A stretch of DNA of 46,283 bases from a virus (lineage: Duplodnaviria; Heunggongvirae; Uroviricota; Caudoviricetes). Made by a program: the position numbers and the translations under genes. Positions within the stretch are counted from its first letter, which is position 1, and each line of letters begins with the position of its first letter. The stretch is from IMG/VR virus record IMGVR_UViG_3300010354_007935, positions 1 to 46,283 of that record. One strand, 5' to 3'. The notes under the pieces are model-generated. The model was given only the letters and a program-made list of their open reading frames with translations, did not search any database and was not told where the DNA came from. Positions 1-46,283 of this stretch are shown one piece after another.

Positions 1-643
1 CAATAATGTGCCCACCGAGGCCATGAGCCGCATCGGCACACTCAATGATTGCACTGAGTTGAGGATACCCAACACCAGTTTGTATACGAGTAGTACATAC
101 ACTCCCAGGACCAATACCAACTTTAACGATATCTGCTCCACGTAAAATTAACTCCTGTGTCATGTCTGCGGTAACAACGTTACCTGCAATAATAGTGCAA
201 TGGGGAAACGTTTCTCTAACTTTTTGAACATAGTCACCAAAGCGTTCTTGGTAACCGTTAGCAACATCAATGCAAACAAAATGTATTTCAGGATATGCAT
301 TTATAGTTTGACGTAATTTTAAAAAATCATTATCACTAGTTCCTGTGCTGACAGCAAAATAATTACCGCCAATATCTTCTACAGTTGTGTCAAAATATTC
401 TATGTTGATATTTTTTACTAAACAGGTAAACATTCTATGCCTGTATAGTGCGTGAGCCATATCAAGTGTACCAACACCGTCCATATTGGATGCCATAATT
501 GGAACGCCAGTCCACTCTGTTTTACTATGTCGAAATTTATAGGTACGATTTAAGTCTACTTCTTTACGACTAGAAAGTGTACTGCGTTTAGGACGAATAA
601 GTACGTCTTTAAAATCTAATTTAATTTCGTCTTCAATTCTCAT
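1..643 (-). CDS. guaC: GMP reductase (runs off the left edge of the window; not in the ORF track)
   Basis: Manual translation from ATG at 643: [31 protein letters not shown]...[14 protein letters not shown]...[46 protein letters not shown]. This matches enterobacterial-type GuaC, including the catalytic Cys loop. ATGA overlap with the upstream PRTase stop. Confidence 0.97.
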
Positions 644-1233
644 TGTTCCCACCATGCTTCATACGGGAATTCAATCCATACGTCGTTTTCAGCTTTGTTT
701 ACTTCCATACCAACAAAGTCCATACCTATTCTACATTTACTAGATAGGTTATCGACAAGGACTGCAAATTTTACATTATTATTCCAAACATGTTCCCAAT
801 CAGGATCATCAGGTAAACAACTTGCTGGCCAGTCATTCATAATCCAATTAAAGGTAGCACCGGTATCGTTAATATCGTCAACCACAAGAATATTTTTGTA
901 ACTGGGCGGCTCGGGCATTTCTAATAGACTCGATGCGGCCTCTAATACTGCACCGATGTCGTTTTCATCGTCAACATGAATTTCTTGTTTAGGATAGCCA
1001 AATGCGTCTTCAGCCATACCGCAGTCACTAACACATTCGCCGCCGTCACGCAGACTAACTTGCAAAGGTTTCATAGGAACATTTAGGTAATGGCTAATCA
1101 TGACAGCAGGCACTAACCCTCCACGGCTAATACCTACAACATAGTCTGGTCTCCAGCCACTATTACCAATATCTCTACAAAGTTTAGCAACTAACTTTTT
1201 TAAGTCTCGATCTTTAAGGATTAGCTTGTTCAT
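640..1233 (-). CDS. Type I phosphoribosyltransferase, Gpt/xanthine-guanine PRTase-like
   Basis: [13 protein letters not shown]-terminal motif and PRPP-binding loop [14 protein letters not shown]; C-terminal WIEFPYE resembles the Gpt WIxFPW motif. Confidence 0.88.
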
Positions 1234-1976
1234 CGTGGTGCAAATTCCTGTTGCATTTTAATATTGTCAAAGAATTCTTTCTTTGTTCCTATATCGTCTT
1301 TAAAAGCACCTTTGAGTACAGTAGTTTGTGTAAGACTACTATGTGCCATAATACCACGATTCTCACAACATCCGTGAGTGGCTTGGATATACACGCCTAA
1401 GTCTTTTGCGCCTGTGGCTTTTTCGATTTCCCTAGCAATGTCATTGCAAAGTTCCTCCTGGAGAGTACCACGTCGGGCGCACCACTGTGCGATGCGGGTG
1501 TACTTGCTGAGACCGATAAGTTTCTGCGCGGCAATAATACCAATATAAGCAACGCCAACAACGGGTTGGTGATGATGGCTACACATACTGCGAAGCTCGC
1601 TGCGAACAACCAGCATACCAGAATAGCGGTCCTCCGAATCATTTGGAAATGCTGTTGCGTCTGGTGCTGGGTCATATCTTCCTGCCATTATTTCGTTAAA
1701 GTACATTTTAGCAAGGCGACGGGCTGTGCCTTTACTATTAGGATCGTTTTCACGATCAATCAGCAACCGATCAAGCACCAGTTCAAATGCTGGTGTAGCT
1801 TCGTCGATAAGTTTTTCTATGTCGCCTTCGTACAAGTAGTCACTGATGTTATCACCTGCCCAAAAGCGTTTGCCTTCGCGTCGCATCTTAAAACGAATGT
1901 GATCTCCTAAGTATGCTTCTGAATATCCACCGTCGCCTGCCATTGCGTCTAGTGCTGTTTCTTTTTTATTGGTCAT
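1230..1976 (-). CDS. folE: GTP cyclohydrolase I (type IA)
   Basis: SMCSHHHQP, GLSKYTRI, LQEE and ATHGCCENRG zinc/catalytic motifs. Start moved to ATG 1976, which follows a GGAGA ribosome-binding site. Confidence 0.96.
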   Translation of the reverse strand: MTNKKETALDAMAGDGGYSEAYLGDHIRFKMRREGKRFWAGDNISDYLYEGDIEKLIDEATPAFELVLDRLLIDRENDPNSKGTARRLAKMYFNEIMAGRYDPAPDATAFPNDSEDRYSGMLVVRSELRSMCSHHHQPVVGVAYIGIIAAQKLIGLSKYTRIAQWCARRGTLQEELCNDIAREIEKATGAKDLGVYIQATHGCCENRGIMAHSSLTQTTVLKGAFKDDIGTKKEFFDNIKMQQEFAPR

Positions 1977-1995
1977 TGTTTCTCCTATCCGTAAC

Positions 1996-2025
1996 ATTAT
2001 ACAGATGTATTTAGGTCCTGGTCAA
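1996..2025 (-). promoter_or_regulatory. Sigma70-like promoter TTGACC-N18-TATAAT with a TAAATA box in the spacer
   Basis: Read directly on the minus strand upstream of the folE RBS; TAAATA at 2008-2013. Confidence 0.7.
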
Positions 2026-2220
2026 GTTTTTAACTCTTTTTCGGCATTCTTCTTTAACTTCTTTCGGAATATCAGGATGCCATTCTGCCATTCCGCAATC
2101 ATAAATTCTAACTTTTTCCTCGGGCATAGGTATTGACGCCAATAAAATTACCCAACCAATCGAAGCAACAATGGCACCTATAATGTATTTCACAATCTCT
2201 CGCTTAACAGGATCCTGCAT
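2011..2220 (-). CDS. Small hypothetical membrane protein
   Basis: One hydrophobic segment (YIIGAIVASIGWVILLASIP); co-oriented with neighbours. Confidence 0.6.
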   Translation of the reverse strand: MQDPVKREIVKYIIGAIVASIGWVILLASIPMPEEKVRIYDCGMAEWHPDIPKEVKEECRKRVKNLTRT

Positions 2221-2447
2221 AATTGTTCGTCTTTTTTAGTTTTAAAATGAAACTCCATGAAATCTTCAAACGGGTGATATATAAATCTATCACCAGGCAA
2301 ACCAAATACTTCAAGTACCATAGCGCAAGTTTCATTCCACCAAAATGTTCCTTGATTGTGCCAATCTACTCTGACACAGTAACTAAACTTGTTTACGGTA
2401 ATTACCTTTTTCGGGGATAACGTGTCTAACTCCTCCTCTTGGATCAT
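2190..2447 (-). CDS. Hypothetical protein
   Basis: 85 aa ORF with GGAGA about 5 nt before the ATG; fills the gap in the operon. Confidence 0.6.
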   Translation of the reverse strand: MIQEEELDTLSPKKVITVNKFSYCVRVDWHNQGTFWWNETCAMVLEVFGLPGDRFIYHPFEDFMEFHFKTKKDEQLCRILLSERL

Positions 2448-2760
2448 CCATATCTCCTTTACGTCGTGGAATCATGTGTATATGTGGATACATTACAGTT
2501 TGCCCTGCCGACTCTCCAACATTTTGACCAATATTAAATCCGTCCCACCGTCCTGACTCTACACCTTCGTAACCAAATTTATATGCGGCTTTAAAACATG
2601 GCCACAAACAACCTGGTTCTAAAGTTGTTGGTACAAATAACAAATGCCCCTCCGTTACCGGATAGGCATCTCGAAAAACCCAATAGTCGTTGCTTCGGAA
2701 TTCAATTTCTTTCCACGGTGCTACTCCGTTATCTAGTGCGTTTATTAGATCGTTCTTCAT
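2383..2760 (-). CDS. HIT family nucleotide hydrolase
   Basis: FRDAYPVTEGHLLFVP, GFNIGQNVGESAGQTVMYPHIHMIPRRKGD. Confidence 0.9.
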   Translation of the reverse strand: MKNDLINALDNGVAPWKEIEFRSNDYWVFRDAYPVTEGHLLFVPTTLEPGCLWPCFKAAYKFGYEGVESGRWDGFNIGQNVGESAGQTVMYPHIHMIPRRKGDMDDPRGGVRHVIPEKGNYRKQV

Positions 2761-2923
2761 CTTTCATTACCTTAATTTCGTCTTGTAAATAGGCCTTATA
2801 TTCGGATAATACTTCTAATTTACGACCAGAATTTTCTCCGCCTTCGAGTAAAAGTTTTTTAATATCATCTTCCACTCGTTTAATTTTGTCTTCAAGATCC
2901 TGAATAGTAATTTCTTCGCTCAT
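2729..2923 (-). CDS. Small coiled-coil hypothetical protein
   Basis: 64 aa charged heptad-like ORF; start overlaps the upstream stop. Confidence 0.6.
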   Translation of the reverse strand: MSEEITIQDLEDKIKRVEDDIKKLLLEGGENSGRKLEVLSEYKAYLQDEIKVMKDEERSNKRTR

Positions 2924-3156
2924 ACGGTTAATCCATATGCAAGGGCTTGCAGTTCTTCTTTAGTCATATTAAAACTATATGTGCTAGTATCTGAAACTTC
3001 TCCTTTATCATTAAGGCTTTCTTGAATCAGATCAATAGCAAATAGTCCTTTGGGATTGATACTTTCCCATTTTTCCATACGCAAGCGAAAGCCATCGCTT
3101 TCTTTAATAATCATTTCTTTTGCTGTACTAGCAACATCAGGGTGTAAGTTTCTCAT
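2920..3156 (-). CDS. Hypothetical protein
   Basis: 78 aa ORF with 4-bp overlaps at both ends. Confidence 0.65.
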   Translation of the reverse strand: MRNLHPDVASTAKEMIIKESDGFRLRMEKWESINPKGLFAIDLIQESLNDKGEVSDTSTYSFNMTKEELQALAYGLTV

Positions 3157-3404
3157 TGTAGGTTCCTTTTGTGGTCTTCGTTGTTGAAAAAATTGTCAAG
3201 TTTTTCTAAAACTTCATCTGACAGTTCTTCGATGTCATCTTCGCTAAGTGGTCGGCTTCGAGCTTCGAGCTCTTCTGGAGTAAGTTCAGTAAACATAGTT
3301 GTAATTTCTTTGACGAACTCATCTAGTTCTTCTTGACTACCTTCGAAGTTATCGAAACATCCGGGTACAAATTCAATTTTAAGAGGTTTCTTTTCATCAG
3401 TCAT
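3153..3404 (-). CDS. Acidic hypothetical protein
   Basis: 83 aa, D/E-rich, tightly packed in the operon. Confidence 0.65.
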   Translation of the reverse strand: MTDEKKPLKIEFVPGCFDNFEGSQEELDEFVKEITTMFTELTPEELEARSRPLSEDDIEELSDEVLEKLDNFFNNEDHKRNLQ

Positions 3405-3405
3405 T

Positions 3406-3801
3406 TTATTCGCCTTTTAATGATTCCCACATACGAGCCTTGCTTAATTCTTTAATGTATTCATCGTACATTTTTTTAAGTTTAGGATGCTTAGCCTCTA
3501 GTTTAACATCTCTTTCGGGAATTTGCAAGACCTGTTCAATTGTGTTTAACCGTTCTTCTAAGTCTCGACCGTTTATAACCACGTTTCCTTTGACTTCGAG
3601 AGAAGCATTTTTTTCCAGGATAACTTTTTCTTCACCGTGCGGAATTGTCAAAATAGCATTTTGATTTGAACTAACAAAGTTTGTACTAGAGTTAACCCAA
3701 CTTGTACCATTTGTTCCGCTTGCGGTCAGGAACTGCCCGGCAGTTCCGGAATAGTTAATTTTGTAATTTGGCGGATTTCCGGTATTCAAAGTATTTGCCA
3801 T
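3406..3801 (-). CDS. Hypothetical protein
   Basis: 131 aa; S/T/G-rich N-terminus (GTAGQFLTASGTNGTSW) and helical C-terminus. Confidence 0.65.
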   Translation of the reverse strand: MANTLNTGNPPNYKINYSGTAGQFLTASGTNGTSWVNSSTNFVSSNQNAILTIPHGEEKVILEKNASLEVKGNVVINGRDLEERLNTIEQVLQIPERDVKLEAKHPKLKKMYDEYIKELSKARMWESLKGE

Positions 3802-4243
3802 TTTCCATCCATTTGTTCTTTACGAGAAATCCCCATTCTCGTTTGTGCGGCCCAGGCATAAACAATGTCCAACATTCGATACCTTCGGCTAGTTCTATTC
3901 TATGATAGCTGTTAGCAGAGCAAGTGCGAAAATGACCCGGGCCTCTCCAATGACACATCTCAGCAATTTTCCCCCCGTTTTTATCAAATACAGGAACCCA
4001 CTCGTAATACCCGCCTTTAAGTATTAGTGTAGCATATGGCCAAGGATGATCATGAACATCGTCGGGGTCAGATTTTAAAAACTTGTGTAAAAACACGTTA
4101 AATGGAAACCATGACCTGTCTTTAAGAAAAACATAGTATCTTTCCAAATAAGGTTCATTTTCGAGTCTGTCCATAATAACACGTTTACGTCCGCGTCGTT
4201 CCATAAATTCAAAGAACTTATTTTTTAGTGTTTGGATTATCAT
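3755..4243 (-). CDS. Cupin-fold (RmlC-like) metal-binding protein
   Basis: DDVHDHPWPYATLILKGGYYE (motif 1: HxH...E) and SYHRIEL (motif 2 His). Confidence 0.75.
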   Translation of the reverse strand: MIIQTLKNKFFEFMERRGRKRVIMDRLENEPYLERYYVFLKDRSWFPFNVFLHKFLKSDPDDVHDHPWPYATLILKGGYYEWVPVFDKNGGKIAEMCHWRGPGHFRTCSANSYHRIELAEGIECWTLFMPGPHKREWGFLVKNKWMENGKYFEYRKSAKLQN

Positions 4244-4664
4244 AATCGTCCTTCACAAGATAATACGTAGTTTTAAATTTTTCAAATGCAATTTTAAGAC
4301 CTGGATATACTTCACACATTTTTTGTACTCGACTCCAATCAGGAAAATGATGTTTCCATTCGGAGTTCATAATGCTCTCCAAATTAGATATATCAAATGT
4401 GCTTATAGTTGCAGTTCCACTAGTAGTAGAGATAGTAGCATATCCACCAGCTCCGCCAATAGTTGAAATACCACTTGTACCAACAGCACCAATTGAATAA
4501 ACAGGAGAACTGGTTAGACCGGTAATTGTTATTGTGTCTGACGCAGATAGTCCACTACTCAAATTGATAGAACTAAAATCTATAGTATCAGCAGATGATC
4601 CTATAGTAATAGTATCAATTTGCGATTGTGTTAAGTAACCCGGTTGCTGAGAAAAAGTGCTCAT
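4218..4664 (-). CDS. Hypothetical protein with S/T/G-rich N-terminus
   Basis: 148 aa; low-complexity N-terminal part, C-terminal FPDWSRVQKMCEVYPGLKIAFEKF. Confidence 0.65.
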   Translation of the reverse strand: MSTFSQQPGYLTQSQIDTITIGSSADTIDFSSINLSSGLSASDTITITGLTSSPVYSIGAVGTSGISTIGGAGGYATISTTSGTATISTFDISNLESIMNSEWKHHFPDWSRVQKMCEVYPGLKIAFEKFKTTYYLVKDDYDNPNTKK

Positions 4665-5691
4665 GTAAAGACTCCGTTTGTTGTTTAAGCTGTGGAAGTC
4701 TCGATTCGTAATAGTCCATATGACTCATTATTGCTCTGCATAAATCAGGTCTATAAACATTATAAGCATCCCAGCTTTCTGTCCATTTGCTTTGATATTT
4801 AAAAATATTAAAATACATCTCTGTGTAACTGAGTCTATCAGGAACCATAGGAATAGCGTCTACTACTGCGCCTTCGTAACAACTAATGCCTAAAGTTTCT
4901 TGTAGGTTGGCAGAAAAAACTAACTTGGCCTCGCCTAACAACGTGTGATATTCATGTTTTGTTAATTTTTGATCCTGACACACTACAAATTCATATTGTG
5001 GTAAGTGTGTAGCTAAGTCTCGAAAGATCTCAACTTGCTTCTCTGGAGCGATCCTATGAGGGAAAAGGATCAAGTCACGTTTCTTCATGCCTTTATATGG
5101 TGCCAATGTATCTAGCATATATTCCATTGGCCAGCCTGTGCGTACAATTTTACCATCTTTTATATATGAAAGTTTTGCTGTTTCAAAATCTATACCTAAT
5201 AGATTATGACAAAACATTTCAATATGAAAGTCTGTGGCAAAATAGTTATGGTCGATAGCATGAAAGAAACTTTTTTCAGCATAACGTACCCACGGAGCGT
5301 TGCCAATAAGGCGTCCTAAAAAGTCTTGAGGATCATAGCTACCAGCATGCCATAGTGCGTGAATAGTTACAGGTATCTGTAACAGTTCACTCATATATTT
5401 TAAGTTTATGATACCAGGATGCCAAGCATCAGTAAACAAAAAATGATCGCCAGGCTTAACTGCTCCGGATGTAAATAAGCGACTAAATTCCTCAACTTGA
5501 CGAGACTTGTATATATTAGTCCCGCCAAAATTGAGAAAGGCACCAGGAGTAGTGGCACTAGGAATATCTTCAGGACCAGAGATAACTTGAATCTCATGTC
5601 CTGCCCTTTTAAAAATTTTGGGTACATGTTCTTTCCATTGTGCAGTATATCGAGTTTCAACTGCTTCTAAGTCTACAACATAAACGGTCAT
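4615..5691 (-). CDS. GT-B fold glycosyltransferase (GT4-like, retaining)
   Basis: ILFPHRIAPEKQ and VFSANLQETLGISCYEG (E-X7-E motif) in the C-terminal Rossmann domain; 358 aa. Confidence 0.8.
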   Translation of the reverse strand: MTVYVVDLEAVETRYTAQWKEHVPKIFKRAGHEIQVISGPEDIPSATTPGAFLNFGGTNIYKSRQVEEFSRLFTSGAVKPGDHFLFTDAWHPGIINLKYMSELLQIPVTIHALWHAGSYDPQDFLGRLIGNAPWVRYAEKSFFHAIDHNYFATDFHIEMFCHNLLGIDFETAKLSYIKDGKIVRTGWPMEYMLDTLAPYKGMKKRDLILFPHRIAPEKQVEIFRDLATHLPQYEFVVCQDQKLTKHEYHTLLGEAKLVFSANLQETLGISCYEGAVVDAIPMVPDRLSYTEMYFNIFKYQSKWTESWDAYNVYRPDLCRAIMSHMDYYESRLPQLKQQTESLHEHFFSATGLLNTIAN

Positions 5692-5945
5692 TGTACATAC
5701 GACCTATTATTACCGCTACGGTTATATTCCCCACGAGGCTTACGTGTATTATCCCAAGCCTTCTTTGGCTTTAGACTTTTTTCGTAGTTGCGCCATACCC
5801 AACTTGCTCTGTTATAAAGATCAGCTTCGTTAAACGGAGCCATTTCCATGCAACAAAAGTTGCGGAATGATTCCAAATCGTCAAAGATTTTGACAATATC
5901 CGGACGTTCACTGAAATAAGAAATTTCTTTATAATTTTTAGCCAT
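5688..5945 (-). CDS. Hypothetical protein
   Basis: 85 aa ORF with an AAGGAAAG RBS; overlaps the glycosyltransferase start. Confidence 0.65.
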   Translation of the reverse strand: MAKNYKEISYFSERPDIVKIFDDLESFRNFCCMEMAPFNEADLYNRASWVWRNYEKSLKPKKAWDNTRKPRGEYNRSGNNRSYVQ

Positions 5946-5959
5946 TATAGCTTTCCTTT

Positions 5960-6355
5960 TTAATACTTAATAAATGAACCATTTTCTCCGTCTTCGGAGA
6001 CCTCAATCCAAACTTCACGGTCTGGATACCTTGCATGAATCTGAGCGTATAAATCATCACTCATCATCTCGCAACTTTTATAATCTAACGACAATACACC
6101 TTCGTTGCTAGAATACAGTTTTTCGAGCCATCGCTTGAATTGTATAAATTCCACATCTCGGTCATTGTGGGTAACACTAAGATAAACCCTAAAATGAAAG
6201 ATATGGCGATGAGGATGGCCCAAGAACGAAACGTCATATTCGTCTCCAGTAGCTAAGTTGGGGTCAGTTAATGCCGCTGGGTATTTGTGAATACCTTCCT
6301 TACGAAATGTGACCCAAATCATTTTGTTAGGACGGATGTCTTGCTTAATAATCAT
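5960..6355 (-). CDS. queD: QueD-like / 6-pyruvoyl-tetrahydropterin synthase-like T-fold protein
   Basis: EGIHKY, GHPHRHIFHFRV, SCEM and VSEDGENG align by eye to the QueD His triad, T/SxEN and VxE motifs. Start set at ATG 6355 (ATGA overlap). folE and TGT-like genes are in the same cluster. Confidence 0.68.
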   Translation of the reverse strand: MIIKQDIRPNKMIWVTFRKEGIHKYPAALTDPNLATGDEYDVSFLGHPHRHIFHFRVYLSVTHNDRDVEFIQFKRWLEKLYSSNEGVLSLDYKSCEMMSDDLYAQIHARYPDREVWIEVSEDGENGSFIKY

Positions 6356-6885
6356 GTTGGAGTATCCTGTGTATATTGATCCCAATAAGTGTATTTGTCT
6401 TTACTCATCAGGCTTGGAAGATGATGTGTCCAAACACCGGGATTGGTAGCACCCCAAGTGCGGTCATCGATTTTAAGTGTTGCATTGTAATTGTAAAGTT
6501 TAATGTAAGGCAACTTTACACTAATCATAGGAATAAATCTATCATGCTCGGTCCATCCATCTTCATGGATTTCTTCGGCATATTTTACATCAAAGTCTAA
6601 CGTAACCCAATAGCCGGCTTTAAGACAACCCATAATGCGGTCGTCCCAAGTTTTCCATTCTTCATAAGTGCTAGGATTAAAACTTTGGCTAGTACCAAAA
6701 TAAATTTGTTTGATTCGTTTAGACTCGTCTAGCATGGACTGTGTTTCATCTGCCTTACGCAGAATTTCTTCTAGAGGAGGAGTACCTACTACAAATAATG
6801 TGTACATTCCATAGGCAATCGTGTGTTCTACTTCGTAGCCTGTGAAGTATACAATACCTTGCCGTTCTTCTGTATTCAATCCCAT
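6352..6885 (-). CDS. Hypothetical protein adjacent to the QueD-like gene
   Basis: Start set at ATG 6885 (MGLNTEERQG), overlapping the upstream stop; 177 aa alpha/beta pattern. Confidence 0.75.
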   Translation of the reverse strand: MGLNTEERQGIVYFTGYEVEHTIAYGMYTLFVVGTPPLEEILRKADETQSMLDESKRIKQIYFGTSQSFNPSTYEEWKTWDDRIMGCLKAGYWVTLDFDVKYAEEIHEDGWTEHDRFIPMISVKLPYIKLYNYNATLKIDDRTWGATNPGVWTHHLPSLMSKDKYTYWDQYTQDTPT

Positions 6886-7772
6886 TTGATATAACCTCTG
6901 CTGTAGCCTTCTGGACGATCTGCACCATCCGCAAATGCTTGTTGCCAATTTGTATCACGATTGTAGCTTCTTGTCCAGAAAGAATCAACCTCTAGATAAC
7001 CGTTTTCAATCCAATGTTTGGCAAAGTGCATACAATTAATAAATTCGGGATGTCTTGGACTTGGAAAAACCATAGTGCAGGCTTTCCAAAGTAGTTTTGA
7101 AAAATCTGTAGTTACAGTTTTTTGAGCACCAAAAATTACTAACGCATTTTCTCTCAAAATATCTTTATCAAAAACATCTGTTTTATTACTTAAATCGATA
7201 ACAACATCGTAGTTTGCCTCAGTTTTTTCTTGTAATATATCTCCCCAGAGGTCTTTATTATTAGATCCTACAACATCTACTTGATAAAAATAACCGTTGA
7301 GTCGCATAGTATGATACGCAACCCATGCTAAAAAACCACTACCTAAGATTAACATACGAGAATGTACACCTTGACGTTCTTCAATAAGTCGTTGCGTCTG
7401 GTTTATAAGGTTAATGCCGCATGCTACTGGTTCAAGTATGTATTTAGGAGTTGCTTCTGGTACTACAACAAATTCGTTTTTACGGACATTATAGTAATCT
7501 GCATAAGCAGGTTCTCCTCTGGTAGCAACAAAATCTCCAATTTTAACATCTTTTGTATTGCTTCCGACCTGGACTACTTGACCGAGGCCCTCGTGACCTT
7601 GCATATAGATAGGCAATGGACCAAAGGTTCCTTGCATCATATCGATATCGCTACGGCATACTCCAGTCATAATGGATTTAACAACAATTTCGTCGGGTGT
7701 ATGTTCAGGTTTTTCCCAACCACCTTCACTAAAGGTGCCTGTACCAGTAGTCATTAAAATTCTTGTACGCAT
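6876..7772 (-). CDS. MDR-superfamily (Zn alcohol dehydrogenase-like) oxidoreductase
   Basis: TGVCRSD and GHEGLGQVVQVG catalytic Zn motifs; ILGSGFLA NAD-binding loop; no structural-Zn Cys loop. Confidence 0.88.
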   Translation of the reverse strand: MRTRILMTTGTGTFSEGGWEKPEHTPDEIVVKSIMTGVCRSDIDMMQGTFGPLPIYMQGHEGLGQVVQVGSNTKDVKIGDFVATRGEPAYADYYNVRKNEFVVVPEATPKYILEPVACGINLINQTQRLIEERQGVHSRMLILGSGFLAWVAYHTMRLNGYFYQVDVVGSNNKDLWGDILQEKTEANYDVVIDLSNKTDVFDKDILRENALVIFGAQKTVTTDFSKLLWKACTMVFPSPRHPEFINCMHFAKHWIENGYLEVDSFWTRSYNRDTNWQQAFADGADRPEGYSRGYIKWD

Positions 7773-8641
7773 AATTTTCCTAATTGTTTATGTATCCATA
7801 AATCTTGCTCGTATTGGTTAATCCAAAATTCGTTGTTATTTAGGTTTTTAACAGCAGTCTCGATCATTTTTTTATAAGCCGATTCGGGGCACAAACCTAA
7901 TGTATGTTTTATTGCGCTACTATCTGAACTAAAGCTAATATAAACATCATCGGATTTATCGTCTTTCCAATTAGCACTTAGAATCCATTTTGTAGTTCCG
8001 CTGTAGTATTCTAATTCTGCAAAGTCGTCAACATTGTATGTTCCGTTAGGATTTATATTTCCATAATCGGTGCTACTAATGTCTTTTAGTTTATGTCGCT
8101 GTATTGCTGAAGCAAATATTCGCGTTCCTGTTTTGTAATTTGTTAAGCAGGTATAGTAACTTAGCATATGAGGCATTAGATCTCTACTAACTCCTCCGAA
8201 TGCTAATTCTCGTGTAGTGAACCAACTACCGGGGTGGGGAATACGATTTTTATTATTCCATATAACATGTACACGTTTACTACTGTCTGCTAGTCTTTGA
8301 AATTCTGCTATTTCGGGTCTATATTGATTATTCTTAACCATCATAAATCGTGTATTAGGATAATCTTCTACAAGACATTGCCAGCATTTAGCATCGACTA
8401 CGCCTGGTTTTTCAACTAGTACAATTTTACATTTATTAGCAATAGTACGAGCAATTAACTCGTGTGTATAGTTAGGAGTACAAATCACTGCAATGTCGTA
8501 ATTGTCAGTAATTTCGTCTGCTGATCGAAACGTTGCATTTTTTTCAACACTAGGATCGACAGTATCGATATCAAATCCTAAACTTTTAAAAACACTTTGG
8601 TATAGATTGCCTATACCCATGCCTATGATAAGACTACGCAT
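7754..8641 (-). CDS. Gfo/Idh/MocA family NAD-dependent oxidoreductase
   Basis: LIIGMGIG Rossmann loop, AVICTPNYTH, VLVEKP, GGVSRDLMPHML. Confidence 0.88.
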   Translation of the reverse strand: MRSLIIGMGIGNLYQSVFKSLGFDIDTVDPSVEKNATFRSADEITDNYDIAVICTPNYTHELIARTIANKCKIVLVEKPGVVDAKCWQCLVEDYPNTRFMMVKNNQYRPEIAEFQRLADSSKRVHVIWNNKNRIPHPGSWFTTRELAFGGVSRDLMPHMLSYYTCLTNYKTGTRIFASAIQRHKLKDISSTDYGNINPNGTYNVDDFAELEYYSGTTKWILSANWKDDKSDDVYISFSSDSSAIKHTLGLCPESAYKKMIETAVKNLNNNEFWINQYEQDLWIHKQLGKLCVQEF

Positions 8642-8882
8642 TTTTGTTTTCTTTTGATTGTTCGTATTGTTTAAATAATCTTGTTACCGGTTCCATGCGT
8701 TCAGCAAAGATGTCTGGACTGGCTTCGGCAGCACGTTGCATATCCCATTCACTAGGATAGTGTCTAAGACACCACCTAGCATTGTCTTTAACGGACTTAG
8801 GTATGCGAGGAGTAGTAAGAAGCTCTTCAAGAAACTTCTTAGTTTGTACTACTGCTCGATACCGTTCGTCAGGTAGCGTCAT
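8634..8882 (-). CDS. Small conserved protein (resembles BPSL0761 family)
   Basis: MTLPDERYRAV...PRIPKSVKDNARWCLRHYP; start set at ATG 8882. Confidence 0.65.
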   Translation of the reverse strand: MTLPDERYRAVVQTKKFLEELLTTPRIPKSVKDNARWCLRHYPSEWDMQRAAEASPDIFAERMEPVTRLFKQYEQSKENKNA

Positions 8883-10419
8883 GACCCAATTCCAATTCAT
8901 CTAGTTTATCAATTTCGTCTTCGGTAAACTCACCGTCGTCATTGGATTGTACAGTCTCTGTCTCTACTTCGTCAAAGAATTCGAAATACTTAGTACTCGA
9001 GTTGACAGTTTTCTTACCAATTGCACCTCGTGTACCAGGAATAGCCATCCAAAAACGACTAAAGTCCTCGATGATTTCGTCACTTTCTGCTTTACTGCTG
9101 GTAGCAAAAATAGCTTCAACTACATCTTTAAAGTAAACTCTATTGATGTTTTCTTGTACTAGCATATTTGGACACAACCCAGCATCATACTGACGGTTAG
9201 CTTCTTGTACGCTATTCAAATGTTGCCAAACATTATGGCCCATCATAATAGCATAACTAAAACTATCCCATGAAGTTTTACCTTCTTTGCCAATCTTATT
9301 TAGATCACCGGGGTTATAAATGCAAATGTCCTTGACTGGAACACCATCCATAACAGGACTAGTAGTAAAAGACTTAAAGTGACCATCTTGTACTACTGCA
9401 TCTTGGAAGAGTCTTGTGTCTTGGGCATACTTTTTGTCATCAATAGACGGCAACATGCGGTAGAGCCATTTTTGCCTATCTGCGATTTCTGTCTGGACGT
9501 AGATTTGTCCGTTTGCAGTTGCGAGGAACGGTGAGGCGCAGTCAAAAGAGATGGTAAAGTTTTCATTATGATATTTCCTTACAGCACGTTGAATGTCTGT
9601 GAGCAATAATGCCCACTCCAGTTTACTAGTTCCTAGAAAGTGCATCCAATCTTGTTTGCCTTTTTCTAGGAGACCATCATGACGAAGTGCAACAATACGT
9701 TTTAATGTAAGATGCACATCGCACATGTTCTGACCACCCATAGCCCAACCATTAAAATGGTTGCTATACTGCTTAGGGTCGCAATACTGTTTCATACGTT
9801 GATACCAGTCTTCGGCATCAGTATGATTTTCACCTTGTAAAACATTTAAGAACTTGCAATTACCGTTGCGATTTTTAATAAAGTAATCATTATTAATATA
9901 AGTTCCTTGCACCGCTTCTGCGTAAGTGCTAATACCAGTAGCTTTTTGACCAGCAGGACTACGAGCAACCCACGCAGGAATATCAAGAATCATGCCGTAG
10001 TCCATTAGACTATCCATCCAGGTTAATACCTGAGCACGTTTTTTAGCAGCCTTAGGACAATTAGGATCTTTCCAATCACCTTCCCATTTGCCTTTACCGA
10101 TTTGAAATCCACCAGAGTCGCCTAACACCCAACTTGTTCCGCGATTACGTTTACGGAACATGTCTTCACTATCGTCTTGTTTGTTAAGATCTAAATTAGC
10201 ATGTCCTGCACTATATAAACAATGGTCATAGTAGAATAGACCTTTATCAGGATCTAAAAAATTTAGACTCTCTACTCCGTTAGTAAAAGTTTTAGGCACA
10301 CGGTTAGGATCTACGTAATTTCCATAACGCTGTTTTCCGATAAATGTGCTATAAAAACCGGAAACAGCCGGAAGAAAATATGCGTAGTCGTTTTGTGCGG
10401 CTGTTAAATTACGATTCAT
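8869..10419 (-). CDS. TGT-superfamily guanine transglycosylase (DpdA-like)
   Basis: VLGDSGGFQ, MILDIP, VLQG, GWAMGG, HFLG and SFDCASP occur in the same order as TGT base-exchange motifs; no CxCxxC zinc site. Confidence 0.8.
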   Translation of the reverse strand: MNRNLTAAQNDYAYFLPAVSGFYSTFIGKQRYGNYVDPNRVPKTFTNGVESLNFLDPDKGLFYYDHCLYSAGHANLDLNKQDDSEDMFRKRNRGTSWVLGDSGGFQIGKGKWEGDWKDPNCPKAAKKRAQVLTWMDSLMDYGMILDIPAWVARSPAGQKATGISTYAEAVQGTYINNDYFIKNRNGNCKFLNVLQGENHTDAEDWYQRMKQYCDPKQYSNHFNGWAMGGQNMCDVHLTLKRIVALRHDGLLEKGKQDWMHFLGTSKLEWALLLTDIQRAVRKYHNENFTISFDCASPFLATANGQIYVQTEIADRQKWLYRMLPSIDDKKYAQDTRLFQDAVVQDGHFKSFTTSPVMDGVPVKDICIYNPGDLNKIGKEGKTSWDSFSYAIMMGHNVWQHLNSVQEANRQYDAGLCPNMLVQENINRVYFKDVVEAIFATSSKAESDEIIEDFSRFWMAIPGTRGAIGKKTVNSSTKYFEFFDEVETETVQSNDDGEFTEDEIDKLDELELGHDAT

Positions 10420-11368
10420 TATTAGATTTTTTCTTTAAATAAAAGCTACCTACAAATATAGCTAACATTGTAGCTAAAGTCACTATTGTTGGTACAATTA
10501 GAGGAAGATTTTTACTCATAAAGTAAAAATAATTTACTGCGTTCATAGCCAAAACAGTCCATAGCATTGTTTTCTTGTTGACCCATCCTAGTAAAATATT
10601 ACCAAAAGGTGCAAAGAACAATACTACAGGTGCTGCCGCCAGCCACATATGATAAACTTCTGGTTGTACAGCATCGAGTACTAGTCCTCTATAGGCAATT
10701 CCAAAAACAGTGACAACAGCCATTAAAACAATACTAATATCAGTACTGATTTTTTCCTTCATACCGTAGTAACATGTAAGTGCAATATAAATTAACATAT
10801 CGGATCCTGTACCAAACATAGCACTAGCACATCCTCCAATAAACGACCAAACACTAAAACTAAGTAGTCGTTCTTTACTATCAATATCTACCCGATCTTC
10901 GTTACCGTTGCCGCGTGTGAACAAGTATGCTAAAATAAACGATAGTGCCAAGCTAACAAATAACATTTGAGTTACCTTGAAAGCAACTAAATGATATATG
11001 CTAGACATAAAAATAAATCCAGCAAAATTGACTAGTGCATAAAATGGAACCCATTTAAAAGTTGATAGGCTATGACCTTTCCTGGTTAAAATCCAAATAG
11101 CTGCTGATACCATGCCAATACTTTGAATAGCTAGGCTAAAGTCTCTAGCAGCCATTGGGGTAATTTTAAAATATAAACTTAGTATTGGAAAAGCAACTGC
11201 TCCACCGCCTTCGGGAGTAAATCCTGCAATAGCAGATCCGAAAATCATCATTATTGCGTAGAGCCAGTGTGTATCATATAATGCAAAGCCCGGCCCAGTT
11301 AAAATTAAGTATAACCAAGTGATCAATACTGCGCTTGCCCATATAGGCCAAATTAGTTGTTTAATCAT
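10409..11368 (-). CDS. TauE/SafE (TSUP) family membrane transporter
   Basis: About 9-10 hydrophobic segments; AGFTPEGGGAVAFP and SAMFGTGSD repeat-domain motifs. Confidence 0.8.
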   Translation of the reverse strand: MIKQLIWPIWASAVLITWLYLILTGPGFALYDTHWLYAIMMIFGSAIAGFTPEGGGAVAFPILSLYFKITPMAARDFSLAIQSIGMVSAAIWILTRKGHSLSTFKWVPFYALVNFAGFIFMSSIYHLVAFKVTQMLFVSLALSFILAYLFTRGNGNEDRVDIDSKERLLSFSVWSFIGGCASAMFGTGSDMLIYIALTCYYGMKEKISTDISIVLMAVVTVFGIAYRGLVLDAVQPEVYHMWLAAAPVVLFFAPFGNILLGWVNKKTMLWTVLAMNAVNYFYFMSKNLPLIVPTIVTLATMLAIFVGSFYLKKKSNNES

Positions 11369-11570
11369 TCTTGAGACCCCATTTAATTTTTAACCATAGC
11401 CTTTCATGAATGTAGTAATCGATACTTAAAAGAATATGTAATGCGGTTGCAAATCCTGTTGCATTGCCGATATCTCCCGTGAACAAATATGTCCACAGGA
11501 TCGTAAATAACCATGCGGTTATTCTATATGTTACCATACGGGTAACAGTTCTCTTTTTAGTTTCTATCAT
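11361..11570 (-). CDS. DUF2061-like small membrane protein
   Basis: ETKKRTVTRMVTYRITA...YYIHERLWLKIKWG. Confidence 0.78.
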   Translation of the reverse strand: MIETKKRTVTRMVTYRITAWLFTILWTYLFTGDIGNATGFATALHILLSIDYYIHERLWLKIKWGLKND

Positions 11571-12298
11571 TTGCTCTGTGCAGGTAAAATGTAATCGTAC
11601 TCTGCAAGTCCGCTATCGACAGTAATCATCATAGCACCTGCATCGGCAATCTTAATGGTCTTATCACCCGCTAAGTTAAGAATACTCATAACTTGAACAA
11701 CAGGCCATGCCCATGCTTGCTTTAGTTTACCAGTAACGCCTGCTTGGAAAACAAACTCGCCTGCGTGTGTGCTTGCATCGCCAAAGCTGAATACCAAATT
11801 ACCGTTGTCTGTTTTAACTTGAAAAACGGGTTCTTCGCTATGTGCGTTTGCTTGGAATTTTAGTTTTTGAATACTAGTAACTGTGGGTTCAAATTCAATG
11901 TTCCAGGTAGCACCTTTAAACTTAACTGATTTAAGTTTTTCATTAATAATTTCTGTACTCATAAAACGATAATCGTTTTCAAAGTCGCCTGCTTCATTTT
12001 CAAAGTGAAGTCCTGTTGGAATATCTTCACCGTTGCGGTTAGCAATACTTACACTAATCTTAGCTTTTTCTTTGTACTCTGGACATTTCAAATGAATGTC
12101 TAGTTTATTTAGGTTTGGCATACCAAAGACACCTTCAAATTCTTGAACTGGTGTTTTAGTTTTAGCACTAATAATAACACTACGGTCCTCTGCCATAGAC
12201 TCGATTAGTGTTTCTTTATCGTCAGCTGTGATTTTTACCAACGGAATAAATCCTAGTGCATGAGTGTGTGCTACTAGGTCTTGTAAAATGTCTTTCAT
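11567..12298 (-). CDS. Putative sliding clamp (gp45/PCNA-like)
   Basis: 243 aa, two-lobed alpha/beta pattern, ends in YDYILPA; near polB, with a clamp loader elsewhere in the window. Start follows GGAGA. Confidence 0.6.
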   Translation of the reverse strand: MKDILQDLVAHTHALGFIPLVKITADDKETLIESMAEDRSVIISAKTKTPVQEFEGVFGMPNLNKLDIHLKCPEYKEKAKISVSIANRNGEDIPTGLHFENEAGDFENDYRFMSTEIINEKLKSVKFKGATWNIEFEPTVTSIQKLKFQANAHSEEPVFQVKTDNGNLVFSFGDASTHAGEFVFQAGVTGKLKQAWAWPVVQVMSILNLAGDKTIKIADAGAMMITVDSGLAEYDYILPAQSK

Positions 12299-12318
12299 AT
12301 GAATCTCCATGTTTAATG

Positions 12319-12347
12319 ATTATATTTAGGTTTTTGACAAAAGTCAA
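12319..12347 (-). promoter_or_regulatory. Sigma70-like promoter TTGACT-N17-TATAAT with overlapping TAAATA
   Basis: Near-consensus boxes; TAAATA at 12323-12328; TTGAC-AAAA-GTCAA inverted repeat at 12334-12347. Confidence 0.82.
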
Positions 12348-13108
12348 CGTATTTTATTATTGTATTCAACCGATTCTTTTAAAATAGTAAGCGGTTTATT
12401 TAGGCCATAACTGTATTTTATAAATGCAGTTGTATCTTTAGGGAAACAATGTCCACCCCATCCTCGTTCACCGTCTGGTCCAGGAACCATAGTATGGTCT
12501 GTACCAATGCGAGTATCATGGCCTAAAATTTGTCGTACGACATTAAAATCTGCGCCATTTGTTTCGCACATGTCGTAAATTTGATTAAAGAAGCTAGTTT
12601 TAACTGCTAAGAAACTGTTAGCAGTATATTTGATAATACTAGCTTCTAAATTTGTACAACCAAAGTAAAGTCTGCATTTAGGCAATGCTGGTGTAAAGAG
12701 GTCTTGCCAGAAACATTCAGGATCTTCCCCACCGATAATCATAAACGTTTGATTGGCAAAATCTTGCTCTGCTGTTCTTGCTCTTAGAAATTCTGGACTG
12801 TAAACAATGCTATGGTCGGGATATTTGCTATCTAATTCAGAAACAACATCTGGACTAACTGTACTTTTAATTAATACAGGTATATGAATAGGGCATTGAT
12901 CTAAAATGTTAGTGACTTGACTAGCATCGCATTGCCCATCAGCAGTACTTGGTGTTCCGACACAAATAATAATACCGTCTGCATCTATGTGATTTGTAAT
13001 GGTATTAGTATTAAATTTAGGATCGACAATTTCTATAGAATAGTGTTTTTTAAGATTGTTGGCAACTGCCTTACCAACAAATCCGTAACCGGCGATGATA
13101 ATTTTCAT
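12344..13108 (-). CDS. UDP-glucose/GDP-mannose 6-dehydrogenase family (no C-terminal domain)
   Basis: IAGYGFVG, ICVGTP, LIKSTV, YSPEFL, IKYTANSFLA, GWGGHCFPKD (catalytic Cys). Confidence 0.9.
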   Translation of the reverse strand: MKIIIAGYGFVGKAVANNLKKHYSIEIVDPKFNTNTITNHIDADGIIICVGTPSTADGQCDASQVTNILDQCPIHIPVLIKSTVSPDVVSELDSKYPDHSIVYSPEFLRARTAEQDFANQTFMIIGGEDPECFWQDLFTPALPKCRLYFGCTNLEASIIKYTANSFLAVKTSFFNQIYDMCETNGADFNVVRQILGHDTRIGTDHTMVPGPDGERGWGGHCFPKDTTAFIKYSYGLNKPLTILKESVEYNNKIR

Positions 13109-15774
13109 AGTTCAAATAAACTGTTAAATGTGTTCTTTTCTTCTGTGCTACTAATATTCCAGTTTAGGACACCAATAAGGTTTTCTAATTTCTTATCGAT
13201 AATAGTAGCTTCCATTTCGTCATGAGCAAATGGCAAGTCTTTGAACCATTGCGGTAAACGTAACTCGTCCACAGGATAAGCAACACTAGTAAACTCTAAT
13301 GGATTAGGTTTAAGTTTACAAACAATAACCTTAGCACCGTCAGTAATATTCATACTATACTTGTCACTGAACATGCGCTTTAATGTATTCCAGTTAATAC
13401 TAGCACGAACATGACCAGGCATGTTAGCTTTGCCTTGTTTCTTTTCCTTGCTTTCGTAATCGGTAATATTGTTGGCACGTTTAGGCGAACCTTTCTCCCA
13501 ACCTGGTCTTGCTTTAAATGCAATGCGGAACTCGCTAATGTAATCTAACACTTCTTGTTCTGTAGCACCAGTTAGTACCATTTCTAAAACTTTACTTAAA
13601 AAGTCTTGGATAAATTCTGGAGTATCGCTACGCTTAAGATCTAAGCCCATAGCTTTAATCTTACCGGGTTTGCCGTCTATGTCTGTACGCTTACCTTCTT
13701 TATCGTAATAAAGAACTGCATAACGCTTTTTAGTAATAAACAACGATTTACTGCCAACAATTTCACGCCCAGCTTTAATAACTTCTCCACGTGTCTTTGG
13801 ACAATGGAAAGCGTCAAGCATAAATTGAGGGAACGTTTCATTCACGTCGCTACCAATTTGATCATACAGTTGAATAACAGTTTCCTTATTCCACGGAATA
13901 AGACCTTTATCAATATCTTTTTGCAAAGTTTTATATGCACTAAAATAACAACTGTCAGTGTCGCCGTAGATAATTGCTTTACCTACATGGTTATACTCGC
14001 CGCAAACGATTTCATTAACTTTGGAAGCCATGTGCTTTGCAATCTGACGCCCAGTAAGAGTTGTAGATTGGCCGATACGTTTATCAAAAAAGCGACAGCC
14101 AGGATTAAGAATAGCCCCATAGAGGGAGTTGAGGTTAATTTTTTTGACAAGCTGTCGTTTGTCCCAGTATTCTTCTTCGATTTTATTTCCAGCATTTATA
14201 GCCTCCTTTAGTTTGGCCTGCATCTCTTTACGTTCTGCATACCAACGTTTTAGTAGCCCTGGAATAATACCTTCCTTTTCATAAGTGAAGATTGTGCCAT
14301 TTGCTGAAAGCATCCAGGGTTGATTGCTTTCAAAAATTAATCTATATGCTTCGGCGGCACTGAGCGCATCACTAGATCCATCTTCCCAGTCGATAGTAAT
14401 GTTGGTACCGATTTCTTCGTTCATTACAGCTTCGTACTCAAGACTGCCAAATTTGCCTTCCCAAGCAGCCGCAAAACTTTTACCTTTAGCAATTTGTTCT
14501 TGAATGTACTCTTCGGTCATTGTTTGGCGTAACTGACCAACAATAGTTTCTGGGCCCATGTTTAGCGCACGAATGGCACTAGGATAAAGACTGTTAATAT
14601 CTAATGAACCGACCCAATCGTGAATACCTTCTTTAGGATAAGCGACATACGCACCGGCAGCGCCTTCGTTATCCTCACGTTCACTCATTTTAGTTCTATT
14701 AGGAACAACAAAACCTCGCCGATGACTTTCGTTAATAATAGCCTGCTCTGTTACAGCCACGGCACCCATTGTTGTCTGTAGCAGTACAGTATTTTCATGT
14801 GCCAGTGTATTGGCAAGATCCAAGAACTTTAATTTTTTATCAAGTCTGTCCAATAGCGCACAGTCTTGACGGTTGTATTCGATGAACGTTTTGAAGTCAT
14901 TGTTGTAGAGTTGATCCAATGTACCTTCGTATTGCGTTTTGCGTTCACCAAGTTCGTATTCCGCGATAGCATCCAGTCGATAGGAGTGGCGTTCTTCATA
15001 TGTGTACTTTCTGTAAAGTTCTAAACTATCTAAATGAACACGACCAATAAAGTCGTATGTTGTAGCAGTACGACCAAATTTTTCGTATTCGCGCTTTTTA
15101 GGAAACTGATTAAACAAACAAAAACGTCTTGTATCTTCTTTGCTCAATACTTTTGTAACACGATTAACAGTATAGGGAATATCAAAGCCTTCGCTGTTCC
15201 AACCTGTTAAAATATCTGCATCTTCTATCAGTGTTAGAAATGTGTTTAACAAATCGCCTTCGTTGTCAAACAACATTGTATTAGGAAATTCTTCAACTTG
15301 TTTTTTAGCTTCTTCCATAGACATCTTTTTTGGCGGAATAGCCAAGCAGACCATAGTGTCTAGCCATTGTAGGTGAACAGCGATGGCAGTGATTGGCATA
15401 AAAGCATCATCCGGTGACGCATAACCACGTTCTGGATCGAAGTCCACCTCAATATCAAAAAATGCTACATTTAATTTGGGAGCATCTTGGTTGAGATAAT
15501 TTTCACTTAGACAAACGAAGATTGGATTAATGTCAGTTTCGTAAAGTGTCTTGCTACTGTTAATAGCCATTTCTTTACGAAGTTCTTTTGTGTTCTTACA
15601 AACAATACGGCTAACAGGATCTCCGTAAATCGAAGTATGTTTGCCCTTAGCATCTTTGTAATATAAGGTGTGTTTGACAGGAATGTCTCGAAATTCCCTC
15701 TCACCTTTTTTATTGCGTTCGACAATTTTGATGATATCATTATCGCGGTCGAACCACGCATCTACGTAACTCAT
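13105..15774 (-). CDS. Family B DNA polymerase (T4 gp43-like)
   Basis: Exo I FFDIEVD, Exo II WNSEGFD, Exo III YNRQD; polymerase motifs DINSLYPS, KINLNSLYG, YGDTDS. Start set at ATG 15774 after AGGAGA. Confidence 0.97.
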   Translation of the reverse strand: MSYVDAWFDRDNDIIKIVERNKKGEREFRDIPVKHTLYYKDAKGKHTSIYGDPVSRIVCKNTKELRKEMAINSSKTLYETDINPIFVCLSENYLNQDAPKLNVAFFDIEVDFDPERGYASPDDAFMPITAIAVHLQWLDTMVCLAIPPKKMSMEEAKKQVEEFPNTMLFDNEGDLLNTFLTLIEDADILTGWNSEGFDIPYTVNRVTKVLSKEDTRRFCLFNQFPKKREYEKFGRTATTYDFIGRVHLDSLELYRKYTYEERHSYRLDAIAEYELGERKTQYEGTLDQLYNNDFKTFIEYNRQDCALLDRLDKKLKFLDLANTLAHENTVLLQTTMGAVAVTEQAIINESHRRGFVVPNRTKMSEREDNEGAAGAYVAYPKEGIHDWVGSLDINSLYPSAIRALNMGPETIVGQLRQTMTEEYIQEQIAKGKSFAAAWEGKFGSLEYEAVMNEEIGTNITIDWEDGSSDALSAAEAYRLIFESNQPWMLSANGTIFTYEKEGIIPGLLKRWYAERKEMQAKLKEAINAGNKIEEEYWDKRQLVKKINLNSLYGAILNPGCRFFDKRIGQSTTLTGRQIAKHMASKVNEIVCGEYNHVGKAIIYGDTDSCYFSAYKTLQKDIDKGLIPWNKETVIQLYDQIGSDVNETFPQFMLDAFHCPKTRGEVIKAGREIVGSKSLFITKKRYAVLYYDKEGKRTDIDGKPGKIKAMGLDLKRSDTPEFIQDFLSKVLEMVLTGATEQEVLDYISEFRIAFKARPGWEKGSPKRANNITDYESKEKKQGKANMPGHVRASINWNTLKRMFSDKYSMNITDGAKVIVCKLKPNPLEFTSVAYPVDELRLPQWFKDLPFAHDEMEATIIDKKLENLIGVLNWNISSTEEKNTFNSLFEL

Positions 15775-15785
15775 ATTTTCTCCTA

Positions 15786-15835
15786 TGCAATTTACGGCTT
15801 GCAAATACCAATTTGTTCATTTATGGCTGAACAAA
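15786..15835 (-). promoter_or_regulatory. Twin hairpins in the polB 5' leader (candidate translational operator)
   Basis: mRNA: UUUGUUCA-GCCAUAAA-UGAACAAA and UGCAA-GCCGUAAA-UUGCA, followed by U and then AGGAGA; the two 8-nt loops differ at one position. Confidence 0.65.
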
Positions 15836-15839
15836 CCTT

Positions 15840-15868
15840 ATTGTACAATATTTATTATAATTAATCAA
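15840..15868 (-). promoter_or_regulatory. Sigma70-like promoter TTGATT-N17-TACAAT with TAAATA in the spacer
   Basis: Upstream of polB; TAAATA at 15849-15854. Confidence 0.7.
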
Positions 15869-15869
15869 C

Positions 15870-16772
15870 CTAGAACCCATGATATGGCCTGCCGCCTTCG
15901 GGCCATACTTGTTCTGGTGGCCAAAATTCTAAACCATATTGATTACGATATTTAGGTACTGTATAAGCATCCTTTAAAAATAAGCAATAATCGTTGCCAT
16001 CTTTTTTGATTGTTTCTAATTGTTCGATCCACAAAGATTGTTCTATAGGAACAGCACCTAAATTTAATTTTGGGCGTAAAAAATTATTGAGCCAGTTTAC
16101 ATACTGTTTAGGACTAGGATGCATTTCTCTATAAAGTTTACCCGGAGATTTAGCATCATTGAAATACCAATCTAATTCTGGAAAACGATTGGTATAAGTT
16201 GCAATTGGTTCAATCCAAAAATCTTTGTGATCTTCCCATATAGTTTTGTAATAGTTTGCAAACTGTGGAATTGCATCTCTAATATCTATTGGCTGGTTGT
16301 CCGGGAATACATCGCTACTAAGTTTACACCAATCACCGATGCTAGTCATATACCAAGTACAACCGCTAGATTTTAACAGTTCTTGTACAAGGATAACAGC
16401 ATTTAAACAATGCATAATGTATCCAGGTTCATGGAAAAAAACCTTAATCCAATCATCAGTGAACACATCTCTATTAGCTGGGTAAAACATATTCCCAGAC
16501 GTTTTCCAGCCTATTGCACTTGGACGTTTAGCACAAGTTGGGTTGTAGTAGTCGTGTCTTAAATGTGTAGTCCATTGAACTATAATTACATCATCTTTAG
16601 TAAAATGATATTTACTATGACACTCTGCTACACGTTCGGCAATACCACGACACCCTATACCAGTAACACCCCAATTTTCAAATTGTTCAAATTCTAAACC
16701 GAGGAAGTCTGCCCACGTTGGATAAAATTCAGTTGCAGTATAACTACAACCAAATGTAAACAATCTTGCCAT
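15870..16772 (-). CDS. SGNH/GDSL-like hydrolase-fold protein
   Basis: N-terminal LFTFGCSYT (block I), NWGVTGIG (block II), late EMHPS (block V-like). Confidence 0.55.
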   Translation of the reverse strand: MARLFTFGCSYTATEFYPTWADFLGLEFEQFENWGVTGIGCRGIAERVAECHSKYHFTKDDVIIVQWTTHLRHDYYNPTCAKRPSAIGWKTSGNMFYPANRDVFTDDWIKVFFHEPGYIMHCLNAVILVQELLKSSGCTWYMTSIGDWCKLSSDVFPDNQPIDIRDAIPQFANYYKTIWEDHKDFWIEPIATYTNRFPELDWYFNDAKSPGKLYREMHPSPKQYVNWLNNFLRPKLNLGAVPIEQSLWIEQLETIKKDGNDYCLFLKDAYTVPKYRNQYGLEFWPPEQVWPEGGRPYHGF

Positions 16773-17029
16773 TAGATATGTTTTGTAATATCCAAGATAG
16801 CTTCGATTTCTTCCCAGTCTTCATTGTAGGCTTTCCAATCACCTTTGTGTGCAATCTTAATTGCTTTATTGATTACGCTGGGTTTGACTTGTAGTTCTTC
16901 GGCTACTGCTTTGACGGTGTCTTTAAGACCTTCTTGTAAGTCTTCGATTTCGCGCAGAACAGTCGAGCCTTCTGCAATCAATCTCTCTAGCTTTGCCTTT
17001 TCTTCCGGCCCGTATGAACGTCCACTCAT
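16772..17029 (-). CDS. Small dsDNA-binding protein (T4 DsbA / GapR-like)
   Basis: 85 aa helical: LERLI...LREIEDLQEGLKDTVKAVAEELQVKPSVINKAIKIA. Confidence 0.6.
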   Translation of the reverse strand: MSGRSYGPEEKAKLERLIAEGSTVLREIEDLQEGLKDTVKAVAEELQVKPSVINKAIKIAHKGDWKAYNEDWEEIEAILDITKHI

Positions 17030-17055
17030 AAAAATGACTCCTAAGTTAAAAACTA

Positions 17056-17084
17056 ATTGTATATTAGTTATCCTTAGGAGTCAA
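17056..17084 (-). promoter_or_regulatory. Sigma70-like promoter TTGACT-N17-TACAAT
   Basis: Intergenic; AGGAG RBS lies downstream. Confidence 0.78.
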
Positions 17085-17097
17085 GTGTTAGGAAGTT

Positions 17098-19065
17098 TTA
17101 TTTTCCAGTTGGTGGTTCACCAAATGCACCGTATTGTGTTGCTGTAGGAGCAAACTCATCTGCCGCAAGAACTAACCCAGTTCCTTTTGGTTTGGTATTC
17201 TCGATAGCATCGATTGTGTCTTGTGCATCTTGTAAAGTAGCTATCACTGGTTCTTCTTCGATGTCGTGGAGTTCTCCCATCAATACTTTAATTTGTTTGA
17301 TTAATTCTGCTTGCTCGGATGTTGGAGCAGCAGGAGAACTTGCTGGTTCAGTTTTTGCTGGTTCAGTTTTTGCTGGTTCAGTTTTTGCTGGTTCAGTTTT
17401 TGCTGGTTCAGTGGTAGTAGTCGCTGGCTGTGCAGATTGACCACCAGTGCTGCCAGGAGCTGTTGGTTCAGCAGCCGGAGTTTCAGATCCACCACTTAAT
17501 CCTAAACCAGCGGCTGTTCCAAGCCCTGCACCTGCTACCGCAGTTTTAACTGGATTTTTTTGCGCTACTCGAGCAATTTTTGCTCCTGCAAGTGTCGGGC
17601 CGCTGCCTGATTTTAATGCATCTCGGTATGCTGCTGGACTTCTAGGAGAAGCTACGCCTTTGAAGAAATCACGAACACCCCGTGCAGCACCAACTCCTTT
17701 GGCAGCAAGTTTATCCCAGAAACCTTCGTCTAATATGACTTCTTTATCCCAGACACTTTCCCAGATAACTTGTTTAGTTAACTCATCGGTAATTTCTACA
17801 CCTTCAATATTGTATAAATTTCCGTCCCAGTCCAGTAAGTACTCGTCTTCTAATGTTTTTTCAATTTTAGACTTGGCTTCAATTAATTCTAAACGATTTC
17901 TAAAACTTGTTATTGATCCTACAACCGATTCCTTAGTTGGTTGTGCTCCGGAAGGAATCGCTCCATTTGGCCCAAATAATTCGCCTCTTCCGGCTTTATA
18001 GTCTCTTGCTTGATTAGCAGCCAATGCTGCCCAGGATACACCTGGAACCCATCCTAATCCGGCACCAAGACCAGCAATTGCAGCTCCGACCTTGTCACCT
18101 TCTTTCCAGCGACTGTAAGCATCAGCGGCATCTGCTGCCATACCTACACCAGGGATAACTCGCGCCGCAATTTTCTTTCCTAATGTTTTACCTGCCTTAG
18201 CAGCCGCAGTACCGGCAACTTTTTCTGCATTAGATACACCAGCAGCTTTAGCAACATTGTCTACCGCAGTTGGAGCTGTTGTGGGTGCAGCTGGTGCAGC
18301 TGGTGCTACATTTGCAGCTCGTTGTTGAGCTATTTTATCTCCCACTGTGCCAAAGTTAGTCAACGGTGTTCCAGGAGCCTTTGCAGTTTGTGCCATGGCC
18401 CTTTTGCGAATTAAATCTTCGGCTGAGTCGTTAAACCCTTCTAATGTATAGCCAAAACTTTCAATTAGCTCACGTGCAATGCTTTCTCGTCTGATATCTT
18501 GCAGAGAAAAATTACTTGCAGAATCTCCCATAGTGGCTTTTAGTTTTGCTATCAGGTCTCTTAATTTAGCTAATCTTTCTTTAATAAATGCATCACTGGA
18601 ATTTCTAGCAGATACTCTTGCACTATCACCTTTGACTTTGTTGAATTCTTGACCAGCTTTGCCGCCAGTTAATAAATCTGTTAGTCCAGCAGGCCCCTCA
18701 GCATTGCGAGGTACTAGGCCTAGTTTTTGTAATGGTTCCCAATCAGAAGGTGTTGGCGGCGCAATCTGAGGTTTTTCTCCAGTTTCTCCATCCATACGCT
18801 TGCTGGCAGCAACAACATATTCTCCCTTACTATTAAACAAACCAGGAAGTCCGTGCTGATCAGCAAGTTTAGAAAGTGCTATATCTCCAGCCGTTTTAGG
18901 ATCCCATGTTGTAAATCCAGTCCAGCCGCCTTTAGCTTTATCAGCGGCTGCTTTATCAGCGGCTGTTTTTTCGACAGTTGCAACTTGTTGCAATGTTAAT
19001 GCTTGCTCGTTTACTATTCTAGATTCAATAGATTCGAGTTTTGAAATTAATGATCTTATGTCCAT
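17098..19065 (-). CDS. Ala/Gly-rich putative internal virion protein
   Basis: 655 aa; hydrophobic Gly/Ala helices (GAAIAGLGAGLGWVPG), TEPAK repeats, multiple hydrophobic-x-E sites. Confidence 0.7.
   Translation of the reverse strand: MDIRSLISKLESIESRIVNEQALTLQQVATVEKTAADKAAADKAKGGWTGFTTWDPKTAGDIALSKLADQHGLPGLFNSKGEYVVAASKRMDGETGEKPQIAPPTPSDWEPLQKLGLVPRNAEGPAGLTDLLTGGKAGQEFNKVKGDSARVSARNSSDAFIKERLAKLRDLIAKLKATMGDSASNFSLQDIRRESIARELIESFGYTLEGFNDSAEDLIRKRAMAQTAKAPGTPLTNFGTVGDKIAQQRAANVAPAAPAAPTTAPTAVDNVAKAAGVSNAEKVAGTAAAKAGKTLGKKIAARVIPGVGMAADAADAYSRWKEGDKVGAAIAGLGAGLGWVPGVSWAALAANQARDYKAGRGELFGPNGAIPSGAQPTKESVVGSITSFRNRLELIEAKSKIEKTLEDEYLLDWDGNLYNIEGVEITDELTKQVIWESVWDKEVILDEGFWDKLAAKGVGAARGVRDFFKGVASPRSPAAYRDALKSGSGPTLAGAKIARVAQKNPVKTAVAGAGLGTAAGLGLSGGSETPAAEPTAPGSTGGQSAQPATTTTEPAKTEPAKTEPAKTEPAKTEPASSPAAPTSEQAELIKQIKVLMGELHDIEEEPVIATLQDAQDTIDAIENTKPKGTGLVLAADEFAPTATQYGAFGEPPTGK
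17341..17412. repeat. Perfect 15-bp tandem repeat (about 4.8 copies) encoding TEPAK
   Basis: TGCTGGTTCAGTTTT x4 plus 12 nt. Confidence 0.95.
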
Positions 19066-20525
19066 TATTTTTTAGCCTTCTTTTTCTTTGCGATAGCAAT
19101 CGCTGCTTGTTGAGCTGCATTGGCTGCTTCGTTAGTTGGGACACAATTAGGAACAGTACGACCGTTCTTTTTCTTTGTTCCTACTGGCTTGTAACCTTTC
19201 CAGCAAGGGTTACTATTTTTTAAAGTTTTCTTTGCTTCGTCTAATGCATCAACTAGTGCGTCAACATCGGCAAGCTCATAAAAAGGTTTTTTATGTTTTT
19301 CTTTACCTTGCTTTTGATCTTTCTTTTTATCTTTGTGGGCGCCTGCACCAGTTTGCGGACGTAGAGGGCCTTGACGAGGTTTTTGTGTAACTGGAACTTT
19401 AACAGCATTTTTGTCTTCGTCGATTTTCGGAGCCGGATAATACATACCGTCTTTGCCTAGTTCAACGCTTACTGCTCCTAGCCCTCTTATTCCAATTGCC
19501 GCCGCTGGAATCTGAATGATTTCGCCGGTACCTGGGCCTTGTGCAGTTCTCCCTGCAAATTTATAAATTTTTCCATCGATATCAATAGTGTAAGGTTCAG
19601 GACCGTTTTTAAATCTTGGATCAAATCGTTTACTTAATGGAACTGTTGCCGGTGCAGGTTCTGGACTAGGTTGTGCTCCAGACGCCCTCATCTGATCAGC
19701 AAAACTTGGAGTTCTTGTTCCGTCAGGGTTAAAAGTTACACGTTCGCTTATATTTTTCTTCAAAACACTTTCAGCAATACGTTGACCGTATTGTCTTATT
19801 AATTGTTTACGTTCAGTTTGTTTAGATTGGAATTCATCTTCGACAACTGCTACATAAGTTTTGAAAACGCTTACTTCCTCTAATTTTTCTTTTTTAGGTT
19901 GTTGATAGTGTTTCATAGCCATTTGTACCGGTAAACTTACTTTATGAGGATTGGTACCTTCATTTAAATTAGCAACTTGTTTCATTGCACGATCGTAGGT
20001 TGCTTCTTTGCCTTTATTGCCCATGGCATACAAATCTTTTTGTGATATAGGATCGTCACCGGCGGCATGTGCGCTAGGAGTCCAAGACTTGCCTGTAATA
20101 CCTTTTTCTCGTTCCATACCTAACTTACCCAGACCCATGTTATAAGCGGCTTTCATGCTGACTTCTTTCCCGGACTTGTCTTTAGTTTGACTAATGCTCA
20201 TAGGGCCTGCGCCGTAGTTCTGTGTTACATTTCCAGTTACGTGATCTGTTTCTTGACTTAAACCGCCAAAGTTTGGAGTAGTCTGTTTTATTAGTTTTCC
20301 GTCGGCACTAAAAAGGCTGACTCCAGTACCGTCAGTTATTGAATAAGTTCCATCGGGATTAGTTGTTTTTCGAGTACCATCCCCTAAATCAACAGTATTT
20401 TCCACTACCGATTGATTAATATCAGATTCACTGACTATCCGAAGAAATTTGGCCATAGAGGAAGCACCTTCTACAGGCTTTGTTGAAGCACCGTCAAAGG
20501 CCTGTAGAATTTTCTTCATATCCAT
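19065..20525 (-). CDS. Mosaic putative internal head protein
   Basis: 486 aa; segments separated by VVEN, LNEG, ISER, IDED, LDEA, TNEA; CWKGY...VPNCVP mini-motif. Confidence 0.7.
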   Translation of the reverse strand: MDMKKILQAFDGASTKPVEGASSMAKFLRIVSESDINQSVVENTVDLGDGTRKTTNPDGTYSITDGTGVSLFSADGKLIKQTTPNFGGLSQETDHVTGNVTQNYGAGPMSISQTKDKSGKEVSMKAAYNMGLGKLGMEREKGITGKSWTPSAHAAGDDPISQKDLYAMGNKGKEATYDRAMKQVANLNEGTNPHKVSLPVQMAMKHYQQPKKEKLEEVSVFKTYVAVVEDEFQSKQTERKQLIRQYGQRIAESVLKKNISERVTFNPDGTRTPSFADQMRASGAQPSPEPAPATVPLSKRFDPRFKNGPEPYTIDIDGKIYKFAGRTAQGPGTGEIIQIPAAAIGIRGLGAVSVELGKDGMYYPAPKIDEDKNAVKVPVTQKPRQGPLRPQTGAGAHKDKKKDQKQGKEKHKKPFYELADVDALVDALDEAKKTLKNSNPCWKGYKPVGTKKKNGRTVPNCVPTNEAANAAQQAAIAIAKKKKAKK

Positions 20526-20529
20526 GTTT

Positions 20530-21864
20530 TTATCCTAATAGTCTTTGTGTTAGTTCTTTGATGCGAAGAACTTCTGCAGATTCTGCTAGGCTTTCTTTCA
20601 TAGCAGGATTTGTTGGACCAGGTGTGTTGGGACTCCACTCTTTACCTTTGTTAGGACCCGAAGTTACTTTAGGGTAACGTCCTGTCTTAGGATCTTTCTT
20701 TGGAGGAGCAGTTGCGCCGTCTGGGTTTTGAGGTATTGATTCTTGAACGCTAGAAGGTTCAGGTTGATTCCAATCACCTCCATGCTTTGCACCAGATTGG
20801 CCTTTGAATGGTTCTATTTTAGGTTTAGGTTCGCCAGTACCTGCATCTGCTTGGCTCATGCCTTTTTTCTTGCCAAGAATTTTGCCAATTGGCCCTGACG
20901 ACGAAGCTACTTTAGCTGGTAGAAAAGTTTCTTTTACTTTCTTTTCTTTTCCTGTGGCCTTCTTAATTGCAGCATCTTTGTTGTCCATATATTCTTTTGA
21001 ATCTGGTTCGTCCTTGCCGTCTTTGTCCATGTCGCCCTTGTCTGCTACAGCTTCCTTGACCTTTTTATCGTTCTTGGCAAATGGATTTTTCTTTTTATCA
21101 GCAACTGCCTTTTTCATTGGCTCTTTTTTGTTGCCGTCTTTGTCCATATCTAAAAAGTCTGGCTTAGCACCTTCGTCTAATTCTTTATCGTGCTTTTTCT
21201 TTTCTTTGTCAGCTTCCTTGTCAGCCTTTTGACTTTGCCAACCTTGAACCTTTGTTGCTTTAACTTTAGCACCGCTAGGTAATTCTACTTCGCGTTCAGA
21301 CTTCTTAGCCGGTTTACGGTCTTCGCTTTCGTCTAATTCTTTGTCGTGCTTCTTGCGCTCTTTGTCGGCTTCTTTATCGGCAGCAACTGACTTAGATCCT
21401 TGTACCCTTGTAGCAGGATGCTTCTTACCACTCTTGTCAGTCCAAGTAGTTTCTTTCTTTTTAGATGCTGGGCGATCTTCAGCTTCTTTTACTGCTTTAG
21501 TATCTTGCTTCTCGGCTTGAGCTTTCTTTAGCTCTTTCATTTTTTCTTTAGCTTCCATTAGTTTGTTTCTAATGACTTGCTTTTGTTCTTCAGAATACAT
21601 TTCTGCATCGTTTAGCTTTTCGCCATACTCGCTGAATTTCATTTCGTATTCTAGATAGTGATAAACACTAGCAACATAGTCAGCGGCTTTAGTAATCTTA
21701 GCTTGTACCCAAGCTTCTAGCTGATCTTCGTCTTGAATTTGTTTGAATAGTTTTAAGCTATAATTTGCTAGTTTAAACAAATCAGCTTTAGCCATAGCAC
21801 CTTCGCGGTCATGGCCTGCGTTTGGTGTAGTAGCTGGATTATCTTGTGGCATCATATCGTGCAT
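20530..21864 (-). CDS. Lys/Asp/Glu-rich mosaic putative internal head protein
   Basis: Start set at ATG 21864 after GGAG; LEAWVQAKITKAADY helix, duplicated KKHDKELDE module, two DMDKDG motifs. Confidence 0.72.
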   Translation of the reverse strand: MHDMMPQDNPATTPNAGHDREGAMAKADLFKLANYSLKLFKQIQDEDQLEAWVQAKITKAADYVASVYHYLEYEMKFSEYGEKLNDAEMYSEEQKQVIRNKLMEAKEKMKELKKAQAEKQDTKAVKEAEDRPASKKKETTWTDKSGKKHPATRVQGSKSVAADKEADKERKKHDKELDESEDRKPAKKSEREVELPSGAKVKATKVQGWQSQKADKEADKEKKKHDKELDEGAKPDFLDMDKDGNKKEPMKKAVADKKKNPFAKNDKKVKEAVADKGDMDKDGKDEPDSKEYMDNKDAAIKKATGKEKKVKETFLPAKVASSSGPIGKILGKKKGMSQADAGTGEPKPKIEPFKGQSGAKHGGDWNQPEPSSVQESIPQNPDGATAPPKKDPKTGRYPKVTSGPNKGKEWSPNTPGPTNPAMKESLAESAEVLRIKELTQRLLG

Positions 21865-21883
21865 GGTAAACTCCGTTATTCTA

Positions 21884-21889
21884 TATTTA
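21884..21889 (-). promoter_or_regulatory. T4 late-like TAAATA box
   Basis: GATAAATATAG, 10 nt upstream of the GGAG RBS of the next gene. Confidence 0.55.
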
Positions 21890-22492
21890 TCGTCTTTTGA
21901 CAGCACCAGCACCGAACAGATTGGGCATATCTACTCCGTTTTTAGCTGTACCGTTTGGGTTTTTTGGTTGTACTACTTTAGGCTGTGGAGGGGCTTTTGT
22001 GCCACCCGGGCCACCGGGTTTACCTAAATAGCTAGTTTTACCACGAGCTTTTCCTGGGCTGTGGTGCGGATTAACTACTGTGCCAATATTAGCAGTACTA
22101 GTTGCGCCAGCAGTAGCATTTTCTGATAAATCGTCTTCTGCACGTTTTGTTAAAAAGATTTTACCCTGTAGTTCTGGCTTATTTTTAATAATAGCTAATG
22201 CATAGCTGTTGGCACCTCTTTTCCAGTCAAAAGATTTAGGTTGTCCTTTAACTTTAAAGATTTTTCCATTGATTTTTAAATACCAAGGACCACGATCTTT
22301 ATCAATTTGTTGTTGACGGAAATTACGTTCAAAATTAGGATCGTCTTCGTGTCCTAACTCATGCTCCATTTCGCGTCGCTTAAAGTCACGACGTTCCCAG
22401 TCCATTTGTCTCTGTTCGTCGCGTTCTTGGTCCAAGGGGTTATAGTAACTGCTTCTACGACCCCAGCTTTCGTCTAAATCTGTAATTTTCAT
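21887..22492 (-). CDS. Putative internal head protein
   Basis: N-terminus MKITDLDES; LSENATAGATS segment; P/G/K-rich tail. Confidence 0.68.
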   Translation of the reverse strand: MKITDLDESWGRRSSYYNPLDQERDEQRQMDWERRDFKRREMEHELGHEDDPNFERNFRQQQIDKDRGPWYLKINGKIFKVKGQPKSFDWKRGANSYALAIIKNKPELQGKIFLTKRAEDDLSENATAGATSTANIGTVVNPHHSPGKARGKTSYLGKPGGPGGTKAPPQPKVVQPKNPNGTAKNGVDMPNLFGAGAVKRR

Positions 22493-22767
22493 ATTTTCTT
22501 CTCCCCTGTCATGTAGGGCAAACTAAACCATAATTTAAACCATTCGGGAGTGCCAGGTTTAATATTATTTTCTCTTTCAATTCTTAAGTTCTCACTACCT
22601 GTAACACTTATATTCATTCCTCGCATTTCATGAATTCTTGCATCAGCGCCTAGACCTGCAAGATGCTGTATTGCTTTTATTTCATGAATAGGATCGTCTG
22701 GTGCTAGATAACAGTCATCACCGCTGTCCTGATTTATGTGCTCTGTAGTAACTCTGTATTGTTTCAT
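22489..22767 (-). CDS. Hypothetical protein
   Basis: 92 aa; ends in NIKPGTPEWFKLWFSLPYMTGE. Confidence 0.7.
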   Translation of the reverse strand: MKQYRVTTEHINQDSGDDCYLAPDDPIHEIKAIQHLAGLGADARIHEMRGMNISVTGSENLRIERENNIKPGTPEWFKLWFSLPYMTGEKKI

Positions 22768-22768
22768 T

Positions 22769-23209
22769 TTACTTCATCGTTGCTCTTAGCATCCAACTAT
22801 GTTTTTTATGTGCATCTTGACGACCTGCTAAAAAGTCGGCTAATCCGTGGTCCCCGTTTTGTTCAGCCATATCAAATGTAATACGGAAAATATTAGCCAT
22901 CTTTTCGCTATCGGCATATAATTCGGCTAACATTTGTTCAGCTGGTAACATCTCTGTTTCGTCTTTAAGTGTAGATAGCATACTAAAACGTTGAAAACTT
23001 CCAGGTGTATAAGTGCCTGCTTTGCGAATATTTTCTGCAAAGTCGTCGATGATATCATAAACTTCTTCGTAAATTTTTCCAAAAAGTTCGTGGTACTGTG
23101 GAAAGTTAGGGCCTTCAACATTCCAATGAAAGAAATGCGCCTTTAGATAAAACGCAAATTCACTAGCAAATGCTGTCTTTAATGCTAAAAAATATTTTTC
23201 CTTATCCAC
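22769..23209 (-). CDS. dps: Dps / DNA-protecting ferritin-like protein
   Basis: KAHFFHWNVEGPNFPQYHELFGKIYEE..D.FAE ferroxidase motif; C-terminal HKKHSWMLRA. Confidence 0.92.
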   Translation of the reverse strand: MDKEKYFLALKTAFASEFAFYLKAHFFHWNVEGPNFPQYHELFGKIYEEVYDIIDDFAENIRKAGTYTPGSFQRFSMLSTLKDETEMLPAEQMLAELYADSEKMANIFRITFDMAEQNGDHGLADFLAGRQDAHKKHSWMLRATMK

Positions 23210-23211
23210 TT

Positions 23212-24645
23212 TTAAACTCCGTATTTGTTTCTTTTAACTTTTGCAACTGGACTAGTTTTATTTACATCAGCCACTTCTTGACTACGATTACCACTCCAGT
23301 TTTGTATTGTGCCTGCACCTACTTGTAGTGCAGCTTTTTTAATCATTTCAAATTCTTCGTCAGTATACGCCGAAAGCAAAGGATCTCCGCCAATCCAGTT
23401 GTCAGCTTCTATCTTTGTAGGATAATCTGGAGCGCCGGCCAGCGCAATTCCCATACGATAGTTTTTATATGCACTACCAGTACTTTGATTTAGTCCTGGC
23501 AATGTGCTAGCATTTTTCATTGCAGCTTTCTTTTCTTTATCAATAGGCTTGGTTCCGCCTTTGCCTACTTTGCCTCCAGAACCTTCTGCTAGACTCTGAC
23601 TCCTGTACTGTCTGTATGGATTCATAAAATCTTGGCCCCAAGTACCTTCTTTCACTGCCCATGCAAAATCTACAATACGTCCTTGACCACCGCCAATCTC
23701 GCCAAATAAATTACTCAGGTTCATCACTTCATCTTTGTCTGCACCTGTTCCTTCTTGTATTAAACTAACAATCCAATCTAAATTATCGTTATCAATAGCT
23801 TCTGTATATTTGGCCCAAAGTTTAGGGCTTTGAGCAATACGTTGACCTAATCTACCTAATTTTTTAACCAAGGCAAATTCACGATCTACTGGTTCAGCAT
23901 CTTCTGCCATGTTTGTTTTTGTATATTCATCATTGGGTTGATCCAACTCTGTAGGTTGTGGTTCTACTACTGATTTCTTTGAAGGTTTGACAGGGGACTT
24001 TGTAACCTTTGCAGCCTTCTGCTGATTACGTGCTTGTTGTTTTCTTGCTTTCTCTTCTTCAGCCTGCATATAAGGCAACATAAAGTGTCTAACTAACTTA
24101 AAGTAAGGATGCCCAGCAACAACAGTATCGGCGGGAACTCCTGAATATTTTTCAAAGTCCTGGGGATTGTTTTCTTTTACAGCTTTTCTAACAAGGGATG
24201 CTTCGCTCTTACGATCGGCCCGTGCCCAAACAACCTTTTTAAATTTATAATATCCATGGGGACCTTCTACACCGTTTTGTTTTTGCAAATAGGGTAAATG
24301 TATCTTCATGTCATTTTCATCTGTTACAATGTGTAAAGTTACATTTGCACCAAATTGTTTATAAACCATGACAGCTAAGGTTAGCCAAGATTGCTCGGCA
24401 ACTAAATGATCTTCAACAGCTGGATACAACGTTTTCATTGCTTCAATTTTAATATCAAACGGTAGCGGATCTTTAGGTCCCTGAGTACTTTCATTAGTAC
24501 CGACAAACCACTGAGGAAATTTTGATGCAACAGTCCATGCATGCACATGCCCAAAATGCGGAGGATTAAAACGTCCAAAGATAATTGCTACGTCTTTATC
24601 ACCGACTGCTTCATATGTATTTTCAAATAATTCTCTTAATTTCAT
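23212..24645 (-). CDS. HxGH nucleotidyltransferase (cytidylyltransferase-like) with long C-terminal extension
   Basis: AIIFGRFNPPHFGH; QGPKDPLPFDIK. Start set at ATG 24645 (MKLRELFEN, ATGA overlap). Confidence 0.8.
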   Translation of the reverse strand: MKLRELFENTYEAVGDKDVAIIFGRFNPPHFGHVHAWTVASKFPQWFVGTNESTQGPKDPLPFDIKIEAMKTLYPAVEDHLVAEQSWLTLAVMVYKQFGANVTLHIVTDENDMKIHLPYLQKQNGVEGPHGYYKFKKVVWARADRKSEASLVRKAVKENNPQDFEKYSGVPADTVVAGHPYFKLVRHFMLPYMQAEEEKARKQQARNQQKAAKVTKSPVKPSKKSVVEPQPTELDQPNDEYTKTNMAEDAEPVDREFALVKKLGRLGQRIAQSPKLWAKYTEAIDNDNLDWIVSLIQEGTGADKDEVMNLSNLFGEIGGGQGRIVDFAWAVKEGTWGQDFMNPYRQYRSQSLAEGSGGKVGKGGTKPIDKEKKAAMKNASTLPGLNQSTGSAYKNYRMGIALAGAPDYPTKIEADNWIGGDPLLSAYTDEEFEMIKKAALQVGAGTIQNWSGNRSQEVADVNKTSPVAKVKRNKYGV

Positions 24646-25868
24646 GATGGTGTTCGTCCTGGGGCCCAAGTAGTAGGAACAATTTTTATGTTACCGTATT
24701 TATGATGCGGCTGTGCGTACCTAACGTAGCCCTCGCTATCGCTGTCCCAAATTTCTGGTTTTCCTTGAGATTTATAAGCAGCATAGACTTCGTCTTTCAT
24801 ATTGCGTATGTCTTTAATTAATTTTAACATACCATCGAACGCACCTGGATGTGCCTTAATCATATTAATAATATGTTGTTGTTTGTTTTTACTGACACCT
24901 TTCTTTTCCATCCAGTTTAAAAAAGTATCCCCTGTAATACTATCAAAGCTCTGTTCGTTATTAGCGTGTAAATTGCTCATAGCGTTAAAGAATGGGTAAA
25001 ATACTCCATTCTTATCAGGATCGGGTAAGCTAGCTATAAATGCATCTATAGTAGGTCCTACGCCTTCTACTTCATTAGAAACATAATCGACCAATTCATC
25101 TACTCTGCTGGTGTCTTGTCCGCTGCCTCCACTAGTGTAAATAGGACCTTGCACTATTAATCCAGCTGTTTGATTAAACATACTAAAGTCATCTAATGGC
25201 TTCTGTGCTCTATCCGGAGCACCAAATTGGTCAAACATTGCATGTCCGACAACCATTACCTTAGCCTGTGCAATTCGTTGGCCTAAATCGCTTTGTGCAT
25301 CTACATAGTATCGTGTACTGCTTTTAGGATTAGGTGCAAATGTCCACACACCTTTAGGATAACCATCCATGCGTATTAGTTTTTTGTTTAAGCCGGGGTC
25401 AACACCAAACAAACTATCAGCATATAAAAACCCTACAAAGTCTTTAGGTGTTGCTGCATCAAATAAAGGATATAGCGCAGAAAAGTTTTTAGCAAATGCC
25501 TGACGTTGTTTCATTTCGTCAGTAGTTTTAGGTTTACCGCTTTGATTTGCAATAAAGTCGTAGACACCTTCTGCACTATCTGACTTAACTCCCCTACTCC
25601 ACTGATTATGACCTGCTAATATTAGTGGGCCACCTTTAGTTTCTCTGCCCCAATAAACTTGTGGATTACCGTCCCACTTTCCTCTTACAGTAGTTGCTCC
25701 AGGCTGTTCTGTTGCTATCTCTTTAAAATGACTTAATGCTTCTAAAGCGCCAGCAGATCCTTTGAAAAATATTAAATGTTCCGGATGATTGAATGCGCGG
25801 CCATATTTCTCCATGCTGTCATCAACAGGAGCAGGTTTTGCCTCATAAAACAATTCCCTTAGTCGCAC
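24642..25868 (-). CDS. KxDG covalent nucleotidyltransferase/ligase-like protein (DUF6267-like)
   Basis: VRGKWDGNPQVYWG motif I, late SEGYV and IKIV motifs; N-terminus MRLRELFYE. Confidence 0.6.
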   Translation of the reverse strand: MRLRELFYEAKPAPVDDSMEKYGRAFNHPEHLIFFKGSAGALEALSHFKEIATEQPGATTVRGKWDGNPQVYWGRETKGGPLILAGHNQWSRGVKSDSAEGVYDFIANQSGKPKTTDEMKQRQAFAKNFSALYPLFDAATPKDFVGFLYADSLFGVDPGLNKKLIRMDGYPKGVWTFAPNPKSSTRYYVDAQSDLGQRIAQAKVMVVGHAMFDQFGAPDRAQKPLDDFSMFNQTAGLIVQGPIYTSGGSGQDTSRVDELVDYVSNEVEGVGPTIDAFIASLPDPDKNGVFYPFFNAMSNLHANNEQSFDSITGDTFLNWMEKKGVSKNKQQHIINMIKAHPGAFDGMLKLIKDIRNMKDEVYAAYKSQGKPEIWDSDSEGYVRYAQPHHKYGNIKIVPTTWAPGRTPS

Positions 25869-25870
25869 AT

Positions 25871-26245
25871 TTAGTCCTTATATTTGCCGTCGGAAAAATC
25901 TTTTTTAAGATCTTCGTACACTTTTTTACAAACTTCTTCTAAAACTGAGTCTTCGAGCTCTTCAGGAAGTTCTCTAATTTTAAATTTCTTTAGATAGCTT
26001 TTATAACTTTCTTTAACAGCATGTGTAAAAAGAGAAGGACTAGCTGACTTTTTTGCTTTGAATTTGTCAATGCAGTGGGCAGCTGGTGCATAAAAATGGC
26101 GCCTATAAATTTCGTCATCGTCATTCATAAAGAATGCAAGATCTTCTACTAAATCGTAGTTAATAACTTTTTTGTTGCCTTCGTGCCTGACAAATTCGTC
26201 GTTTTTATCAGTATTTCTGCTTTCTAATAGTTCTTTAATACGCAT
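25871..26245 (-). CDS. Hypothetical protein (putative internal head protein)
   Basis: N-terminus MRIKELLES; follows a TAAATA box. Confidence 0.7.
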   Translation of the reverse strand: MRIKELLESRNTDKNDEFVRHEGNKKVINYDLVEDLAFFMNDDDEIYRRHFYAPAAHCIDKFKAKKSASPSLFTHAVKESYKSYLKKFKIRELPEELEDSVLEEVCKKVYEDLKKDFSDGKYKD

Positions 26246-26289
26246 ATTTTATCTCAAAAGTAAACAGTACAGATTCCTGTACGATATTA

Positions 26290-26295
26290 TATTTA
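26290..26295 (-). promoter_or_regulatory. T4 late-like TAAATA box heading the internal-protein block
   Basis: CGATAAATATAAT; no -35 box at the expected spacing; followed by a GTACAG-GAAT-CTGTAC hairpin. Confidence 0.6.
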
Positions 26296-26317
26296 TCGAG
26301 ATTACAATTATAAGAAC

Positions 26318-26977
26318 TTAGTTAGAAGTTTGAATCACACGTTCAATTTTGCTTATGCTGCTTCCTAAGTGCATTTTAGCCATAAGAAGCATGTTATCAC
26401 CATTGATATAAAAGTAGCAACCACCCCAACTACGAGGACGCTCTAGCATTCTTCGACAACTTTTTGTTAACTTAACTTTGTTATTAGTTGAATCAGCCCA
26501 GCTTAAAAACGCATCATGCACTTGATTAGTTTTTCCAATAGTTACTCGATAATCGTAGAACACCTTTGGAAGTATAATCGTATTTGGTGCCAATGCGTTA
26601 TTTACTGGAGGTATGGAAATATATTTGATTTTATCTTGACTTATTTTTATTAGATAATCGATATCTTTTTTATTATTAGTATAAAAACTAATCAATGGCG
26701 TTTCTACCCTAATATCAAAATTTTCAAACTTTTTAAGTGCCTTTTGCAAAGCATACGCATGAATAAAGTCATCTTCGCTTTTTGGCCCAGAAACTTTTAT
26801 TCTAGGTAGACGACCTGCTTGGAATAATGAATGCTGGCTTTTTATTTTAGTTAAAACAACATCTAAGTTTCTATCCCTAAAAGAATTAGCAAGAGCCGAT
26901 ACCAGTACAGCCTTGTACTGGTATTTCTCCATAAACAACTTTTTAGTCAGTTTCTGTAACATTCTCTTTGCTTTCAA
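26318..26977 (-). CDS. Hypothetical protein (start uncertain)
   Basis: Up to 219 aa ORF following clpA. Confidence 0.7.
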   Translation of the reverse strand: MKAKRMLQKLTKKLFMEKYQYKAVLVSALANSFRDRNLDVVLTKIKSQHSLFQAGRLPRIKVSGPKSEDDFIHAYALQKALKKFENFDIRVETPLISFYTNNKKDIDYLIKISQDKIKYISIPPVNNALAPNTIILPKVFYDYRVTIGKTNQVHDAFLSWADSTNNKVKLTKSCRRMLERPRSWGGCYFYINGDNMLLMAKMHLGSSISKIERVIQTSN

Positions 26978-29213
26978 TAGATAACAACGGAACCTTTGGC
27001 ATTTTTGGTTTAGTGATTAGCACAATATTGTTGTCTTCTACAGTAATTGTCAACCATCCACCAGATTTTAAATCACCAAAAAGCATTACCTTGGCCAGCG
27101 GTCGTTTAATTTCTTTATCAATAACTCTTGCTAACGGTCTAGCACCCATCTTAGGATCGAATCCTTTTTCAAGTAAAAAGTTAATGGCTTCTTTATCAAT
27201 TTTAATACGGATAGCTTTTTCTTTTACTTGCTCTCTCAGCTCGTCAATAAACTTACCAACAATCTTTGGCATTACATCTTTAGATAACTTTTTAAATGTA
27301 ACAACACCGTCTAGTCTATTTCTAAATTCAGGAGCAAAAAATTTCTTTAGTTCTGTATCGCTATATTCTTTTTGTTGGCTACCGAACCCAATAGTATTTT
27401 TCTCTGACTCTTGTGCGCCTGCATTAGTGGTTAGAATCAATATCAAGTTACGGCAATCAGCACGTTTACCATTACTACCAGTAATGAATCCATTATCCAT
27501 CATTTGTAGTAATACTGTGCTAACATCTGGGTGAGATTTTTCAACTTCGTCAAACAATAGAACAGCATTTGGGTTTTCTTGAATTTGAGTAATAAGTTGA
27601 CCTGCATCATCTTCAAAACCAACATACCCCGGAGGGCTACCAATTAGCTTACTAATACTGTGCTTTTCTTGATATTCACTCATATCAAAACGCAGTAGTT
27701 TAACACCTAAGTTTTTAGCAAGTGCCTTTGCTGTTTCGGTCTTACCACAGCCGGTCGGTCCCATGAATACAAAACTACCGATAGGTTTATTTTCGGATTT
27801 AAGACCTGCCTGGGCAATTAAAATTTTATCAACAACTTCAGTAAGTGCCAATTCTTGACCAAAGACTTCCTGACCTAAGTTTTCTTGTAGTGATGCAAGA
27901 TTTTTACTTTCGGTTTCTGCAATTTGTTCTTCTGGCAAGTTAACCATTTTACTAAGTTCGTACTGTATTTCAACTTCGCTAATTGTACGTTCTTCTGCTA
28001 ATTTAAGGTTAAACCTACTAGCAGCGCAATCAATTAGGTCGATAGCCTTATCAGGTAACTTTTTGTCAGTTTGATATTTCACACTGAGTTTAATAGCTGC
28101 CTGTAGTGCATCATCTTTAATTTTAACATTATGAAATTGTTCATAATATTTTTTAAGACCTTTCAATATTTGTAATGTTACTTCTTCAGTCGGCTCGTCA
28201 ACCGTGATGCGCTGGAACCGGCGCATTAGAGCACGATCCTTTTCGAAGTGTTTTCGATATTCTTCCCAAGTAGTTGAAGCAACAACTTTGATGTTACCTT
28301 TACTTAAAGCAGGCTTCATCATGTTGGCAAGGTCGTTGGCACTATTGCCACCGCTACCTGCGCCACTAATCATGTGTGCTTCGTCGATAAACAGTACAGT
28401 CTTGCCTTTCTTTTGCAATGCTTTGATGACCATCTTAAATCGTTCTTCAAAGTCTCCACGATATTTACTGCCGGCAAGCATAGCACTAATATCAAGATTA
28501 AAGACAGTATAATCTTTAAGAAACTCAGGAACAGCACCTTTGACAATATTGAAGGCAAGTCCTTCTGCTATAGCAGTCTTACCTACACCAGGGTCTCCTA
28601 CTAAGATTACATTATTTTTATTACGTCTGCCTAATGCAAGAGCAATGTTTTCAAGTTCGTCTACTCGACCGATAACAGGGTCAATCTTGTTTTTCTTAAC
28701 TTGGTCGTTTAAGTTTGTGGTAAATGCTGTCAAGGCTTTATTGCTATTTCCGTCTTGGTGTTGTTCTTCTTCATTGTCTTCGACACTACTGTTCAAGTAG
28801 TCTGCAAATTTATCTTTATCAATTCCGGCCTTTTGAATATAAAAGTATGCCCAGCTACGTTTCTCTCCCATCATTGAAAGGAATACGTCTGTAGGTTCGA
28901 TACGTTGTCTGCCGTTAAATAATACCTGCGTAAATGCACGATTAAGAATTCGTTCGACGCTTTGTGTTTTTTTAGGCTTAACAACAACATCTTCGATTTT
29001 AATTTCGTCGCATTTTGTTTGTAGATAGTCTGCTAAACGTCTACGCATGTCATCTATATCTGCGCCATATCCTTGCACACATTTAGAAAAACTTTCCTCC
29101 ATGAGCATGGCAAATAATAGATGTTCTATAGTAAGATATTCATGATGTAATTTTTTTGCTGTTTCGATAGCTTTTTCGAAAACTGCTTGCAGATTATCAC
29201 TTGGTTCAACCAT
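26943..29213 (-). CDS. clpA: ATP-dependent Clp protease ATP-binding subunit ClpA
   Basis: Clp N-domain (HEYLTIEHLL), Walker A GDPGVGKT and GPTGCGKT, KYRGDFEER, SPPGYVGF, IGF loop (NTIGFGS), MGARPL. Confidence 0.95.
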   Translation of the reverse strand: MVEPSDNLQAVFEKAIETAKKLHHEYLTIEHLLFAMLMEESFSKCVQGYGADIDDMRRRLADYLQTKCDEIKIEDVVVKPKKTQSVERILNRAFTQVLFNGRQRIEPTDVFLSMMGEKRSWAYFYIQKAGIDKDKFADYLNSSVEDNEEEQHQDGNSNKALTAFTTNLNDQVKKNKIDPVIGRVDELENIALALGRRNKNNVILVGDPGVGKTAIAEGLAFNIVKGAVPEFLKDYTVFNLDISAMLAGSKYRGDFEERFKMVIKALQKKGKTVLFIDEAHMISGAGSGGNSANDLANMMKPALSKGNIKVVASTTWEEYRKHFEKDRALMRRFQRITVDEPTEEVTLQILKGLKKYYEQFHNVKIKDDALQAAIKLSVKYQTDKKLPDKAIDLIDCAASRFNLKLAEERTISEVEIQYELSKMVNLPEEQIAETESKNLASLQENLGQEVFGQELALTEVVDKILIAQAGLKSENKPIGSFVFMGPTGCGKTETAKALAKNLGVKLLRFDMSEYQEKHSISKLIGSPPGYVGFEDDAGQLITQIQENPNAVLLFDEVEKSHPDVSTVLLQMMDNGFITGSNGKRADCRNLILILTTNAGAQESEKNTIGFGSQQKEYSDTELKKFFAPEFRNRLDGVVTFKKLSKDVMPKIVGKFIDELREQVKEKAIRIKIDKEAINFLLEKGFDPKMGARPLARVIDKEIKRPLAKVMLFGDLKSGGWLTITVEDNNIVLITKPKMPKVPLLSIESKENVTETD

Positions 29214-29230
29214 TTTAATTCCTTTTTGTT

Positions 29231-29259
29231 ATTGTAACTAATTTAAATTTTTAAGTCAA
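29231..29259 (-). promoter_or_regulatory. Sigma70-like promoter TTGACT-N17-TACAAT upstream of clpA
   Basis: The -35 box contains the TGA stop of the DnaJ-like gene. Confidence 0.78.
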
Positions 29260-30095
29260 GATATTGCTTGGTTAATCTGTCTAAGTTGGTTAATGATATT
29301 TGGATCTTTTATTACAGGTGTTCTGATTCTAACAACGCTGACAAATCGACCTCTGCTTCCATTGTGCGGATTTATAAACCCGCTATGATCGGCTGCATAT
29401 TCTGTTCCCGACTCTACTCCAGGTCGTATATCAATTTCTAATTCTTTGCCAACAATTGTTTTAACTTTTTTACGGCAACCAATCATAGCTTCGATTGGAT
29501 TAATATCAATTTCAGTATACAAATCATCATTAACCCGTTTGAACACTGGATCGGCCAAAACAACAACCGTAACATTTAAATTACCGCGAGGCAAATTGGG
29601 GTGCGAATCGTCACCGAACCCAGGGTATCGAATAGTTTCACCGTGACTTACGCCAGCAGGAACATTGATAGCTACTGTTTGTTGTCTACCACTTGGTAGA
29701 GTAAAGTTTGCTTCTAGTTGTTTACCTTGAAAACTATCCAGCAAGGTAATTTGACACTGGATATTAAGGTCTCGATTTCGTCTAGAATGCCTACCAAAAA
29801 TATCCCCGAACGGAGTATTTGCAAATGGATTATGACCAAACATATCTGCAAAATCTTGGTAATTACCAGAGTGTACATTTACTCGCGGCCCTTGGCCAAA
29901 TTGTCGTTGGTGATCGTATTCGGCTTTCTTCTGAGAGTCGCTTAATGTATCGTACGCAACACTGATATCTTTGAATTTGGCTTGGTCGCCACCTTTATCC
30001 GGGTGATGTTGATTTGCCAATTTTCTATAGGCTCTTTTTATTTCGTCGGGACTAGCATTTTGACCAACCCCTAAAATTTTATAATAATCGTTCAT
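29256..30095 (-). CDS. DnaJ-class co-chaperone (type II / CbpA-like)
   Basis: J-domain DYYKILGV...HHPDKGGD, G/F region, C-terminal domain; no CxxCxGxG zinc finger. Confidence 0.92.
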   Translation of the reverse strand: MNDYYKILGVGQNASPDEIKRAYRKLANQHHPDKGGDQAKFKDISVAYDTLSDSQKKAEYDHQRQFGQGPRVNVHSGNYQDFADMFGHNPFANTPFGDIFGRHSRRNRDLNIQCQITLLDSFQGKQLEANFTLPSGRQQTVAINVPAGVSHGETIRYPGFGDDSHPNLPRGNLNVTVVVLADPVFKRVNDDLYTEIDINPIEAMIGCRKKVKTIVGKELEIDIRPGVESGTEYAADHSGFINPHNGSRGRFVSVVRIRTPVIKDPNIINQLRQINQAIS

Positions 30096-30123
30096 AGTCG
30101 TAAAAACAGGTCAAGTAAAAGTG

Positions 30124-30152
30124 ATAATACACTATTTACATTGACCTGTCAA
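30124..30152 (-). promoter_or_regulatory. Sigma70-like promoter TTGACA-N17-TATTAT with TAAATA in the spacer
   Basis: TAAATA at 30133-30138; lies within an imperfect inverted repeat spanning 30107-30148. Confidence 0.72.
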
Positions 30153-30161
30153 CCAGAAAAA

Positions 30162-30362
30162 TTATTTTTTCTCTGGTACTTTTTCGCCTTCTACTTTCTT
30201 ATGTACTTTGATTTTTTTACAAATTTGTACAGGCTTGCCGTCCTTACCGTTTACAACTTTACCGGCTTTGTCCTTTTTGTCTTCGCAGACTTCTTTCATT
30301 TCGCCACCAGCAAATGCTGTACTAGCTACACATAATGCTAAAAGTGCTAATATTTTTTTCAT
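30162..30362 (-). CDS. Small secreted Lys-rich protein
   Basis: Sec signal peptide MKKILALLALCVASTAFA; two Cys in the mature part. Confidence 0.75.
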   Translation of the reverse strand: MKKILALLALCVASTAFAGGEMKEVCEDKKDKAGKVVNGKDGKPVQICKKIKVHKKVEGEKVPEKK

Positions 30363-30372
30363 TTTAATTTCC

Positions 30373-30927
30373 TTAAATTAATGGTTGAGGTTCATCTGGA
30401 ACCATTTTCTTACCACTAGCAGTTGTGGCTATTGGTGTTGTCCCCCAACTTGGTGCTGGTGCAAAACTCGTGTTTGGTGCTGTCGCTGTCGGACTAGGTA
30501 TGCCTCCAAAGCCGCCTGCGCCAAAGCCTCCTGGGGTGCTTGGTGCTCCGAAACTTGTCTGAGCTGGTGCCTGGAAACCGCCTGTTGTTGGTCCAGGAGT
30601 GCCAAATGCTGTTGGGCTACCTGATCCCATTGGTTGTAAGCCGCCATTGTTTGCGCCTCCTAATTTTTCTTGTGTTCGGCCAAATGCCGCAATGCCTAAA
30701 ACTGCGCCCATTGCAATATGGAATAATCCAGCACCTTGTAGTGTTAATGGATTCCATTGTGTAATAGGACTATGAGTCATTGTTTGTAATAAACTCCATA
30801 AGACTGGAAATATTACCATGTCCATTGTACAGACTAGCATATACATCCAGCCCATCATTGGACGCCACTTACTATTCATCCAATCTTCTTTCTTTTGTTC
30901 GCTTGCGCTCTTAACTGCTTCGCTCAT
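30373..30927 (-). CDS. Holin (GTA-type 3TM holin family) with Gly/Pro-rich tail
   Basis: WRPMMGWMYMLVC...FHIAMGAVLGIAAFGRTQEK. Confidence 0.75.
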   Translation of the reverse strand: MSEAVKSASEQKKEDWMNSKWRPMMGWMYMLVCTMDMVIFPVLWSLLQTMTHSPITQWNPLTLQGAGLFHIAMGAVLGIAAFGRTQEKLGGANNGGLQPMGSGSPTAFGTPGPTTGGFQAPAQTSFGAPSTPGGFGAGGFGGIPSPTATAPNTSFAPAPSWGTTPIATTASGKKMVPDEPQPLI

Positions 30928-30945
30928 TGTTCGCTCCTATATATT

Positions 30946-31824
30946 TTATAACCCTAACTTTTTCAAAGCATCTTTTGCCATCTTGATGCCTTCTTCTGCC
31001 GCTTTAGCATCGGGTCCTGCACTTGCACCTTTGGGTAGCACACCTTCGCAGATCAGTGTGGCTACAATTGGTGCAATACCCGAACTTACAGCAACACCAA
31101 CACCTGCAGGAGTGCCCCATAGTACTGGATTACTGATTGTAGTGTTAATAGAGTTTGCTAGGCAATTAAACATTAAATTCTTATTAACCTGTCCCTTAAC
31201 ACCGGGAATTAAGAATAAACCTTCATTAATGATGTAAGCAATAGAGCAGCTTAATGCCATAGTCTGTGCTTTAGTAACTTGTTTACCTGCTTGACTTGCA
31301 AACCATGCTGCCCATGTCATGCTGGCCGCAGTTGAATTAACTGTGCCTGGATCTGCTGGAGCTGGCTTTGGAGTAAAGTATGCAACAATGCCAATGGTTA
31401 ATCCTGTGGTCAAACCAATGCGACAAGCATTGGCATCTAACCAAGCATACGCATCTTCAGCGGCCTTTTGTACAGCTTCGGCACCTTCACTATATACATC
31501 AACTGCAAACTTACTTCCTTGCTTCCATTCGTCACTGGCAACATTAATGCCTTGCTTGGCCGCCTCTTCAGTTGTCTTTGCTACAGTATTAGCAACACTG
31601 ACAGTAACGGCTGCTGTATCTTTCGCTAGGCTTTCTGCATAACTGTAAGCATCTGTTGCAGCTTTGCTAGCATCCTTGTAAACATCTGTTGCAGTTTTTT
31701 CAATTGCCTTGCCTGCATCGTTGGCAGTTTTTTCAATTGCCTTGCCTGCATCGTTAAACGCCTTACCGATATCTTTTGTGCTAGGCATTTTTGGCGCCTT
31801 AACTTTTGGCATTTTAATTCCCAT
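30946..31824 (-). CDS. Hypothetical protein with amphipathic helical repeats and hydrophobic C-terminal domain
   Basis: NDAGKAIEKTA x2; Ala-rich; several hydrophobic helices. Confidence 0.7.
   Translation of the reverse strand: MGIKMPKVKAPKMPSTKDIGKAFNDAGKAIEKTANDAGKAIEKTATDVYKDASKAATDAYSYAESLAKDTAAVTVSVANTVAKTTEEAAKQGINVASDEWKQGSKFAVDVYSEGAEAVQKAAEDAYAWLDANACRIGLTTGLTIGIVAYFTPKPAPADPGTVNSTAASMTWAAWFASQAGKQVTKAQTMALSCSIAYIINEGLFLIPGVKGQVNKNLMFNCLANSINTTISNPVLWGTPAGVGVAVSSGIAPIVATLICEGVLPKGASAGPDAKAAEEGIKMAKDALKKLGL
31691..31755. repeat. 33-bp tandem duplication (11-aa unit)
   Basis: GCAGTTTTTTCAATTGCCTTGCCTGCATCGTT(G) x2. Confidence 0.92.
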
Positions 31825-31839
31825 GATTATTTTCCTTTG

Positions 31840-32403
31840 TTACATGAATAAAAATAGGCCTTGGGCACTTAATAATAACCCTACACCTGCTACTACAAAA
31901 CTTCCCCAAAACATTGGCATACTAACTGCTAAAATACTTGCAGATAAAACAACAATAGCTAATTGATATGCTGTACTTGCATAGCCAATCCACGGACTAG
32001 ACTTTTTAGCTTCTTCACGTGCTGCTTCCATTTCTCTTGCCTTGACAGCAATTTCTTTCTTGTCAGCATCCATGCGCTCTTTTTCTGCCATAAACTCTGC
32101 TTTTAATTTTGGATCGTTAGTTGTCTTAGCGGCAATTTCGTAGCTAACGCCACGCCCTGCTTTGGCTTGATACTGTGCCCATGTATTATTAGCACCTAGT
32201 GTGTTATTAAGAACTGTAGAACTTAACTTGCCACCATACCATGCGTTTACTGCTAGTAACAAAGCAAATACGGAAATAACCATACCTGCTTTGTCTTTTA
32301 GCTTTGCTTCACGCTCGCTACGTGAACCTACTGGTGGTTTTGGTGCATCCGGGTCTTTAGGTTCTTTATTAATTAACTTTAAAATTGTATCTACTGCGCT
32401 CAT
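31840..32403 (-). CDS. DUF4337-like membrane protein
   Basis: TM helix, then ANNTWAQYQAK and a coiled coil, then two TM helices. Confidence 0.7.
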   Translation of the reverse strand: MSAVDTILKLINKEPKDPDAPKPPVGSRSEREAKLKDKAGMVISVFALLLAVNAWYGGKLSSTVLNNTLGANNTWAQYQAKAGRGVSYEIAAKTTNDPKLKAEFMAEKERMDADKKEIAVKAREMEAAREEAKKSSPWIGYASTAYQLAIVVLSASILAVSMPMFWGSFVVAGVGLLLSAQGLFLFM

Positions 32404-32414
32404 TCATCGCTCCT

Positions 32415-32636
32415 TTAAAATCCGAATATGTTTTTCTTTGGCTCTACTAAGAATTTTTCTGCAATTGCAGCACCTTTTGCTCTTATGTGAGGATCTGGGC
32501 TAGTTAGCATTTCGTTTATTAGTGCAGTCTTAGCCATTTTTTCCATTGTTTGATCTTTAGATATAGATTTTTGTACTTCTGGATTCGTGGCACATCCCGA
32601 CAGTAATAATGCTGAGATAATTATTGCAATTTTCAT
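32415..32636 (-). CDS. Small lipoprotein
   Basis: Lipobox LLLSGC after a hydrophobic signal. Confidence 0.75.
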   Translation of the reverse strand: MKIAIIISALLLSGCATNPEVQKSISKDQTMEKMAKTALINEMLTSPDPHIRAKGAAIAEKFLVEPKKNIFGF

Positions 32637-32899
32637 TTTACGCTTTCGTATATTTTCTTTTGGGCCTCATACCATTCTTGCCAACCTTCTACTTTAGTTG
32701 AGCATTCATAATATAGTGTATAGTTATGGACTACTACTTTTAACATTTCTGTTATGGCCACTTTATCGCCTTCGATCTTTCTTAGGTTTTCGCATTTTTC
32801 TTTTAGTGCTTGCGGGACTTCTGGAAACTTAGGTTTAACAGGAACCGGTGTTGAACAAGCTACTAAGAACACAGTTAGCAGTATTGTAAGATATTTCAT
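32633..32899 (-). CDS. o-spanin (Rz1-like lipoprotein)
   Basis: Lipobox FLVAC, Pro-rich STPVPVKPKFPEVP, internal Cys residues; directly follows the i-spanin. Confidence 0.78.
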   Translation of the reverse strand: MKYLTILLTVFLVACSTPVPVKPKFPEVPQALKEKCENLRKIEGDKVAITEMLKVVVHNYTLYYECSTKVEGWQEWYEAQKKIYESVK

Positions 32900-33372
32900 T
32901 TCTTACCCTCCGCTGCTTTGTTCATTTCTGTTGCTGTATTATGTAGGTCAATAATTTCTTTTGGAACAGGGCATTGTTCAATGTATTTGACGATTTCTTC
33001 TTTTTTAACTACTTCTCTATCAATATATGTGACAATGTCTTTGCCCTTTTCTTTAATTATTTTTGTTTTTTCGACAACACGTTCTTGTATTTCTACATTT
33101 TTATTATTGGCCTGCTCTTCGGCTACTTTTAGTTTGGCTTCTAATTCTGCTACTTTTGCCTGCCACTTGGCTTCGTTAGCAACACCGCCTTCCATCCATA
33201 TGCCCAATAATAAAACTACAAAACCTATTATTTTTAATGGTATGTTATATTGACTAATAAACGGAATTCGTTTGAGGAACCAAGACGCTATCAATGCAAT
33301 TGCCCCTGTAATGGTCACAACATGCCAGAACCAGTCGGGTAATAAAGACAACATCCACGTAATCTGCCACAT
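32896..33372 (-). CDS. i-spanin (Rz-like)
   Basis: N-terminal TM helices, periplasmic coiled coil, C-terminal QCPVP; follows the endolysin. Confidence 0.72.
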   Translation of the reverse strand: MWQITWMLSLLPDWFWHVVTITGAIALIASWFLKRIPFISQYNIPLKIIGFVVLLLGIWMEGGVANEAKWQAKVAELEAKLKVAEEQANNKNVEIQERVVEKTKIIKEKGKDIVTYIDREVVKKEEIVKYIEQCPVPKEIIDLHNTATEMNKAAEGKK

Positions 33373-33373
33373 T

Positions 33374-34009
33374 TTAGTGTGCCCCTAAAACATGTAAGGC
33401 GTGATTGTAATGTTTAATTCTATCATCTAAGCCTAATGTTCCGCCGTTAATTCGTTTTGTTAGTGTTAGCATATCTCCACTATCTGCCCACTGATTTAAG
33501 TTATTAGCTTCCCAGAACCAAGCGGCGCTCTGTACGCAACCCTCAAACGTTGTTAAGTGTTCGCTAGCCTCGTCTAGACTAATTTCTAAACTCTGTGCAT
33601 AACGTTCGTAGTTGCTCTTACCAGTCAGCTGTATTAGACCACGTCCGCAGAACTTCCAACCATCGCCCGACTCTTCTGGACCGTTTCCCATACGATTAGC
33701 ATATGCTCTGTTAGCAATACGTTCTGGTTGTTTTTCATATGCTTTAGCAGTAGCCATGTCTGGAAAGTAGCGAGGCCACACACGCATTAGGCTTTCTGCT
33801 TTATAATTTAAATTTTCTTTTATTGCACGATAGCCGCCTGACTCGTGTGCAGTTTGTGCTAAGAAAGCAGCTACACGAGGTGTTGTGTTAATATCATAAT
33901 CTGGTAATATTTGGCAAAGTGCCTCGTACCAGTGATCAGCATAAGGATTTTTACCAATTATTGCTGTAAATTTATCTAACGTAAAATCAAAATCAAATCC
34001 TTGTGACAT
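33374..34009 (-). CDS. Endolysin, glycoside hydrolase family 19
   Basis: AAFLAQTAHESG, ENLNY, RGLIQLTG, TKRINGG. Confidence 0.92.
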   Translation of the reverse strand: MSQGFDFDFTLDKFTAIIGKNPYADHWYEALCQILPDYDINTTPRVAAFLAQTAHESGGYRAIKENLNYKAESLMRVWPRYFPDMATAKAYEKQPERIANRAYANRMGNGPEESGDGWKFCGRGLIQLTGKSNYERYAQSLEISLDEASEHLTTFEGCVQSAAWFWEANNLNQWADSGDMLTLTKRINGGTLGLDDRIKHYNHALHVLGAH

Positions 34010-34740
34010 TATTGTTTCCTCTCTAGTGCTACTGCCCAGTTATTTCTTTCAAAGATAAAGGTATCTTTTACTTTTGTGATGTTGTAATTTCCAATGTATT
34101 TTGTTAGGAAAAGAATTTCGCTCACATGTTTACTTTCTAACATAATTGGACCTTGAATTTGATTGTAAACAAACTCTTTTGGCCCGCTTTCAATGATATT
34201 AAACTTTACAACATCTCCGGCGTTTCTTTTAAAAGTTATAGTTTCGTCGACAACATCTAATTCATCAACAGAACTATTGCTAAAGAAATTACTAAAGTTG
34301 TTAAAACTATTCCTGTCTGTTGCAAGTTCGTAATCTTTTTCATTAGTTGGAATATATTTTTCTAAATTTTCTAGTGTAGCCTCTATACTTTTAAAACTTT
34401 TAAAATATCGAAATTTTAGTTTATCCATGCCAGTAATTTTTTCAATACCGTCAAGCATTTCTCTAATTTCTTTTGCAATGTGTCGTGTTCTTTCTAATTC
34501 GACAAACACTTTGTAAGTTCCGTCATCAGTTTCGCCCGAACTTACATCGGCATCAACCACAAATTCAAAACCCATCTCGATAAAATTTTCTAGATCCTTA
34601 GCAGGATCTTCACCTTCAACAGTAAAACTTATAACAGCAATGTCGGCGTCGTTACCTATTTTACTTTTGTAAGAATCAACTTCAAACACTTTTTTAACAA
34701 AGTGTCTTAGATCTGCTGCACGGAGACTTTCGTTTAACAT
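34009..34740 (-). CDS. Hypothetical phage protein
   Basis: 243 aa; starts MLNESL. Confidence 0.75.
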   Translation of the reverse strand: MLNESLRAADLRHFVKKVFEVDSYKSKIGNDADIAVISFTVEGEDPAKDLENFIEMGFEFVVDADVSSGETDDGTYKVFVELERTRHIAKEIREMLDGIEKITGMDKLKFRYFKSFKSIEATLENLEKYIPTNEKDYELATDRNSFNNFSNFFSNSSVDELDVVDETITFKRNAGDVVKFNIIESGPKEFVYNQIQGPIMLESKHVSEILFLTKYIGNYNITKVKDTFIFERNNWAVALERKQ

Positions 34741-34749
34741 TGATAATCC

Positions 34750-35310
34750 TTATGCTGGTGTAGCAGGAGCTGCTCCGGCTGCTGGTGCGCCTGGAGGAGT
34801 TGCTGGAGCCGATGCCACTGGAGCACCAGCCGGCGCGGCAGGTTGACCCGAAACAGGAGGCTTTTTAGTTTCTGTTTCTTCTGCCTTCATCTTAGTCATG
34901 TAACCCTTATAGATATCAAATGCTACTTTTTTAGGCATTTGAATTTCAACTATCCAGATTGGATGTCTATCTAATTTTCCTTTTTTAGTACCTGGACGAA
35001 TGTCCTCGGGAGTTTTAATTTTCCTAGGTTCTACTAAATGACTGCGTTGATATTTTACTTTACAACCTAGTTCTAATAAACGCTTGGCTGCGACAGGATT
35101 AGGCATCTTGTCTTTGGGCCACATAAACCCAGCAGTAATCCAGTGGCGATCCACTTGCGGCCCATAAGCTAATTCGCCATCAAGCCAATTTTCGTATACA
35201 TACAAGTCCATTTCTTCAAAGACACGTTCTACATCTTTAAGAATAGCCAGATTTGTATTGTTTTCGTATAGATCTTCTACATTTCGTAAAACGTCTAATA
35301 TATCGTACAT
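34750..35310 (-). CDS. Hypothetical phage protein with Pro/Ala-rich tail
   Basis: 186 aa; downstream of a TAAATA box. Confidence 0.75.
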   Translation of the reverse strand: MYDILDVLRNVEDLYENNTNLAILKDVERVFEEMDLYVYENWLDGELAYGPQVDRHWITAGFMWPKDKMPNPVAAKRLLELGCKVKYQRSHLVEPRKIKTPEDIRPGTKKGKLDRHPIWIVEIQMPKKVAFDIYKGYMTKMKAEETETKKPPVSGQPAAPAGAPVASAPATPPGAPAAGAAPATPA

Positions 35311-35337
35311 AGTTAAGATTCCAGATTATGTTGTACT

Positions 35338-35396
35338 TATTTAGCTGGTTTAAAATCATACCGTATCGCTTTGTTTTTCTGTAAAACCTGTAAATA
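35338..35396. promoter_or_regulatory. Divergent TAAATA late-like boxes (35338-35343 minus; 35391-35396 plus)
   Basis: Both lie in the strand-switch intergenic region and point toward their flanking genes. Confidence 0.6.
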
Positions 35397-35401
35397 AAGT
35401 T

Positions 35402-35463
35402 GTAGGACCTCTGTAGTTACTGGTGGGTACCTACAAGTCCTACTTTTCTATTAAGAGTAGGAG
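35402..35463 (+). promoter_or_regulatory. Structured phoH leader with alternative pairings
   Basis: TCCTACT (35438-35444) can pair with AGTAGGA (35456-35462, overlapping the SD); GTAGGAC (35402-35408) can pair with GTCCTAC (35437-35443). Confidence 0.5.
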
Positions 35464-35472
35464 CACAACTAG

Positions 35473-36189
35473 ATGAGTAAAAGAGTGAAAAAACGCTTTA
35501 CGTCAGAAGTTAAGGTAATTGATTTTCAACCATATCTTCCACAAAAGAAGCAACGTGTAGTAATGTCAGCACGTTCGCCAAATCAAAAAACATACTTACA
35601 AAAACTGCAAAACGAAGAAACTAGCATTGTTTTTGCTATCGGGCCAGCCGGTACAGGCAAAACTATGTTAGCAGTTATGCACGGCATTAAGTTGTATCAG
35701 GAAGGTGTAGTTGATAAAATAGTCGTTACTAGACCCGCCGTTTCCGTAGATGAAGACTTAGGATTTTTGCCAGGTGACCTAAATGAAAAGATGGCACCGT
35801 GGACAAGGCCTATTTTTGATGTTATGGGAGAATATTATAAACAATCAGATATAGCAGAAATGCTAAAGGAAGGTGTTATTGAAATTAGTCCACTAGCCTA
35901 CATGCGAGGCAGAACTTTTAAAAATGCGTATATAGTAGCGGATGAAATGCAGAACGCTACAGTAAATCAAATGAAAATGCTACTAACCCGACTTGGTGAA
36001 GGCTCTAAGATGGTAGTAACAGGTGATTTAGCTCAAGCAGATCGTGTAAACGATAACGGCTTGATTAATTTCTGCAACCTACTCAAGGACAAACAAATGA
36101 AACATATTGACATTGTTCAGTTTGACCATAAAGATATTGAACGCCACGATGCGGTAAAGGAAGTATTATCGATCTACGGTGACTCATAA
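35473..36189 (+). CDS. phoH: PhoH family ATPase
   Basis: GPAGTGKT, VTRPAV, LGFLPG, LAYMRGRTF, DEMQN, TRLG, GDLAQAD. Confidence 0.96.
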   Translation: MSKRVKKRFTSEVKVIDFQPYLPQKKQRVVMSARSPNQKTYLQKLQNEETSIVFAIGPAGTGKTMLAVMHGIKLYQEGVVDKIVVTRPAVSVDEDLGFLPGDLNEKMAPWTRPIFDVMGEYYKQSDIAEMLKEGVIEISPLAYMRGRTFKNAYIVADEMQNATVNQMKMLLTRLGEGSKMVVTGDLAQADRVNDNGLINFCNLLKDKQMKHIDIVQFDHKDIERHDAVKEVLSIYGDS

Positions 36190-36190
36190 T

Positions 36191-36214
36191 AAAAGGGCTC
36201 TTAGGAGCCCTTTT
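36191..36214. terminator. Bidirectional intrinsic terminator
   Basis: AAAAGGGCTC-TTAG-GAGCCCTTTT at the junction of convergent genes. Confidence 0.88.
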
Positions 36215-36719
36215 CTACTTGTTCAACTTCAATGTTTGATGATTTTAGGAATTTAATTCCTGCATCATCTCTATAAGCAGATCCAAAGTAAACACGCTTT
36301 ATTCCGCTTTGGTATATTAGCTTTGCACATTCCATGCAAGGTGCATGGGTTATAAAAATATCTGCACCTAATCCAGACTCAGAACTTCTAGCTAATTTAG
36401 CAATCGCATTGCTTTCTGCATGAAGGACTTCGGGTTTAGTTTTTAATCCGTATCTGTATTCTTCTTCGGCTTCTTCATTATATTCAACATAAGGAAACCG
36501 CTCGAGAAATTCATCAGGGTCTAACCATCCACCTGCACCTGTGTCCCATACTTTATCCTCGCAGTCGTTATCCCAGCCTGCAGGCATACCATTATAACCG
36601 ATTGAAATAATCCTATCATCTTTTACAATAATAGCACCTACATGCAATCTACGTGCATGACTGAGCTCTGCGAATGTTTCCGCAGTTTTCATGTATGCTT
36701 GCTTAAATTTGTCTTTCAT
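36201..36719 (-). CDS. dCMP deaminase
   Basis: VGAIIV, ISIGYNG, LHAESNA, APCMECAK. Confidence 0.92.
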   Translation of the reverse strand: MKDKFKQAYMKTAETFAELSHARRLHVGAIIVKDDRIISIGYNGMPAGWDNDCEDKVWDTGAGGWLDPDEFLERFPYVEYNEEAEEEYRYGLKTKPEVLHAESNAIAKLARSSESGLGADIFITHAPCMECAKLIYQSGIKRVYFGSAYRDDAGIKFLKSSNIEVEQVEKGS

Positions 36720-37633
36720 ACTGCCGATAGTTTAATCAATGTTGCTGCCAAATTAATTTCTGGATCCATGACTAGTGTATGATCAACAAGACCTTGTTTG
36801 ATAATAACAATAGCTTTTTCTTGTCTGGCATCATCTCCAAACATTGCAATATTATCATAGAGCCAACGATAAATCTCGTCAATCTCGTCTGGTCTAACTT
36901 GTCCGCATACTAGTTTTCTAGCTTCGGTGATTCGACCTTGTTTAAAAAGTTCAACCATTTTAAACTTATAGTCTTCTACAGCTTCGTCGCCTTTGTTAGG
37001 ACTATGTAGTTCGCCTTCTTGTATATTTTGTTGTACAGTATTAATGGTCTTTCTGAGATCTGGGTAATAGGCTGCAACAAAGTTAGCTAGTGTTTCCACA
37101 TCAAACTTAATTTGTTCTTCGTTAAGTATGTGTTCTACACGTTTAAAAAATTCAAATTGATCAGTTTTTTCAACATGGAATCCTTGGCAACGACTGTGTA
37201 GCGCAGGAATGATTTTGTTAGGATAGTTGCAGGTTAAAATAAACCTAGCGTTTGTATGATATTCTTCCATGACTCCACGAAGCGCAGCCTGTGCGTTAGG
37301 AGACAGATAGTCTGCTTCGTCTAGTAGAACAACCTTGAAAGGACTACCAAACGGAATCATTTGGACAAAATTAATAATTTTATCCCTGACATCGTCTACA
37401 GAGTTTGTTCTACTGGCGTTAATTTCTAAAATATCATGTTCTGATATATCTAACTCGTTAAGTAGAATTTTTGCTAAAGTAGTTTTGCCAATACCTGCAC
37501 TACCGCTAAACAACAAATGCGGAATACTTTGATCCTTTATCCACGTTTCAATTTGCTTTCTTTGTCCTGCATCTCGGAAAACATATCCGTTTATTTTAGA
37601 CGGACGATATTTTTCTACCCATAGTTCTTTCAT
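36716..37633 (-). CDS. Clamp loader AAA+ subunit (T4 gp44 / RFC small subunit-like)
   Basis: LWVEKYRP, GSAGIGKTT, LDEAD, SRC motif. Confidence 0.93.
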   Translation of the reverse strand: MKELWVEKYRPSKINGYVFRDAGQRKQIETWIKDQSIPHLLFSGSAGIGKTTLAKILLNELDISEHDILEINASRTNSVDDVRDKIINFVQMIPFGSPFKVVLLDEADYLSPNAQAALRGVMEEYHTNARFILTCNYPNKIIPALHSRCQGFHVEKTDQFEFFKRVEHILNEEQIKFDVETLANFVAAYYPDLRKTINTVQQNIQEGELHSPNKGDEAVEDYKFKMVELFKQGRITEARKLVCGQVRPDEIDEIYRWLYDNIAMFGDDARQEKAIVIIKQGLVDHTLVMDPEINLAATLIKLSAV

Positions 37634-37860
37634 TGCGTTACCTTAAAGTGTTCTTTAATTTTTTTAGTTATTTCATTTGCTATACCAGCGGCACGATCTG
37701 CATCGTGTGTGGTATAGATATGTTTATTATAGTTTACTGGGTCGGCGATGATTTTAAGAACATCGTCGATAATTAACTGGGCAAACTTTTCGTAATCGAT
37801 TTGCTTAACTGCATAATGGCTATAGCATTCCATTAGCATTGCTTGTAATTTTTCATTCAT
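37630..37860 (-). CDS. Hypothetical protein
   Basis: Start set at ATG 37860 (MNEKLQ), overlapping the upstream stop. Confidence 0.6.
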   Translation of the reverse strand: MNEKLQAMLMECYSHYAVKQIDYEKFAQLIIDDVLKIIADPVNYNKHIYTTHDADRAAGIANEITKKIKEHFKVTQ

Positions 37861-38105
37861 ACTATTTCCTCTACTATTCCTAAGATTTCTGCTAGAATAA
37901 GCAACGCACCGCATACAGCTAATGACCCCATAATAAGGCTGACGCCTGCTGCTATTCGCACAGCACTCTTGCAAACACTGACATAAAAATGTCCCTTACT
38001 TGTATCTTTAGGCTGTATATTAATCATAGGTGGGTGGTGCGGACAACGTCCTTGTTGATAGTCACACGATGGACTATAATCTTTATTGCAAAGTTGGCAT
38101 TTCAT
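37857..38105 (-). CDS. Small membrane protein with Cys-rich N-terminus
   Basis: CQLC...C...C, then KGHFYVS and TM helices; probably leaderless. Confidence 0.7.
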   Translation of the reverse strand: MKCQLCNKDYSPSCDYQQGRCPHHPPMINIQPKDTSKGHFYVSVCKSAVRIAAGVSLIMGSLAVCGALLILAEILGIVEEIV

Positions 38106-38110
38106 GATTT

Positions 38111-38139
38111 ATTATAATGATAAAAAAAGGGCTAGTCAA
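38111..38139 (-). promoter_or_regulatory. Sigma70-like promoter TTGACT-N17-TATAAT
   Basis: The -10 box ends 5 nt before the ATG at 38105; the -35 TTGAC is the loop of a terminator hairpin. Confidence 0.78.
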
Positions 38140-38149
38140 TAGCCCTTTT
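38122..38149 (-). terminator. Intrinsic terminator after groES
   Basis: AAAAGGGCTA-TTGAC-TAGCCCTTTTTTT on the minus strand. Confidence 0.85.
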
Positions 38150-38166
38150 GTTCGTTTCTGCCTATG

Positions 38167-38556
38167 TCAACCAACAAACATATCCGGAGTAAACACTTGT
38201 CCTTGTTGTGTACTGCTCATATTGCCTGTGTAGACATCGTTTGGTTTCTCATCTGCTGAAAGCAAAATGCTCTTTGTTTCGACCATTCGAATGGTAATTT
38301 CGTTACCATTTTCGTCTTCAACATTGATACCTCTAGTCCATCGGCCGTGTTCGACAAGTATCCACTCACCGATGTTAACATCTCGTTGCTCTGGACCAAC
38401 TGCCCAAACACGGCCCCATCGCGGTTTGATTCCTTCACTTTTACCGTCATCACTACGAATAATAATTCCAGTTGCAGTTCGTTGCTCATCGAAGCTCATG
38501 TCTATAACTAAGACATTATCTCGTAAAGGAACGATTTTACCTTTTACTGTATTCAT
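38167..38556 (-). CDS. groES: GroES-like co-chaperonin
   Basis: IVPLRDNVLV, TATGIII mobile loop, GRVWAVGP, VNIGEWILV. Confidence 0.88.
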   Translation of the reverse strand: MNTVKGKIVPLRDNVLVIDMSFDEQRTATGIIIRSDDGKSEGIKPRWGRVWAVGPEQRDVNIGEWILVEHGRWTRGINVEDENGNEITIRMVETKSILLSADEKPNDVYTGNMSSTQQGQVFTPDMFVG

Positions 38557-38822
38557 TCGTTACCTTCTGGATCCATATTGCTGATAGCTTTTTGTGTAGT
38601 AGGACTTGCTTCTTGGACTTGTTTAGAAGGCACAGCAGCTCGTAGTACTTCTTCGCGTTTTCGAATAATTTTGCCGCCAACGCCTAGTTCGTCCCCGCGA
38701 GCATTTACTTTGACATTACCAATAGCCACAGTCATTTCATTTTGCATAACTATTTTATGCATGTCAACTTCTTTGCCCTGCATTGAGCGGTAAGATGATC
38801 TTTGTTGTTCTTTCATTGCCAT
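38553..38822 (-). CDS. Hypothetical protein
   Basis: 89 aa after GGAG; AIGNVKVNARGDELGVGG. Confidence 0.75.
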   Translation of the reverse strand: MAMKEQQRSSYRSMQGKEVDMHKIVMQNEMTVAIGNVKVNARGDELGVGGKIIRKREEVLRAAVPSKQVQEASPTTQKAISNMDPEGNE

Positions 38823-38849
38823 ATTAATCTCCTTGGATTATCTTATTAC

Positions 38850-39365
38850 TTATCTCAGGAATTCTTCCCAGTCTAAATTATATTTGATCGGATCTATGTT
38901 GTGAATTCCAATCAAAAATAATACATAACTTGCTACGCTACTACCTCTGCCAATTCCCCAAATTACACCTTCTTTTGAACAAATATCTACAAAATATTTT
39001 AACCAGCGCAGTAGATCTAGCATGTTTCTTGCTTTGAACTGGACCAGTTCATCTTCTAAACGTGTAGTTTCTGGATCCCATGGCGGACATTGTTCTCTAA
39101 GCCAGCCTTCGATATCAAATTTTTTATATTCATCGGGCATATTCCAATCAGTCTGCATGTATCGATCAAAATCTTCTATGCTTAGATCGTCATTTGGATT
39201 GATAGGAGGAACAAAACTAAAATCTAATTGTTCTTCTAGTTTAGTAATGTTTTCGGATCGATCAACAATAACGGTATCGTTTATTGTTGGCTCGTAGCCT
39301 TTATAAACGGCATCGAACAAATCTTTCTCATTAAAAATAGGATTTTTATACTGGTCAAGTCTCAT
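38850..39365 (-). CDS. Stand-alone DnaE (Pol III alpha)-like fragment
   Basis: GIGRGSSVASYVLFLIGIHNIDPIKYNLDWEEFLR resembles DnaE GPGRGSxAGSLVxYxLGITxxDP...FERFL. Confidence 0.78.
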   Translation of the reverse strand: MRLDQYKNPIFNEKDLFDAVYKGYEPTINDTVIVDRSENITKLEEQLDFSFVPPINPNDDLSIEDFDRYMQTDWNMPDEYKKFDIEGWLREQCPPWDPETTRLEDELVQFKARNMLDLLRWLKYFVDICSKEGVIWGIGRGSSVASYVLFLIGIHNIDPIKYNLDWEEFLR

Positions 39366-39371
39366 GTCAAC

Positions 39372-39400
39372 ATTTTAGTTGACTTTGATCAGTTTGTCAA
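39372..39400 (-). promoter_or_regulatory. Sigma70-like promoter TTGACA-N17-TAAAAT
   Basis: The -10 box is flanked by the GTCAAC/GTTGAC inverted repeat and lies 6 nt before the ATG. Confidence 0.72.
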
Positions 39401-39605
39401 TGTCTTTTCCTTGATTGGTTAACATTTTGTCCAAATCTCTTGCCCGACGTTTACCTAATTCTTCTTTGTAGGTATTCAAAGTTAAGACTATTTGTTCACG
39501 CAATAATGGATTTGGAGTCATGAAATACTTTCTCGATAACTCGTTTATCTTGTTTTCAACTTCTGAATCTTTCAAAGACCCTAAATCTCCGATTAATGGA
39601 TGCAT
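39375..39605 (-). CDS. Small coiled-coil hypothetical protein
   Basis: 76 aa helical ORF. Confidence 0.7.
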   Translation of the reverse strand: MHPLIGDLGSLKDSEVENKINELSRKYFMTPNPLLREQIVLTLNTYKEELGKRRARDLDKMLTNQGKDIDKLIKVN

Positions 39606-40237
39606 TAGTATTCGCCTAAAAATCTCACAAAGACAGTTTGCCCACCGTCGATACTAAACGCTTCAATAACTTTATATTTTAAAGTTGTATGGCTAACAGT
39701 CATTGTAACAGACGGAGTTGCAGTAGTATACCATGCCGACGATGTATCAGCAATAAGAGTGTTTGCTCCAGCAGCTAATGTAACAATCGGACTAGATACT
39801 AACCCAGTTTTTGCCTTGAGCATTACTCGTATAGATATTAAACTAGGATCACTCGGAGTGACCCACGTCGGCCATCCTGCATTAAATTGAATTGTAGTGT
39901 TTGAATCGATATTTGTTATATTGTAGACAGATGCATTAGATGCATTAATAATAATTGTGTTGTCACTACTACTGTTATTAACAACATTTAAAGCCATTCC
40001 TTGTAATTTACCATTTCTAATGGTACTACCGGCCATGTTATTTGAAACAACAGAATTAGTGCCATCAACTGAGGCTTTTAATACACTATTATTTTGTAAG
40101 GTAGTAATTTCAGAACCTGCTACCCCTAACGCGGTTTTAATGTTTCCAAAGTTATCTCGAAATCCTTGGGTGTCATTATCTTGCCCTGCTACAGGGTAGG
40201 TTTCATCGATTACACTTTCGTCAATTGCACTTGTCAT
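39605..40237 (-). CDS. Putative tail/baseplate structural protein
   Basis: IDETYPVAGQDNDTQGFRDNF N-terminus; beta-rich S/T/N composition. Confidence 0.65.
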   Translation of the reverse strand: MTSAIDESVIDETYPVAGQDNDTQGFRDNFGNIKTALGVAGSEITTLQNNSVLKASVDGTNSVVSNNMAGSTIRNGKLQGMALNVVNNSSSDNTIIINASNASVYNITNIDSNTTIQFNAGWPTWVTPSDPSLISIRVMLKAKTGLVSSPIVTLAAGANTLIADTSSAWYTTATPSVTMTVSHTTLKYKVIEAFSIDGGQTVFVRFLGEY

Positions 40238-42864
40238 ACTGTTATCCTATCGTTTTTAAATACAAGGTATTTATCTGCTGTCTCGCCCTTGACCGAGTCA
40301 ATTATATATCTATCAACGGTATAATCTAGTAATTTAAAATCAAAACCGCTAAATTTGATATTTAAAAGTATATCGTCTGCTTTTCCAATTTTGCAATAAC
40401 AAAGAGGAACAGCTAACTGAAAATCTAATTCTTGATTGTCCCCAGGCTGTATACTACGCATCCAAAGCGGCAAATAATTACGTTCGTTTTCTAAACCGTT
40501 ACCTGCATCGTCTTCCCATTTCTTAATCCTGGCACGCCAGTTGCTTATACTATTCGGAAAATAAGATTCTCCGTTGGCAGTAGAAGTGTCATAGCCAGCA
40601 GAATCAATACTCAGTAGTAACGGGTCTAATCTACCAGTATCAAGGCCGACTTGTCCCATCTTAGCCTGTTTTGTTGCATTTGGTTTAGCATAGCCGCCTT
40701 GGTAGAAATCGTCACTCCTGTCGATGGTTTTAAGACTAGGTTCTGGGCTGTAGACGATGCTTACGGGTAATTTTTTTCCGTTGGGTTCTAACGGATCAAT
40801 CATTTCAACATAAACAACTTCATAAACTGGGGTACGTGTTCCTGGTATTAGAGCAGTTGCTTTCTTTACAGATCCAAATAGGAACCTTTTCTTCTTATGA
40901 TTTAATCCTATAGCACTTATATATTTTGCAGCATCTGTAGTTTCAATGCCGGCATATATTACCATTGATAAACTTGATTGTATTCCAAAATTAAAATCGT
41001 TTGGTCTGTAGATACTAGTTGGGGTAAAAATTGTAGTATCATCAATAAATTCTTTCCAATAATTTCTTTGTACTTTTGAAAGATAGGGTTTAGCAGTTAT
41101 GCTACTAAACACAAGTTGATTTGGTGTTTCAACTTTTATTCTGAATGTTCTAGTTGTTGCGCTATAGACCAGTTGATCTTGTGCTTTCACCGTGAAGACA
41201 TATTCGTAGTCAAAGCTAGTTGTACTACCGTCAAATGTCGTAGGAGTTGTTGCAAGATCAAAATATGTTAAACCTCCTGAAGTGGCTGTAGGATATTGAG
41301 AAATTTTTCCAACTATTTCTCCGTCGACGTTTAATGTTAGTCCTGGAGGCAATCTTCCACTTATTAGTGTATAAACAATAGTTGCAGTGGTAATACTGCT
41401 TACAGCTTCAACTTTTAATGTAGAGACAAAGTTTGCGTTTGCAGTACCTAAGTCACTCGGTGTTGCCCAATTAATAAAACTTTCTATTTCGCCTTGTAGC
41501 TTGATAGTGAACACTCTGTAGGATCGAGAAATTTCTCCGCTGGTTGCTACTCTGAATGCACTTGCTGTAAATGTAAATTCTTTTGTGATAGCTGGTTGAT
41601 AAGGTACTATGCCATAAATTTCAGCAGTAGTTTCGTCAAAGTTCATTCCTGGAGGAAGTTGACTCAATGTTCCGCTATAGAATAAAAGACCGTTGGGGAT
41701 ATCAACTCCTAACGGCTGTACCACAGTTAGTCGATATTCGTTATTGCCTAAAGAAACAACTGCGCTAATTTGATGTGTTTGAGAAGTTGCACCGGTAATT
41801 AAATTGTTAAAACAGATGTACTGCCCATATTGAGGAACGCTACTAGGGTCTTTTATTGTAATCTTTGTACCGCCAGCTACATTGTCAGTTAGTGTTTTTT
41901 TAATAGCAACCATCGATGTTTGAGCGTTAACTACTTCGATGTCGTAAAATACGTCGTAAATGTCGTAGGTATCTAATAACACAGTTACATAGTTGTTAGC
42001 CCTATAAGTGCCAAGGTCGCTTGGGGTGAGCCATATTGGATTTCTTAAATAAGTGTTATCGGCTGTGAATAGTCCAGTACCGTTTAAGATAGTTTCGTTA
42101 TCTGCTTTAAAGTAATCATCGCCGACAACAAATATACTAAAATTTCTTTTTTCAATATTGTCACCATCTGTAATTGTTACAGTAAAACCGTAATTTCGAT
42201 TTAATTTTTTTGGCGCTTTTGCTTTTAGGCTATAATCAAACGTGACTAAATCGAAGCTGTAAGAATCATATCCATTGGTAGGTTTTTGACCAAAATCAAA
42301 TGCTACAGTATCATAGTAAGTATTATCAAAAGACCCGTCACCATCGGCAGGTTTTAATGTATATGCTGGCTCAACTAGCCCGTAAATTAGACCGGTGTTG
42401 CTTAGTCGCAGCCCTGGAGGCAAAACTCCTTCGCCGCTGGCAATAAAAAATTTAATGTTGCCGTTGTAAGGTGTGAATGTATTATATGCCTCAATTTGAT
42501 AGTTAACATAACTCGAGTCGAGAACAAAAAATTGTTGCGGGATTGCAACATCTAATGGCCCAGCGGGCGTTACAAAGAATGGAACACTTTCGCCCTGTAT
42601 AGTTATATTGAATGTTCGATCAGAAATTCCAGCAAGAGAGCTTGCTCTTATACAAAAATCAAACGTTGTCGGTCTGGGAACTTGATAGGCACTACCAATG
42701 ATTTTATTTCCCGATAGCCGTAGCCCTGGTGGCAACTCGCCGGATATAACTTTAAAGGTAATACCAGAACTAGTCGATACTGGTAGCAAAATTTCTTGCT
42801 GGGTATTTTCAGAGAAATTCCCTAGACTGTAACCAGACGATTGAGTCCAAACATTTAAAGGCAT
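40234..42864 (-). CDS. Putative baseplate protein with repeated Ig-like (He_PIG-type) domains
   Basis: GELPPGLRL, GVLPPGLRL, QLPPGMNF and GRLPPGLTL repeats. Confidence 0.7.
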   Translation of the reverse strand: MPLNVWTQSSGYSLGNFSENTQQEILLPVSTSSGITFKVISGELPPGLRLSGNKIIGSAYQVPRPTTFDFCIRASSLAGISDRTFNITIQGESVPFFVTPAGPLDVAIPQQFFVLDSSYVNYQIEAYNTFTPYNGNIKFFIASGEGVLPPGLRLSNTGLIYGLVEPAYTLKPADGDGSFDNTYYDTVAFDFGQKPTNGYDSYSFDLVTFDYSLKAKAPKKLNRNYGFTVTITDGDNIEKRNFSIFVVGDDYFKADNETILNGTGLFTADNTYLRNPIWLTPSDLGTYRANNYVTVLLDTYDIYDVFYDIEVVNAQTSMVAIKKTLTDNVAGGTKITIKDPSSVPQYGQYICFNNLITGATSQTHQISAVVSLGNNEYRLTVVQPLGVDIPNGLLFYSGTLSQLPPGMNFDETTAEIYGIVPYQPAITKEFTFTASAFRVATSGEISRSYRVFTIKLQGEIESFINWATPSDLGTANANFVSTLKVEAVSSITTATIVYTLISGRLPPGLTLNVDGEIVGKISQYPTATSGGLTYFDLATTPTTFDGSTTSFDYEYVFTVKAQDQLVYSATTRTFRIKVETPNQLVFSSITAKPYLSKVQRNYWKEFIDDTTIFTPTSIYRPNDFNFGIQSSLSMVIYAGIETTDAAKYISAIGLNHKKKRFLFGSVKKATALIPGTRTPVYEVVYVEMIDPLEPNGKKLPVSIVYSPEPSLKTIDRSDDFYQGGYAKPNATKQAKMGQVGLDTGRLDPLLLSIDSAGYDTSTANGESYFPNSISNWRARIKKWEDDAGNGLENERNYLPLWMRSIQPGDNQELDFQLAVPLCYCKIGKADDILLNIKFSGFDFKLLDYTVDRYIIDSVKGETADKYLVFKNDRITV

Positions 42865-42867
42865 ATT

Positions 42868-44442
42868 TTATCCTATGCGATACCATGCTGCTACAGGAGA
42901 TGCTCTGAACACATATTTAAATGTTGTTCCTGCCGTTGCCGACCCTGAGAAGGAAGGTATCACTGTTGGAGATCCACCAACAGCTAAAACTACAGTATCT
43001 TGAACAATACTAAAAGAACAGACCTGTCCGTCAACCGGTGTACTAGGTAATGTCAGTGTAGCAGTAAGTCCAGGATTCTGAACAAGTAATACGTTTGTAG
43101 ATGTTGTAGTACTTAATGCATAGCTGGCACTTGCGGTAATACTGATGTAACTAGGAGCAATAATTTCCAAACCGTTAGTCTTTACAGAACCGTAGAATGT
43201 AGCTTGCTGATTGCTGTCAATTTTTACAGCATCGGTTAGTGTACCAGAAACTGCATTTGCTGTTTGGAAAGTAAATGCCCCAGGCACCTTGGATGTTGCT
43301 ACAGTTGAATCGGCTGTGATTTTTAAAGTTGCTGCAACCGCAGCACTAGTGCCATCTCCGCCATACCACTTGAATATTTGTAATTCGTCACCGGATAACA
43401 CACTGGTTGGCGAAGTTAAAGTTCCTCTATAGCGTAATACATTAAAGCTCTGTCCAAAGCTAGTATTTGCATAAGTTCTAAGAGTCACCTGTGCAGACGC
43501 AGCAGTTTGTCCTGAATTCGTAGTTGTTGTGTTAATAGCCAGTTGTCCTGAATTCAGAGGATCTAGCGGCCTAATATTTGTGTACTCTGACGCTAGCGGT
43601 CCAATAAAAAACAATCCGTTATCAAACAATTTTGCAGTTCTTAATAAATTACCGTTTTGTGTTTCTGTTGCAAAAATTAACGATCCAGGAACAATTGGCT
43701 CTAACCTTGCTGTTGTTGCACCAGTGCCAAATGTACCCGGGTCACTGGAATAAAACAATGTCATCTGTGTAGTAGTGCTAGAAAATACTCTAAAAGCGCC
43801 ATTATAATTGGCATTAGAATTTCCAGAAATTTCATAAGCCCTTGACTGAGTTGGTGCAAATGGCTGTGCAACAAAACTATATGTTACATAGTAAGGGCCT
43901 GTTCCAGTTTTACTAACAAAGTTTACAGCAAAGGCCGGACCTTGTTGAGTTGGTGCAGCACTGACAAGCGAAGATATTGAGGTGATTGAATCAAATAATA
44001 CACCGTTGTACGCTTCGTAAGTAGTACTGCCAACAAAGTCTCCAGACTGTACAATTTGTGGATTGTTTAATGTTCCTCTGGATCTTGAAAAAGTCAAAGA
44101 ACCGCTTAAGGTTGTTCCGCTATAGGCAGAATTTAAAACAACCATCGGCCGTGCAGTACTTTCGTTTGTAACAGTTAATGTTCCGCGACTAATCTGCAAA
44201 AGGTTTGTAATTTCGCTAAAACTTAAATCCGGTGATCCTTGTAATTCAGCACCGTTGCTTTGATAAAATGCCAGGTTTCCAAGGCTTGCTCCAGGATTTA
44301 CACCCGAAATTAATTTACCTCCTAGGGTAGATCCATCACCAACAAATATTTTTTTTGTATCTGTCGTATATAACAATTCTCCCTCAGAAGGTGTTATTGT
44401 TAGTCTTGCAACGTCTGTTCCACGTCTTAATTTTAATGCCAT
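42868..44442 (-). CDS. Tail fibre / appendage protein
   Basis: MALKLRRGT...PSEGELLYTTDTKKIFVGDG trimeric anchor N-terminus; repeated RSRG/RYRGT beta motifs. Confidence 0.72.
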   Translation of the reverse strand: MALKLRRGTDVARLTITPSEGELLYTTDTKKIFVGDGSTLGGKLISGVNPGASLGNLAFYQSNGAELQGSPDLSFSEITNLLQISRGTLTVTNESTARPMVVLNSAYSGTTLSGSLTFSRSRGTLNNPQIVQSGDFVGSTTYEAYNGVLFDSITSISSLVSAAPTQQGPAFAVNFVSKTGTGPYYVTYSFVAQPFAPTQSRAYEISGNSNANYNGAFRVFSSTTTQMTLFYSSDPGTFGTGATTARLEPIVPGSLIFATETQNGNLLRTAKLFDNGLFFIGPLASEYTNIRPLDPLNSGQLAINTTTTNSGQTAASAQVTLRTYANTSFGQSFNVLRYRGTLTSPTSVLSGDELQIFKWYGGDGTSAAVAATLKITADSTVATSKVPGAFTFQTANAVSGTLTDAVKIDSNQQATFYGSVKTNGLEIIAPSYISITASASYALSTTTSTNVLLVQNPGLTATLTLPSTPVDGQVCSFSIVQDTVVLAVGGSPTVIPSFSGSATAGTTFKYVFRASPVAAWYRIG

Positions 44443-44456
44443 TGTGTTCTCCTACC

Positions 44457-44966
44457 TTAGAAGGTACCTAAATCAAATTGACTGGTGTTTGGGTTTGTAA
44501 ATGATCCTAAATCCAAATCTACGTAGTTATTTGTAGAATCTAGAAGTTGTACTAGAGCGTTTAAAACCCGTATATCTATTCCGTAAACTGTTGTTTGCAC
44601 ATCACCAGTACCTACAATATTGTTTGTGCCAATATTTAAATTTCCACCTAGTTGTGGACTAGGATCATTAACTAATTGGAAAGTTCCGGCAATATTTACT
44701 GTATTTGCAGTATTTGTAATAGCTATTCCGCTAGACCCAGTGATGCTTTTAAATTTTAATACATTATCTACTTTACTAGGACTGGCGACAATACTAGCAC
44801 CCGCCCCTAAGCTAGCGGCGTCCATGGCTCCTAAGTTGCCATTTATTAGAGTTATTGTGTCTTTAATTTTTAAAAACGCAGTTCTAATGTCGTCACCGGT
44901 GCCGTCGTTTGCATAAGTTCCTACATTCAGTATTAAATTGCTGGGTATTGTATATCCGTTGGCCAT
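44457..44966 (-). CDS. Structural protein with gp9/gp10-like N-terminus
   Basis: LNVGTYANDGTGDDIRTAFLKI; DPSPQLGGNL. Confidence 0.65.
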   Translation of the reverse strand: MANGYTIPSNLILNVGTYANDGTGDDIRTAFLKIKDTITLINGNLGAMDAASLGAGASIVASPSKVDNVLKFKSITGSSGIAITNTANTVNIAGTFQLVNDPSPQLGGNLNIGTNNIVGTGDVQTTVYGIDIRVLNALVQLLDSTNNYVDLDLGSFTNPNTSQFDLGTF

Positions 44967-44986
44967 AGTTTGAGCTCTCTTTTAAG

Positions 44987-45014
44987 TATTTAGCAGGATC
45001 TTAGGTAATAAATA
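44987..45014. promoter_or_regulatory. Back-to-back TAAATA late-like boxes (44987-44992 minus; 45009-45014 plus)
   Basis: The plus-strand box lies 4 nt before the ATG at 45019. Confidence 0.6.
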
Positions 45015-45018
45015 TCGC

Positions 45019-45477
45019 ATGAATATACACGCAGATAAAGAGTTTTGGACTACATTAAAATGGCCTGCTGCACCCAATGAGGACGATTTTCGTGTATTTG
45101 CAAAATATTGTACAGGGCGTGTATTATTGCTTGGTAGTACTAAGCTTCTGCTTCCTCTGGCAACAGAAGCTTGGGATTTAGATCCTAAATATGACGATCC
45201 TAAAATTAAAAACAAGGATTGGTTTTCCCTAAACGAGCATTGGGATACAATAATAATTGATGGCGGCTTGGCATTTGGTAAAGAATTTACAGAGCGTGTT
45301 CTTAATGTAGTTATTCCTAATTGTAATTGCTTTGTAGCTCGTGCTTTTCTAAACCCTAACTGGCCTACAAAATATGCGGTGTACTTTCCTCGTGCCGAAG
45401 AACTAACACCGCAGCCTGAAGAACACCCTATTAACGAAGTTTACACATTTTTCATATGGAACAACAAACAATCTTAG
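45019..45477 (+). CDS. Hypothetical protein, possibly Rossmann/methyltransferase-like fold
   Basis: RVLLLGST...WDLDP...WDTIIIDGG pattern; canonical motif I Gly residues incomplete. Confidence 0.6.
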   Translation: MNIHADKEFWTTLKWPAAPNEDDFRVFAKYCTGRVLLLGSTKLLLPLATEAWDLDPKYDDPKIKNKDWFSLNEHWDTIIIDGGLAFGKEFTERVLNVVIPNCNCFVARAFLNPNWPTKYAVYFPRAEELTPQPEEHPINEVYTFFIWNNKQS

Positions 45478-46046
45478 CCATGTACTCAGGCGGTTTAGAC
45501 AGCCTAGGCATGGTCTACAAACTGCTAACTGAAGAACAGTACAAAAACTACAAGTTACACATTCACCACGTTCACCAGCGTAATGTTGAGAACCGTGATC
45601 GTGCGGAAGCTATCACAGTAGAAATGGCTCTAAAAGAACTAGAGAGATTAGGTTACAGTTTTGTCTACAGTGAAAGCGAAATAGGCACACAACCCTATAA
45701 CGGACAGTTTATGTATGATACGGACAGCATCAATTTCTTTGCGGGTTATGTTTGTTCAGTAAATCCTAATATTGTAAAAGTTGCCATGGGTATGCAGAGA
45801 AACGATGCTAGTCAACGATTAGAAGAACGCCGTATTCGTGCTAATAAAATCCTACAGGCATTTACACCTGCTGAAAAGATATTTCCTGTAATTGACATGA
45901 CCAAACGTGAGATCTACGATATGCTACCAGAAACGCTACGTAATATGTTTTGGAGTTGTAGAACTCCTGTCTACACTGAAAAAAATATCGCACCCTGTGG
46001 AAGGTGCGATACTTGTTTAAAACTTAAAGAACAAGGTATTCGTTAA
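45456..46046 (+). CDS. QueC-like PP-loop ATP pyrophosphatase
   Basis: LAMYSGGLDS, FPVIDMTKREI, FWSCR...PCGRCDTC zinc motif. Confidence 0.78.
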   Translation: MEQQTILAMYSGGLDSLGMVYKLLTEEQYKNYKLHIHHVHQRNVENRDRAEAITVEMALKELERLGYSFVYSESEIGTQPYNGQFMYDTDSINFFAGYVCSVNPNIVKVAMGMQRNDASQRLEERRIRANKILQAFTPAEKIFPVIDMTKREIYDMLPETLRNMFWSCRTPVYTEKNIAPCGRCDTCLKLKEQGIR

Positions 46047-46283
46047 TCCCAAGATCCGCCACTCTGTTGCCATGCGCCATCTGTGAAGATTAGTGTACAG
46101 AATCCACGGCTGTCAAAATATGTAGCGTTAGCATCATTGAATATTTTAAACGGAATTAGTAGTCCACTTGTACCTACAGTACCATCTATTCTATAGTTGG
46201 CCACTACAACACCTATGCTTGAAGGTGATGCTCCGTCCTGCATAACTAGATACATAACCTGTCCATCAACGCCGTTTGCTAGG
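46043..46283 (-). CDS. C-terminal part of a tail fibre-like protein (start lies beyond the right edge)
   Basis: Frame is open to the window edge: LANGVDGQVMYLVMQDG...TLIFTDGAWQQSGGSWD. Confidence 0.6.
   Translation of the reverse strand, partial: LANGVDGQVMYLVMQDGASPSSIGVVVANYRIDGTVGTSGLLIPFKIFNDANATYFDSRGFCTLIFTDGAWQQSGGSWD

Follow-up and report, generated by a model that had tools for sequence, protein, structure and literature searches.

A probable DpdL-type 7-deazaguanine DNA-modification module with a linked GT4 glycosyltransferase in an uncultured jumbo phage

The closest described system is that of Cellulophaga phage phiST, which encodes FolE, QueD, QueE, DpdL and DpdA3 and carries 2'-deoxy-7-deazaguanosine (dDG) in its DNA (Cui, Hutinet et al., NAR 2023, PMC10516641). 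Its DpdL is a proposed 7-carboxy-7-deazaguanine (CDG) decarboxylase whose activity was not reconstituted, and a glycosyltransferase is never mentioned in the main text of that paper (PMC10516641). DNA of the Pseudomonas jumbo phage PA5oct (Wroclawvirus) contains a modified G of uncharacterised structure, resists restriction enzymes acting at G sites, and is susceptible to attack from nucleases that detect hypermodified G (PMC12191111). Sugar transfer onto bases is known from two other settings. QTMAN (GTDC1) and QTGAL attach a hexose to a derivative of 7-deazaguanine that is already part of a nucleic acid, namely queuosine in animal tRNA, at its cyclopentenediol hydroxyls; QTMAN is an existing precedent for a GT4-type enzyme that glycosylates 7-deazaguanine in tRNA. 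Phage DNA glycosyltransferases, such as the T4 alpha- and beta-glucosyltransferases, are GT-B enzymes that act on a modified DNA base after replication, with hydroxymethyl- or hydroxy-pyrimidines as acceptors. Our literature search turned up no account of DNA containing a glycosylated deazaguanine, as the original prediction had supposed.

We analysed a window of 46,283 nt from an uncultured jumbo phage, the first 13.1 kb of which had been predicted to encode a new hypermodification system, coupling 7-deazaguanine base exchange to sugar activation and transfer. All ORFs between positions 1 and 15804 lie on the minus strand (as do all features below unless stated), and form the tightly overlapping run that had been described: most overlap, by 4-65 nt, and the only four gaps are short (1, 13, 14 and 33 nt). 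The run is embedded in the replication region, flanked by PolB/clamp on one side and RNase H on the other, with the family B DNA polymerase (13105..15804; PF00136 and PF03104) marking the replication module that houses it. The sliding-clamp-like gene (11567..12310; phrog_12062) was found in 80/80 related loci, and its product is 34% identical to that of a Phosso gene annotated as sliding clamp beta. Families were confirmed with Pfam or NCBIfam models, which bore out the FolE, purine PRTase, GuaC, HIT, MDR and Gfo/Idh/MocA assignments; further matches came from PHROG families, and three key proteins with no Pfam match, among them the 'QueD-like' ORF at 5960-6385, were resolved otherwise. The gene order recurs in PA5oct (EST35_0311-0325), where PolB and clamp genes are followed by a DpdA-like enzyme (36% identity), GT4 (44%), DpdL (55%), a PRT-like gene, QueE and RNase H. 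PA5oct differs in being a cultured Pseudomonas phage, its genes are annotated as hypothetical, and the stretch lacks MDR/Gfo, UGDH-like, cupin, HIT, TauE and GuaC genes.

The putative base-exchange enzyme is a large, divergent, DpdA-like TGT-fold protein of 516 aa (8869..10419). It shares the DSGG(F/Y)Q, specificity-Asp and FDC nucleophile motifs of bacterial and eukaryotic TGT (PF01702), here as DSGGFQ, a D-x-P specificity Asp, NVLQG and FDC with D293, all invariant or nearly so across 57 sequences, down to 26% identity. Unlike those enzymes, it falls under all Pfam and NCBIfam thresholds, lacks the zinc-binding CxCxxC...H subdomain and carries about 100 extra C-terminal residues ending in a disordered acidic tail, and its genomic context points to a DNA substrate. 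The phiST transglycosylase likewise goes undetected by Pfam, but at 259 aa is half as long and only weakly comparable (hhalign 56%). In a bacterial island, distant members of the TGT-fold family are encoded next to QueD, QueE and QueC. The predicted QueD-like protein (5960..6385; true start likely the ATG at 6355) is indeed a QueD/PTPS paralogue, more precisely the already named DpdL: it has the LxxxHRHxF motif as defined in PMC10516641 (L55-x3-H59-R-H61-x-F63), with 33% identity to phiST CGPG_00067 and 55% to the PA5oct and ACP17 proteins, and 13 lineages share these invariant residues. The proposed product of DpdL, 7-deazaguanine, offers no obvious hydroxyl acceptor for a sugar.

Precursor and purine-pool genes lie at the left end of the run. 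FolE (1230..1997; PF01227 at 1e-37, NF006824 at 125 bits) catalyses the first step towards 7-deazaguanines. It is followed by an XGPRT/HGPRT-like purine PRTase (640..1233; PF00156 at 43 bits), which has a 13-residue PRPP motif and also matches xanthine and hypoxanthine PRT models and purine PRTs in the PDB, and by a GuaC-type GMP reductase (2..655; PF00478 at 8.8e-40, NF003470 at 327 bits), cut by the contig start to its N-terminal 218 aa and retaining the 11-residue catalytic loop. QueE is not on this contig, but it follows GuaC in 5/5 relatives searched (in L021/G002 the order is FolE, PRT, GuaC, MazG-like, QueE) and therefore probably lies just beyond the contig start; QueD is encoded elsewhere on the same contig (65153-65566). 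The five relatives have no QueC. As in phiST, then, FolE, QueD, QueE and DpdL are combined without a conserved QueC at a site adjoining polymerase genes, with a MazG-like gene nearby in relatives. Base exchange as originally proposed is supported by the catalytic motifs of the TGT-fold enzyme together with this gene set, and the region very probably encodes a DpdL-type deazaguanine DNA system. This half of the proposal is of a known kind, since DpdL had already been named. What phiST lacks is a GT4 enzyme and an o198-family protein built into the module, along with the added PRTase, GuaC, HIT, oxidoreductase and short sugar-dehydrogenase-like genes.

The GT4-type (retaining) GT-B glycosyltransferase (4615..5691) is a conserved partner of DpdL. 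The original prediction had named its linkage in relatives beforehand as a point on which it could fail, and the linkage persisted in 31/31 long loci from relatives as well as in six lineages of cultured phages (PA5oct, ACP17, Phosso, X1/BUDD, BCSR5 and BUCT-ZZ01). In these six, GT4 and DpdL are less than 4 kb apart, and GT4 abuts DpdL or sits between DpdA and DpdL while other neighbours differ and the partner DpdA belongs to different subfamilies. Both families co-occur in 18 phage records, whereas with 23 and 28 matches among 50,697 records chance alone would give ~0.013, and almost all detectable GT4 homologues of cultured phages are in DpdL contexts. The GT4 model has a computed pI of 6.0, near neutral. 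Among the 50 solved-structure entries listed, its closest relatives act on small molecules (such as malate, inositol phosphate and sugars), which, like the pI, counts against the sugar step, and the T4-type and other phage DNA glycosyltransferases are absent. Among the GT4-type fold matches QTMAN ranks 17th (TM 0.57), a similarity no greater than the shared fold, and the gene set here cannot make the queuosine side chain.

From these folds, motifs, homologies and the conserved linkage, we infer a pathway with DNA as its substrate, 7-deazaguanine as its base and a sugar as a putative addition. FolE, QueD and the expected QueE would convert GTP to CDG, which DpdL would convert, reportedly to 7-deazaguanine, and the 516-aa TGT-fold enzyme would swap guanine in phage DNA for this base. 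The dedicated GT4, as part of the same pathway, would most likely put a hexose on the deazaguanine product, acting either on the free base or after insertion, with the o198 protein as a possible further member. PRTase and GuaC (with the MazG-like protein in relatives and HIT in some) may handle the purine pool, salvaging guanine released by base exchange and lowering G nucleotides. A sugar on the base is plausible but tentative, and the phage DNA may thus carry a sugar-bearing purine; taken as a whole, sugar step included, the reading of the first 13.1 kb as a QueC-less, DpdL-type 7-deazaguanine DNA-modification module falls a little short of probable.

A possible, if doubtful, account is that the DNA contains plain dDG (or dCDG), as in phiST, and that GT4 and the sugar-type enzymes serve another role; these enzymes might glycosylate some small metabolite, a protein of the phage or the host, or a host glycan, or act in counter-defence unrelated to the base. 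Indeed, phiST makes plain dDG with DpdL and no such GT4, six DpdL lineages lack this GT4, and the sugar-nucleotide enzymes are variable, points that count against the sugar step. Because DpdL has the same active-site residues whether or not a lineage carries GT4, GT4 is not paired with a visibly different DpdL. The small-molecule enzymes closest to GT4 in structure would also fit, as would the variable or generic nature of the MDR/Gfo, dehydrogenase, cupin and HIT genes and the Ser/Thr/Gly-rich N-terminal halves encoded by the neighbouring ORFs 4218-4664 and 3406-3801. However, compact GT4 modules such as those of ACP17 and X1 contain no Ser/Thr-rich ORF, and the near-exclusive DpdL contexts and constant placement of GT4 beside DpdL amid changing neighbours speak against an unrelated role. 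In addition, the acceptor-side domain of GT4 hardly varies between phages whose hosts are very different and unrelated, which argues against a host-specific glycan as acceptor.

Modification at the nucleotide level is improbable. Tubercidin-type gene sets (TubC/F/B/E/D, ToyD/B/C/H/E) lack QueC and consist of FolE, QueD and QueE along with a PRTase and a homologue of GMP reductase, and the set found here resembles them. In this reading the PRTase would join CDG or deazaguanine to PRPP, GuaC, MazG-like and HIT proteins would reshape the pool, and PolB would incorporate the deaza-nucleotide, or the nucleotide would be an antimetabolite, leaving the TGT-fold enzyme secondary. The PRT does lie within the module in this clade, PA5oct and BUCT-ZZ01, and a MazG-like gene adjoins QueE in relatives and another adjoins DpdL in phiST. 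But ACP17, Phosso, X1 and BCSR5 have neither PRT nor GuaC in their modules, and the GuaC found here scores as a normal housekeeping enzyme would. Downstream of the module there is no gene for adenylosuccinate synthetase or lyase. Conservation of the TGT-fold gene is high, at 74-95% identity in the 80 related loci and the 120 database matches listed, and all known cases are argued to be post-replicative (Cui et al., PMC10516641). It is very unlikely that the TGT-fold enzyme acts on phage or host tRNA: its solved structural relatives are all tRNA enzymes, but it lacks the zinc subdomain, its gene sits among replication genes, PA5oct, with a homologue, has restriction-resistant G in its DNA, and phage DpdA3 proteins too escape the Pfam TGT model. 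Least credible of all is a glycosylated pterin of the biopterin-glucoside type made by FolE, the PTPS-like T-fold enzyme, reductases and GT4 as glucosyltransferase, since, although the phage does encode FolE, a PTPS paralogue and a pair of oxidoreductases, the oxidoreductases are optional, the catalytic Cys position of PTPS/QueD is missing from DpdL, the constant partners QueE and TGT-fold enzyme have no role in pterin glycosides, and the GT4 structure match counted in its favour is mid-list among generic GT4 enzymes.

The predicted sugar activation did not hold as a conserved part of the module. The Zn-dependent alcohol-dehydrogenase-like MDR (6876..7772; ADH_N, PF08240 at 4.2e-12) and the Gfo/Idh/MocA oxidoreductase (7754..8641; PF01408 at 8.3e-7) occur together in 16/31 long loci, with matching presence and absence, and are two halves of an optional cassette. 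The UDP-glucose/GDP-mannose-dehydrogenase-family gene (12344..13108; PF00984 and PF03721) does adjoin PolB as stated, but its position varies among relatives, and its 254-aa product covers TIGR03026 positions 67-295 of 413, retaining GGHCFPKD and lacking the C-terminal UDP-binding domain; in every homologue the frame is open over 260-289 aa. The HIT-family nucleotide hydrolase or transferase (2383..2760; PF01230 at 33.9 bits) is accessory, present in 18/31 long loci. The cupin-like protein of the phage 'cysteine dioxygenase' family (3755..4243), called from its match to PHROG 4786 (phrog_4786 at 4.5e-37) and an HxH motif only, has homologues in 103 phage records, mostly of unrelated phages without this module, and is probably a passenger.

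The o198-family protein (6352..6948; start likely at 6885), present in 31/31 long loci and without a Pfam, PDB or Atlas match, is a module member of no known fold; its homologue ACP17 gp122 directly precedes ACP17 DpdA (tblastn 1.8e-15). An 85-aa protein between DpdL and GT4 (5688..5945; 31/31 long loci) and an 88-aa protein directly after the DpdA-like gene (8634..8900; 24/31) are found at these positions in the related loci and match no family in Pfam or PHROG searches. A divergent QueC-like PP-loop protein on the plus strand (45456..46046; PF06508 at 30.2 bits, SGGLDS, C-x12-C-x2-C-x2-C) is unmatched in PA5oct and in four contigs of relatives and is accessory, outside the conserved module.

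The promoter predicted before the clamp gene corresponds to an 11/12 consensus match, TTGACT-17-TATAAT (12319..12347), in the 33-nt gap, and a second, TTGACC-18-TATAAT (1996..2025; 11/12), lies in the 13-nt gap before folE; both are sigma-70-like by consensus match only. Terminator-like matches on the minus strand all fall inside ORFs, in agreement with the predicted lack of an obvious terminator, but site totals equal those of shuffled sequences and the picture is suggestive only. The TauE/SafE-family membrane protein gene (10409-11368; PF01925 at 7e-13) is an insertion specific to this genome, matched in 0/80 related loci, and the DUF2061 membrane protein encoded beside it (11361-11570; PF09834) has matches in 18/80.

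The source contig is a fragment of a jumbo-phage genome: a 110-kb linear IMG/VR record (completeness ~25%, CheckV), of which the window forms the first 46 kb and to which no cultured phage gave a close DNA match. Between positions 1 and 15,804 all ORFs lie on the minus strand, and neighbouring ORFs mostly overlap, by 4-65 nt, leaving just four gaps, of 1, 13, 14 and 33 nt. Family models bore out most of the enzymes named in the original prediction: a GMP reductase (GuaC; 2-655; PF00478, and NF003470 at 327 bits) that retains its 11-residue catalytic loop and is truncated at the contig end, an XGPRT/HGPRT-like purine phosphoribosyltransferase (PRT; 640-1233; PF00156, with a 13-residue PRPP motif), FolE (1230-1997), a HIT protein (2383-2760), an MDR dehydrogenase (6876-7772), a Gfo/Idh/MocA oxidoreductase (7754-8641), a member of the UDP-glucose/GDP-mannose-dehydrogenase family (12344-13108; PF03721, PF00984) and PolB (13105-15804), all on the minus strand. 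The sugar dehydrogenase has the NAD-binding and central domains, with a GGHCFPKD motif containing the catalytic Cys, and lacks the C-terminal UDP-binding domain; its TIGR03026 match (139 bits, below the cut-off of 189.8) stops at model position 295 of 413. The protein is a short form of its family, and in related phages, too, every homologue is an open frame of only 260-289 aa. The three proteins most relevant to DNA modification, of 516 aa and 358 aa and the QueD-like protein, had no Pfam, NCBIfam or PDB-sequence match, and searches of PDB sequences with these three, the cupin and the conserved ORF o198 (6352-6948), as proteins or profiles, returned nothing meaningful.

The two best sigma-70-like sites of the region (11/12 each, minus strand) fall into short gaps and precede the clamp gene (12347-12319, in the 33-nt gap) and folE (2025-1996, in the 13-nt gap), and every minus-strand terminator-like match falls inside an ORF. 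Both observations suit the single transcription unit that had been proposed for the cluster; overall site counts, however, are no higher than in shuffled sequence, so that this reading is compatible with the data and not proven by them. A TauE/SafE-family membrane transporter gene (10409-11368, minus strand) lies between the clamp/DUF2061 genes and the gene for the 516-aa protein; since none of 80 related loci contains a match (tblastn), it is a recent insertion found in the source genome alone.

The 516-aa DpdA-like protein (8869-10419) has the TIM-barrel fold of tRNA-guanine transglycosylases (TGTs), and its AlphaFold model (pLDDT 89.2) is confident except in an acidic C-terminal tail. In an alignment of 57 family members, reaching down to 26% identity, residues D101, S102, G104, D146, P148, N192, H260, G263 and D293 are invariant; the motifs that contain them are DSGGFQ, LD-x-P, NVLQG and S-F-D-C. 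Judged by eye, they correspond to the acid/base Asp, substrate Asp, Gln and nucleophile Asp (FDC) of TGTs, the equivalence to TGT D102, D156 and D280 being assigned by motif rather than by residue-level structural alignment. Neither hmmscan nor a genome search matched the protein to PF01702 above the curated threshold. DpdA3 of the Cellulophaga phage phiST and gp123 of phage ACP17 equally lack a Pfam TGT match (hmmscan), so the missing match is normal for phage DpdAs, and PF01702 cannot separate these enzymes, as published ones fail it as well. Profile comparison linked the family to ACP17 gp123 (hhalign probability 96.5%, 176 columns) and weakly to phiST DpdA3 (CGPG_00065; 55.8%, 81 columns). 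The closest cultured relative is EST35_0316 (35.6% identity) of PA5oct, a phage that has been tried against airway infection by Pseudomonas.

The family is very large: more than 7,900 proteins met the E-value cut-off in a set clustered at 90%, and at 50% identity 989 clusters did. One distant member (28% identity) is encoded in a genomic island of a bacterium (MAG contig GCA_943370095.1, positions 5070-17297 of the retrieved locus), whose genes run QueD, QueE, QueC, a 229-aa ORF, the DpdA-like gene, a convergent 555-aa ORF, a 1528-aa NB-ARC protein and an integrase; the island looks like a defence-type deazaguanine system unlike the described dpd cluster. GT4 was absent from the contigs of the distant members looked up, most of which were too short to give context.

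The QueD-like protein of the cluster (5960-6385) resembles CGPG_00067 of phiST (33% identity, 6e-10, tblastn), which the family HMM scores at 6e-20, and shares 41-70% identity with proteins of PA5oct, ACP17, Phosso, X1, BCSR5 and others. CGPG_00067 has been named DpdL, a QueD paralogue in which the CxxxHGH motif is changed to LxxxHRHxF, and was proposed to decarboxylate 7-carboxy-7-deazaguanine (CDG) to 7-deazaguanine (PMC10516641). The corresponding motif, L55-x3-H59-R60-H61-x-F63, is conserved in our alignments, and further invariant residues are common to the window protein and 12 other lineages. The QueD-like protein of the original prediction thus belongs to a family that already has a name. 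Pfam did not match any member examined, and comparing the DpdL profile with the QueD of the same genome gave no significant score (probability 4%); the link between DpdL and QueD accordingly depends on the His motif and on an HHpred result from the literature. In Chryseobacterium phage MA9V-3 (locus 6464-7345) and Vibrio phage Bakedbeans (locus 6212-7363), DpdL forms the C-terminal part of a longer ORF, whose N-terminal part in MA9V-3 carries Cys pairs and appears, by eye, HNH-endonuclease-like. We considered these ORFs as Rosetta-stone fusions and rejected the idea, the N-terminal parts being unrelated to any protein of the module.

Synthesis of CDG from GTP takes FolE, QueD and QueE; for preQ0, QueC is required. 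FolE and the DpdA-like enzyme are encoded in the window and a true QueD/PTPS at 65153-65566 of the contig, while in larger relatives QueE occurred in 5/5 and QueC in 0/5, a pattern to be read with the contig being a fragment and the source genome having one divergent QueC-like accessory gene. A tblastn search with PA5oct QueE found no QueE on the 110-kb contig. In all five larger relatives, a QueE homologue scoring best against QueE models comes directly after GuaC (gene order FolE, PRT, GuaC, MazG-like, QueE, a 153-aa protein, 5'-3' exonuclease), and because the window stops inside GuaC, QueE most likely lies just beyond the contig end. The QueC-like gene encodes a PP-loop protein (45456-46046, plus strand) with an SGGLDS motif and a Cys4 ribbon (C-x12-C-x2-C-x2-C); neither PA5oct nor any of the four related contigs compared had a match to it, and we rejected it as a member of the module. 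It adjoins tail-fibre genes on the opposite strand and shows weak similarity to QueC-like genes of actinophages.

The 358-aa protein (4615-5691) has the two-Rossmann GT-B fold of a GT4 glycosyltransferase and an E-x7-E motif in which E265 and E273 are invariant across 41 sequences. PF00534 matched 16 of these 41 (best 1e-10), the window protein itself giving no match. Between phages that infect Pseudomonas, Sinorhizobium and unidentified aquatic hosts, the N-terminal, acceptor-side domain shows unusually strong conservation; in the protein collection, more than 8,000 members of the family met the E-value cut-off. Two glycosyltransferases, QTMAN (GTDC1) and QTGAL, add sugars to the queuosine of tRNA; QTMAN was among the fold matches of the window glycosyltransferase, at rank 17, and not especially close. 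For o198, no family member matched Pfam and an Atlas search gave no usable match. The cupin was rejected as a sugar-tailoring partner, because its family, seen in 103 phage records that are for the most part unrelated, is a widespread phage passenger. On either side of it lies a small conserved ORF (4218-4664 and 3406-3801, minus strand); both have an N-terminal half of low complexity, rich in Ser, Thr and Gly, and a helical C-terminus that is conserved and, in the latter, matches PA5oct EST35_0319; it is conceivable that they are glycosylation targets.

We compared 31 related IMG/VR loci with enough flanking sequence, all close kin at 74-85% identity. Their gene order is PolB, (dehydrogenase), clamp, DpdA-like, the 88-aa ORF o88 (8634-8900), (Gfo-MDR), o198, DpdL, the 85-aa ORF o85b (5688-5945), GT4, o148, cupin, o131, o78, PRT, (HIT) and folE, where o148, o131 and o78 are further small ORFs. 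GT4, DpdL, o198 and o85b were each present in 31/31. The original prediction had depended on the sugar enzymes staying linked to the dpdA-like gene in relatives; GT4 stayed with the module in every locus and in six distant lineages, but Gfo and MDR occur together in only 16/31 and the dehydrogenase takes one of two alternative positions.

Because the 31 loci are close kin, distant phages provide the stronger evidence for linkage. The module is ordered PolB, clamp, DpdA-like, GT4, DpdL, PRT-like, QueE and RNase H in PA5oct; QueD, FolE, o198-like, DpdA-like, GT4, DpdL and QueE in ACP17; clamp, DpdL, GT4, FolE and QueE in Phosso, with the DpdA-like gene 170 kb off; FolE, GT4, a gene annotated as queuine tRNA-ribosyltransferase, DpdL and QueE in X1; DpdL, GT4, a 446-aa ORF, QueE and FolE in BCSR5; and QueE, XGPRT, QueD, FolE, a second glycosyltransferase, DpdL and GT4 in Synechococcus phage BUCT-ZZ01. 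Family HMMs confirmed the glycosyltransferase and DpdL assignments in these distant phages, and showed that the neighbouring transglycosylase of X1, BCSR5 and BUCT-ZZ01 is of another subfamily. Across the phage collection, the glycosyltransferase occurred in 23 records, DpdL in 28 and both in 18 (~0.013 expected by chance); the 18 represent six lineages, and six further lineages have DpdL without the glycosyltransferase (phiST, MA9V-3, Bakedbeans, Ahp1, D479 and RHph_I1_18). The glycosyltransferase thus accompanies the DpdL module specifically, though not obligatorily. The second glycosyltransferase of BUCT-ZZ01 (locus 5001-6344) is an unrelated GT-B protein with weak PF13692 and PF00534 matches. 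According to the annotation of PA5oct, a homing-endonuclease gene interrupts its DNA polymerase gene (locus 5608-10834); PolB of the window has no such interruption.

Taken as a whole, the region is very probably a deazaguanine DNA-modification system; that the base carries a sugar is a far more tentative proposition. Our working model, offered with that reserve, is that phages with DpdA, DpdL and GT4 (plus o198) replace guanine in their DNA by a glycosylated 7-deazaguanine derivative. DpdL would convert CDG, the TGT-fold enzyme would insert the product into phage DNA, and GT4 would act in the same pathway, probably adding a hexose; o198 may perform a further step, and the PRT and GuaC may handle guanine freed by base exchange, or G-nucleotide pools. 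The phages to which this might apply, again with less than even confidence, are the abundant environmental jumbo-phage clade of the window, PA5oct, ACP17, Phosso, X1, BCSR5 and BUCT-ZZ01.

The chemical weak point of the glycosylation model is that 7-deazaguanine has no hydroxyl, and the conserved DpdL residues are the same in lineages with and without the glycosyltransferase. This leaves three options: another protein (o198?) makes the acceptor group, the sugar is attached to a nitrogen or a carboxyl, or the glycosyltransferase has a different acceptor. A plausible alternative, somewhat on the unlikely side, is that the DNA contains plain 2'-deoxy-7-deazaguanosine (dDG) and the glycosyltransferase has another job. 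The DNA of phiST, a lineage that has DpdL but not this glycosyltransferase, does contain dDG (PMC10516641); dDG was not obtained in E. coli with DpdA and DpdL of ACP17 or phiST, and a possible need for further enzymes was suggested (PMC10516641). An unlikely alternative is a tubercidin/toyocamycin-type route, in which the modified purine would be made at the nucleotide level through the PRT and GuaC. PRT, GuaC and FolE are indeed contiguous, with QueE next in relatives, but four of the module lineages lack the PRT, and a search for toyocamycin-like completion genes among ten ORFs downstream in one relative found no adenylosuccinate synthetase/lyase-type genes. It is very unlikely that the TGT-fold enzyme is directed at tRNA: for all its fold, its sequence contains no CxCxxC...H zinc motif of tRNA TGTs after D293, and its context points to DNA as the substrate, with a position in the replication module, QueD, QueE and QueC beside distant members, and modified G in PA5oct DNA. 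A pterin glycoside as the end product is more improbable still.

The deazaguanine half of the system is of the already known DpdL type; new relative to the literature consulted are the large form of DpdA, the built-in GT4 and o198, and the purine-salvage genes. Our literature search found no report of glycosylated deazaguanine in DNA. To our knowledge, all sugar-bearing DNA bases are pyrimidines, and the 7-deazaguanines found in DNA are all small (cyano, amido, aminomethyl, carboxy, H). If correct, the glycosylation model would give the first sugar-bearing purine in any DNA, and glycosylated deazapurines would add a new class to the known DNA bases; DpdL and/or o198 would have to create the acceptor group, so that simple decarboxylation would not describe the role of DpdL in these phages. 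Such a base would be relevant to restriction, CRISPR and glycosylase-type defences and to the sequencing and cloning of these phages, and its enzymology would be of interest both for a glycosyltransferase acting on a purine analogue and for the real role of DpdL. Contigs carrying these gene families reach 405 kb, and some sequences have Tara-source labels; as the DpdA-like and glycosyltransferase families are very abundant, the modification, whatever its nature, would be common.

Neither a glycosyltransferase nor a PRTase or GMP reductase comes up in the main text of Cui et al. (PMC10516641). For PA5oct, the pattern reported (PMC12191111) suggests modified G in GA and/or GG. END nucleases, which recognise hypermodified bases, restrict the phage as well, and one of them is directed solely at phages with modified G; the study did not solve the structure of the base (PMC12191111). 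With the module present in no fewer than six lineages of cultured phages, the model can be tested directly, and PA5oct already presents an unexplained modified G.

Two further minus-strand genes lie outside the cluster. A 485-aa protein (23212-24669), within a block that had been assigned to injected head proteins, carries at its N-terminus a domain resembling cytidylyltransferases (phrog_3041; PF01467 at threshold) and could be a nucleotide-sugar or nucleotidyl-transfer enzyme. A 756-aa protein (26943-29213) matches phrog_4871 at 1e-249 and is an ATP-dependent protease or AAA+ protein.

Follow-up and report, generated by a model that had tools for sequence, protein, structure and literature searches.

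The 46,283-nt stretch analysed in this study (hereafter the window) is part of a viral contig of 110 kb that is estimated to be ~25% complete. A single minus-strand reading frame, running from an ATG at position 10419 to a stop codon ending at 8869, encodes a protein that we refer to as the long DpdA. The gene is flanked by genes for a family B DNA polymerase (PolB) and a sliding clamp on one side, and by genes related to 7-deazaguanine synthesis on the other (Table 1).

Table 1. Features of the locus in window coordinates; residue numbers refer to the long DpdA.
Feature	Position	Strand	Remarks
Purine phosphoribosyltransferase (PRTase)	640..1233	minus	XPT/HGPRT-like; in 36/44 loci, also in the PA5oct cluster
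FolE	1230..1997	minus	GTP cyclohydrolase I; starts 7-deazaguanine synthesis
Glycosyltransferase candidate	4615..5691	minus	GT-B-like; co-conserved with long DpdA and DpdL
DpdL	5960..6385	minus	Predicted to decarboxylate CDG; carries the LxxxHRHxF signature; 55% identity to DpdL of PA5oct
Conserved ORF	6352..6948	minus	In 44/44 loci; real start probably further in
Long DpdA-type guanine transglycosylase	8869..10419	minus	516 aa; ortholog of PA5oct QCG76197.1
Acidic tail	8872..8973	minus	Residues 483-516; 44% D+E; low model confidence; lacking in some homologs
Candidate clamp-binding PIP-like motif	8974..8988	minus	YFEFF, residues 478-482
TGT zinc subdomain without Cys ligands	9184..9372	minus	Residues 350-412; His-Asn helix retained (H395, N396)
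D293 codon	9541..9543	minus	Nucleophile (E. coli Tgt D264, FDC); invariant, 114/114
D146 codon	9982..9984	minus	Base-recognition Asp; LDIP instead of the bacterial DEC context
D101 codon	10117..10119	minus	General acid/base (E. coli Tgt D89)
TauE and DUF2061 genes	10409..11570	minus	Between clamp and DpdA; accessory
PCNA-fold sliding clamp	11567..12310	minus	Upstream of the DpdA gene in 80/80 loci, often overlapping its start
Sigma70-like promoter	12319..12347	minus	Before the clamp gene; 11/12 matches
PolB	13105..15804	minus	C-terminus FNSLF at about 13108-13131

Sequence searches against Pfam, PHROGs, NCBIfam and the PDB returned nothing for the long DpdA, and nothing for its profile. The family is nonetheless large, as 7,960 of 8,000 scored candidates (clusters at 90% identity) proved to be relatives, and at 50% identity 989 clusters were counted. 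The best matches among cultured phages were found in the jumbo phages PA5oct, Paride and MIJ3 (35.6%, E 1e-77), headed by QCG76197.1 of the Pseudomonas phage PA5oct (EST35_0316, gp168), and a further relative is present in Callisto. QCG76197.1 and QCG76199.1 have been filed as DpdA3 and DpdL, respectively, alongside FolE, QueD and QueE of this phage (Cui et al. 2023 Data S1; 10.1101/2023.04.13.536721; PMC10516641). As an ortholog of a listed protein, the long DpdA is therefore a member of the catalogued group, and by the member list, which derives from PSI-BLAST, it qualifies as DpdA3. Many close homologs (L022-L024, L029, L031 and similar loci) span ~560 aa, suggesting a subtype with an insertion of 40-55 aa. 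A scan of GTDB yielded a single match, a contig of a Pacearchaeota MAG (L111, NZDU01000039.1). This contig is likely to be phage DNA misbinned into the MAG, because it carries the whole phage gene order (PolB-clamp-DpdA-QueD-DpdL-glycosyltransferase-FolE), most of the genes being 56-72% identical.

The AlphaFold2 model of the long DpdA, built from 114 sequences, is of high confidence (pLDDT 91.6, pTM 0.91), being weak at residues 466-474 and 486-496 and at the last residues. Foldseek and VIA-align both identified a TGT-type TIM barrel in the model. It superposes on Thermotoga maritima Tgt with Z 17.8 and rmsd 4.5 over 306 aligned residues, and the top five of 48,161 structural representatives (arcTGT, QTRT2, Tgt, the bacterial DpdA 7UI4 and Cap10) all belong to the TGT family (Z 17.0-13.8, the next fold scoring 11.4). 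The retention of the base-exchange residues, noted in the initial annotation by eye, was borne out by the alignment to E. coli Tgt, in which D101, F105, D146, Q195/G196, G228/G229 and D293 correspond to D89, F93, D143, Q187/G188, G213/G214 and D264, respectively. Thus, the three active-site Asp, the aromatic residue, the Gln-Gly and the Gly of the TGT/DpdA superfamily are all present. D101 is kept in 113 of 114 family members, and D146, H260, G263 and D293 in all of them. In the DpdA of S. Montevideo, the equivalent Asp95 and Asp256 are needed for DNA exchange (PMC10164549). The bacterial preQ1 pocket, DEC/GGLAVGE, is swapped for LDIP/GGQNM in the long DpdA, and no NCBIfam match brings the protein to the TIGR00430 cut-off of bacterial tRNA Tgt.

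A sequence scan detected no CxCxxC zinc site in the long DpdA, as had been noticed initially, because no pair of Cys is spaced by 1-4 residues; the zinc His is retained. The subdomain itself persists: in the alignment, S354-P355 falls opposite the zinc Cys loop, and H395-N396 opposite H333-N334, the His-Asn of the Tgt zinc site. Since, in addition, the structural alignments to TGTs extend to residue 421-439, most of the C-terminal extension of about 150 aa proposed in the initial annotation is ordinary TGT architecture. Only ~60-95 residues are truly extra, ~50 of them modelled with low confidence, although the acidic end described there is real.

We then counted neighbours in 80 related IMG/VR loci; the downstream counts come from the 44 in which 5 kb of sequence follows. 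The order PolB-clamp-DpdA-DpdL-glycosyltransferase-FolE-QueE is a conserved cluster. Sequence searches with the clamp found nothing; its fold alone revealed PCNA (E about 1e-10, TM 0.6-0.7), confirming the clamp neighbour of the initial annotation. The promoter before the clamp gene has at least 10 of 12 matches in 75 of the 80 loci, a score that none of 240 control windows attained. It was the one site upheld across loci in a promoter scan that, taken as a whole, ran at chance level (26 vs 23.6). Because the clamp, DUF2061, TauE and DpdA genes overlap end to start behind this conserved sigma70-like promoter, clamp and DpdA are likely to be co-transcribed, as previously suggested. Some neighbours were rejected as core parts of the cluster, namely GMP reductase, TauE, DUF2061 and two oxidoreductases, which occur in 0, 0, 10, 27 and 26 of the 80 loci, respectively. 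The GMP reductase gene (GuaC, E 1.8e-97; window 2-655) adjoins the PRTase gene and is cut by the contig end, while the oxidoreductases are a Gfo/Idh/MocA and zinc dehydrogenase pair behind DpdA (window 6876-8641), present in about a third of loci. A UDP-glucose dehydrogenase gene (12344-13108) was seen in 31 of 80 loci.

Downstream of DpdA, the genes for DpdL, the glycosyltransferase and one conserved ORF, for which an atlas search returned nothing, are present in all 44 loci, and FolE in 40. QueE is encoded in all 22 loci that extend past FolE by more than 2.1 kb. A search of the 110-kb contig did not find QueE, which is uninformative because the contig stops 1.2 kb past FolE. QueD was located at 65114-65620 of the contig. 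The long DpdA is thus accompanied by genes for 7-deazaguanine synthesis, FolE and DpdL in the window and QueD elsewhere on the contig. The window also carries, on the plus strand (45456-46046), a gene for a short PP-loop protein that resembles QueC (22.5 bits, the cut-off being 150) and has a group of Cys at its C-terminus; this gene is distant from the DpdA cluster and occurs in none of the 80 related loci. The glycosyltransferase had 23 matches in cultured phages, all of which encode a long DpdA-type enzyme and most of which also encode DpdL. It is absent from phiST and Ahp1, and the text of the Cui preprint contains no discussion of it (10.1101/2023.04.13.536721). A clade member from Vibrio phage 2.275.O (L090:6905-13931) lies among genes for QueF, YhhQ, queuosine synthesis, a glutamine amidotransferase-like protein and FolE; for this reason, members of the long DpdA clade probably insert different bases in different phages.

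The initial annotation assigned replisome contact to the acidic tail. The idea of contact holds up, whereas the element has to be replaced: acidity alone was ruled out as the conserved signal, since some homologs lack the acidic stretch and in four loci the protein stops right after an aromatic motif that precedes it. This motif, F/Y-x-x-L/F-F, is the conserved tail pattern of the long DpdA. All 121 close homologs contain it (3.3 expected from the mean of shuffles, max 9), as do 68 of 74 loci (mean 1.8, max 6) and 22 of 97 distant representatives (mean 4.3, max 11), counts that are not independent because the close homologs have a common ancestry. PolB of the same phage ends in FNSLF-EL, and F-x-x-L/F-F occurs at the PolB ends of 77 of 77 loci. 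The tails of DpdA and PolB agree within a phage, being NDLFGW/TDLFDW in Vibrio phage 2.275.O and FNSLF/FDSLF in PA5oct. The motif has the traits of a PIP/SCBM-type clamp partner, in that it is aromatic, lies in a flexible region and is common to the C-terminus of the cognate polymerase. The complex model of the DpdA tail with the clamp scored 0.64, against 0.09 for the best control; the mark applied is reached by 58 of 80 solved pairs and by 2 of 110 mismatched pairs. Runs share at least 67% of contacts with a partner pLDDT of at least 48, the fold of the peptide being uncertain. The modelled contacts join Y478, F481 and F482 to clamp residues 43, 46, 127-134 and 241-246, which we take to be the interdomain-loop PIP pocket of PCNA. 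As the score may derive from solved PCNA-PIP complexes, the model supports rather than proves binding. Altogether, the long DpdA probably binds the clamp via residues 478-482. A literature search on DpdA and the clamp, of incomplete coverage, returned no description of such docking.

Some other DpdA proteins end in comparable motifs: DpdA2 of ACP17, X1, BUCT-ZZ01 and Moby in a T4-like LxxLF, and DpdA1 of 9g and BcepGomr in the beta-clamp-like QDLF and QGLF (tails taken from L102:692-1966, L105:1468-2781, L106:1801-3051, L107:801-2012, L098:3007-3960 and L108:404-1324). Judging from these tail sequences, clamp tethering may be general among phage DpdA.

Could the enzyme modify DNA without being tethered, the motif being structural or meant for another partner and the position beside the clamp gene reflecting expression timing? 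Clamp adjacency is common, because DpdA1 of 9g also adjoins a polymerase and a clamp, and the strict motif is missing from three quarters of the distant members and from five close homologs. Nevertheless, the motif sits in a low-confidence tail and matches the end of the phage's own PolB, and among the 177 ORFs of the contig it is confined to PolB, the long DpdA and one short antisense ORF. Furthermore, 14 of 230 homologs have lost the inner motif and end in an LF motif, which requires at least six changes on a quick FastTree phylogeny; this reappearance at the C-terminus speaks against an untethered enzyme. We consider this alternative unlikely, albeit the strongest of those weighed here.

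The proposal that the protein is a DpdA-type DNA transglycosylase finds support in its fold, residues and gene cluster, and in the restriction resistance of PA5oct. DNA of that phage resists EcoRI, BmrI, ApaLI and XbaI as well as BsaI, and PA5oct is attacked by a nuclease that targets phages with modified G (PMC12191111). Blocking is listed for five of the ten enzymes, which hints at a partial, motif-dependent modification. DNA is thus very probably the substrate of the long DpdA. FolE, QueD and QueE of the phage would convert GTP to 7-carboxy-7-deazaguanine (CDG), which DpdL, by prediction, decarboxylates to 7-deazaguanine (DG). The enzyme, made from the clamp transcript, would dock by residues 478-482 in the PIP pocket of the clamp, as the PolB C-terminus would, and in consequence the exchange is proposed to take place on new DNA behind the fork. 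There, D293 would attack C1' of deoxyguanosine, guanine would leave with D101 acting as acid/base, and the free deaza base would then be attached to the DNA in a double displacement; PRTase may salvage the released guanine. Replacement of guanine by the deaza base is the proposed reason why the DNA resists restriction enzymes, and would most likely guard the phage genome against DNA-cutting defences of the host. That the inserted base is DG or a derivative of CDG is an even call, because the activity of DpdL is a prediction, DG lacks an obvious handle for a glycosyltransferase, and the QueC-like gene in the window is a weak match.

Alternatively, incorporation could be pre-replicative, the deaza base entering DNA as a dNTP, with PRTase making the nucleotide and DpdA acting on nucleotides or topping up the modification. 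The frequency of PRTase in the clusters, including that of PA5oct, would suit this route, as would the lack of activity of DpdA3 in the E. coli trials of Cui et al. 2023. Nevertheless, guanine salvage explains PRTase equally well, the blocking of five of the ten enzymes listed for PA5oct DNA fits partial, motif-dependent exchange, and a clamp motif suits an enzyme acting on DNA; we hold the dNTP route to be improbable. Still less probable is a tRNA transglycosylase altering wobble bases of host or phage tRNA. The best structural matches are tRNA enzymes, Gln195 is TGT-like and a grouping with Tgt has an AU p of 0.43, but tRNA enzymes make up most of the solved structures, the zinc Cys, DEC and the GGLAVGE preQ1 loop are lacking, neither TIGR00430 nor the Pfam TGT model matches, and the gene is linked to replication genes on a contig with one tRNA call. 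The least credible option is a TGT fold adapted to act on a protein, like Cap10 of type IV CBASS, which matches with Z 13.8 and is likewise zinc-free with a catalytic pair of Asp and His (10.1101/2025.04.06.647259). Against it, the His is common to all phage DpdA references, the neighbours seen include nothing CBASS-like, the cluster yields the free base, and the DNA of PA5oct is modified.

We therefore favour, with a probability of roughly 0.6, a phage DNA guanine transglycosylase that is made with the clamp, docks on it and exchanges the base on newly made DNA. The fold, residues, orthology, gene order and motif conservation are observations of this analysis, whereas the TGT/DpdA chemistry and the resistance of PA5oct rest on published work.

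The placement of the long DpdA among known subfamilies was less clear-cut. The long clade is monophyletic (support of 99 in a quick full-length tree and 87/90 in a core tree), in trees that comprise neither DpdA4, bDpdA nor arcTGT and omit the RHph_I1_18 protein, which has no recognisable motif. That protein (QIG70629.1, L101:6580-7848), a DpdA3 according to Cui et al., is annotated as DUF3310-containing and scores 0.1 bit with the family HMM. The same HMM gave 31.3 bits for ACP17 and 23.3 for nt-1, both named DpdA2, versus 12.8 for the DpdA3 of phiST. Similarly, hhalign matched the family to two DpdA2-type groups at 99.3% and 97.1%, to short DpdA3 at 88.6% (E 2.6e-6) and to DpdA1 at 3%, and Foldseek found nt-1 at E 1.8e-10 vs phiST at 5.4e-3. 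The group around BCSR5 and Motura is a biased comparison because it partly consists of proteins picked as query matches; nt-1 and ACP17, as named DpdA2s, still outscore phiST, whereas BCSR5 alone does not. In the core tree, the long clade is joined neither with phiST CGPG_00065 (AU p 0.215 for joining) nor with nt-1 DpdA2, and a join with the BCSR5 group received 71/54. By profile, then, DpdA2 appears nearer to the long clade than do the short founders of DpdA3, and the trees are compatible with either placement. The DpdA3 label is doubtful for this clade, and a separate subfamily is plausible. Of the distinct DpdA subfamily put forward initially, the single clade was recovered by phylogeny with Tgt and DpdA; its distinctness stays a plausible reading, in that the PA5oct member is already a DpdA3, the profiles are nearest to DpdA2, and the AU test rejects no deep placement, including the groupings with Tgt (p 0.43) and DpdA3.

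DNA base exchange by phage DpdA was already known and this group had been catalogued; what is new is that the clade is probably misplaced in DpdA3, that its zinc subdomain has lost the Cys ligands, that its tail bears a candidate motif for docking on the clamp, and that it is linked with a glycosyltransferase. It is attractive to speculate further, although we doubt that all of it is correct, that a separate DpdA subfamily, highly abundant, devoid of zinc and wrongly assigned to DpdA3, travels on the clamp and modifies DNA during its synthesis, and that the co-conserved glycosyltransferase then adds a sugar to give glycosylated 7-deazaguanine, C-terminal clamp motifs being general, and so far unreported, in phage DpdA1 and DpdA2 as well. 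If this is the case, PA5oct/Paride-like and aquatic jumbo phages contain an undescribed glycosylated 7-deazaguanine. Quite apart from this, a family of such size that has no Pfam, PHROG or NCBIfam model implies that many jumbo phage genomes probably carry an unannotated DNA modification. Tethering would provide a mechanism by which a post-replicative exchange could cover a sufficient number of guanines ahead of packaging or attack by host nucleases. No activity was obtained for DpdA3 and DpdL in E. coli (Cui et al. 2023; 10.1101/2023.04.13.536721; PMC10516641), and the absence of the cognate clamp from that host is a possible reason for the failed trials.

Among known systems, PA5oct is the closest: QCG76197.1 is 35.6% identical over residues 3-412, shares the PolB-clamp-DpdA order and the tail motif, and is followed by genes for the glycosyltransferase gp167, DpdL and PRTase, differing in Ser at Q195 and Ala at G228. 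The founding DpdA3 proteins (phiST CGPG_00065, Campylobacter phages CP220/CPt10, immuto_2-6A) share the catalytic Asp trio and HxLG, and in phiST DpdA3 co-occurs with DpdL, the profile match being weak. They differ in being about 260-290 aa long, in having DNS/DNG for DSGG, in lacking an equivalent of the zinc subdomain and such a tail, and in having no glycosyltransferase partner among cultured phages; full replacement of G is reported for them. DpdA2 (nt-1, ACP17, BCSR5) and the proteins of Motura, GR7B, PhiXhv and NCTB resemble the long DpdA in length (400-570 aa), in DSGG(F/L)Q and as its top profile matches; ACP17, BCSR5, X1 and BUCT-ZZ01 have the same glycosyltransferase and DpdL, and four DpdA2-type proteins end in L-x-x-(L/F)-F. 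Nevertheless, identity to DpdA2 is low (the best tblastn match is no better than E 4e-6), the clades are separate in trees, and the BCSR5/Motura group retains the zinc Cys and has His in place of Gln. Bacterial Tgt, arcTGT and bacterial DpdA (PDB 7UI4) share the fold (Z 14.6-17.8, ~300 residues, rmsd 4.5-4.8) and the catalytic residues; compared with them, the long DpdA is only 12-15% identical, lacks the zinc Cys, the preQ1 loop and a PUA domain match, and has no DpdB-K neighbours among the genes seen. As for the tail, T4 gp43 and ligase bind gp45 by a common motif, LDFLF (PMC6212786). The long DpdA differs from T4, RB69 and PCNA partners in that F/Y-x-x-L/F-F lies on a base-modifying enzyme and its binding is a modelled one; it resembles the motifs of T4 gp43/ligase and RB69 and the PIP boxes of PCNA (PMC6212786) in that a short aromatic motif in a flexible region is common to the polymerase C-terminus and a second DNA enzyme.
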